Positions 1-64,000 of a stretch of 64,000 nt of DNA are shown here, in pieces. A program made the position numbers and the translations under genes. The first letter of the stretch is position 1. Each line of letters starts with the position of its first letter. The notes below the pieces were generated by a model, which was not told the origin of the DNA, made no database searches, and saw nothing but the letters and a program-made list of their open reading frames with translations. Source of the stretch: Eledone cirrhosa (taxonomy: Eukaryota); NCBI GenBank assembly GCA_964016885.1, contig OZ024742.1, positions 213,094,001 through 213,158,000 of the forward strand, written 5' to 3'.

Positions 1-39
1 TGAGTAGCATCTCCAACAGCAGGCTGGTAGTCAACCACT

Positions 40-1280
40 GGTTTTACTTTATGACTGCGAAGATGACTTTCGAGTTCAGCTTTGCTTAGGCAGAGTCTCA
101 CACAGACGCTGCATGTCAGCGCCATAGAAGAACCTTTGCTGTCTGGAAGTGCAACAGTAATGCCCTTCCTCACATCCCTCTTTACTTTCTCGTATGCGAT
201 TCGAGATGCCTCAAAGGCAACTTTCCCCTCATATACAGACTTTCTCCATTTATTACGATCAGCAGCAATATTCTCCCATGTATCAGCAGAGATGATAGCG
301 TCTTTCAAACAGGCTTTCAACGAAACCTTATACCTCTTTTTTGGTTTATGTGGAAGTCGTTTTCCTTTAACTAACTCTCCATAAAAGAGTTGTTTTGGTA
401 TTCTAGAATCCTTCATCCTGGCAAGGTGACTACTCCAGCGGAGTCTTTGTTTAAGTACAAGAGCTTCTATACTGTCACACAGAGAGCTTTCTAAAATATC
501 GACATCACTGATGTGGTCCCTCCAGTGAACGCCATGGATGCGTCTGAGACACATCTGATGGAAACGCTCTAATTGTTTAAGGTGATGTCGATATGTGATG
601 CAGGTCTCGCAGGCATAAATAAGAGAAGAGAGCACACATGCCTTGTACACCTTTACCTTTGTCTTCTTGCATATGTCTCACCGACCCCAGAGTCGCCTTT
701 CTAGCTTTCCGAAAGCATCACTTGCTTTCCTAATCCTAAGTGGAATTTCATTATCAAGGTTGCTGTATCGATTGACTGTGCTTCCCAGGTAGGCAAACTG
801 ATCAAACACTCCAAGTCGTTTACCATACACACAGATATTTGGATCATCAGGGGCAGGTTGGTACATGACGACGGTTTTCTTGAGACTGACAGTCAATCCT
901 AGGGCAGTGCAAGCATCAGAAAATGCATTCAAAATGTGCTGCATATCACTCTCTGTGTGCGCTACAAGATCGCAATCATCTGCATACAAGAGGTCTCTTA
1001 TGGTTGATGTAAATACTTTTGTTTTTGCAGCAAATCGCCTAATGTTAAATATGCTGCCTGAGGTTCGATATTGGATGTAAACACCATGCTCGCAATTCCT
1101 GAATGCAATATAGAAAACCATTGCAAAGTATATGGCAAACAGTGTTGGAATATCCCCCTGTTTCACTCCATTTTTTACTGAGATAGGCTCCGACATGTTA
1201 TCTCCGACATTAACCCAAGCCTTCATGTCGTCATGGAAAGAACTAACTAAAGCAAGGAAGTTATCAGGGCAACAATTTGT
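40..1280 (-). mobile_element. RTE-clade LINE (BovB-like), degenerate RT and 3' end
   Basis: ORF 678..1226 has GVKQG..PTLF and LLYADDCDL RT motifs plus YLGST. The downstream minus strand encodes RLRWSSHLARM and a C2H2-like CSVC..L.SH C-terminus. Confidence 0.85.
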
Positions 1281-1621
1281 ACATCACTTGAATAATAATA
1301 ATAATAATAATAATAATGATTTCTTTATTGGCCACAAGGGCTGACATCAAGAAAAACATTACAGACGGCACAGGACGGTACAGGATGGTAGGATGTGGGT
1401 TTTGTGCGTGTAAATATTTTTATTATTTATATAAGAAAGGAAAAAAAAGGACATAGAAACACATATATATATAAACAATAAAAATGAAAATTGAAACAAT
1501 GAAAAATTCCCTAATAGGGGGGAAACCTCCGAGGGTTACTCGTGGCGAAAACCACACAAAAGACCACGGCCACCCTGACCACCAGGGCAAGCGCCCTCTC
1601 TCAATTTTTCCATTTCTCAAA

Positions 1622-4495
1622 CTACAGACGTATATTCAGAGCGGTCCCGTTCACTCGGACCATTCTCGCTACATTCACCCACCTTTCAACAAACTTGCTA
1701 GAAGACAGCACTTGCCTCTCCACCCTGATTTTCCTCTTCAAGTGAAACTTGAAAAAGTTAATTAGGGATTCGCCGAAGAGGAAAGTATCTGTCTTTAACC
1801 CTTTCAATATTGTCCACCACACAATCTCTTTCGCCATGACCACCAGGCAGATGAAAACTGCCTGCCCTTCCTCCTCGAAGGAAGACGGCGAGACCATCTG
1901 CACAATGGACTCAGTCGATAACCGGATCAGTCCCACACGCGACAGCAACTGTTCGACATAGCTCCACAAGTCAGCAATGCTCGGGCACTGAACGAGTGCG
2001 TGCACGACGGTTTCGTCACACTGCGCGCATCTCGGACAGGCTCGGCTGACGGCACTTCCGTGCCTGTAGAGCTTATCTCGAATCGGCAGCGTTCTCCGGT
2101 AGCACTGCCAGGCCAGGGATTTTTGGAAGTTATCCATAGGCCCTGGGCTGAAAGTTCTCCGGAAGAGAGCAAACAGCTGATCTTCTTCGACGCCCAGGAT
2201 CTCTCCGAGAATGCCGTCGCACTTCCCCTCCACTAGTCCCCTATAGAACGCCGAGGTGGATGTTCCACCGATACTGGTGCCCAGCTGGCAGAGGGTAGTG
2301 AGCGCCTGGAGACATTCCAGTTTCCAAGCGCTATCACTCGGTTTTTTCTGACCCAGGACTGCAGCTCCGTCAAGGAGACGAGCTGTGGGAAAACGTGCCT
2401 GGCGAACCACACCTGTTCACCGTCAAGGAAGCACCAGAGATGTCGCAGCCTCAGCGCATGTTTGCGCATCATCAGCCATGGCATGCCCAGTCCTCCACGC
2501 AACGGGTGTTGACAGCAGATGGATCGTCTGACCATGAGAGCGCGTCCCTTCCACAAAAAGCGGAAGAGGAGGCGCTCCATTTTGATGAGAGTTGGGCCGG
2601 CGCAAGGAACGACGGTGAGGCGGTAGCAGACGACGGATGCGATGTACGCATTCGCCACCTCCGCCCGGCTTTTCAGGGGCAGCTTTCTCTCGGCCCATTT
2701 CGGCGTGAGTGAGGCCACCTTGCTCGTCACCTCGTTCCAGTTTTTCTCCATCTGGAGGTCCGGACCGAACCAGACCCCGAGCAATTTAACCGGTCCGTCC
2801 GTCCAACGCCCCACGACGCTGTCGGACGGCATGGACTTGCCTCTCCAGGTGCCGAGCTGTAAGCCCACCGACTTTTCCTGGTTTATTTCTGCTCCTGTCA
2901 CCGCTTCGTATTCCTTGAGAGCGGTGCCGAGCATCTGGACGTGTCAGGTGCTCGACACCACCAAGGTGACTTCGTCGGCGTAAGCCGACTCGGATTTCCT
3001 GCATCCTAGTTCGCGTGGGACGCCCCTCATCGCCCCCAGTTTGTGCAGTAACGGCTCGAGAGCCAATACGAGAGGGACGAGAGGGGACAATCCTGGCGGA
3101 CCGAGCGCATGATGCTGAACGGCTGCGACAGGTGACCGTTCACCCTCACAACTTAGCAGATGTCGCTGTACATCGCAGCGATCCAACCCCTGAAAACGGG
3201 CCCGAAACCGGCTGCCTCGAGGACTGCCGCCAGGTACCGATGGTCGACCCTATCGAATGCTTTGGATTGATCCATGCTGACCAGGGCCCCACCCGTGCCA
3301 GGTTCCTTAACCACCCTCTCTATGATGTATCGAATGAGGTGGAGGTTGTTGTGTATGGATCTGTCCGGAATGGGGCATGTCTGCGCCTCTCCCACCAGAC
3401 CCTTGACGAAAAGCGCCAACCTCGTTGCTAACACCTTGGCCAAAATCTTGAACTCTGCGTTTAGCAAGGTTATGGGCCTGAAGTTATCCATAACATCCCC
3501 TTGTTCGGGTCTTTTCTCAGCAGCGCCACCGCTCCCCGACTCACAAAACTAGGAATGCTCCCGTTCTGCTGCCAGTTGCAGTAGACGTCTGCCAAGAGGT
3601 CAGCGAACAAGTCTGGCATAAATGCATAAAGCTCGTAGGGCAGACCATCCAAACCTGGCGATTTACCCCTTGTGCAGTTAGCCATCGCTTCCCGTATTTC
3701 ACCGGCTGTAAATTGGATTTTCGCAACACTGTTCTGCGGTCGTCGAGAGCCGAGGCAGTCCGTCGAGGTATGCACTGAAATCCATACCCCAATCCGGCCC
3801 GCCGCTGCTCCCGAACAATTCAGAAAAGTGCTGCTGTAAAGCTTCACACATCTGCTCGGGTTCGAGCAACACGCGTCCATTTTGGTCAGAAAAAATTCGA
3901 ATTGTGGCTTTGTTGCCACGTCGCGTCTCTGCCACCCGGGCCCATTGGACGGCTTTTATCCCCTCGTGTTTCAGAGCACGCGCTCTAGCTCTGACAACGC
4001 AGCCTTCGTGTTTTGTGTTGAAGAATTAGTCGAGTGCCAATCTCGCCGCAAGCACGTCGGTTGCGATGCCTGTCCTAAACGCGTCTTCTAGCTTTCTGAC
4101 TAGCTCTCCCTCAACTCTATTTTCCTCTATCACTAGTCCTTTGCTAAACCTAATCGACTCTACTTTAATTGCCCTTTTCAGGACGAACCACCACCTGTTG
4201 TTAACGACCGCTCCCGTCAACACCCGATTAACTAATACGCTAATCCGGTCTCTGTAGGCTTTGTGCGCCGGGAAAGATGCGTTCAGCTTCCAGTAACCGG
4301 GTCCTTGTCTATGAAGTCTGTCTATGTCGATCTCACAGATCACACATTTGTGGTCTGTGTAGTCGACTATTTTAAATTGTGGACAACTTATCTAGTTCTC
4401 TGCAGAATACCCTATCGAGATACGATCTGGATGACCTGATGCGGTTTGTCCATGTCCACGTTGGCACATTCGGGTGATCCAGTCGATACCTGTCA
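1622..4495 (-). pseudogene. Tx1 ORF2 (partial APE endonuclease, RT, Zn finger), frameshifted
   Basis: ORFs 4026..4343, 3699..3935, 3470..3919, 3153..3491, 2944..3186, 2233..2934 and 1622..2410 are colinear with ORF2 of the other two copies. Confidence 0.88.
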
Positions 4496-5266
4496 GACAG
4501 GTATTTGAGCCTCTGTGGCTCTTTCAACCCTACGTGATTTTGTGCTTACTGTACGGTACGTGACCGTACAGTGCTGTTGGGTTTCGAAACATTCTTCGGC
4601 TGCCTTGCAGATTGCTCGGTGTCCGGTTTTCGTCACCATCTTCCTTGCTTCCTGTAATTCCTCATTTGTTATAAGGATGGTTTCCAGGTTGTTTGCGATA
4701 CCTGCAAACGAGATTGATTTTTCTTTCTTGTTGTTGTTGTCGTCAGAGCTGCTGTTACTTTTGTTGTTGCTGCTGGTACTACGACCGCCGCCGCCGCTGT
4801 TGCTGTTGGTTTTGTTGTTGATGCTGTTGCTGCTGCTGCTGTTGATGTTGCTGTTGCTGCTGCTGCTGCTGTTGTTGTTTATGCTGCTGCTGATGTTGTT
4901 GCGGCTGCTCCTAGTTTTTTCCTCGCCACTGTTGCTGCTGCTGCTGTTATTACGGCTGTTGCTGCTATTCGTCATGACGTCAGACGAATGAAAATGCTTT
5001 CCGTATTTACCGCACACATCTTTCGTTGTTGTCGTCGTCGTGGAGAAATGTTCCAGGGTACGCGCGTTCTCTTGATGAAGAACGCTACGAGAAACTACAT
5101 TTTTCTTTTTCTTTAATGGCGTCGCTTGCGAAAGAGGCGACTGAGGCGACACCACATTTAGAGAAGGGAGGGAGAGAGACAATCTTTTCTCTGACGTAAT
5201 GACGATTGGGGAAGAAGAAGACGGAGGGAGTGGGAGTGACTTGTGAAAAATCTTTTTTGTAGCCAT
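4493..5266 (-). pseudogene. Tx1 ORF1 N-terminal part (Ser/Asn-rich), truncated by deletion
   Basis: The ISFA..ANN and TVTYRTVS..S motifs match ORF1 of copies 2 and 3 (KISFAQ, TVVFHTIN/TVVFRTVS). The zinc knuckle is missing. Confidence 0.65.
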
Positions 5267-5480
5267 GTTTTTTACGGTTTAAAATGAATATTGGGCACAA
5301 ATCCCCAATAAGCGGTTATTTAACCCAGAAGGGCCAAATAACGGACAGAAAGACCCCTCTCACGAGGAGGAGGGTGTCTTTATCTACAATTTGGTTCAAG
5401 TTTTAAACAATTTACAATTGTTATAACGGTTAAAAATTACAATACCTTACAGAGCCGAGCCTCCGTCAACCATGGCATTC

Positions 5481-5680
5481 AATAATAATAATTGTTTCTA
5501 CTTTAGGCACAAGGCCAGCAATTACCCAGTGCATTACTGGTACTTTATTTTATCGACCCCGTAAGGATGAAAGGCAAAGTCAACCTCAGCGGGATTTGAA
5601 CTCAGATCGTAAAGGGACGTAACTATGCTGGAAAGCATGGCGTCCGACTCTCTACCGATACTGCCAATCCACCGCCCTTA
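5481..5680 (-). mobile_element. tRNA-derived SINE, Meta-domain-like family
   Basis: GAGTTCAAATCC B-box, central CTTTGCCTTTCATCCTTACGGGGTCGATAAAATAAAGTACCAG and (ATT)n tail. More than 15 copies in the window. Confidence 0.85.
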
Positions 5681-5799
5681 ATAATAATAATAAGCCACCG
5701 CTTTCAATAATAATAATAATAATCATAATAATAATTGTTTCTACTTTAGGCACAAGGCCAGCAATTACTCAATTCATTACTGGTCACTATTAATAACTA

Positions 5800-6095
5800 T
5801 TAATTAATGCAATCATGCAATGCTTGTACGTGAAGAATATTTTTAAAGTGAGGAAAGACTGTGCATTGAGCCAATCTCACTCTCTGAGCGACAGTAGCTC
5901 TAACCCGAAAAGAAGAACAGATCAACATCATCGGTAACTACTGAGCCGCAGGTTTTATGTCGGAGTTAACCCAGTTTCCTGAGATACCTTCTCCTAGAAG
6001 AATGCCCTGACAAGGGCTCTGGGTCCTTCACTCCAAGTGGTTTAACTGCGCGAATGGGTATCCAGCCCGATTATTTCTATGTCCCCGCACATAAA
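5800..6095 (-). mobile_element. Possible RTE LINE 5' region
   Basis: The minus strand has GGAGAAGG...AACTCCGACATAAAACC, resembling RTE 5' ends. It has the same orientation as the RTE at 40-1280. Confidence 0.3.
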
Positions 6096-6322
6096 AAAAA
6101 CTCACTTATTGACACGCATACGTACGACACACAGCCATACACACTCACACACACGCACACACCAACACTTATGCATACAAACACACACACACACGCCACT
6201 CACTTACACACACACACATATATATATATATATTACCGTCATTACTGATACAAGATTATGTCAACTGTTGACTTTCGAAAGAGTTCGTATAATTGAAGCC
6301 GTTCTTGTTACTGTTCAGTATT

Positions 6323-6710
6323 ATTGGTGGATTGGCAGTATCGGTTGAGGGTCGGACGCTATGCTTTGCAGCATAGAGTTACGGTCCTCTATGATCTGAG
6401 TTCAAATCCCGCCGAGGTTAACTTTGCCTTTCATTCTTACGGGGTCGATAAAATAAAGTACCAGTCACGCACTGGGGTCGATTTTATCGACTTTCCCCTC
6501 CCCCAAAAATTGCTGGCCTTGTGCTTATATAAGAAACCATTATTATAATTTCTTTACAGCATAGAGCTATGGCCCTCTACGTTCCGTGCTCAAATCCCGC
6601 CGAGGTCAACCTTGCCTTTCATCCCCACGGAGTCGATAAAAGAGAGCACCAGTAATGCACTAGGACAATCGCTGGCCCCGTGCCAAAAGCAGAAAAAATT
6701 ATTATTATTA
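6323..6710 (+). mobile_element. Two tandem SINE copies (same family)
   Basis: The family consensus appears at 6323-6545 and again at about 6556-6710. Confidence 0.85.
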
Positions 6711-7210
6711 TTGTTGTTTTCTTAAGGCCCGATCGCTGGTGATGGTGATGGTGAAGGTGAATGGTGGTGGTGATGGTGGTGGCAGTTGATGTTGTTTTGT
6801 TTTTATCGTTTGATGCCTCAGTTGTTGTTAATGTTGTTCATTTAATTCTGATGATGTTGTTGCTGTAGATATTGCTGCCGGTGTTGTTGTTGTTGTTGTA
6901 GATGTTGGGGTTGAAATGTTGTCGTTTTGACTGAGTGATGTATATATTTGCTCACATTTCGCAGAGTTCGGACGCGTCTGCCGTCTTCTCGTCGTTGATT
7001 TTGTCTCTCATTTCCTCTCTTTACGTTGCATGACTATTTTGTTTGTTTACTGTCCCTCTTTCTCCACCCAATTCGCTCTGTACCAATAACTTATTTTAGT
7101 TATTGCTCGCACTGATTTTGAGGTATCTGGTCTTTAATGCGAAGAAATATCGATGATAGTCAGGAGATCACTGATGATGCACAGTCCCGTTTCTCGCTCT
7201 ATTTTCATTC

Positions 7211-7296
<86 letters not shown>

Positions 7297-7299
<3 letters not shown>

Positions 7300-7760
7300 A
7301 AAGTTTTATTTAAAATTGTTGGGTTACAACAAGTAAATATTTTTTAACTGATATAAAGCACTCGACAAGTTTTTGGAGTAGATATACGATATTAAACAAA
7401 TGGAAACTATATTTATAAAACCATATTTATTTCATTATACATATTTCAGGGATACCATATTAAAAATATGGCATGCCTTCGTCAGATAAAATACAATATA
7501 TAACCAGTTTTATAAATAATTTTGACGTACCATAAATATAGCGACCATTAAGGTAGCTATATTTATGGTCGCTATATTAATGGTCGCTATATTAATGGTC
7601 GCTATATTTATGGTACGTCAAAATTATTTATAAAACTGGTTATATATTGTATTTTATCTGACGAAGGCATGCCATATTTTTAATATGGTATCTCTGAAAT
7701 ATGTATAATGAAATAAATATGGTTTTATAAATATAGTTTCCATTTGTTTAATATCGTATA
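7297..7760 (-). mobile_element. Non-coding PLE pLTR fold-back element, family A
   Basis: Inverted arms at about 7382-7551 and 7590-7760, an unpaired tail at 7297-7381, (TA)n on both sides and an HHR in each arm. Homologous to 22616-22934. Confidence 0.8.
7644..7720 (+). ncRNA. Type I hammerhead ribozyme (mirror copy 7423-7499 on -)
   Basis: Stem I ATATTGTATTTTAT / ATGAAATAAATAT; CTGACGA; about 13-bp stem II; GAAA-TATGTA-TA cleavage site. Confidence 0.75.
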
Positions 7761-7762
7761 TA

Positions 7763-7814
<52 letters not shown>

Positions 7815-8209
7815 TTCACCACAGAGTAAGGAGTTAGGCAACAGGCCAGTGACCTTAGTCTAGATAGTGTAAATGTAAATGTGGTGGTGGGGAGATAGTG
7901 TAGACGTTATTGTGGTGGCGGCGAGCAGTGAGATGTATCTAGTTCATTTATCCGTTTTCTTCTCTTTTCAAAATTTAAATTTTATCCATGTTATGTTGGG
8001 ACGTAAGTAAATGTAAAAATGTGAATAAAGATTGCTCTGGTAAAATATATGAAAATATTTGTGTAACTTCCACAACTTCTGTCAGGATATTTCCCGAGTC
8101 TAGTGAGCAAAAATTTTGTTGTATTTTGATCTTTCAGAATACAAAAATTAATCAAAACTTACCCCACGAAAAGATAGCGTGTTTTGTCCGAGCATACATA
8201 CATACATGA

Positions 8210-8435
8210 GGATTGCAGTGTCTTCACAGACGATTGCCGTCTCTTATTGATACTTCGTTATCATCCCATCTGCGTTGTAGATGACTTTGTAGGTCAGTTG
8301 TAGATCTGCATGGTTTACGATGCATGTGACAGAAGAGAGTTGCGCTTTCCACAGGACCGGTGGTGTCATCCTGTGAGACACAATTTTGATGTGCCACCAT
8401 GTGTCTTTTTAGTCCGGAACTAGTTCTACACACTT
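8210..8435 (-). mobile_element. RTE LINE 3' end fragment
   Basis: C2H2-like remnants (CRTSSGLKRH..H; C...KPCRS..L.SH) followed by a short UTR and a (TATG)n tail. Confidence 0.55.
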
Positions 8436-8659
8436 ACATACATACATACCTACATGTATGCACATAACAGACGAGGTTCTTTAGTGAATAGGTTGGTTGG
8501 TTAGAGGTTGCAATCTTCAAAAACAGAATAGAGTATACCTAACATTGTAATAATATACCTGATACTGCCTTCCATACACACACATCAGTGTATAGAATGA
8601 CAGTTGGTTGACAGAAAGCATAAAGTTTCGAACTGTATAAGAGGGTCTAAATTAAGTAC

Positions 8660-8875
8660 TCTGCTGTGAAGTCCGGTATTTAAATTAAGAATTACGTCTA
8701 GAAAGTTTACTACTTTAAGATTGTATTTGTACGTTATTTTTAGACCCAGTTCACTAAAAGATTTTCTAATGTTTTTCCGTAGCCTTTCAAGATGTTGGTT
8801 ATTTAAGTTATTAACTAATAAGAGCCCGTCATCTCTATATATTCCCCCCTGTAGATTACTAAATTTACCATGTTT
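8660..8875 (-). mobile_element. PLE (Naiad-like) RT fragment
   Basis: GGIYRDDGLLLV..VNFLDVILNLNTG is closely similar to part of ORF 38475..39899. Confidence 0.85.
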
Positions 8876-9032
8876 GGATAAAGACGTATCCACAACGCAC
8901 AGTCAAGAACATACACAGTAAACTTTACAGTTAGAAGCTCGTACAATTTCCCAGCACTTTTTACATACGTTGTCATCAACAGAACAAATTATTCTAGATC
9001 GAGAACATAATTTCATCATTTTACAGCTTACT

Positions 9033-9434
9033 GGGGCGGTAGATTGGCAGTATCGGTAGAGAGTCGGATATTATGCAGCATGGAGTTACGTCCCTTTACA
9101 GCCTGAGTTCAAATCCTGCCGGGGTTAACTTTGCCTTTCATCCATACGGGGTCAATAAAATAAAGTATCAGTAACGTACTGGGTCGATTTAATCGACTTT
9201 CCCCTCTCCCCAAATTACTGGCCTTGTGCCATACTAGAAACTATTATTTTAGTGGATTGGCAGTATCGGTAGAGGGTCGGACGCCATGCTGTGCAGCACA
9301 GTTACGTCCCTTTACGGATTGAGTTCAAATTCCGCCGAGGTTAACTTACTTTTATCCTTACGGGGTCGATAAAATAAAGTACCAGTAATACACTGGAGAA
9401 ATTGCTGGCCTTGTGCCAAAAGTAGAAACAATTA
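9033..9434 (+). mobile_element. Two tandem SINE copies
   Basis: Family consensus at 9033-9248 and 9252-9434. Confidence 0.85.
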
Positions 9435-9600
9435 TGTTACAGCTTACTTACTTTGAATTCACGACATACCAAATGGTTACATGTATACACACTTTATACA
9501 CATGCATTTCCATCGTAGACTTGCAAATCCACACATTCACCGTATACACACGTGTGTGTGCTCTTTCACGTATACCTGCTGGCTCTCTTGCATGTAGACG

Positions 9601-9601
9601 T

Positions 9602-9696
<95 letters not shown>

Positions 9697-9800
9697 CACA
9701 CACACACGCACGCACGCACGCACACACACACACACACACACGCACACACACACAGACACGCACACACACATGTTCACTCACACACACACACACTCACATA
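9601..9800. repeat. (CA)n microsatellite
   Basis: Seen directly; many other (CA)n tracts occur in the window. Confidence 0.95.
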
Positions 9801-9978
9801 CACACATATACGCACATATATATTATATAAAGGTATATGTCAAACTGACATATAGTTTCCTAGGTATTCGTTCGAACGAAGTAACCTCAGTTTTATACAC
9901 ATGCAGGTGTATATTTACCGATATATTTACACATTGAGGGCTCTTACTTTAGTCGTTACAGTCCCACATTCAGGCAGC

Positions 9979-10063
<85 letters not shown>

Positions 10064-10835
10064 TCAAACACACACACACACAGTCAAAACTCCATTCAGT
10101 TCAGTTTCAAAACATTTCACCGTATTTCATCACTTAGCTTAACGCCAAAATTGAAGTCCCCACTTATTTTATTTATTAAAAATAACTTTAACCTGCCAAT
10201 CCTATTTACTACAGTCAAACCAATGGTTAGCGAAGAAAGAATATATTCTCTCTGTGTTTATTGAATGAAATCCTCTTTACTCTGAATTCCGTCTTTTGTT
10301 GAATCTATATTTTCTACAGGGTAAACATACAAAGCGGTTGTAAATAGTGTTAAAAAATTAGTTCATCTCTTTTTGTATTGTCGTACAACTAGAGGACTAC
10401 AATGGAATATCAGTGAGAAAATCCAGTGTGTGTGGAAATAGTGAAAATATATGATTCGGTAAGTAGAAGACAACGTTCACCCACTGCTAAGGTTTAGTGC
10501 GTGAGATAGTGACTATCGTAGCGAAAATTTCCAAAGAATCTATATTTAAACTACACCACCCGTGACCCGTTGGGTCTCGTTCGCTTAAAATTATTTTTTA
10601 AAAATCATGTTCACTTAAAAATGATTTTTAAATAATTAAAATATACAGACATGTATATAATGTAAAATGAAATTGGAAGGCCCATATCTATATACGTGTG
10701 TATGTGCGTGTGTGTGTGTGTGTGTATATACATATATGTATATATGTGGGTGTCTGTTACCTATATATACTGGTCACATACACATACATACACACACATA
10801 TATACACACACACACATATATATGTGTGTATATAT

Positions 10836-10837
<2 letters not shown>

Positions 10838-10880
<43 letters not shown>

Positions 10881-11510
10881 GTTTAACGTCCATGTTCCAC
10901 GCTTGCATGGGTTTGGACGGGAGTTTTCCCACTTGAGGCAAGAGTGGTTGTCTTGCTCGCATAGGACTGTCTGGCGGGTTTTCTACAGCTGGTTGCCCTT
11001 CCTAACACCAACCACATTTACAGTGTGGGACTGGGAGGTTTTTACCGTGTTACCTACACGGCCACATTACAGCGTGGACTGTGTGTTTTTTTGTCGTGAC
11101 ACCTACACGACCTCATTTGTTTCGGCCTGGATGTTGTGGCACCAACATAACTTTACATTGAAAGGGGCGGTGTGGATGAGGTGGGGGTGGTGGGACGGGG
11201 GTGTATTTTGTTAGAGATGCCTACTGACTGTAGTAAGTTTACTTTGTATTTAGGTAAGGCGGGTCTTCTCTATTACTGAATACCGCCAAAGACCTCGGTC
11301 CAGTGACATTGTCTTGGAGAGGTGTAAGTGTGCGAGGTCGGAATTTATCAGGTCGTCCCAGGTTTTTCTGGGTCTGCCTACTCCGTGGCTACCGTCTATC
11401 TTTATTGCCCTGCACTTTTTTTATACAGCTGTCGTCTTTCATGCGCATCACGTGACCATACCAACGTAGCCTTCTCTCGAGTAAACAACATCTGATCCCT
11501 CTTATTTCTA
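10838..11510 (-). mobile_element. RTE LINE 3' end with (ATG)n tail
   Basis: RRLRWYGHVMRM...GVGRPRKTWDD on the minus strand. The UTR ends TAAAC followed by (GAT)n. Confidence 0.75.
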
Positions 11511-11522
11511 ATATATATACAT

Positions 11523-11557
<35 letters not shown>

Positions 11558-11595
11558 TATATATATACATATACATATATATAAATATATAAATA

Positions 11596-11740
11596 TCCTG
11601 TCAGCATGACTTGGCAAGCTATTTAGAATACTGGTTTAACCGCTTTACTTCCCTCCGAAGAAGAGATATTATCTCGAAAATTAAGGACATTTAAATAAAT
11701 CTAAGGTAAATAAATTTGTTTAACATTATTTTTTAAGAAA
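11596..11740 (+). mobile_element. Solo PLE pLTR fragment with variant HHR (11652-11686)
   Basis: Homologous to 20263-20378. Reads CCT-CCGAAGA-A-GAGAT/ATT/ATCTC-GAAA-AT-TA-AGG, then AATAAA and AAG|GTAA. Confidence 0.75.
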
Positions 11741-12559
11741 TGGGAATTGTCTATTCAGTGAGATGTGGCAGTGGCAAGCGTGTAGATAAGTCACTTCATT
11801 TTATGTTTGCAAAAATGTAGGAGTCGAGATGTTCAGAATCGCCAGACACAGAGATATTCAATGGACTGGTTAGGTGAGCTGAAATTTTGGGCTACGGGTC
11901 TGAAGGAGTTGACAAAATCGGCAACCTAAGTGAGGAATTGGCAGCATCATTAGAATAAAATGTCTTACAGTATTCTCCAACTCTCTGCGTTCAAAGATCA
12001 AATCCCATTGAGGTGAAATTTACTTTTCATTCTCGTGGAGTCAATAACATAAATTATCAGTCTAGGGATTGTTAGATCATCAGGGGATATAGCTTGTGGC
12101 ATTTCCTTCGATTCTTCATGTTTTGAGTTCCAATCCCGCCGTAATTTAATCTGCCGTCCGATTTAAATCATCACCTGTTCCTAGGGAGCCTGTTGCAAAT
12201 ATTAAGGCTAGGTCTCTGGTTTGAGGATACCTTCTTCCATTTCTACCCGAAAAAAAAAAAATCATCCTGATTAAGACGTAAAATAAAACAACACTGCCTC
12301 CTTTATAAATAGTGCGTTTTAAATGGTGTTGTAATGCACTTGATGAGGTTTGCAGAAATGTTTTTATTCATTGATACTTGCCTTATGAGATACTCAGGAG
12401 TGTAGTATTTGCGATGATAAGTGCGTAGCGAGGAGATCGGAGAGTCTACCAGGTAGAGCTATTAGTTCGAAATGAAAGATCACAGTGATTAAGATCGCGG
12501 GCATGTGGTTAGAATGACCCAAGAAAGAATCGCCGGACAGATTTTTACGAGCAAAACCA

Positions 12560-12750
12560 GCCGGTTGTGAGTTCGATTCCCGGCGGCGTGGTTTGTCCTT
12601 GTCACAAACAGTCACGCTGTATCTTACTGAAAACTGCGTTAAGAGTACAGGTCTTTGTGGGATGCTCAGCCACTTGCATGTTAAAATCATGATCTGGCTA
12701 GTCCTTCCTTTAAACAACACTCATCGGAACCGACGGAGGCCCATGAAGAA
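12560..12750 (+). mobile_element. Degenerate tRNA-derived SINE (second family)
   Basis: GTGAGTTCGATTCCCGG B-box followed by a SINE-like body. Confidence 0.45.
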
Positions 12751-13177
12751 TACATTTATAACATACAATATACAAATAGATATATGTTTGTATGTATGCA
12801 TGTATTTAAATACGTGTTCAGTGTATATGAGTGTGTGTATATGTGTGTGTGTGTGTGTATGTGCGTGCGCGCGCGCGTGCGTGTGGGCATGACTAAAATG
12901 TTTTGGTGTATGTGTATATATCTTTATGTATACATAATGCATATGTCAGTAAATACATGTCGAAAGCACACACGAACCCCTGTCTAATATATTGCTGGCA
13001 TAACGATGATCACACACATAGAAACTGAAACTCTTATACAACCATATCTACGAGCTCATATTCATACACACACACACACACACAATTACTAACACATTTC
13101 CAAAGAGGAATTCTGATGAGTGTAGATTATAGGTTTTATACAGGTTTCACAAGCTTGTCAAAAGCTTTCTGCTAACA

Positions 13178-13612
<435 letters not shown>

Positions 13613-13647
13613 TAGATATGGAGAGAGAGTGAGAGAGAGGGCGGAGG

Positions 13648-13681
<34 letters not shown>

Positions 13682-13759
13682 CAAGATTGTCGTCATCAGA
13701 GAAGGAGGAGGTAAGAGATATGATGGCAGAAGAGAAAGTGGGGGTGGAACGGGGCGGAC

Positions 13760-13960
13760 CGACCTATTAATTCTGTTGGTTTTAAGGGAAAAACAATCTG
13801 CTACGAAGATGATCAGCTCAAACATTTATCTATCTTGCTTGCTCATCCACGTTCTCTCCCGTCAAAGGTTTTCTTTATTCTGGCCACTGGGTATATGAAG
13901 CGGCATACAGATGAGGTTTTCCATGTCGGGAACGCAGAGCGCACGAACGGTGATGCTGGT
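13760..13960 (-). mobile_element. Degenerate Helitron Rep-like fragment
   Basis: Frameshifted HGKPHLY..YTQWPE.KENL..QDR..DLRSRLF.LK resembles the Helitron GKPDLFITFTCNP.WPEI..L..DRPD...RVF.LK motif. Confidence 0.4.
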
Positions 13961-14125
13961 GGTGGGATTTAGCATTACAACCCTTCGCTGACTGTTCGTG
14001 CTGTTACCATTGACCACTGCATACACAAGAAACGTCCCCGCAATTACAATTAAAGACAAATATACACACACGCTCTTAAGTAAAATTCTAATCATGAAAT
14101 GATCAATTAAACAATTTAGGTTTGG

Positions 14126-15130
<1,005 letters not shown>

Positions 15131-15179
15131 CATATGTATTTTTGTTTGCACATTGATTCACACAAATTTTAACCTGACA

Positions 15180-15390
15180 TATCTTCGTGATCTGCCTGAT
15201 TTACATATTAGCAGATCCACTGATCAGTCAGATATGCATTTCAGCAGATAGGCCAGTCAGTATACGAAGGATTAATGGCCGGCTTTGCCATATTCAAATG
15301 ACTAACAACTAGTTATTGCTCTACATAGCTGAACACAATAAATGTAATCTGGGTTTTACGAATATTAATAATAATATTCGATTCCTTTCC
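15180..15390 (-). repeat. Dispersed repeat D, diverged copy of 20720-20960
   Basis: Shares CTACATAGCTGAA.ACAATAAATGTAATCTG and CTGCTAATATG subrepeats. Confidence 0.65.
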
Positions 15391-15832
15391 AATTATGCAA
15401 ACAGCCTCTTTTTAAGCCATGTCAGTAGAATGGATCCGTCATTCTTGTTCTTGTATTGGCATGCAAACAGAATATTTTATATATATATATATATATATGT
15501 ATAAATATGTTTCTTCCTCTTCTTCTTCTCTTTTTTTCCCCCCCGTTAGACCTGTGCGAAATTCTTTCCTTGCTCACATTTCAACCAGGTTTGATGGTCT
15601 TTTGTCTCTTGTTCACGATTTCACCGAGTTTATATTCATAGAGATCTGGGACGTGTCTATTTCTTCTCACTTTCCGTTGCTTAAACCTTTTTGTTTGTTA
15701 CCCTGGCGTCCCCTTTGTTTACGTGTCCCAACGACTTTTTTTAGCCGTTGTTCGCACCAACCTGAGGCATATGGCCCTTAAAGCGATGAAATGCCTGGGA
15801 CGGTTGGAGGGCCACTGATGAAGGACTTACTT

Positions 15833-15910
<78 letters not shown>

Positions 15911-15911
15911 A

Positions 15912-15974
<63 letters not shown>

Positions 15975-15975
15975 A

Positions 15976-16065
<90 letters not shown>

Positions 16066-16072
<7 letters not shown>

Positions 16073-16330
16073 GTGAGGTTTTTTTTACAAAATGAAAAAT
16101 AACCGAGGTGTCCTACACGAGTGGAAGTATAAAGAAAAAGAGATGAAATCGAAAATGCAACTGAAGTCTTATTTTTTTAAAAATATATATATATTTATTT
16201 GGTTCCTTTACCGGTTTCGCAGTTCTTCTGCTTTTCAAAAGGTGAGTTGGAGGTAAAGGAACCAAATAAATATATATATTTAAAAAAAAAAAAGACTTCA
16301 GTTGCATTTTCGATTTCATCTCTTTTTCTT

Positions 16331-16333
<3 letters not shown>
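16066..16333 (-). mobile_element. PLE pLTR fold-back element, family C, copy 2
   Basis: Arms at about 16129-16213 and 16252-16333, with (TA)n on both sides. Confidence 0.8.
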
Positions 16334-16416
<83 letters not shown>

Positions 16417-16417
16417 A

Positions 16418-17628
16418 TTTTTCCATCCTGCTCTCAATTTCACCGCCTCCGTCTCCGATTCTTCTGTCGCTTTTCTAGATATCTCTCTATCTATTAATCA
16501 CTCTCACCACACCCTCTCTACTTCCATCTTCATTAAACCAACAGACTCCCAATCTTACCTCGACTTCACCTCCCATCCAACCCACACCAAACTCTCCATA
16601 CCCTATTCCCAATTCCTCCGTCTTCGTCGACTCTGTGGCCAGGACGACGATTTCGAAACCCATTCCCTTCGCATGGCTTCCTGCTGCTCTCATCCACGCC
16701 CGTGAAACAGACCGCACCACAGCCCTCTCAGCTCACCCCGCCCTCCCAACACCCGCGTTCCTTTCCCTCTCACCTACCACCCCATCACCCTACCACTCCT
16801 GCGACATATCCTCCGTTCCTTCCGTATACTCTCTTCTGACCCCGTTACTTCTCGCTTTTTTCCAAACCCACCCATTACCGCTTTTAAGCGCGCCTACAAC
16901 CTCCGCGACCTCCTGGTTCGCAGTTCCTTCTCGTCCTCTCCCACGACTCCACCCGGCTCTCATCCTTGTTCCGCTTCCCGCTACAACACTTGTCCCTTCA
17001 TTTCCACCCTCACCACCCTTACAGGCCCTAACGGGTCTTTCCGTATGCGTCACGCGTTCACCTGCACATCCACCCACGTTGTCTATGCCCTCCGGTGTTC
17101 CCTTTGCGAGTCTTTATATATCGGACAAACGGGACGCCGTATGGCAGACCGTTTTGCGGAGCATTTGTGGGACATACAACTCGGTTTGGATTCTCCTGTC
17201 GCCCGTCATTTCTGTTCTCCTTGTCATTCTTCCCTACATGTTTCAGTCCTGGGTGTCCTTTTACATCATGGATCACAGGCCTCGCGCATCAGGACTGAAC
17301 AAAGTCTGATTCACCGCCTTGGGTCCTATTCTCCTCCTGGACTCAACTCACCTCCCCAAATTCTCTAATACCCCGTCTATTATTACACCCCTAGATTCCT
17401 ATCGCTTTCTCTTGATCATTAATATCTTCTCTTACAACTAATACAGGCTGACTATATATGCTCACTCCACTTTTACCTTCACTGCTCTGTCACTCTTATA
17501 TTAACATACTTTTGCTCATAGCTTCATACTTACATGCATACACACTCTTTTACTCACATATGCACACACATTTCTTCTTAGCTTCGTATGGACGTATAAT
17601 AACACACACACACACACACACATACGCG

Positions 17629-17696
<68 letters not shown>

Positions 17697-18040
17697 CTTA
17701 CGCACGTGCACTAGTATAGCTCTTTTTACAAAACGGTTTTTTTTTCATTTCAGGTAGCCGCGTTCCATCATCCACTTTTCTAAAAAATAAATCATACACA
17801 AAACGCCAGCACCAACAGTTTTGCAAGAGATGTCAACATGAATGGACCTGTTATTTTTATCTAAAGACATTTTTTCCAATTCCAACCCACCTGTTCCCTC
17901 AATCTATCTTATTTCTCATTCTTTCTTCTGATGAAGGATTAGCGTCCGAAACGTTAAAACCCTCTTCCTGTTATATCAAGCGTTAACCTAATATATCCCT
18001 TCCATATACTGTACCGATTGTGTTGTTATTTCTGTTTACC

Positions 18041-18046
<6 letters not shown>
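16418..18046 (+). mobile_element. 5'-truncated Penelope-like element (Neptune-like)
   Basis: RT C-terminus ([27 protein letters not shown]) and GIY-YIG ORF 17045..17368 (VVYALRCSLC..LYIGQTGRRMADRFAEH). HHR in the 3' pLTR; ends at (CA)n. Confidence 0.9.
17924..17960 (+). ncRNA. Minimal hammerhead ribozyme
   Basis: CTGATGA-A-GGA/TTAGCG/TCC-GAAA-CGT-TA with palindromic AACGTT. Stem I is weak. Confidence 0.65.
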
Positions 18047-18132
<86 letters not shown>

Positions 18133-18135
<3 letters not shown>

Positions 18136-20510
18136 AACGTTTGGAGTTAGAATGCTAGAACAATGCAGTTATGGATATAGAATATGAATACAAATGCAAA
18201 AGCTATTGCTGACAATTAGTCTTTTACCTTAAATTTATTTGAATATCCTTAATTTTCGAGATAATATCTCTTCTTCGGAGGTCCCTGCTGGTGGCTTTTT
18301 ATAGAAGCAGGTGGGGATGTCGCCTTCCTCTGAGTTGGAAGTCCAATAGGGATAGGGATCCGCGGTCATCGGGGTATTCCATGCTGAACTTTATATTGGC
18401 GTCCATGCTGGAGAATGTCATGTATATTTTATCCGCTTCTTCACAGGATGATGTAAGCATGAGTATGTCATCTACATATCGGGTGAAGAAGGTATAGGAA
18501 TGCCAGGTGTCGAGGGCTCGGCATTCCAGCTGGTTCATATAAGTGATGGCCAGCTGGCCCGATAGGCTGGATCACATGGGTAATCCTGTTGTCTGTATGT
18601 GTGGTGGTGGAGGTGAAGTACGTGCTGTACACTGTGAAGGACAAAAGTTGGTGTATGTCCGTCGGATGGAGGCCGTAGCAGTGGACGTCTTCTGCGACCT
18701 CGCAGTCCGTCAATAAATCAACAGCTGGATAAGCGGCGACTGTAGTGTAGAGAGAGACATCGTCGAGGCCAAAGGCGTATCTATTTAATTTAAGTTGTTC
18801 TGACTGGAGTTGGTGTAGTCTACGTATGACCTCGTCGGAGCTACTGACATGCCCGGGAAAGGTGGAGAGTAGAGGCTTGAGGACCTGGGAGAGGAGCCAG
18901 GAGATTTTGTATAGGGGCCCTTCTATGCTAGAGACGATGGGTCTTATTTGTGTCTTAGTACTATTCTTGTGGGTCTTGATGAGGTTATAGAAAGTGGACA
19001 GTCTGCTATTTCTAATGGTGTAGTTGAACTTAAATTTATTTGGGAGTTGTCTTCTACTACGGATGTCGAACCAGATGGAGTTGGCCTGTTTTTCGATCTG
19101 GGCTGCAGTTATGTCCGGGACCAACAGTTCGTTGTCGCTTATGTGTTCAAAGGCTAGGTTGTTGTATGTGGCTTGAGAGGCGACACAAAACTCTTTACCT
19201 TTGTCGGATTGTAAAAAGCCGCCAGCAGAGACCTGTTCGTACATTTCAGATCAGCCTTCCCAGTCAGCGCTAAGTTCGGATACATAAGGAACGAACTAAC
19301 ACGTATCCAGAACAAATGCACCGATGCAAGAGACAGGGACATACACACCACACATTTCCTGGAAGTACTTAAACTGAACGGATACCCGACATCCACCGCG
19401 AACCGTGCCAGAAGCAACAGAGGACACCACACCCGAGGCACTAACACTTGCTCCCTGAAGCTCCCACACTTCAGTGACGAAACAACAACAGCCATCCGCA
19501 GAGCTATCAGACGAAAGGGACTAGATATCCAGCTAGCCTACTCAGGACCTTCTCTACGCAGACAGCTAACCAAAAGACACACCACCAGACATGACAGCCG
19601 CTGTCAGCTAGCCAACTGCCCCATCGACGACACAGACTTATGCCACCAGCCTTACATCGTATACAGATTAGAGTGCGACAAATGCAGCAATATCTACGTA
19701 GGTAGCACCACCAGACCACTTCACATTAGAATAAAAGAACACCTCAACACTAACGCTTCCTTATTTAAGAAACACCTACTGAAATGCAAAAACACCGACA
19801 AAAACATAATAGTTAGGATAGAAGCTAAGGAAAGAAACCTCGGCAATCTTAGAATTAAAGAAGCACTTATTATAGACAAAACACAAACCACCAATCAATA
19901 ACAGACTAGAATTCAACACCCAATTTTTAACATGATAGAGCACCTAGCCCCACACTTACACCTCCACGTACCATCTCACACATACATACGCACACACACA
20001 CATGCACGCTTACACCTTCACTTATTCCCTCTCACACACATACATACACACACATAGACCAGTTTTTTACATATAAACATATCCTCTCACACTCACACAC
20101 ACACACACACACACGCACACACACACACATGCTTACACATTCACGTATTCTCCCACACAGACTGAGACATACATGTCGAAACCCTTTTAAAGGGAGACAA
20201 CCCTTTATCCACCTAACCTTCACTCTTTGATATTAGAAATAGAATGGAATTTCTTTACTATTTCCTGTCAGCATGACTTGGCCAGCTAATTAGAACACTG
20301 GATTAACCCCTTTACTTCCCTCCGAAAAAGAGATATTATCTCGAAAATTAAGGATATTCAAATAAATTTAAGGTAAAAGACTAATTGTCAGCAATATCTT
20401 TTGCATGTGTATTTATATTCTATATCCATACCTGCATTGTTCTGGCCTTCTAACTCCAAACGTTTATACCTAACTACGCAATGCTTCAAGTAAACTACAA
20501 TTTCCTCCTA
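18133..20510 (+). mobile_element. Penelope-like element with inverted RT half and inverted pLTR
   Basis: RT (SDKG, IKTHK, IRPIVS, SLYT, RYVDD) is on - at 18282-19210. The thumb and GIY-YIG (IVYRLECDKCSNIYVGSTTRPLHIRIKEH) are on + at 19212-19930. 18133-18281 is the inverse of about 20319-20468. Confidence 0.88.
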
Positions 20511-20519
20511 TATATGATT

Positions 20520-20592
<73 letters not shown>

Positions 20593-20593
<1 letters not shown>

Positions 20594-20965
20594 AAAGAAA
20601 ATTTCGTTCTACGTGGCTGAATACAATAAATGTAATCTGAGTTTTTCGAATATTAATAATAACATTCGATTCGTTTGGAATTTTGGCTATAAAATTGAGG
20701 CTTGTTTGCAAAATTTCAAACGAATCGAATGTTATTATTAATATTCGAAAAACTCAGATTATATTTATTGTATTCAGCCATGTAGAGCGAAACTTCCTTT
20801 TTTATATGAATTTGGCAAAGCCTGCAAATTATCGCTCGTATACAGGAAACTGACTGGTCAGTCTGCTGATATGCAAATCTGGCTGATAAGTGGATCTGCT
20901 AATATGCAGATCTGACTGATCAGCCAGTCTGCTAATATGCAAATCAGGCCGATCAGTCACGGTGT
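20593..20965. repeat. Fold-back repeat D with ATGCAAAT-containing subrepeats
   Basis: Arms at about 20593-20683 and 20710-20803, followed by three CTGCT(G/A)ATATGCA(A/G)ATC subrepeats. Confidence 0.7.
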
Positions 20966-20980
20966 ATTTTTGAAAATATT

Positions 20981-20994
20981 TATATGTGTGCATG

Positions 20995-21044
<50 letters not shown>

Positions 21045-21581
21045 CTACTGTACGTCTGTATACATATATGTATGTACGTATACATACTTATATTTAAGTA
21101 ACAGCCGTACTAAGAGTGAGAAATGAAATTTCGTTTCATTTTTTCCGTTTATCGTTTTCGGTACCCCGGCCGATTAACTCACTCGATATGCAAATTAGGC
21201 TACTCAGCCGTTAATATGCATAAGGAAAGTATATACTTTCAGACGTTCAATCATCTGGCAGGAAGGTATACGGTACTGACGATAGCTAATAAGCTTGAAA
21301 CTAGTACAGCATTCCTTTGTCAGTGTTGAACAAATGAGCAACGATGGTTGCTAGACACTGTACGGCTTAATTCGGGATGTTTGTTTACAAACACACCGAG
21401 CATTATAATAAATGTTCGGTGAATCCATACGTACATATATATATATATGTGTGCATGTATGTATATATATACATACTACTGTACGTCTGTATACATATAT
21501 GTATGTACGTATACATACTTATATTTAAATACCAGCCGTACTAAGAGTGAGAAATGAAATTTCGTTTCATATTTTCCGTTT

Positions 21582-21586
<5 letters not shown>
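20981..21586 (+). mobile_element. Short non-coding element with ~150-bp terminal direct repeat and internal HHR (retrozyme/pLTR-like), family K
   Basis: 20981-21150 is repeated at 21441-21585. CTGACGA-T-AGCT/AATA/AGCT-T-GAAA-CTAG-TA at 21276-21306. Confidence 0.65.
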
Positions 21587-21637
<51 letters not shown>

Positions 21638-21683
21638 CAGTATATAGTGGTAGAACACTGGAAGGTAATATCCGTAGTGGATA

Positions 21684-21753
<70 letters not shown>

Positions 21754-22582
21754 TATATATATATATATACTTAAAAAAAGAAAAAAAGAAAGAGAAAGAA
21801 TGAGAAGGTGCAAATGAAAGAGAATAAGGAACGTATTCTCTTGGAACATGGAACTGGCCAAGGAAGATTAATGGAGGTTGGAGGAAGAAGAGGAAGAGTA
21901 TGTGATGACGAAGGGTATAAAGAGTAAGAAAGAAAGATGAGCTGAAAGGATAAAGAGATATAAGTAAACAGAAAATAAATGAAGAGATAGAAAGAAAGGA
22001 AGAAGGAATGCATGTTTAACATTAAAAGTGATTTCAATGACTGAAAATAATAGACTACTAATGAACAGGTCGTGTTCAGTAACCAGGTTACACATATATA
22101 CACATACACGCACGAACGCACGAAGACACGCGTTCACACATACACACACATAGACACATACACGTAAACACACACACAAACACTCTAACACTGACTTAAA
22201 CAAACACAAACACACGCATGCACATAAACACAGACACACAAGCACTCAAACACGGGCACACACACACACACACACATACACACACACATACCCATAAACA
22301 CAAGCGCATACAGATACACACATAAACACACACACACGCATACAAACTCATATGCGCACAAACACATAACCACCCACACATATATACATGTATGAAGAGA
22401 GAGAGAGAAAGAGAGAGAGAGATAGATAGATAGAGAGGGGGGGGGGAGTAAATAAGCAGGCACATACACAGGTAGACAAGGATGGAGGTTGATAGATATA
22501 TAGCTAGCTAGCTAGATAGACTGATAGGTAGATTTTCAAGTAGAAACTAGTAGTAATAGTAAGTAGCGATGAATTTGCAGTT

Positions 22583-22615
<33 letters not shown>

Positions 22616-22618
<3 letters not shown>

Positions 22619-22930
22619 GATATTAAACAAATGGAAACTATATTTATAAAACCATATTTATTTCGTTATCTTTTTAAATGGAAGTTGCATTATTCTAAGA
22701 TATGTCAAAATTATTTATAAAACAGCTTATATATTGTATTTTGTCTGAGGAAGGCATACGATATTTTTAATATGATATCCCAGAAATATATATAACGAAA
22801 TAAATATGGTTTTATAAATATAGTTTCCATTTGTTTAATATCGTAAACCTGCTCCAAAAACTGTTGAGTGCTTTTATATCAGTTATAAAATATTTACTCG
22901 TTGTAACCCAACAATTTTAAATAAAACTTT

Positions 22931-22934
<4 letters not shown>
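22616..22934 (+). mobile_element. Family A fold-back element copy 2, HHR at 22731-22807
   Basis: The 54-bp inverted arm 22616-22669 mirrors 22792-22845. Core CTGAGGA...GAAA-TATATA-TA. (TA)n flanks. Confidence 0.8.
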
Positions 22935-22968
<34 letters not shown>

Positions 22969-22973
<5 letters not shown>

Positions 22974-24240
22974 GATAACAAAATATCGTTATAGGTAATC
23001 CAATTTATAGGTAATCCAAGTTGTGAATACTTCTTATTATGGATAGTTTTAGCGCACGGCGTTGCTTGACTCAACAAGAGGTTTACGTAGATGACGAGTT
23101 TATGATTTCACTTGTATCCCTATGTAAGTTTATCTTGGAGTAATAAAATTGAAAAAGTGGAGAATAACATGGTCAACAGTACAAAAAAGAGGATTTATTT
23201 GCAATCTAACAATTGTTTCACTGATAGAGTTGTCTAAAAATTGCTGAACACTAAAAGTAGTGGCACTCTTTGATGTAATTTGAATTTGTAAATTTGCCGG
23301 TTACATATATATTTTTTTAACAGTTTCCGATGATCTAATAGAGTTAACATCGTGTTTAAAATTGAGTGGCACTACTTTTAGTGTTCAGCAATTTTTAGAC
23401 AACTCTATCAGTTAAACAATTGTTAGACTGTAAATAAATCTCCTTTTTTGTACTGTTGACCATGTTATTCTCCACTTTTTCAATTTTATTACTCCAAGAT
23501 AAACTTACTTAGGAATACAAGTGAAATCATAAACTCGTCATCTACGTAAACCTCTTGTTGAGTCAAGCAACGCCATACGCTAAAACTATCCATAATAAGA
23601 AGTATTCACAACGTCTAATTGGATTACCTATAACGATATTTTGTTATCCTTTACACCAAGCTCCCATTAGGTTGAGCAACCAATTTAACGCACGGCACTA
23701 ACATGGAAAAACACTAGATAGGAATGTCCTTAAAAAACATACCTATACTTTCAAATAAGGAATATATGCTCGGTATGATACAAAGAACTAATGACTTTAT
23801 TCGTAGAATCAGATGGAAAGCATATCATTACGATAAAGGGCATTATAATAGTGATAGAAATAATGGGTCTACCAGTGAAAAATATGGGTTTAGATCCTGC
23901 ACAAATCCACGAAGCAACCCACAACTTGATGCCTTTGAACTTTACCTCATGAACATGATAAAAGAAATTAAATTAAAAAAACGAACACATCATAACAAAC
24001 TGCAAAATAACATCAATGCACTACTAAAAAAGTTACGTAGCACCAACGGTATTATAGTAAAGGCAGACAAAACATCAAATGTATACACCATGAGCCTTAA
24101 TACATACAACAGCTTTATACGCCGGGAATTACATAAAAAATACAAGAAAACTACAGAATCTACACTCAATAGCATTAACAAGGAAGGTCTTAGCATAGTA
24201 AAAAAACTTAAAATATCCGATAGAAGAGAACCTCCAACCG
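22969..24240 (+). mobile_element. Naiad-like PLE: 300-bp fold-back pLTR running into the ORF N-terminus
   Basis: Arms at 22969-23268 and 23364-23653. ORF 23724..24275 reads MSLKNIP..FIRRIRWKA..VKADKTSNVY and is homologous to 38420 onward. Confidence 0.85.
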
Positions 24241-25081
24241 CTTGTATAGCTTTAGTTAAACTATATGGAAAATGACAACCTGTGATTTGTATGGTTGTTG
24301 TATATATATATATATATATAATATACTTGTGTTTGGAAAAGTGGAATGATAGGGAAATGAGCGTGTGTATATATATATGTGTGTATAAATGGGTAGATGG
24401 ATAAACTTATAAACACGTACATACGTACATCTATGCATACATGTATACACATACATTCTTACATAAATGCATACATAATTCTTACATGCATACAATCATT
24501 CACACATACATTCATACATACATACGTTCATACATACATACATACATATGCACATTCATACATAGATTCATACAATCATACATACATTCATACATGCATA
24601 CGTACATTCATACGCACACACGCATACACACGCGGACACACACATATAATGGACAAGGACCCCCCACCAAAAAAAAAAAAGAGAAAAAGACAAATACGGT
24701 AAATTTAAAGAGGATATTCGTTTAGTGTTCAGAGAAAAACAATCATTAAATGGTAAAGAGAAGAAGAAAATAATTATGAATAAAAAAAGAAACCTGGAAA
24801 ATGTGTATATTGTGGCTAATGCAGTTTGTATTTAGTTACTGAGTCAATGTATATAGATATATAGATTTCTTTATTTACCATAAAGGCATAAAAAAGAAGG
24901 GACAAATACAAAGGGGGAGTTTACATACAATCGAGTAAAAAGGGTATGAAATTAAAATAATCGAAAATAACCTTAAAAGGGAGGGGACGTGATGGGGGTT
25001 GCACACACCCCCGAAAAAGTGTGCAATCCTTTGCCCGGGGAGCACATGGAGAAGGTGCTCCCCTCTCCTTTACTTCTTTAC

Positions 25082-28000
25082 CTACAGGATGGTATACAGA
25101 GAAGGCCCATTTACACGAGCCATTCTCGCCACTATCACCCACCTTTCATAAAACTGCCTGTGGCCAAGCACCTCTCTCTCCATTCTTATCCTTCTTCCGA
25201 AGTGATATCGGAAGAAGTAGACCAGACTATGGCCAGAGAGGAAGTTGCCTGACTTCAGACCTTTCAATCGTGTCCACCAAACAACCTCTTTCAACATGGC
25301 TATTACGCACAGAAAAACCGCCTTTGCTTCCTTTGTGAAGAGGGGAGGCGGTTTGATTGTCATCACGGACTCGGCGGTCAATTGAATCGGCGCCACCCGC
25401 GATAGCAGTCGTTCGGCGTAGCCCCACAGATCAGCCACGCCCGGACATTGCACCAATGCGTGCGCAACGGTTTCTTCGTGACGCACGCATCTAGGGCAAA
25501 TCTTTTTTGAGGGATCCCTGCCCGGTCGCCCGTGTCTGTAGAGCCTCTCTCGAACGGGTAGAGCCCCTCGGTAGCACTGCCAGGCCAGTGACTTCTGGAA
25601 GTTGTCCATTGGTCCTGGGCCGAAAGTCCTACCGAACAGGCTGGCCAGTTCGTCTTCTTCCATGTCCAGCGACTCTCCAAGGGTGTCATCGCCCCTGCTA
25701 GCCACCAGCCCTCTATAGAATGATGAGGTGGATTCTCCACCGATGGCCTGGCCCGCTTGCCAGAGAGCCCTGAGCGCCTGAGCACACTCAGTGTGCCAGT
25801 CTCCCAGTTTTCCGGATCTTTGCTTGACCCAGGACTGTAGCTCGGTGAGCGAGACGAGTCTCGGAAAGGCTCGTTTCACGAACAGAGCCCACACCGGTTG
25901 ACCAGTGAGGAATACCTGTAGGTGCCGTAGCCTTAATGCGTGCCTACGCATCATCAACCACGGCATCCCCAGCCCTCCTTTCGAAGGTTGTTGGCAGCAG
26001 ATGGATCTTCTCACCATAGGAGGGCGCTTCTTCCAAAGAAATTGGAAGAGTATGCGTTCCATGGTGGTGAGTGTTTCCTTAGGGCAAGGCACGACAGTCA
26101 GGCGGTAGTAAGTGACGGACGCTATGTAAATGTTCGCAAACCTCCGCCCGGCCTTTTAGAGACAGCTTACACATGGCCCATTTCTGGGTTAGTGCAAACA
26201 CCTTGTTCGTAACCTCGTTCCAGTTCTTTTCCACCTGGAGGTCCGGTCCAAACCAGACCCCAAGCAACTTTACCGGGCCCTCCGTCCAGTGTCCGACGAC
26301 ACCGTCGGGAGGCATCGGTCTGCCTCTCCACGTTCCGAGTTGCAGCCCGATGGATTTTTCCCGGTTCAGTTTCGCTCCTGACAACCTTTCGTAATCCTCC
26401 AGTAAGGTACCGATCGCCTCGATCTCCGAGTCGGTCGATACCATTACTGTTACGTCATCGGCGTAGGCCGACACCGCTTTGCTCAATCCTGGTTCCAGGG
26501 GGATACCCTGCAACAACTCCAACTTCCTCAGTAAAGGCTCGAGAGTCAATACGTACAGAAGGGAGGAGAGAGGGCACCCCTGTCGAATGGATCGTGTGAT
26601 TTCGAACGGCTTCGAAAGGTAGCCGTTCACCTTGATCCTAGAACAGATGTGGTTGCTATGTAAGGCAGTGATCCAGCCTCTGAAAACAGGACCGAACCCA
26701 GCCGCCGTTAGCACCGCATCCAGGTAACCATGGTCGACCCCATCGAAGGCCTTAGACTGATCCAAGTTGATCAGGGCCCTACCGAAGCCGGGTTTGTTGC
26801 CAACACTCTCTATGATGTATCGCATGAGGTAGAGGTTATCGTGAATGGACCTGGATGGGATAGCACATGTCTGCGCATCTCCCACCAGGCCACCCACGAC
26901 AAGCGCCAACCTCTTTGCTAACACCTTCACCAAAATCTTTAACTCTGTGTTTAGCAGGGTTATGGGCCGAAAATTATTTATACTATCTCCCTTGTTCTCG
27001 TCCTTCCTCACCAGCGTGACTACGCCCTTGGCTACAGAACAAGGAATTCTCCCGTTCTGCTGCCAATTGCAGTAGACCGCTTCGAGGAGTTCGGAGAAGA
27101 AGACCGGCATTGCTAAATAAAGTTCGTAAGGTATACCATCGAGACCTGGAGATTTGCGTCTGCTGCATTGGCTCAGCGCATCTCCGATCTCATCAGCCGA
27201 GACTGGTCCCTCGCAGGACTCTGCCTCTTCGCTCGAGAGACGCGGCAGGCCGTCGAGGTATGGACCGAAATTCACGTCCCCGCCCGGACCCTCGCCTCCC
27301 CCGAACAATCGGGCAAAGTGCCTTTGAAAGGCCTCGCACATCTGCTTAGGCTCCCGGATAACCCGTCCATCTTCGTCTTGCAACGACCGGATGGTGGATC
27401 GATTTCCACTCTTAGCTTCTGTCACGCGGGCCCAGCCAACGGCTTTGGCCCCCTCATTACCTAGAGCACGTATTTTACTTCGAATGACGCAGCCTTCGTG
27501 CTTTGCATCGAAAAACTGGTTCAAGGCCGTCCTCGATGCCAGCACTCTGGCCACATCTTCGCTCTTGATTGCCTCTTCTAATTTACCTGTTAATTCTTTC
27601 TCGTTTCTATTCCTATCGGCAGCTAACATCTTGCTATAACTTATTGATTCTGTTTTAATCTCTCTTTTCAGAGATGCCCACCATCGGTTGTTGACGATTG
27701 CACCCCTCAACTTCTTCTTAACTAATCTGCTAATCCGGTTTCTGTAAGTCTCTTTTGCCGGTAAAGACAAATTAAGTTTCCAGTAACCGGGACCCTGTTT
27801 ATGTGTTTTCTCGAGATTGACTACGCAGGTCAGTAATTTGTGATCCGTGTAGCCAACCGTGCGCATTTCTGGACAGCTTAATATGTCCCTATCCTTACTT
27901 CTAACTAAGAATCTATCTAAGTACGATCTAGATTGACCACTGTGGTTTCTCCAAGTCCAGGTTGGCACAGTTGGAAAATCTAGTCGATATCTATCGACTA

Positions 28001-28521
28001 AGTTAAAACGGTCGAGTAAACCCTTGAGGCTGTTACACCCCCCTCTATTAGGACATGCTCCTGCATAGTCCCAACGTGCATCTAGGATGTCATTCCAATC
28101 CCCCGCTAGAAGCAGGGAACGCGACGTTCCCAGAAAAGTCTCTAAACGCTGGAAGAAGTCGGGCCGTTCAGCTCCGAAAGGGGAGTAGACGGCGACCAGT
28201 CTTAAGGCCGCACCTTCACTACTGCCAACGTCTAGCACCAACAAACGACCCCCCCGGGACCGAGTGCACAACCTGTACGGCAAGACCCAGGTGTTTTTGC
28301 AGCAGTACGACAACCCCACCCCCACCTCCAGGTTGACAGAGAGATGCATGCACCTCAAAGTCATCGAAGGTAGGGGCCAGCTGCCTCACGACGCTGATCT
28401 GAGTCTCACAGATAACCATTACATTTATACCACATGACCTGAGGTCATTTAGAAGCTTTGCTTGCTTTCAAGTCGAGCCCAGGCCACGTGCATTCAAACA
28501 TCCTACTCTTAACACATCCAT
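25082..28521 (-). pseudogene. Tx1 ORF2 (APE endonuclease, RT, Zn finger), few frameshifts
   Basis: Starts MDVLRVGCLNARGL. Contains ICETQ, AGDWN, SYLDRF, TDHK, RQGCPLS, AYADD and CPRC. Confidence 0.9.
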
Positions 28522-30499
28522 GTGGGCGGCAGAGCCAAAGGAGAGTGTAGAGACCTACCTTTCCGCTTCCCGGGGTTCGGGTCGCACGACTTCCATGGGG
28601 TCGGGGGTGTTGGGTGAAGGGGTGTCTTGTGGTAGTGTGGGGTCGTCAGTGTGTGGTGGGGTTGGGGTGTTTGGAGTTGTGTTGGGGAGGGGAAGGGGCG
28701 GGGGAAGCTTTTTAGTAGGACGCGGTTTATGGGTTTGACAGAGGGTGGTCCTACATCCTCCTTAAAATCCTTTTTTAGTTTTTGGTAGAGGTTCATTGGG
28801 ATCTTTATTAATTTTAAATGGGCGGTGGATTGGCAGTATCGGTAAGGGTCGGACGCCATGCTTTGAAGCATAGAGTTACCTCCCTTTATGATCTGAGTTC
28901 AAATCCCGCCGAGGTTAACTTTGCCTTTCATCCTTACGGGGTCGATAAAATAAAGTACCAGTAATGCACTGGAATAATTGCTGGCCTTGTGCCAAAAGTA
29001 GAAACAATTAATTTTAAATGTGGGTAGTTTTCTGAAGAAACAAAGTTTACACCTTCGGTTTGTACCGAGTTTATGAGTTCATTTAATTTATTATTGTTTC
29101 TGTTGATGTAAGTATAGTGTAATGTCTTTTTTTCGGATGGTGTGAGTGTTTCGAAGAGGGGAGGGGCAGGTTTGGTTTTGTTTGTTGCTGGAGGGGTGTT
29201 TTCTGTTTTATTGGATTGTGTTGACATTTGGGTGAGGGTTGTTTGGCCTTGTGTGTTTTGCACATGTTTTCTTTTTTTCCTTTTAATCTGTCTGAAGGAC
29301 TCCGTTTCTTCGTCCGAATTCGTTGGGTTATCTTCAGTGTTGGGGGGAAGAGGTATGTTTGCTGGTAATGTTTCCGTGTTGGTTTTCTTTGTGGGGGAGA
29401 TGGATGTCACTATGTTAGACTGTGTTGTGTGTTGTGTCTGTGGTGGTTGTGTTGTTTTATTGAGTGAGGGGTTGGGTGGGCCTGTATTTTGTTTTGGGGT
29501 AATGTGTTGTGACTGTTTGTGTTGTGGTGGTGGTGTAGTTTTACTGAGGGACGGGTTGGGTGGGACTGAGTTTTGTTGTTTGTTTATCTGTTGTGGTGGT
29601 GGTGGTGGAGCTGGTGTTGGTAGCAGGTTTTCTTTTTGTTGAGTTGGGGGCAAGCGGCCTTCAGGTGCCCTCTGCCTGCACAGATATGACAGGATGGCCT
29701 TCTCCCCTCCACGCTAATGTTTATATACCCGTGGCCCTCTAATAGGATTCTGTCGGGTATTTGGGCGATGCGTTCAGGCTTCATTTGCACTACCAGCTCT
29801 ATACCTGTTCCACTGAACGCATTGCCTGTGGTTTTTCCAATGGAAATCACGTTGTCATTCACTGGATCGATGAAGCCAGCTATGAGCCAGCAGTACTCCA
29901 CATCTGGCATCATTGCATCCAGCCATATGCGTTGAGTTCTTTTACCCATATAAGATGGATAAAAGGTAACATTTTTCGAACGAATCGGTGACAAAGCACA
30001 TTTTTTTTGCCGCCGATTCGTTCTTCATGATAATTGCTAGGCTTCCATACAGTCTGTCTTTTCTTATGAAAGTGGTTTCATTAAGTACTTCTGTGAGTAC
30101 TGTTTTGATATCTGCCTGAGTTGGCTGTTCAGGTTTTTTTGAAGTGTTGTTAATGGTGTGGAACACGACCGTTCGACTTTCAATGTCTTTGGTGAGTTCT
30201 TGAGGCATTTTAACCGATAAAATACCATTCTCTCCTTCACTTATGTATTGTTTGGCGTCTGTGATTCTTCGTGCGACATCTGAAATATTTTCGGGTATAT
30301 ATGTCAAAGATTTCTTTGTTTTTTGTGCAAATGAAATCTTGTTGACTCTGTCGTCTGCTTTGCTTTCTGTTATGTTGTTTTCAAATGTTATTTTTGTGTT
30401 TGTTGTGTCTTTGTTTGTGGTATTAATATTGTCATGCAACTTTTCAAATTTTTTTTTTTTCGTTGTTGGAATCCATGTCCAGATTTGTGTTTTCGTCAT
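28509..30499 (-). pseudogene. Tx1 ORF1 (CCHC knuckle), frameshifted and SINE-interrupted
   Basis: VEGRRPSCHICAGRGHLKAAC zinc knuckle and a Pro/Thr-rich tail; homologous to ORF1 of copy 3. Confidence 0.8.
28821..29006 (+). mobile_element. SINE inserted into Tx1 ORF1 with 14-bp TSD
   Basis: ATTAATTTTAAATG at 28807-28820 and 29007-29020. Confidence 0.9.
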
Positions 30500-31399
30500 T
30501 TTTCTCCGCAGATTCGTCTGTTTTTATTTTGTTTTTTCCTTCCTTCTCTATGACGTTAGTTGGGAAGGAAGGGGGGGGGGGACTAAAGCGTGCGAGCTTA
30601 CAACTCTTACCGCTGTCCCCCCACCACTGTTTTCGTTCGCTTCGTTTAACATTTCTGTCAGACGATTGAAACATTTTTTTTTTTTTTGCCACAAAATTTA
30701 AAAAAACAGGTTTTTCACCTCTAGGAGGGGTAAATATGGGCTGACCCACCGTCTGACAGTTCAGACGGGGTGTCAAGCTACACAATAGTATCAAAATTAA
30801 ATTTGAACTCACAAAATTTCCGCAATAAATTTGAACAAAACTTCTGCGCGAAGTGAATTACATCCACACTGTAGAACAGACGACAGCTAGATTCAAACAA
30901 TGTATATAGATATATAGCTACTTAGATATCTTTGCAAAGACATAGCTGTTGTAGAAAAAAGAGCTAGAATAAAGGGAGATAAATATTCAGAAGTTGCAGT
31001 GTGAAGATGCAGCTCAGTGAGTGTGCACTCAATGCGTGTGTGGATGTTGGGTGTTTAGAGGAACTATGGCTGCGCGTTCAATCTGCGTGAGCAAGAGGTG
31101 AGGATACCAAAAAAGAATTGTTGTTCATGGCTTGATTAGACACGTCATGGAGACAGATTTCTAATATGCTTAATTTGTTGGTTGAATGTCTGTGAAACCG
31201 AAGGTAGTGGAAGATGGAGGAATTGTCTGCGAGGCGAATCCCACGGGGGTGTTCGGCGGAGTGATCTGACAGCTGGTCTACGTAAAGTGCAGGAAACAAC
31301 GAGCATCTTAACCACTAGACTAGGTTAGTGGGGTGCAACTAAAGGAGTCTGAAATGTGGAAGATGAGACTGTTCACCGAAGATGTTGTTCAGACACCCT

Positions 31400-31620
31400 G
31401 AAATGAAATCATCGAAATCAAAGGTGGATGTATACCTAATAAAATAAAATGGAGAGTACTGGAAAAGCCCATTCCATATAATCAACGGAATGAAGAAATG
31501 TGGTCTTTGCGAGAAAACCAGAATTTTCAAGGGCTTAAAATCATTTAAATAATAAGAGAGATTTTCAGGAACCACGTACACTTGAAAAAATACTCTTTTC
31601 CTGGACACGCCAATTCCAAG
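31400..31620 (+). mobile_element. Degenerate Naiad-like PLE C-terminus
   Basis: IKWRVLEK..INGMKKCGLC.EK..I...LNNKREIF parallels LKWEKLAK..CKLCNLE..LLNNRIE in 40085..40411. Confidence 0.55.
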
Positions 31621-32940
31621 ACCTATAGCCTTCACAACTAAATGTACAAAACTCACTTTGGAAATATCCTATTATGCAATATTCTCATCCATAACTTCTC
31701 TCAGTATATTACATATCTACTTTATATTTATCCTTTCATACTCACGACAGTTTTAGCAGACATTATCTCTCTGACCACAACCATACCATCTATAGACGCT
31801 TCTGTTGACCTGGAAATCGAAGGATTGTATTCATGCTGGCATATATGTAGTTCTACTAAAATAAGCTAATATATATATGTATATATGTGTATATGTTTTT
31901 GATCTGTATATACAATTATATTTTAATTTTTGTCTGTGTGTATCGAGACATCAAAAATGTATATCCATTCACACTAAACTTTTTACCAATATTCACTTTA
32001 ATTTTGTTAGAATATGACAAAACATATTTGCCATAAGTTCCTGATAGAACAGCATATAAATTTTATTTTGTGATTATACACTGCAGAAAATTTCTTGGAT
32101 TGAAAGTTTCGTTCCAAACCGCTCTAATATCACGTGTATTGACTGATTATCTCAATCTCACATTCTATCAATTCTTGTGCACAGTAACTTTTCTTCATAT
32201 TCTTTTATTTTTGCGTATGCGCGCGCGTGTGCGTCTGATTGCAACCTTTTTTGCTGTCATTTCTACAACAAACGCTCTTACAAATATGATGCCACTCTTC
32301 AATACTTTTCAATCTTCCACACACACTTGTCCTCCAGACGTAACCTAGACATCTCAAACCACACGTCGATGAACGAAACTTCGAAATATCTCCGAATTAG
32401 GACACGATAACCTAATCTCTTTAAATATCAACAAGACACAATAACTAGACATAAAAAAAAACTATTGTCACACTTCACGTTCACTACTCATGAACGACAG
32501 GTAGCTAACCGTGAAATTACTACAAAGGCTACTCCCAATTTCTGATAATCTCACTTGGTGAACTCATATATACAGAATTATAAATATAGGACTATTTCTT
32601 GACGTGTTCGTAACAAGTAGAAAATCTCTAGAGGCGGAGGGAGAAATTAACGCATGATAAAGTAGTCACAGACGGGTAGTAAGGTGGACAGTGAGTGAGC
32701 GAATAACGTATTTGCTAGAAAAAGCAGTTAATCCACTTCTGAGTTAACTCAACCATGGAGGAGTTTGGGACAATATAATAATGAAATACACACACATATT
32801 CATAAGTATATATGTGTGTGTGTGGGGGGAGTTGCGTAACGTTCAGTGCTTACCTACTATTACATCATGTTTACCGTTGCGGAATATGACCTATTCTACC
32901 CAGTGGTGAACCACCAAACTTATATATATATATATATATA

Positions 32941-33646
32941 AATGAAAGGTATAGAAAACATTGTAGCGAAAAGCCAACAGTATTCCATAATATATAAGTG
33001 ATTATAGCGTCAAAATGGGAAAAATAGTTAACGTAAGATGTGGGGAAAATAATTCAAACTCATCTCAAAAAGAATCAGGATATAGATTCATCCACAGAAT
33101 TTAATGAAATCCAGGGAAAAATCAATAGAGCCTTAACTCATGATAAAATAAAGTTTAAAATACTCATCCTGCAATTTGGAAAAACTTCAAATGCTCTGTA
33201 TAGTCTTAAAGACTATTTCACGAAAACTTTCAGTGGAGATGGTCACGGTTGGAATTCGATCCTCAGCAGAGCTCAACTCGATAACCAAGATTCTCACAGA
33301 TTAATATGCCAAAAAGGGAATTTAAAACAGGCTAGTTCACCATCATGCGTGATTATGAAAAATAAAACGCACATGAGGAAAGACAGGGCTGGTGACGTCA
33401 GAATGAGACGAATGTTTGTTTACAAGAAACAACAGTCAAAAAACATTCCGAAAAAAACTCTACAATAAGGAGTTCAGCAAAAAGCAATATTATCGCGGTT
33501 TTTTATAAAAAAATACCGGGATTAGTCACAAATAATTTAAGCACTCTAGGAAAGAAATCCGAGTATAAATATATAAATGAAAGGTATAGAAAACATTGTA
33601 GCGAAAAGCTATTAAACAATACTTCAAGCAAGCTACAAAACTCTGA
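32941..33646 (+). mobile_element. PLE family J fragment(s): pLTR end plus degenerate ORF start
   Basis: The 34-bp AATGAAAGGTATAGAAAACATTGTAGCGAAAAGC occurs at 32941 and about 33577. The VRCG.KIIQTHL remnant resembles a PLE N-terminus. Confidence 0.5.
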
Positions 33647-33664
33647 TATATATATATATATATA

Positions 33665-33945
33665 TCAGAGTTTTGTAGCTTGCTTGAAGCATTGTTTAAT
33701 AGCTTTTCGCTACAATGTTTTCTATACCTTCCTTTAATAGGAAGCACAAATTAAAATTTTGAAGACCAAAACAATGCGTATGAAGAATGTTAAATTGCCA
33801 AGATAACAAAAGGATCTTACCTTAGCAAATTTAACGATCCCAAGTATTTTCGGGTTTAAAAACCCATTATCAAGGGAGTAACCCTATGAGAGAATGAAAA
33901 AATCTATCGGATTGACTTGGTTGTTTGGAGAGCAGATTTAAGTTA
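33665..33945 (-). mobile_element. PLE pLTR family J with U3-A8 HHR (33838-33877)
   Basis: TCCC-TTGATAA-T-GGGTT/TTTA/AACCC-GAAA-ATAC-TT-GGGA, then AAG|GTAAG and an AATGCTTCAAG tail. Confidence 0.78.
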
Positions 33946-33948
33946 TAT

Positions 33949-34630
<682 letters not shown>

Positions 34631-34775
34631 ACACACATACACACACACACAGACACACACACATATACACATACCCACACACAAACACACTTACACACAT
34701 GCACACAGACACACACTCACAGAGAGAGAGAGAAACACACACACACAGTCACTCACACACCCACTCACTTACACA

Positions 34776-34853
<78 letters not shown>

Positions 34854-34920
34854 TTGTATGGTACCAAACATCTCACCTCACCAACACAGATGTGTTGTTT
34901 TCCTTTATGAGTCGCCTATA

Positions 34921-35300
34921 GGCGGCTAATTTCCAAAGTCGTTAGAACGTCAGATAGAATGCTTTGTAGTATTCATCTCGGCTCACTGCTCTCTGAGTTC
35001 AAATCCCGCCGAGGTCAACTTTACTTTACATCTATTAATAGTCGATAAAAAAAGTACCAGTCAAGTACTGGGTTCGATTCCTTCTCTATATGTTTCTCAC
35101 TTTCTTTTTCTCACTCTCTCTATCCTTCTCTGGAACAAATCTACAAATCTACTGTATTCAGGGCTGGAGAGGAGATGGGCTCAGCCAGGTTTAAAAAATG
35201 CCCTAGAAACGCCGTATGTCAATATGGCGCCCCTAAGACTCTATCAAGAGTTACGGGCCCATGCATACCATACATACCATACATACCATACCATACCATA
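34921..35300 (+). mobile_element. SINE subfamily with extended 3' domain and (CATAC)n tail
   Basis: SINE head plus the GATGGGCTC..CCAGG..AGAAACGCCGTATGTCAATATGGCG domain, also seen at 56630-56790 and 59640-59765. Confidence 0.7.
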
Positions 35301-35769
35301 CATTTACAACTCTTACTTTTGAGAACTAACACGCTGCACAAAACATACATGTAAAGTCAGCCGTTGCACCCAGTCAACCATTCCTACTGTGTTTGAACCG
35401 ACGAAACCCCCATTCGCAACATCTTCAACAATGGTTTGTACCCAGAACTGCAAACACCTTGAACTCACTTCCTTCTCAGGATTTTCCCAGTGCCACCAAA
35501 CCGTTCTGTCGGGAGTTTATCAATGTTAGGGAAGTGAAATGAAATAGTTAACACTGAACATTCAAACCGAATATCTTGACACTTTAGTGGAGTCACTGGA
35601 TTTGCTGCATTAGCTAAACACAGTAGGCAGTATTCTCCTAAATCACATCCAACCGTCTTGAAAGAGCAAGACGACGTCTGAAGATGGGATGAGCTGGTCA
35701 CAACTGTAATATATAGGGATGGCTAGGGACTAAACAAGTAGTAACAGCAGTAGCGGAGGCAGCAGACGA

Positions 35770-36092
35770 AGAAGCAGAAAAAGGAGGAGGAGGAGGAGGA
35801 AGAGAAATACGTAGAAGGAGGAGGAGGAGAATGAGGAGGAGGAGGAGGAGGAAGAGAAATACGTAGAAGGAGGAGGAGGAGAATGAGGAGGAGGAGGAGG
35901 AGAAAGACGTAGAAGGAGGAGGAGGAGAATGAGGAGGAGGAGGAGGAGGAGGAGGAGGAGAAGAAGAAGAAGAAGAAGAAGAAGAAGAAGAAGAAGAAGA
36001 AGAAGAAGAAGAAGAAGAAGAAGAAGAAGAACAAGAACAAGAAGAAGAAGAAGAAGAACAAGAACAACAACAAGAACAACAACAATAACAAC
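35770..36092. repeat. Compound (GAG)n/(AAG)n/(AAC)n repeat with a ~50-bp higher-order unit
   Basis: ACGTAGAAGGAGGAGGAGAATGAGG recurs three times, followed by pure AAG. Confidence 0.9.
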
Positions 36093-36201
36093 AACCGGAA
36101 GCATATTTACTGCTCTATGTCATTCGTCATATTTTACTTATAGCTAGCTCATCGGCTTTAGTTTGCAACAAAAGTCGTGATTTACATCTCACTATCTTCG
36201 T

Positions 36202-36239
<38 letters not shown>

Positions 36240-36469
36240 CACACGAATACGAACACATGTACACGCGTGTGCACACGCATGCACACGCGTGCACACGCGT
36301 GTACATACACAAACGCCCACATACACATATATGCACATACTCCCTCATATACACACTCTCCCGTATACACATTCACAAAATATATCTCTAATCTATGATA
36401 ATGTAGATGATAATAATGTTGAAGATGATAATACTGAATGTGATAATAAGGAAGATGATAATAATAGTT

Positions 36470-36872
36470 TCACAAGGCCAGCAATTCTTTGTGGGTTTAA
36501 ATCGACTAAATCGATTAAATCGACCCCAGTACGTTACTGGTGCTTTATTTTATCGACCCCGTAAGGATGAAAGGCAAAGTTAACCCCGGCGGGATTTGAA
36601 CTCAGACCGTAAAGAGCCGTAGCTCTATGCTGCAAAGCATGGCGTCCGACCCTCTACCTATACTGCCAATCCACCGCCCAATAATAATTGTTTCTACTTT
36701 TGGCACTAGGCCAGCAATTATCCCAGTGTATTACTGGTACTTTATTTTATCGACCCCGTAAGGATGAAAGGCAAAGTTAACCTCGGCGGGATTTGAACTC
36801 AGAATAGCAAGGGCCGTAACTCAATGCGTCAAAGCTTGGCGTCCGACCCTCTACCGATACTGCCAATCCACC
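36470..36872 (-). mobile_element. Two tandem SINE copies
   Basis: Family consensus on - at 36470-36680 and 36685-36872. Confidence 0.85.
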
Positions 36873-37107
36873 AATGATAACTATGATAGCTATCATCATC
36901 ATAGTTATCCTTTCCAGCATTCATCTGTATTAAACTAATTTATTTTCCTTGTAAAAAAAAAAGGTTTTCTTGTTCTCGCTTTTCTATATATCACCCCCGT
37001 CATTATCTATGTATCTATCTTTCTATCTATTTATCTCTCTCTCTATCTATATAACTTTCTATTATCTATCTGACTGTCTGTCTATCTGTCTGACTATCTG
37101 CCTGTCA

Positions 37108-37279
<172 letters not shown>

Positions 37280-37979
37280 AGATTTGAATGGATACAGTTT
37301 AGTTGAAAGGAATTTACTGACACGTGTTTCTATAACAGTTACATAACCTGAAAACAGCTGATATCTACAAAGTATTAGTTATGCAGACATTCAATATTTC
37401 AATGTTATTATTTACTGTCATTTCATCAGAATAATATTACTGAGGACCTGTTTGGTTTTTATAGAGAATATTAGGAGGGAGGGGTGAAGTTGTTAGAAGA
37501 ATAGTTGAGGGAGTGGTTTTTTGATAGCAGTGAGAATTTTTGGTGGCAGTGAGTAATTAGATTCCCATCTGTTGTTTTGACATTTTTATAGAATATATTA
37601 TTGGTTATTTTTCTAAATCTATAGAAGGATTAGAGATAGTAAAGATATGCATGGTTGGTTTTGTGTTTGCACTTAATTAACATTCAGACTTAAATTTTTC
37701 TTTCAAGTGTACGTATCCTATCACCCACGCATTCACACACAAACATATTTGCACACCTCTACAAAATACATATACTCACATTCACATAGTAACATGTTCA
37801 TACTTACATACATATACACATGCATACATATATATACACACATGTATTCATGTACATACATACGCGTTCATGTGTATACATTTTTATACTCAACTTATCT
37901 TTATATACACACGTATAGACACACACATATATACATACATACTCTAGTCTATGTGTATATATATACATATACATATATA

Positions 37980-38059
<80 letters not shown>

Positions 38060-38411
38060 CACTTTAATACATGAATACACTTACATCTAACTATACATAT
38101 CAAACATATATATATATGTACTTATTTATATATATTTTCACACATATATATACATACTTATGGTCGCTTTTAGACACATTCATTATCGCATTTTTGTACC
38201 TATTCTCATCAGCATATCTTTCCATTATTAGTGTGGTAATTTGAGGTTATTAATATACATATATATGTTGAGAAGAGATTGTTTTTATATTTTTCTAACT
38301 AGATTGAGGTTTATATAGTTGGGGGGATGTCCCTCTTTTATGTAATATTCGGCTTGTAGTGGGAAAAAAGGGTTTTAGTTCGGTGACGGCAAAAAAGGGT
38401 TTTAGTTCGGT

Positions 38412-40411
38412 GACGACCTTAAAAACACCAAAGGAATTGTAGTAAAAGCGGACAAAACATCAAACCTGTATACTATGGATTGCACTACATACAACAACTT
38501 CATTCGAAAAGAATTACATAAAAAATATAGAAAAACGAATGAAGTAACTCTTAAGCACATCAATGATGAGGCATGCGAAATAGTGAAAAATCTCGGAATC
38601 GAAGATAGGACAGGACCACTCTTACCGGCGGTACCCACCTTCAATCTTAAGGACCATAAGGTAAACTTTGATAATGTCCCTAAAATTAGATTAATCTGCC
38701 CCTCTAAATCAGATATAGGTAAAATAAGCAAATATATCTTAGATAGAATCATCCCCCAAATTAAGGCTAAGGTTAACATTAAACTCTGGGGGAAGACCCA
38801 AGAAGCAATAAGATGGTTTAATAGCATTAGCAATAAGAATAAATCTAAGTTTATCCAGTTTGATATCGATGAATATTACTCATCGATATCACCTGAAACT
38901 TCGAATAGAGCCATTAAGTTTGCTAAGGATAACTCTGACCTTACAAACGATGAAATTAAGATTATATTAGAAGCTAGGAAAACTATAGTCAAATTTGAGA
39001 ACAGTTATTGGTTACGTAAAGATAGACCCACTAACTTTGACATAACAATGGGCTCTAACGATTCAGCGGAAATAACTGATATTGTGGGGTTATTTATCAC
39101 CTTTAGACTCCAGGAAAATTTCAGCAATCTCCACGGCGGAATATACCGCGACGATGTTCTCCTCCTAGTTAAAAACCTAAATAACCAAAAACTAGAAAAA
39201 CTACGCAAAGATATAAAAAAACTACTACTCGAAATAGGACTAACTATAACATATGAATACAACCTTAAAGTAGTTAACTTCCTGGATGTCACACTCAATT
39301 TAAACTCTGGTCTGATTAAACCGTTTCATAAATTGAATGAAAATCTCAAATACGTAAATGTTGGGTCTAACCACCCCATCTCTATAATTAAATCTATCCC
39401 TAAAAATATTTCCCTTAGAATCTCGGGTCTATCTTCTAACATACAGGTATTTAAGGAACACGCCGAGTACTACGATAACGCCCTTAGTAAAGCAGGCTAC
39501 CTCAACAAAATAGAGTATATAGATGGGAACAATCAAAACACCCAAAATATATCCCACATAGGTAGATATAATAACACAACACCAAACCACACTTACTACC
39601 ATAGTATGCACACCAGTAAACCAACAAACAAAACTAATAGAAAGCGATGCAAAGAGTACTTATGGTATAACCCCGAATACAATAGTTCCATTAGTACAAA
39701 TTTACCAGTACTCTTCTTTAAAATAATTAAGAGACATTTTCCTACATCACACACATACCACAAAATCCTAAACCCTACCACTATAAGACTGTCATACTCT
39801 ACAGCGTTAAACCTTGAACAACACATAAAAAAGATCAATACTAGAAGGTTAAACGAAAACACTAAAAACTTAAGTACAAAGAACACAAAAAAACAGTAGA
39901 CAATACACTACAGAACATAAATAAACCACACCTAAGTTCGTCCGCAATACTACTCCAGAGAAAACCCAACGTACACAACTGTAACTGCACCTATCCTGAC
40001 AACTGCCCCCTCGGCAATAACTGCCTGGAAAAAAAAATTATTTATAAGTGTACCATTAAATCCGGAGGCAACGAGTGGTATTACGTGGGATCAACGGCAA
40101 CATCGTTTAAATCTCGATTATATAGGCATTCTTACTCAATAAAACACCAGAGCCAAAGAAATGTAACAACTTTAGCAGAAAAAGCTTGGACGCTCAGGGA
40201 TAGCGATCAAAAGTTTACTCTAAAATGGGAGAAATTAGCTAAAACCCAAAGCTTTTCCAGGAGCCAAAATTTCTGCAAATTGTGTAATCTTGAGATTTAT
40301 TACATAATCACACACAAGAAGAAATTGCTGAATAACAGAATTGAACGAACATTATTCTGCCGTCACCGAACTAAAACCCTTTTTTCCCACTACAAGCCGA
40401 ATATTACATAA
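38412..40411 (+). pseudogene. PLE RT + GIY-YIG endonuclease, 5'-truncated, disrupted near 39899
   Basis: LKDHK, RLICPSKS, QFDIDEYYSSI, TMGS.DSAE, GIYRDD, NFLDVTL; CNC....CP...NC; IIYKC..YYVGSTAT.FK.R. Confidence 0.9.
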
Positions 40412-40687
40412 AAGAGGGACATCCCCCCAACTATATAAACCTCAATCTAGTTAGAAAAATATAAAAACAATCTCTTCTCAACATATATATGTATATTAAT
40501 AACCTCAAATTACCACACTAATAATGGAAAGATATGCTGATGAGAATAGGTACAAAAATGCGATAATGAATGTGTCTAAAAGCGACCATAAGTATGTATA
40601 TATATGTGAAAATGTATATAAATAAGTAAATATATATATATGTTTGATGTGTATAGTTAGATGTAAGTGTATTCATGCATTAAAGTG

Positions 40688-40773
<86 letters not shown>

Positions 40774-41320
40774 TATATATGTATATGTATATATATACAC
40801 ATAGACTAGAGTATGTATGTATATATGTGTGTGTCTATACGTGTGTATATAAAGATAAGTTGAGTATAAAAATGTATACACATGAACGCGTATGTATGTA
40901 CATGAATACATGTGTGTATATATATGTATGCATGTGTATATGTATGTAAGTATGAACATGTTACTATGTGAATGTGAGTATATGTATTTTGTAGAGGTGT
41001 GCAAATATGTTTGTGTGTGAATGCGTGGGTGATAGGATACGTACACTTGAAAGAAAAATTTAAGTCTGAATGTTAATTAAGTGCAAACACAAAACCAACC
41101 ATGCATATCTTTACTATCTCTAATCCTTCTATAGATTTAGAAAAATAACCAATAATATATTCTATAAAAATGTCAAAACAACAGATGGGAATCTAATTAC
41201 TCACTGCCACCAAAAATTCTCACTGCTATCAAAAAACCACTCCCTCAACTATTCTTCTAACAACTTCATCCCTCCCTCCTAATATTCTCTATAAAAACCA
41301 AACAGGTCCTCAGTAATATT

Positions 41321-41364
41321 ATTCTGATGAAATGACAGTAAATAATAACATTGAAATATTGAAT
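41321..41364 (+). ncRNA. Hammerhead-like motif in pLTR (mirror about 37390-37433 on -)
   Basis: ATT-CTGATGA-AATG...CATT-GAAA-TAT-TG-AAT. G at position 17 may block cleavage. A second half motif GAAA-CACGTG-TC lies at 41423-41434. Confidence 0.5.
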
Positions 41365-41605
41365 GTCTGCGTAACTAATACGTTGTAGATAGCAGCTGTT
41401 TTCAGGTTATGTAACTGTTATAGAAACACGTGTCAATAAATTCCTTTCAACTAAACTGTATCCATTCAAATCTTTCTATTTTTCTCCGGATTACTTTTGG
41501 AACTACAACTGGAACCGTCGAGCAAACTCTACGTGAGCTGTCAATCTACTCTGTGTAATATTTATATTACAACACAACGGAAAATACTGTATATATATAT
41601 ATATA

Positions 41606-42268
41606 TAAACAATTAAGTTAAAAATGTACATCTACATATGCATACTGAAATACTAGTGTGTATATGAATACACACACGTATACATATGTAGGTGTACCAA
41701 GTCTTTCACTGGTCGCTTTACAGTGAGCGGCCCAGCTATTCTGTATGTAAACACACAGACAAACCGGTTTTTAGAGTCATACTGGTTTTTCGGGGGAACA
41801 CCTTCCCCCTATTCTCCAGAAAGCCAGACAAGGAATATTGAACTAGTTTCGTTGTTGTTACAACTCATCAGCAATATTTACCTATCTACCGGCCTTTCTG
41901 GAGAATTGTGAAAGGCCGGTAGATAGGTAAATATTGCTGATGAGTTGTAACAACAACGAAACTAGTTCAATATTCCTTGTCTGGCTTTCTAGAGAATAGG
42001 GGGAAGGTGTTCCCCCGAAAAACCAGTATGACTCTAAAAACCGGTTTGTCTGTGTGTTTACATACAGAATAGCTGGGCCGCTCACTGTAAAGCGACCAGT
42101 GAAAGACTTGGTACACCTACATATGTATACGTGTGTGTATTCATATACACACTAGTATTTCAGTATGCATATGTAGATGTACATTTTTAACTTAATTGTT
42201 TAAGCGTCAGTCATACAAAAGTGAGTTACAAACGAAACGAAATTTAATTTCGTTTCGTTATTTGTTTT
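41606..42268 (+). mobile_element. Non-coding near-perfect palindromic HHR element, family H
   Basis: 293-bp arms at 41606-41898 and 41910-42202 with one visible mismatch, an 11-nt spacer, a 66-nt tail with a hairpin, and (TA)n flanks. Confidence 0.88.
41930..41974 (+). ncRNA. Canonical minimal type I hammerhead ribozyme (mirror 41834-41878 on -)
   Basis: AATATTG-CTGATGA-GTTGT/AACA/ACAAC-GAAA-CTAG-TT-CAATATT: 7-bp stem I, 5-bp stem II and a palindromic stem III loop. Confidence 0.9.
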
Positions 42269-42474
42269 TATATATATATATATTTATCTATCTCTGGGAT
42301 GGACACACGCGTGAAACTTGCTGGGTAAGTTCTGCCTAAATTTCTATAGAAACTCTTAACTGTGAACCTTCATTTTTATACCAATTTGTAGAGGGACTGC
42401 CAGGTCAATATTCTAAGCCTTTAGGCGAAATAGTTCATAAAATTTTTTGGGACAAACCAACATTTAAAAAAAAA

Positions 42475-44354
42475 ATGGCTGAAGCTTCTTCACCAACATT
42501 CGAAGGAGGAAAGGGGAAGATATGCTTACAGCTTCCCCCTACCACTGTCATAGTAGCAGATGTCAAAGACAAAGGTCAGCAAGAGGAGGGTCTTCTCCAC
42601 CTGCTGACCGACAACTTGACGTTGCCATGGCAACAAACCAAAAGCAAAAGTGTGAAACAAAAAGTGTGAAACAATGAACAAAAACAACACAACCAGTGGC
42701 ACCAGCAACAACAACAACAACAACAACAAAGCTATGAACGAAAATAACACCAACAACAACAAGACCAATAACTGCAACAAGGAGGTAAACGACAAAATAT
42801 CGTTTGCGCAAACCGTAAAGAAAACGGTAAGCTACACTCCGGTAGATATTTCATATGCAAATGAGCTTTTGAATAACGCCAGACAGTACATAACTTTTGG
42901 AGAGACGGATCATTCTCCATAAACTCTCCCCCAGATTTGCGAAGAGAAGCTGCTTTGAAAACTGTGGTTTTCAGGACAGTCTCAAACAAAACCCGAAAAC
43001 CGACTCAACTTTCACAAGGCGAAATTGAGTTGGTTTTAGAAGATGCCTTAAAAGACATTGCTTTCATTCAGAAGGGTAGACTCTTCGGGAGTTTATCCAT
43101 TCTGATGAAAGACCAACTGACGGCACAGAAATATTCTGTGTCGCCAATTGTATCACTATTGTTCACCTTTTTCCCCACTTACATGGGGAAAAGAACACAG
43201 AAAATAAAAATCCAAAGTATCACACCAAATATTGATATTTGGTGGGTACTATGTGGATTTTTAAACCTCGAAAAAGACTCAATAATATCGGTAGGTAAGT
43301 CCTCCGGCGACCTGTTCAGCGGAACTAGCCTGGAAGTTCTGGTCCAAATGACACCAGAACGAATAGCTAGGATCCCGGAACGTGTGCTGCTGGATGGGCT
43401 TATATACATAATCATTTCGGTCGAGGGTAGGCGGCCCTATTGTTACCACTGCCTAAGCAGGGGTCACCTGAGAGCTTCCTGTCCTCGGCTAACTAGCCAA
43501 AAAAAGGCATTACTGCCAACACCTGCAACACCAGCACAACAATCACCACCACCACCACCACCACCACCACCACAACAACAACATAAAAAAAATAGTGACA
43601 ACAAAACAAACGACAAACACAGTCCCACCCAACGCCTCCCCGTCTAAAACAACTCCAGAAACACCCACACACATAACATCTCCCCAAAATGTACCCCTCC
43701 CCAACAACACGGATGAGGCCTCATCATCGCCACCCAGTGACGATGAGGGGAAGCCTTTCCGACCAGTAAAAAGAAAAAAGAAAAGACATAACACAAACAA
43801 AAATGCAACAAACACACAAACACCAACACAAGCGACGCAAACAGCACAAACAAAAACACCCCCTCTTGAAAACAAAACACCTACTACAAAACGTAAACAC
43901 ACACAAGAACCACAGACAAAAAGCAACACAACAAAAATGTTACACCTACATAAATACTAACAATAAAACTTTAACAGACACCATAGGGAAAACCGAAGGG
44001 AAAACTTTTACGCACTCTTCGGAGAATCCTAATCTTAAAATGATTAGGATCTCCATGGACACACATAAACAACTAAAAGAAAAATTTCCTAACGTTGTAG
44101 GTACCCCCTGCGTCAAACCCTATAACTGCGTCCTTTTGAAATGTTTCCCCACCCACACCCCAGACACTCCCACCCCAGACACCAAAACCCCACCTGACAC
44201 CCCCTCTCCACCAAACATCTCCGTCTGTCTCCACCCCGCCAGAGACCACCACCCCACCAAACAACCCCTCCAACACCCCCATGGAAATTGTGCAGCCTGG
44301 TCCCCAGGAGACGAAGAGGTGAGTGATTTCTTTTCCTCTTCTTTTAACTTTTAA
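42475..44354 (+). pseudogene. Tx1 ORF1 (CCHC knuckle), frameshifted
   Basis: VEGRRPYCYHCLSRGHLRASC; colinear with ORF1 of copy 2. Confidence 0.8.
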
Positions 44355-44362
44355 GCACCAAC

Positions 44363-47300
44363 ATGGCCAATATAAGAGTTGGATGTGTGAATGTACGCGG
44401 CCTGGGGATGCCCTGGAAACAGGGCAAACTCTTAAACGACCTCAGGTCGCACAGTATGGATGTAGTAGCCATTTGCGAGTCCAGGATCCACAGCGAGCGA
44501 CAACTGGCCCCCAACTTCGACGACTTTGAGATCTACGCATCTCTCTGTCAGCCGGGAGGTGGGGTGGGGTTGACGCTTTGCTGCGGAAACACCTGGACCT
44601 CGTAACACAGACGGTACATCTGGACCCGGAGGGTCGACTGATGGTCCTAGACGTTGACGGTAGTGAAGGTGGAGCCTTCAGGCTGGTGGCTGCATATGCC
44701 CTATCCGGGACACCGCGGCCAGACTTCTTCAAACGTCTAGAGACTTTTCTGGGAACGTCCCGCTCCCTGCTGTTAGTGGGGGAGTGAAATCGAATCCTAG
44801 ATGCACGTTGGGACTATGTTGGAGCATGTCCCGATAGAAGGGGGTGTAACAGCCTCAAACAGTTAATCGGCCGATTTCAACTGGCCGATAGATATCGACT
44901 AGATTTTCAAACTGTGCCACTGTGGACGTGGACCAACTATAGCGGAACATCTAGATCGTACCGAGATAAGTTTCTATTTAGATTTAGTGATAGGGGCATG
45001 TTAAGCTGTCCACAAATGTTCATGGTTGCCTATTCAGATGACAAATTAGTAACCTGCTTAGTCAACCTTGACAAAACCCATAGACAGGGGCCCGACTACT
45101 GGAAGCTGAACTTGTCGTTACCGACATGCAAAGCCTACAGTAGACGGATTAGCACTTTAGTTAAGCAGCACTTGACGGGGGCCATTGTCAACAACAGATG
45201 GTAGTACTCTCTCAAGAGGGCAGTTAGATTAGACTCGATATGTTTTAGTAAAGAATTAGTGTTAGATAGAAATAAGACCGAAAAGGAACTGGTAGATAAA
45301 GTAGAAGAGGCACTTAGGAGTGGCAACGTAGCCAGCGTGCTAGCGACGAGAACGGCCTTGGACCAGTTCTTCGACGCAAAGCACGAGGGCTGCGTTGTCA
45401 GGAGCAAAATACGTGCTCTGGTAAACGAGGGAGCCAAAGCTGTTAGCTGGGCCCGAGTGACGGGGGCGAAACGTGGCAACAAGTCCACGATTCGATCTTT
45501 GAAGGACCAAGACGGACGCGTGATACGTGAGCCGAAGCACATGTGCGCAGACTTTCTGCGGCTCTTTGCTCAACTGTTCGGGAAGGAGGGCACGCTGGGA
45601 GGGGCTATGGATTTCGGTCCATACCTCGACAGCCTGCCGCGACTCTCGTACGGTGAGGTGAAGTTCTGCGAAAGGCCAATTTCGGCCGCTGAGATAGGGG
45701 ACGCACTGAGCCAATGCGGCAAACGCAAATCTCCAGGTCTCGACGGTCTACCCTACGAATTTTACGTAGCAATGCCGGACTTGTTCTCCGGTCTCCTGGA
45801 AGCGATCTACTGCAACTGGCAGCAGAACAGGAGAATTCCCAGTTCTGTGACCAAGGGCGTAGTCACGTTAATCAGGAAGGACGAGAATAAGGGGGATGAC
45901 ATAGGCAACTTCCAGCCCATAACTCTGCTAAACACAGAGTTTCAGATTTTGGCCAAGGTGTTGGCAAAGAGGCTGGCGCTTGTCGTCGAAAACCTGGTGG
46001 GAGAAGCGCAGACATGCGCAATCCCAACTAGGTCCATACACGACAACCTCCACCTCATGCGATACATCATAGAGAGGGGTGGGTGTAAACCCGGCTTCGG
46101 TGGGGCCCTGATCAACTTGGATCAGTCTAAGGCTTTCGATAGGGTTGACCATCGTTACCTGGATGCAGTACTCGAGAGGCAGGCTTCGGACCCGTGTTCA
46201 GGGGCTGGATTGCTGCTATGCACAGCAGCAACTTCTGCTCAAGGGTCAAGGTGAACGGCTACCACTCGGAGCCGTTCCATATCACGCGATCCATCCGACA
46301 GGGATTCCCTCTCTCCTCCCTTCTGTACGTACTGACTCTCAAGCCACTACTGCAGAAGTTGGAGCTATTACAGGGCATCCCTTTGGAACCGGGACGGCGA
46401 AAAGCGGCGTCGACCTACGCCGACGACGTAATAGTAATGGTGTCGAGCACCTCGCAAATCGGGGAGGTCGGCACCTTACTGGAGGTATACGAAAGATTCA
46501 CAGGAGCGAAGCTGAACCGGGGCAAATCCGTCGGTTTGCAACTCGGAACGTGGAGAGGCAAACCGATGCCTTCCGATGGCGTCGTCGGACGCTGGACGGA
46601 AGGATCGGTAAAGCTGCTCGAGGTCTGGTTTGGTCCGGACCTCCAGGTGGAGAAGAACTGGAACGAGGTGACGGCCAAGGTGTTTGCGCTCACCCAGAGT
46701 GGGCTGAGTGCAAACTATCCTTGAAAGGTCGAGAGGAGGTGGCGAACACTTTTATAGCGTCCATCATCTACTACCGCTTGACCGTCGTGCCTTGTCCTGG
46801 CAAAACGCTCACCAAAATGGAGCGCGCGTTCTTCCAATTCCTTTGGAAGAAACGGGCTCCTTTGGTGAGAAGATCCATCTGCTGCCAACACCCTTCAAAC
46901 GGAGGGCTGGGGATACCGTGGCTGACGATGCGCAAACACGCGCTCAGGTTGCGGCACCTCCACGTATTCCTCACCGGACAACCGGTGTGGGCCCCGTTCG
47001 TGAGGTGATCCTTCCCACGACTCGTCTCGCTGACCGAGCTGCAGTCCTGGGTCAATCAAAGACCGAGGAAAATGGGCGATTGGCACATCGAATGTGCTCA
47101 GGCGCTCACAGTCCTCCTTGCAAACGGACCCGGAGATCAGTGGAGACTCCACTTCGTCATTTTATAGAGGGTTGGTCCGCAGCAAGTGCGACGACGCGCT
47201 CGAAGAAACTCTAGGCGTAGAGGAGGACGAACTGGCCAGTCTGTTCGGTAGGATCTTCCACCCGGGACCGATGGACAACTTCCAAAAGTCCCTGGCCTGG

Positions 47301-47816
47301 CAGTGCTACCGAGGAGCTCTACCAGTTCGAGACAAACTCTACAGACACGGGCGCCCAGGCAGGGACCCTTCGATAAAGATCTGTCCGAGATGCGTGTGCG
47401 ACGAGGAAACCGTCGCGCACGCATTTGTACACTGCCCGGGTGTTACCGACCTGTGGGCCTATGTAGAACGACTATTGTCGCGGGTGGGACCAATCTAGTT
47501 GACCACCGAGTCCATTGTCATGATCAAACCGCCACCCTCCTTCAAAAACGAGGGAGAGGCGGTTTTCTTATGTGTTATGGCTATGGTGAAAGAAGTTATA
47601 TGGTGGACGAAGTTAAAAGGGCTGAGGTCAGACACCTTTCTCTCCGGCGAACAACTGATTTATTTTTTCAAATATCATTTTGAAAGAAGAATCAGGAGGG
47701 AGAGAGAGGTGCTGTACCCCAGCAAATTTTATAAAAGGTGGGTGAATGTGGCAAAGATGGCCCGAGTGGTTGGGCCTTCTCTCTATACAAGCCTATGTTG
47801 GTGCTCCTGGAGATGA
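44363..47816 (+). pseudogene. Tx1 ORF2 (APE, RT, Zn finger) with multiple stops and frameshifts
   Basis: MANIRVGCVNVRGL start; KSPGLDG, DQSKAFDRV, TYADD and CPRC. Confidence 0.9.
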
Positions 47817-48242
47817 GGGTTGTACATATTTTAGGGGTGTGTACAACCCCTGTGTAACGCCCCCCCCCCTACTGGGGATTTCAATTGTTATTTGTTATTT
47901 TATTAATAGTTTTATTTTCATATACCTGTATGTAAACTCCCCATTTATATTTGTCCCCTTCTTTTGTGCCCTTGTGGCTAATAAAGAAATTTATCTATCT
48001 ATTTGTCCGCCTGCCTGTTTGTCTGTCTATTTATCTGAGTGTCTGTCTGTCAGTTTGTCTGAGTGTCTGTCTGTCAGTTTGTCTGTCTATTTACCCGCCT
48101 GCCTGACTGTCTGACTGTCTGTCTAACCGTCCACCTGTCTGCCTAATGTCTAATCTCTTTTCCAATTTCTGTTATGTCAGTCACTAAGACTCTTAAAACT
48201 TCTTTTAAACTCTGCTCCTTTTCACCAACACACGCACGAACA

Positions 48243-48930
48243 TACCACCAACACCACCACCACCACCACCACCACCACCACCACCACCACTGCCACCACC
48301 ACCACCACCACAAACACCACTGCCACCATCACCACAAACAACACCACCACCACAAACACCACTGCCACCATCACCACCACAAACACCACCACCACCACAA
48401 ACAACACCACCACAAACACCACCACCACCACCACAAACACCACTGCCACCATCACCACAAACAACACCACCACCACAAACACCACTGCCACCATCACCAC
48501 CACAAACACCACCACCACCACAAACAACACCACCACAAACACCACCACCACCACCACCACCACCACCACCACCACCACCACCACCACCACCACCACAAAC
48601 ACCACTGCCACCATCACCACCACAAACACCACCACCACCACAAACAACACCACCACAAACACCACCACCACCACCACCACCACAAACACCACTGCCACCA
48701 TCACCACCACAAACACCACCACCACCACCACCACCAGCACCACAAACACCACTGCCACCATCACCACCACAAACACCACCACCACCACAAACAACACCAC
48801 CACAAACACCACCACCACAAACACCACTGCCACCATCACCACCACAAACACCACCACCACCACAAACAACACCACCACAAACACCACCATGACCACCACC
48901 ACCACCACCACCACAACAACAACAACAACG
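48243..48930. repeat. Compound (CAC)n repeat with higher-order units
   Basis: Recurrent AAACACCACTGCCACCAT and AAACAACAC variants within CAC runs. Confidence 0.95.
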
Positions 48931-49475
48931 ACGCCGCCGTCGCCGTAGCAATAGCAGTTCTACCACTATAAGACGGATTGCCAGACAGGTACAGTTCACA
49001 AGATGTCATGTCACAGAAGCCCAGTGATTATGACATAATTTAAGGCTCTTAATACCACAGCTGAACTCGGCGACATATGTCAGCTTGTTCCGTCTCTTTC
49101 TCGCATTGTCTATATCATATCGGTGCGTTTCAAGAGAGTAGCTGTATGAGCGTGTGCATCACTATTTGTACGCGTGTGCGTGTGCGTGTATAAGTATGTA
49201 TGTATGTGTATATGTTTACACAGGCATGCGCCTGTGTGTGTGTGTGTGTGCATGTGTGTGTATGTATGTATGTGTGTGTGTGTTAGCATAACTGTGTATG
49301 TGCGTATCTGTGTGCGTGAAAGTATATCTATTTGTGTGTATGTGTGCGTGTATATGTCTGGTATGTGTATTTTGTTGTTTAGTACCGGAGTTGAGAAAGA
49401 GAGTGGCGAGAAGACCCTTATGTATTAGAGAAGAGCATACACTTGTGGTGGGCCGAGGTGGAGAGGCCAGCTGTG

Positions 49476-49822
49476 TCATGGGTGTTATATGCAGATGGAG
49501 TGCTTTTCATGGATGTGGTGGATTGGCAGTATCGCTAGAGCGTCAGACACAATGCTTTGCAGCATAGAGTTATGACCCTTTACGTTCTAAGTTCATGGGT
49601 GTTATATGCAGATGGAGTGCTTTTCATGGATGTGGTGGATTGGCAGTATCGCTAGAGCGTCAGACACAATGCTTTGCAGCGTAGAGTTATGACCCTTTAC
49701 GTTCTAAGTTCAAATCCTGCCGAGGTTAACTTTGCGTTTCATCCTTACAGGGTCGATAGAATAAAGTATCAGTAATGCAGTGGAGTAATTGCTGGCCTTG
49801 TGCCAAAAGTAGAAACAATTGT
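49476..49822 (+). mobile_element. SINE with 118-bp tandem duplication spanning flank and head
   Basis: TCATGGGTGTTATATGCAG...CTAAGTTCA is repeated at about 49476 and 49594. Confidence 0.8.
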
Positions 49823-49969
49823 TACCTCTGTGTAAGTGTGGTCAGTGTATCATTGATGGGAGTGTACGAGTGTGTGTGTATGTTTATGTATGAGGGTGTT
49901 TGTGCATATACATGTGTGTGTCTGGGAGATTCTTGTATTGTTTGTGTGTACGCGAGTGTGCACGATTGT

Positions 49970-50170
49970 GTGTCTGCGAAAAACAAACAGAAACAACGAA
50001 GCAAACACAGTACAATAAAGAAATATTAGATTAACGCTTGATATAATAGGAAAAAGTGTTTTTGTGTTTCGGACACTAGTCCTTCATCAGAATGAAAAAT
50101 GAAAGAGGAAATAGAAAGATAGAGAGTGAGAATAGGAAAGAACGGAAAATATTATTTGGGGGAGAAAATA
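49970..50170 (-). mobile_element. pLTR related to the 16418-18046 PLE, HHR at about 50058-50094
   Basis: CTGATGA-A-GGAC/TAGT/GTCC-GAAA followed by TTATATCAAGCGTTAA.CTAATAT, as at 17971. Confidence 0.72.
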
Positions 50171-51081
50171 TGTCTTTGCTTGGTGATCCTGTACTAACTA
50201 GTTTGCTGTATAAAAATACACGTGAAAAGTCATTGAGTTGCACATCCAATTGATCGTTCAATTACAAAACAGCACTGAAAATATAATATATGTAAATGTT
50301 CTATGAAATATGATAGCCGATTGTGAGGTCTCGGATCTGTAGTCCGATTGAGAGTCCTGTATAGAGGTATAGTGTGGCAATGTTCTATAGTGATAGTATC
50401 TTTTTTCAGTTAAATAAAATCCCATTAACGTTATATTATCATTGGGTAATGTTTACGACGGTTCTGTTTAAGGAATCTGAGTATATTAGCACGAGGCGCC
50501 TAATATCTTTATAACTAAGTCAGGGGAGGAAAAGGCGCGTCGAAGACCTTTTTTCTCTGAGACAGGTAGTGTTGTCCTCGAGCAACAAAATGTGTTGTCC
50601 TCGAGCTAGAATATTGGTCCAAATGCTTTCAACGAAGTTGACTAAAAATACTCCAAGGCTAACCGGAGCTGTTAAACCAGGTGATGGATTAGGTCGACCT
50701 TCTAAGAATGTGAATTATCCTACCTACCTGTTTCTACAAGGCTTGATTCGACACGACACAATTACAGAAGAAACTTTTAACGACGGAGTTAGGGTGTGTA
50801 CATAAAACGTCAGCGTGTAGAAATATTTAGGTGAGGCGTCATGTGTCAGCAGAGTATTTGTTGTTAAAAGGGACAGTAAGGTGATTAGCGTGTGAAAGGT
50901 AAACAAATTTTGTACATAGGTGTTTTTTGTCTTTATTTATCATACACACAGACACACACACACACATGCACACATATATGTATATAGTGATAACCTATAA
51001 TGTATATTATATACATCTTTGCCTCACTGTCTATGTATGTATGTATGTATGTATGTATGTATGTATGTATGTATGTATCTA

Positions 51082-51690
51082 TGTCAGGTCACCAGTTGGT
51101 GCTACTGGTAACATGTATCCCAGTACAACCTGTCCCATGGTCGGGTCGTTGGCGACTAAACTGGCAACCCCACCAAGGTTTCTTGGTGAGGAGGGTGACT
51201 TTGGACATCCTGCAGGACTAAAAACAAGACCTGTCAAAGGGCAAAGGAGCTCTTAAGAGTCAATGGCCATCCAAAATCACCGGGAGAGATGACCCCTTAG
51301 CCTTTGTCAAGGCAGAATTCTAGGAGAAGGAAAACTCTGATATAACACCTGCAACTCTGATGGTATCCAATGATGTTGACTTGTTCTTCTTTTTGGTAAA
51401 TATCATCTTGGTTAAGAGAGTGGGACTGGCTTTGTGCAGTGCCTTTGCTCACTATAAAAGCTTCACGGCACAGGCATTGCTTTATATCTGGAGATCTCTC
51501 TGCACTTGTCGTCACAGGGTACCATGGCCCCAGCACTATGTGTCAATATTTGTCACAAGTGTAGTGTTTGTACCAGAGTTTTCAAGTCGCTGGCTGGACT
51601 AAAAGGTCACACTCGTTCAGTGCATCGGTAGGGGTTCTCCTATATGGATATAAAGTAGTGGCCGTACTCGAAAACGAGTTGGCAGCCACC
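51082..51690 (+). mobile_element. Internally deleted RTE derivative in (TATG)n
   Basis: RTE-like 5' region (TAAAAACAAGACCTGTCAAAGGG) joined to the C-terminal [17 protein letters not shown] finger. (ATGT)n on both sides. Confidence 0.6.
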
Positions 51691-51713
51691 ATGTATGTAT
51701 GTATGTATGTATG

Positions 51714-52071
<358 letters not shown>

Positions 52072-52995
52072 TGTGTGTGTGTTTATATATATATTGCCGC
52101 ATGTATGGCACCCCCAGACTTGGATAAAGACATCAAACAAATGGTTTTGAGTGGGTTTATGACTAGCTGTGATTAATAGCGTCCCATATCCGCCCACAGG
52201 ATGCCATTCTCAAAACCACCCCAGGTCGCGCCTAGAAACCCACAATACATATGACATTGTTGAGGCTGTCTGTCGCAATGATCGCATCGATCGACGGACC
52301 ACCTCCGTATTAGTTCTTTATTTATGTTTTGCCATAATCCGTAGTTGATTATTAAATCATTTTATGTTAATTACACCTTATAGCGTCACCGAATGTATTG
52401 TATCAAGATCTGATGACATAAGCCAAAGAAATACGTAGTGTGTATTTATGCAACCTTAAAGGAATATACTGGTATCCGGCCTTCTTTTTCATTGATTTAA
52501 CTCAGTTTCCACACCAGCCACAAGTTACCACCTCTATGACCGATGGTACTCATAGCGTTTTGTGCTTTTGATTACTGCATCACGGTCGGCTAATCGGAAT
52601 GGAGAGATCTACCCATTAGTTAAAACTAGCCAACATAAACGGTATATACACACACACATATATATGTGTGTGTATATGTATATATGTGTGTGTGTGAGTG
52701 TGTGTGTACGTATGTGTGTATGTTTATAATTACTATATCATCTTAATATGGGGTAATCAATTTATTACACTTTTTCACGCAAATCTTCACTGTTTACACT
52801 GAGCGAGAAGGAAAGTAACTGTGGTGTATATTCGCAATAATGCTCCAAGCTGCAATTGTTGTAAAAAGAATAGTAGCTTAGTTAATTTATTTAAAAAGTA
52901 AGTCTTATCAATATTAGGAAGGTTTGGCTGGAAAAATTGTGTATTGTTAAACGGTTAAATTATTACGTTATGGTTTTTAGCAAATGTCCTCGAAG

Positions 52996-53133
<138 letters not shown>

Positions 53134-53545
53134 TGAGAGAGAGAGAGAAGGAGAAAGAGAGAGAGAGAGAGATTTAATGTTATGTTTTGGCTTTAGATCT
53201 GTATCAGTATTTTTATAAAAGCGAAAAAACAATAACAACAACATCAACAACTACAAAACCTAGAACCTGCGGCAATTTATATATCTTTATATCGAGCTGT
53301 TTACAAGCGATGAAGCACCAACAGTTTTCAGGATTTTTATCTTTGCAAATTGTTTCAGCGTATTGTTTACAGGTCCCACTGTAAGCATTGTTTGCAAAAG
53401 AATTCATGCGTTTTTCAGGGTATTGTTTTTTGTTCACCCTTTGGAATATTGTTTACAATTGCTACTTTACAGTATTGTTTGGCATTGGTTCTTTTGCATA
53501 ATGTTTACAACTGGTGCTTTAGAGTATTGTTTACAATGTAGACTT

Positions 53546-53988
53546 AGGCTATTGTTTACAGTTGGTACTTTAAAGTATTGTGCAAAATAGAGATTTTAGG
53601 CTGTTGTTTACAGTTGGTACTTTAAAGTATTGTGTAAAATAGAGATTTTAGGCTATTGTTTACAGTTGGTACTTTAAAGTATTGTGAAAAATAGAGATTT
53701 TAGGCTGTTGTTTACAGTTGGTACTTTAAAGTATTGTGTAAAATAGAGATTTTAAGCTGTTGTTTACAGTTGGTACTTTAAAGTATTGTGCAAAATAGAG
53801 ATTTTAGGCTGTTGTTTACAGTTGGTACTTTAAAGTATTGTGTAAAATAGAGATTTTAGGCTGTTGTTTACAGTTGGTACTTTAAAGTATTGTGTAAAAT
53901 AGAGATTTTAGGCTGTTGTTTACAGTTGGTACTTTAAAGTATTGTGTAAAATAGAGATTTTAGGCTGTTGTTTACAGTTGGTACTTTA
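53546..53988. repeat. 52-bp minisatellite, about 8.5 copies (26-bp dimer)
   Basis: TAGGCTGTTGTTTACAGTTGGTACTT + TAAAGTATTGTGTAAAATAGAGATTT, with degenerate 26-mers on both sides. Confidence 0.95.
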
Positions 53989-55805
53989 GAAAAATGTCTA
54001 AAATGGAGAATTTAGGTTATTTATTAGAATTGGTTCTTTTCGATTGTTGTTTATAATTGTACCGTTGTTTGCTTTATGCTGTGTTTATAATTGGAATTGT
54101 AAAGTAATTGAAAGCAGTTTGTACCATATTTGTATAAGAGTATTATTTACAGTACTCGACAGCTATAAATATTGCTCTCATACACTTTGGAGCAATTAAT
54201 ACAATGCAACATTAACATCGATTTCTAATATTGGAATAATTATAGTACAGGCGACTTAATCGATTCTAATGCTAACTGTACTTATTCTCTACAACCCGGA
54301 AAATGGGTGGCTAAACTATTCTCGCCGGATTTGAGCTCAGAATGTGAAGGAACTAAGTAATAAAATATTGTTAAACAATTTAATTAAACGATCTACCATT
54401 TCTGTCATTTAACTGTTTTACTAAGAAGAATTTAGAACTTAATAATGTGTAACCAAATAATGGTTGTCAATTTAAGAACAAGGCCAGCAATATTAAGGGG
54501 AGGGAAAAGTCGATTATATCGAACCATTACTTGGCTGGTTCTTCATTTTATTGTCCAAGGAAGAATGAAAGGTAAAGTTGTCCTTAACGGGATTTTTACT
54601 CAGAACGTAAAGGGCCGGAACAAATACTGCAAATCATTCTCTCCGACGTTCTAACGTCTCTGCCAATAATAGAAATAGTTTTGTGTGACGCTCTACTGAT
54701 TTTTTCCAGCCACTACCATCTCAATTATGAGTAAAACCACAAATTTTGAATGAGGGGTTTGCCAGTCATCAAATTGGTTCTTCTTTTATTGAAATCGCGA
54801 TGACATTCTTTATTGAAATCGCGATGACATTCGATCTCAGAGTGCAAGTCGATATATTATAATACCACAAAGCATGTTATCTGGAGTTGTAAGCTTTTTA
54901 CTATTTGTTGTCCTTTTAAAATCAATTAATATATTAAAAAGTTTTGTGGATTGACAGAATCGTTAGAACATCGATAGCCTTGTGCTAATGCAAAACATTA
55001 CCATAATAAAGATATCAAAAATACAGCCAACCTTCTCATCCCTCCCAAACAAAAACACGACTAACTTTATCAGATATATTGTTTATAGTTTTAGTGTTTA
55101 GTCATCACCCTTGATTGAGCAGATCTATGATCAAAGACGCTACAGCTTTTTTAAGGAGGTAGGATGTAAAGTTAACGAAATCTATCTGCGATTTTTATCA
55201 GAACTAGTGGCCGCATAGACGCTATCTAGTTGGCCCTAACTGAAAGACAAAGATGGCAAATGGAAAACTGAGGGCAGGTAAGAATGAAAGTTATTGTAGT
55301 TTAAGTCAGTCTTGACTGAACAGACATATGATCAAAGGCATTTCCAGCCTTAGCCATCTTATCGTTTGGCTCTTGATAGTATATCAAGGACTACGTTATC
55401 AATTAGGTGGAATATGAGGGCAACTTCGCTGCTATTTGCAGCAGATCGAGAGAATACGTACAAACTCCCTCGTTGGTTCGAGAAAATAGAAGATAAAGGA
55501 ATGTGGTTTCATAACACTTGCTATTGAGTGGCTGATTAGTAACATCGCTAGAGTGTCCGACAAATGTTTTCCCTTATCCATCACGTCCTTTTACGTACTG
55601 AGTTAAAAACCCACAGACATACTTCCGAGTCGATAGAGTGTCGAAATATATTTAATCAACAATATTGCCGCCACAAAATCTGTGGCATTATACTTATATC
55701 ACAAATGAATAATTGTCATATTTCAGTCATATTTTGTGAGAGGTAAATTATGAGTCGCTTAGTTGGTTTTCAGATGAATGTAAAAGAAAAATAGCAAATA
55801 CGAGG

Positions 55806-55925
55806 AATAATTGTTTCTACTTTAGGCACAAGGCCAGCAAATACCCAGTACATTACTGGTACTTTATTTTATCGACCCCCGTAAGGATGAAAGGCAAAGT
55901 TAACCTCGGCGGGATTTGAACTCAG
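55806..55925 (-). mobile_element. 5'-truncated SINE
   Basis: 3' half of the family consensus. Confidence 0.8.
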
Positions 55926-57446
55926 AGTAATAATGAACACTGATAAACCTCGTATGAGGTATACTGCTATCTATTACCACTTCTGCATATTTTGAAAACA
56001 AACGTACATGAGAAATTTCTCCTTCCATTCCTTCACCACATTGACTATATTACAACAACACCATCCCTGTCGCTCCCATCATTGATAAAGAATCAAGATT
56101 AAGCTGGCACTGCAGCTGGCGATATTTTCTACCACCGAACCACCATTATAAGGATTATACTCCTTCTCCTCTTCCCCACCACTATCCTCCTCCTCCTCCT
56201 CATCATCATCATCATCGTCATCATCGTGCAATTATGATCATCATTGATATCATCGTCGTACATAGCCACATTCTGGTTCAATTAATATAGATCACATATA
56301 AACAGCTACTTCCTTCCATATAAATCAAATTCATAGCATATCAGCAATTTCTTTTATTTATCTTATTACTAGCTTTACATTCGCCATTGTCCTTTAGTTT
56401 TATAAAATTTCATTGGTTATGATACATCATGTAGTCTTAAAAATGGATGCATCTGATTAAAGGAGACATGGTTTTGTTTGAGACTTGATATATTTTTACA
56501 TCTATCAAATATTCAGTCCTAATTTTAACACAAGACCACACATATTCGAAGAGAATGTATTTATTAAATTGAGCAAGATGGTTGGATAACATCCATGAGC
56601 TCTGGTCAGTTCTTCTTCTATATTTCTTTCTCTCTCCCTCTTTCTCACTATCTTCCTCTGAAAGAAATCTGCTGTGTTTGCAGATATGGATGGGCTCCAC
56701 CAGGCTTAAAATGCCCAAGAAACACCGTGTCACCACGGCGCCCCTACGACTCCCTCAGAAGTTACGGGACCATACTATACCATACCATACTAAAGTTTCT
56801 TTCGGTTACTCTATTTGGTAGTTATTAGGAAGTAATAAAATGTTGAATTTTTCTGATTTCAAATTGTCGGTAATACTGGTTGTTTTTAACAGGATAAAAT
56901 TCTTAAAAGTTTAAAGATGTAAGTTTAAAGATCTTAAGTATAACAGAATCTGATTTTGTTAACAATGAATACTTACATTAAGAAATCCGTTATCTTTTCT
57001 GTAATAAATTCATGCAAATATTTACTATTTAAAATTGCAGGAACATAACCGAAAACGGAAATTGAAGGATGCTGGCTGAATTACATGAAACAGTAAACAA
57101 AGAATTCAAACTGTTTAATGTGTTTTACTAATCAATTTTGGTCAATACAGGCAGGTGTTATGACACAGCAATATAAATTTACATCTTCCATATTCCACGT
57201 TGTAGACAATATATTTATAATGTTATTTCACCGTCATCAAATGTATGTTACGAATTAACAAAACAACTATTGTTTTTTTGTTGTTTTCCCCCAATGTCCT
57301 CGTTGCTCAGGCGTGAATTATACTTTATCATGGTTGTCCTGTTTTGTAAGTGAAAATGCGAAAGATGGAGGGAGAGAGAGAGAAAGAGAGAGAGAGAAAG
57401 GGAGAGAGAGAGAGAGAGATCTGTTTTTAATATATAGAGAATGTTA

Positions 57447-57658
57447 GGGCGGTAGATTTGTAGTATCGGCAGAGCGTCGGACAATATGCTTTATGGCATA
57501 GGGTTACGCTCCTTTACGATCTGAGTTCAAGTCCCGCCGAGCTTAGCTTGCCTTTCATCCTTACGGGATCGATGAAATAAAGCACCAGACTGGGGTCGAT
57601 TTAATCAACTTTCCCCTCCCCAAAATTGCTGGCCTTGTGCCCAAAGTAGAAACAATAT
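57447..57658 (+). mobile_element. SINE with TSD
   Basis: Family consensus; TAGAGAATGTT is present at both flanks (about 57435 and 57660). Confidence 0.85.
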
Positions 57659-59463
57659 GTAGAGAATGTTCGTTGGTAACAATGAGAGGAGTGTTATTGA
57701 AGCAACGTCTCTGTTACTGATTGTCGCACTAGAGTCATTTGTGTCTACAGTTTCATTTTATTTTGAGATTGTTGACCGTGCCAACATAATAGCAGTTGGG
57801 TAGTAGACCGTGGAAAGAGCTAGATCTCTCATTGTTTTTTCTCTCAAATGTTTCAATGCTTGAGGCTCCCTCCACCCTTATAAGTCAGTGCAGTAATAAG
57901 AATGAGATAAAATGTCGACTTGTTCATCAAAACATGTATCCTAGTAAATATTCCACAATACCTTCATTAGGTATCCATTCTTTACGGTATTTTGGACATA
58001 TATATTTAGATAACTTCAGGTATGTCATGTGTGTAGCATCGTATCTTCTCTAGTGTCAATTTGGAAACGGAAGGTACATATAATAGTCAAATCATTTGTT
58101 AAATTGTTTGCGCTCTGAGTTCAAATCCCGTTGAGGTGAAGTTTGTTTTTCACTCGTTTCGATTAGATGCATAAAGTAGCAGTCTATGCGGGATTGATGA
58201 AATCGTAGAACAACAAATTAAGCGCTTTCCAGTATTTAACCTCGTATTTCAATGTTTCGAGGCCTAAATCTATTCCGGGTCGGTTTTACCAATAACTCAT
58301 TCACAATAGATAAAATAAGTCCCAGTCAAATATTGGGAGCAATTATATTTAATGTTCTCCTCTAACTCTCGCCCAAAATATGTGAGCATGCCAGATTTAG
58401 AAATATCATCCCTGTCAAAAGTGGTTCGATGACAGCATTGTTAGAATATTTTGTAGTATTTACTTATCGTCTTTAACCATTGAGTTCAAATTTTACCGTG
58501 ATCAACTTTGCCGTTCATTCTTCCGAGTCAATAACATCATGTATCAATCTAGTACTGGGATTTGCTTGATATTTCTATAAAGCATTCTAGATATGAATGG
58601 AGGTCGACTTTACCGTTCACTTTTTCTGGGTCGATAATGTAAATATCAGTTGTTTCTGCGATTGATCTTCCCATTTGTGGTCCTATGTTTATGTAAGAAA
58701 TCAATATTTGTATTGTAACATCATCAACAACCGGACCTTCGGATTTGCACATGGTGTATTTTGAGCATTAACATTTCCTGCGAAAAAATCATTGAGATGA
58801 ATGGAGGGAAACAATCTTGAGTTACCGTCTGTCAATATTTACAGCTATAAAGTACGTCAGAGATAATAGAGATCGTAAAAATTGTTGGGCATGATATTCT
58901 AGCGTAACTTGTTCTACATCTTACTACCCTGAGCTCAAACAGCACCAAGTTGACTTTGTGTTTCAAACTTGAACGAATCAATAAAATATCTCTAACAATA
59001 ATTTTTAATTGGTTCAAATCCACTAAAAGCCTTCTCTATAAAAATTGATGTTTATGTTTTGATGATCTTTCTTGCAGTTTTATCTAAGTTCCTTTGATAG
59101 TCTATTGATCAACGCTTTATCTTTAGAGTCATAGCATTAATTATATCCCTATTTCGAGATTTTGAGTCTTAGCTGTAGCGACATCCAAACGGTAATACAC
59201 TACCATTTCCACGCCCACCTACATCAATTCAATTGTCTTTATCATGAGTGATAATACATTTAATACTCATTATTCAGTTATTGCCATCTCACTTTAACTA
59301 GACGAAAATTAAGTATCAGCACGTGTGTGGTTGTTCCAGTCGAAATTTAATGTTGCAATTAAAGCAGAAGTAGCAGAATTGCTTTAATTCGAATCGACTT
59401 GAGATTTGAAACTTCCTGGAGAATATGAATATGAAGATTATTCATTGGCGAAGTATAGTAGGA

Positions 59464-59765
59464 AAGTGGCAAATTGACAGAATTGTTAGAACATCAGATC
59501 GAATGCTTTGCGGCCTTCATTCCAGCTCTCCACTCTCCAAGTTCAAATCCTGCCGAGGTCAACTTTGCCTTTCATCCTTTCGCAGTTGATAAAAAATGTA
59601 CCACTCTAGTACTGGAGTCAATTCTTCTTCTATATCTCTTTCTCACTTCCTTTCTCTCATCTCTATTTTTTTGTGCAAGACATCTGTGTTTAGACCTGGA
59701 GAAGAAACGCCGTATGTCAATATGGCGACCCTGCAATTCCATCAAAAGCTACGGATCCATACATA
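59464..59765 (+). mobile_element. Diverged SINE of the extended subfamily
   Basis: B-box plus central domain plus AGAAACGCCGTATGTCAATATGGCG. Confidence 0.65.
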
Positions 59766-61704
59766 TAAAAAGTTTGGTAGAGCAATTTGTATCCTATCTG
59801 GAATAACGTCGTAACGAAATATTAACAGTTGAAAGAATTGTTGGATGAGCAATTAAAACTTGAATAGTTCCTTAAAGATTTATTTTGGGAGTAAAATGTG
59901 AATGTTCCGACATTCATATATAATTTTTTTACAATTTTTATTATCTTATTTGTTTTAATTTTTTATCTCTTATTCAGGGGCACCTAAAGATTTAGTGCTA
60001 GTTTTAAATCAGGCAACGGATTATGTCTACCATAAAGAACCTGAAGAGTTCACTTGGCAGGCTTTTACGTAATTTCTGTATACCAAATTTCACCACAATG
60101 CTTTGTTCAACATCAAGTTATAGTAAAAAACATGAACAAGATACAAGCCATTGAAATTGAAGACTAAAAGGATTTACTTGTGAAATGGACTTTTTAACCG
60201 AGTTTAATTGAGCAAACTTACAATCAAATGTATTGCAGCCGTGACGATCCTTTTCTTATAAGCTATATAGTAATACATTATCTAATGTGTCCTTTCCTTA
60301 TTTAATACAACAGGGTGTGGTTTAAAGGAAATTGGGCGGCTATTTTATAGACTCGTACCTTTCTTCTTATACATATTACATTACAACATTCTCCATAGTT
60401 GTTATGTTTGATATAGATTTCTAACTTTGAAAGATAGTACAAAATTAAAGTTTGGCGAGACAGTCGATTTAATCAATGTCAGTGATTGGCTGGTTTTTAT
60501 TTTGTTTAACTTGATATGAGCTGAATTCGAACACGGAACGTAAATATCCGTAACTAGATAACGAATGGTAGTTTGTCTGTCACTACTGATTCTGCCATTA
60601 ACTAACTTTCAATTATTCTTAATTAGATTTCTAATATTTTTAGGAGGAAGGGCAGCGCATATAACCCTTTCTAGGGTCTCTGAGTCTGTTTGAGGTAGGG
60701 AGGAAGTTGTCTTCGGACAAGGGGCCTAGAGTGAATGATTTCAATAGAGAGGATTTCGCGAAAGGCACCAAAGGGCCTAGTTGTGGTCATAAACCGAGTG
60801 ACGGATTAAATCTATTATACAAGAATTGGAATTCTCCTTTTGATGTACTTCCACACGGTTTCCATCGAACAAAGTACACATACAAGGATTTAGTGAACGT
60901 TCGGATATAGTAGAAAACACTTTGTCAAGGTACCGTGAAGTATTGAATCCAGAACTTATGAAGTGAATCTCTTAACCATACAGTCATATGCACAGTTAAC
61001 GGCAAATAACATTCTTAAAGTTTCAACAAAATGATAGACAGGAAAGACTTTCTGGTGAGTTTCAAACAAGAAACAAAAAAGAAAGTAAAATTTTATCCTA
61101 TTTATTATTTAATGAAAGCTAAAACACTCAAACAAAAATAAAATCAATTAAAAAGTGAATCCTAAAAAGGAAGGAAACCAACCAGTTCGTTCAAGCGACC
61201 ACTGAAATGGCCTATAGCGAATGCCATGTAGCTGATAACATCTGTCACAAGTCTGAACCGGAGCAACATAAAATGAAATGTCTTATTCAAGGGCTTAACG
61301 CACTGCCACCTCCCTGAATCGGTCAAACAACCTTATGATTGTGAGTTCAATACCCTATCAACTAGGCCACTTGCTTTCATCCGCATCTGCATAGCATCTT
61401 TATAAAGTCCTTGTGCAATTAGATATTTTTATAATCATAGTTTTGTATGTGGAATTAACTGTAAAGAACATTTACATTTTATATTCGTGAATAGAAGCAT
61501 TTATTATAATTCCTTAAATATTAACAAAAAATAATAATTGGAAGAGTGACGGATGAAATACAATTGAAGCGTTTGTTTTGGCTTTTACATTCTGAGTTCA
61601 AATCCCACTGAGGTCATCTTTGCCTTTCATCCTTCCAGGGTGGATAAAATAAAGTACTAGTAACATGATGGGGTCGATTTAATCAACTTTCCCCTTCCAT
61701 AAAT

Positions 61705-61802
<98 letters not shown>

Positions 61803-61809
61803 TCTGCCT

Positions 61810-62945
61810 TGCCCACTTATTCCTGAGAGGGTTGTGGGGGCAGAGTCAGAAGCAACCGTCTCTAACAAATCCGGCTTGATCCACAAGCAAGAACAGCCAA
61901 GCTCATGGATGTTACCCAGGCTTCTTGGTCAGGGTCTACCCCTGTGTCTTATGCCGGTTAGTTTTGCCCGCAAAATCTGTCCAACGGTTCTTTCCTGAGA
62001 CATTCTAACCACATGTACATAATATCGGAGCTGTGATTTTTTCAATTTGTAGAAGTAGCGTCTCTACGTGGAGTGACTCTTTGATCTTCGAGCTACGCAC
62101 CCTATCGAGTAACGTTACTCCAAAGACCCTTCAGAGGAACCTCATTTCGGCCGCTTGTATTAGCGATCCCACTCTTTCGGCCATTACCCAAGATTCATGA
62201 CAGGTAAGGTTTGGCTTGACTACCGAATTGATGATGGTGAGTTTGGATTTTACACCTGTCTCCCTTCTTCTGATTACTGAATGCTGAAGCTGGCGCATTA
62301 CTGCACCAGCTCCTGCAACTCTTGCATTTAATTCAGCCTCCCGTCTTCCATCACTCGTGAACACGACCCCGAGATAGTTGAACTATCCACTTTCTTCAGT
62401 GGACCTCCATTCACATGTAGAGTGTACTGTTCAGGCTTCCTTGAGAGGACGAGTTTTCCCAGCACCGATTTTCACTCCAGCCATATAGCACTCGGCATCA
62501 AGTGCATGTCGAAGATCAGACTATCAAGTTAAGTAATACCATGTCTTCTGCAAATTCCAGCCGACTGATTTTTACCTCCTTGACGTGACACCACCTCTAA
62601 CCCGGCTGTCAATCCTGTTTATGTAAATAATTGTTTCTACGTTTTAGCACAAGGCCAGCAATTTCTCAGTGCATTACTGGTACTTTATTTTATCGACCCC
62701 GTAAGGATGAAAGGCAAAGTCAACCTCAGCGAGATTTGAACTCAGGTAAATAATGAACAGGAGATGCAACAGTATACATTTTTGGTGGAGTCCGACTCCC
62801 ACATTTTTTGGTTCAATTGAATACAAATACTCGGGCATTCATATAGAGACAACAGGGCAACAAGAAGCTGGCCATTGATCCCATACTCTTGCAGAACCAT
62901 ACATTTTCTTGTTCCTAAATTACAAATCAATATTAGGGTGATATG
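61810..62945 (-). mobile_element. Degenerate RTE-clade LINE RT fragment, interrupted by a SINE (62625-62745)
   Basis: LQEYGINGQLL..SLY; YLGVVFTSDGRREAELNARV; IQAAEMRFL. Confidence 0.75.
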
Positions 62946-62983
62946 TATAAACAACTGTTTAGCCAACTACTTTTTCTTATTAT

Positions 62984-63165
62984 TTGGCAGTATCGGTAGA
63001 GGGTCGGACGCCATGCTTTCCAGCATAGTTACGTCCCTTTACGATCTGAATTCAAATCCCGCCGAGGTTGACTTTGCCTTTCATCCTTACGGGGTCGATA
63101 AAATAAAGTACCAGTAATGAACTGGGTAATTGATGGCCTTGTGCCTAAAGTAGAAACAATTATTT
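62984..63165 (+). mobile_element. SINE
   Basis: Family consensus. Confidence 0.85.
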
Positions 63166-63379
63166 TCTTAGTTTAAATACACTGAAGATGAGTTTTTACT
63201 TTAATCAATCTTTAGTCAATAAAATGTACCAGTCATGTACTGGGTATTTCTTCTAATTAATTTTGACAAAAAAGATTAAAGTAAACTAAAGGAAAATATG
63301 CAAATGTAATGACATGCAAGCTTAGGTTAGGTCAAACAAACGAAGATCGGCAGGGAGAGAATTCAGGAAGAATTACTGA

Positions 63380-63775
63380 TACTTGACAACAGCCGACTCG
63401 AACAAGATAACCACAAATACATGACGTCAACATAACTTACTGACTTATCTATCACTTGTTGAACAGCAATTCTCCTTTCAAACAGTTATCAGAGATAGAC
63501 ACAATTTCACATTGTTTGCTTAGAATGGAAAGGTTGAAATATGGATGAATGCAAAACAGGGATATTTAAAGAATGAGGACGTTGTGTGTGACTACGGCAT
63601 CGAACCACAGACTACGCAGCACCTCCTGATATACCCCCTGCTGGAACACCCCTGCACAGCATTGGACTTGGCAGAGTTCAATGAGAAAAGACAGCAATGT
63701 GTTCAGCGGTGGAAGAACCACATCTAGCCAAGCTTTGTAACTGACACTCTTGTGGACACGACAAGAAGAAGAAGA
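63380..63775 (+). mobile_element. LINE 3' end (RTEX-like Cys/His domain) with (AAG)n tail
   Basis: GY...VVCDYGIEPQTTQHLL.YP; ends GACACGAC followed by (AAG)n. Confidence 0.6.
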
Positions 63776-64000
63776 ATTCAAATAGATCCGGAGGAAAGTT
63801 ACACGAAAAACGGTTTTCTATTTCCAGAAAATCAGTAAATCTGAATCATGGAGTTTCTAAAAAATTCTCTAAATGTTTCTCAATTTTCGAAGTATAGTAA
63901 ACAGAAAGATTATATGAGTGTATTGAGAGTGATACATAATTATTTCAACACTAGGCAGGAGGCCAACAATTTGAAGGAAAAGGGAAAGTCGATTAAATCG

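Follow-up and report, generated by a model that had tools for sequence, protein, structure and literature searches.

The palindrome at positions 41606–42268 of the window (the whole stretch of 64,000 nucleotides of Eledone cirrhosa DNA that was analysed) very probably consists of two head-to-head copies of the end of a hammerhead-bearing repeat family, likely the product of a single 5′-truncated insertion by the machinery of a Penelope-like element (PLE). The sequence-only reading of this DNA had described the palindrome as a special hammerhead unit and named no PLE context; a truncated insertion of PLE type explains every part of the locus.

Architecture of the palindrome and its flanks

Alignment of the two arms (41606–41898 and 41910–42202, 293 nt each, with an 11-nt spacer) confirmed the near-perfect 293-bp palindrome with one visible difference that had been described from the sequence alone. 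The arms match at 292 of the 293 bases, the sole mismatch being A41991 against its mirror C41817. The element is ordered as a (TA)n tract, an inverted copy lacking a tail, a direct copy, a 66-nt tail and a second (TA)n tract (Table 1). Within the tail are a hairpin (42231–42259) and, at 42221, a GTGAG that resembles a splice donor.

Table 1. Features of the palindrome and of the two related or adjoining elements (positions in the window; a dot marks features given without strand)
Feature	Positions	Strand	Basis
Distant relative of the hammerhead family, ORF-less partial tandem, period ~431 bp	20976–21586	+	alignment
Hydra-clade-like PLE, different family	37274–41589	+	TA, inverted copy 37274–38394, frames 38406–40411, 110-nt tail, TA
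(TA)9 tract on the left side, likely the target site	41590–41607	.	common to 3′ end of neighbouring PLE
Inverted 5′-truncated copy of the element's 3′ end, no tail	41606–41914	-	native family sequence through centre to 41914
Mirror copy of the type I hammerhead (C3 at 41871, predicted cleavage at 41841)	41834–41878	-	own descriptor, Rfam HH9
5′ strand of predicted 13-bp outer helix I extension, pairs with 41811–41823 of the same strand	41894–41906	-	left copy folded in own sense
5-nt microhomology common to both copies, the junction	41910–41914	.	complement of 41894–41898
Direct 5′-truncated copy, right arm	41910–42202	+	arm alignment
Type I hammerhead	41930–41974	+	own descriptor, fold, Rfam HH9
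Conserved 7-bp hairpin, not a hammerhead	41999–42016	+	family reads, fold
Unpaired tail, 66 nt, follows right arm only	42203–42268	+	arm alignment
(TA)7 tract, right flank	42269–42282	.	

Four structural features of EN+ PLEs were recognized. An inverted 5′-truncated copy adjoins the direct copy; a tail is present at one end only, with a length of 66 nt compared to the published 30–40 bp; TA tracts, which are frequent in the window generally, lie at both ends; and the hammerhead belongs to a dispersed multi-copy family, as expected of one within a pLTR. For PLEs, the relevant part of PMC8557442 describes an inverted 5′-truncated copy, a tail at one end, a bias towards TA in insertion and hammerheads in the pLTRs, and gives a bias for (TA)n in Hydra and Naiad PLEs. 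The corresponding part of PMC4209133 reports dual hammerheads of Schistosoma 100–700 bp apart on opposite strands and relates most dispersed hammerhead motifs to truncated PLEs. By these four features, the locus behaves at the sequence level as a truncated PLE insertion would. No RT or endonuclease frame linked to the hammerhead family was found in the window or in the aligned family records, and blastn of the arm against the window matched only the ORF-less relative and no coding parent.

The palindrome had been called very young. With 1/293 mismatches (Poisson range for the divergence, 0.01–1.9%) it is young, but it is not distinctive among the inverted repeats of the window. Five of eight other aligned repeats, the neighbouring PLE counted and the 16.2-kb palindrome left out, were compared statistically: three had 1/170, 2/282 and 9/1116 mismatches (Fisher p = 1.0, 0.62 and 0.70, respectively), and two had the higher values of 11/290 and 4/84 (p = 0.003 and 0.01). 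The identity of the arms could also stem from conversion.

Family copies in public reads and the centre of the palindrome

Four of 24 runs were aligned to positions 41100–42700, namely the contig sets X1 and X4 and the raw RAD run X23 from one organism, and the contig set X5 from another. The region was matched by 1388 X1 contigs, 74 X4 contigs, four X5 contigs and 4515 X23 reads, with the arms covered in all four sets; summed contig depths were not taken as copy numbers. The element is a multi-copy, dispersed repeat family. No description of this family was found among the papers searched, and the supplements of PMC8557442 and PMC4209133 may list it.

In all four aligned sets, records follow the window through 41914 and then enter one shared upstream sequence, which the window lacks at this place. 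Ends leaving the window behind 41914 were present in three X1 contigs, one X4 contig, one X5 contig and 246 X23 reads. The inverted copy therefore continues natively, in the 5′ direction, through the centre and, since 246 X23 reads exit at this point, the palindrome is not the usual form of the family. The sequence-only reading had taken the centre as a copy of the start of a second hammerhead-like unit, produced by a template switch. The match itself holds, as the 13-mer at 41894–41906 is the left-arm version of 41985–41997, but the switch is unsupported because the centre is native. The two stretches resemble each other because, by prediction, they pair and extend helix I outwards by 13 bp. 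The junction corresponds to a native 5-bp stem with an 11-nt loop; the arms join at the microhomology and a switch to a distant site is unnecessary. No contig among those listed for the four read and contig sets spans the exact junction, and no read bridges it, so the junction rests on the assembly. X1 also gave three joints within the palindrome, each from a single contig, which were set aside as likely mapping effects of the mirror.

The hammerhead in each arm

The hammerhead of the right arm has a helix I of 7 bp, CUGAUGA starting at 41937, a helix II of 5 bp, GAAA and the loop CUAG, with cleavage predicted after U41967. The full type I core (C3UGANGA9, G12AAA, U16.1-H17, helices I–III) is present. 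Our own descriptor thus recovered the 7-bp stem I, the intact core, the CUAG loop and the predicted site that had been read from the sequence. When the descriptor was run over both strands of the 64 kb, four sites were returned, two in this palindrome and two in the palindrome at 7379–7764; none of 100 block-shuffled windows gave a hammerhead site with helix I of at least 7 bp and helix II of at least 4 bp. The Rfam model Hammerhead_HH9 (RF02275) matched both arms (E = 3.4e-8, 38.6 bits; gathering score 52), and no match in the Rfam search of the whole window reached its gathering score. The miRNA and sRNA matches from that search were rejected as hairpin matches far below their gathering scores. 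Exact-pattern scans for the hammerhead region found 0 loci in viral, metagenome and prokaryote genome contigs, as expected because the region belongs to an animal repeat.

Within one molecule helix III is unfavourable, with a cost of ~6 kcal/mol for forcing A15.1-U16.1. The self-complementary 8-mer at 41960–41967 is available for an intermolecular helix III, and two 45-mers fold through it as a double hammerhead at -17.0 kcal/mol, compared to -6.8 kcal/mol for one. The expectation that a short palindromic stem III would act in a dimer agrees with this predicted fold, in which helix III forms best between molecules. Metazoan PLE hammerheads are described as cleaving poorly on their own in the part of PMC4209133 that concerns them, or as requiring the element's own protein (PMC11167929, relevant part). 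For the family hammerhead the prediction is weak cleavage, either in a dimer or aided by protein.

The sequence-only reading had staked its hammerhead on other genomic copies conserving the stems, and copies that keep helix II are present. In family copies, one pair of helix II, 41945:41956 (U45-A56), is A-U, a compensatory change. The two substitutions, 41945 T>A and 41956 A>T, were carried by 37/37 and 42/42 minus-strand X23 reads and by 14 and 10 X1 contigs, respectively; the variant X23 reads begin at only two and five places, and these counts are of sequences and not of events. These were the only two variants inside the hammerhead among 40 of the 178 variant rows, from which invariance of the catalytic core is not established.

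A degenerate second hammerhead had been proposed at about 41989–42020. This was not borne out by the sequence of 41989–42025, in which CUGANGA is absent on either arm and no cleavage triplet follows the GAAA, and neither the descriptor nor Rfam gave a hammerhead match there. G42017, the G of this GAAA, is lacking from the X4 and X5 contigs and from 226 of 240 X23 reads, but from only ~14% of the X1 depth at that place. A type III hammerhead was rejected on inspection, as helix I has no room. What the family conserves is the hairpin at this place. Its pairs 42000:42015 and 42003:42012 are A-U in most X23 reads and G-C in the window, and the mirror positions of those two pairs (41793, 41796, 41805 and 41808) are variant in 219–321 of 226–323 X23 reads. 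The hairpin is also kept at the corresponding position in the relative at 21.3 kb. Given the paired changes in both, helix II and the hairpin are structures kept across the copies.

The ribozyme within the full palindrome

The two hammerheads lie on opposite strands and face away from each other, so any one transcript carries only one in sense, and read-through from either direction makes the antisense arm first. In a single arm the pair probabilities were 0.98 for helix II and 0.66 for helix I, compared to 0.00 on either strand of the full palindrome. Read-through RNA from either direction is thus predicted by folding to form a 293-bp duplex that would bury the ribozyme. The hammerhead at this locus is likely a passenger inherited from the family. 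Because the palindrome is predicted to sequester helices I and II, and because published PLE hammerheads are weak alone or protein-dependent, the locus is a poor candidate for a ribozyme in vivo. The family motif is a fair candidate in vitro, but the special status that the sequence-only reading implied for the locus is not supported.

Other elements in the window

Remains of LINEs and PLEs abound in the window. The PLE that adjoins the palindrome on the left is nearly full-length and has RT and GIY-YIG-like frames with a frameshift between 38406–39899 and 39866–40411, and a 1.1-kb inverted copy identical at 1107 of 1116 positions with a 27-nt duplication at the junction (38361–38414). Its motifs DKT, YRDD, CxCX5C, CxxC and CxH match the Hydra clade as defined in the relevant part of PMC8557442. 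Pfam gave no family for the two frames, and the assignment is based on the motifs, together with an Atlas lead of 0.97 for which 28% of members have HTH_animal. In blastn of the arm against the window this PLE shared no sequence with the palindrome. A degenerate hammerhead lies within it, near 41325–41365. A second Hydra-like remnant with RWK and DKT motifs was observed at 22969–24275, following an older inverted repeat (279/290).

The distant relative of the hammerhead family at 20976–21586 has a degenerate hammerhead with the same loop, the long helix I, the second hairpin and a similar tail, and 0/1000 shuffles reached its alignment score, for body and tail alike. Adjoining it is a 33-nt tandem (20857–20959, 21188) with octamer motifs ATGCAAAT, which may resemble the snRNA-type promoter of newt satellite 2.

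The palindrome at 7379–7764 (arms 169/170 identical) belongs to a different family, with one hammerhead per arm, a long AT-rich helix II and a loop with TATGTA; a related copy lies at 22616–22845 (22.7 kb). Another palindrome at 14158–14798 has arms identical at 280/282 positions, TA flanks and, by eye, hammerhead-like half motifs in the centre, and its 38-nt tail resembles the end of a PLE at 18132–20520. The splice-donor-like GTGAG occurs in the tails or ends of PLE-type inserts at 42221, 41533, 21547, 21116, 15078 and 16242. Of eight stretches checked, six had the motif; the plus strand of the window has 99 GTRAG sites in all. The motif may mark where the 5′ intron of PLEs begins. Also present are three LINE copies that are related (69–78% identical) and broken (42283–48002, 24853–30700 and 1622–5278), the first of which starts directly after the right TA tract of the palindrome.

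Formation of the inverted copy and alternative explanations

A mechanism is available from the Poseidon element, for which the relevant part of PMC11167929 reports that the purified PLE cuts both strands of AT-rich DNA and extends them, and that its RT starts at two sites whose interval corresponds to the tail. By analogy, we infer that the same two-start mechanism applies to the hammerhead family. The PLE endonuclease would nick both strands of the TA tract, and reverse transcription would begin at two points, the end of the tail (42268) and a position 66 nt inward that matches 42202. Each cDNA would terminate close to the outer base of the long helix I; the two would anneal at the 5-nt microhomology, and repair would then fix the mirror repeat. 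The same plan is found at 14158–14798 with its 38-nt tail and in the ORF-bearing neighbour with its 110-nt tail. Tethering of two RNAs by hammerhead dimers was also considered as the cause of the inversion. It is disfavoured by Naiads, which form such inverted structures without canonical hammerheads (PMC8557442, relevant part), and by hammerhead mutations that leave insertion in vitro unimpaired (PMC11167929, relevant part).

A tentative possibility is that the inversion arose by self-priming, with a single cDNA folding back on the native 5-bp hairpin and copying itself. The junction has such a stem with its 11-nt loop, self-priming is favoured for PLE inverted junctions in the relevant part of PMC3846280, and the arms share alleles where most reads differ (for example 41793, 41796, 41805, 41808 and 41888). 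However, common alleles fit two RNAs from one source locus just as well, and a plain fold-back alone explains the one-arm tail less simply than two RT starts with extension of both strands. An origin outside retrotransposition is quite improbable, whether as a fold-back artefact of the assembly or library, through later rearrangement of the DNA or as a DNA transposon of fold-back or MITE type. The arms are near-perfect and no aligned record bridges the junction, as such an origin would have it, but the flanks differ, the tail is on one arm, TA tracts mark the outer ends and the arms contain a mismatch. Moreover, the plan recurs at other loci whose arms diverge by up to 5%, and the 246 X23 reads exiting at 41914 also argue against it.

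Truncated insertion by PLE machinery leaves the nature of the parent to be considered. It is somewhat doubtful that the parent is a retrozyme-like ORF-less unit of ~430–470 nt moved in trans by PLE protein and not the 3′ end of an autonomous PLE; such a parent would refine the PLE-insertion reading and is compatible with it. In its favour, the window's only relative of the family is a partial tandem, repeating every ~431 bp, that lacks an ORF and is colinear with the right arm and tail, and 30 letters of native upstream sequence resemble, by eye, the upstream hairpin of that relative. Retrozyme monomers are described as tandem units of ~300 bp with type I hammerheads (PMC7229834, relevant part), and retrozymes have been argued from phylogeny to derive from pLTRs (bioRxiv 10.64898/2026.07.22.740005, relevant part). 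The relative is, however, a single example that may be an internally deleted PLE, and it has one hammerhead and not two in tandem. The joints listed for the four aligned sets, for positions outside 42229–42298, include none that is head-to-tail. Most improbable is the special unit of the sequence-only reading, with two tandem hammerheads per arm, a template switch and dimer cleavage, perhaps circularizing. The first hammerhead is well formed and the dimer fold is predicted, but the centre is native, the second unit lacks CUGANGA and a cleavage triplet, and the real hammerheads are on opposite strands.

Comparison with known systems

As far as the relevant parts of PMC8557442, PMC4209133 and PMC3846280 describe them, the EN+ PLEs (Hydra, Neptune, Penelope/Poseidon) share with the locus the head-to-head inverted 5′-truncated copy, the tail at one end, the TA target, the type I hammerhead with a palindromic loop 3 near the 3′ end, and pairs of hammerheads no more than a few hundred bp apart on opposite strands. 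They differ in that the hammerhead family has no ORF as far as seen and a tail of 66 nt, not 30–40. In the minimal PLE hammerheads of Schistosoma, helix I is given as 4–5 bp, whereas here its 7 bp continue into a long predicted stem. The type I topology and extended helix I are also those of the Rfam model Hammerhead_HH9, which aligned over its whole length at a score below gathering; the hammerhead is not assigned to that Rfam family.

Animal non-LTR retrozymes, as presented in the relevant parts of PMC7229834 and bioRxiv 10.64898/2026.07.22.740005, are alike in being non-coding, as the family is as far as seen, in low GC and in a type I hammerhead likely working as a dimer, and the period of the relative (~431 bp) is a further likeness. 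In retrozymes each unit carries a hammerhead, the units are repeated head to tail and circular RNA is made, whereas the locus is head-to-head; the relative is a partial tandem with one hammerhead.

Significance

The head-to-head arrangement of hammerheads has already been described in animals, and the locus is likely one more truncated PLE-type insertion, of which the window has several. It is a clean specimen, in that the family hammerhead is intact and short enough for assay. Its arms meet at a native microhomology of 5 nt, a resolution that is informative about the origin of inverted repeats in PLEs. Such insertions would seed near-perfect RNA duplexes of 300 bp, plausible substrates for RNA editing or small-RNA pathways. 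It is rather unlikely that the hammerhead family is an ORF-less RNA of ~430–470 nt whose insertions bear all the marks of a PLE (TA target, one-sided tail and inverted copy). If true, animal retrozymes and reverse transcription by PLEs would be linked directly at the genomic level, and young palindromes of the ORF-less unit could separate twin priming from self-priming at base resolution.
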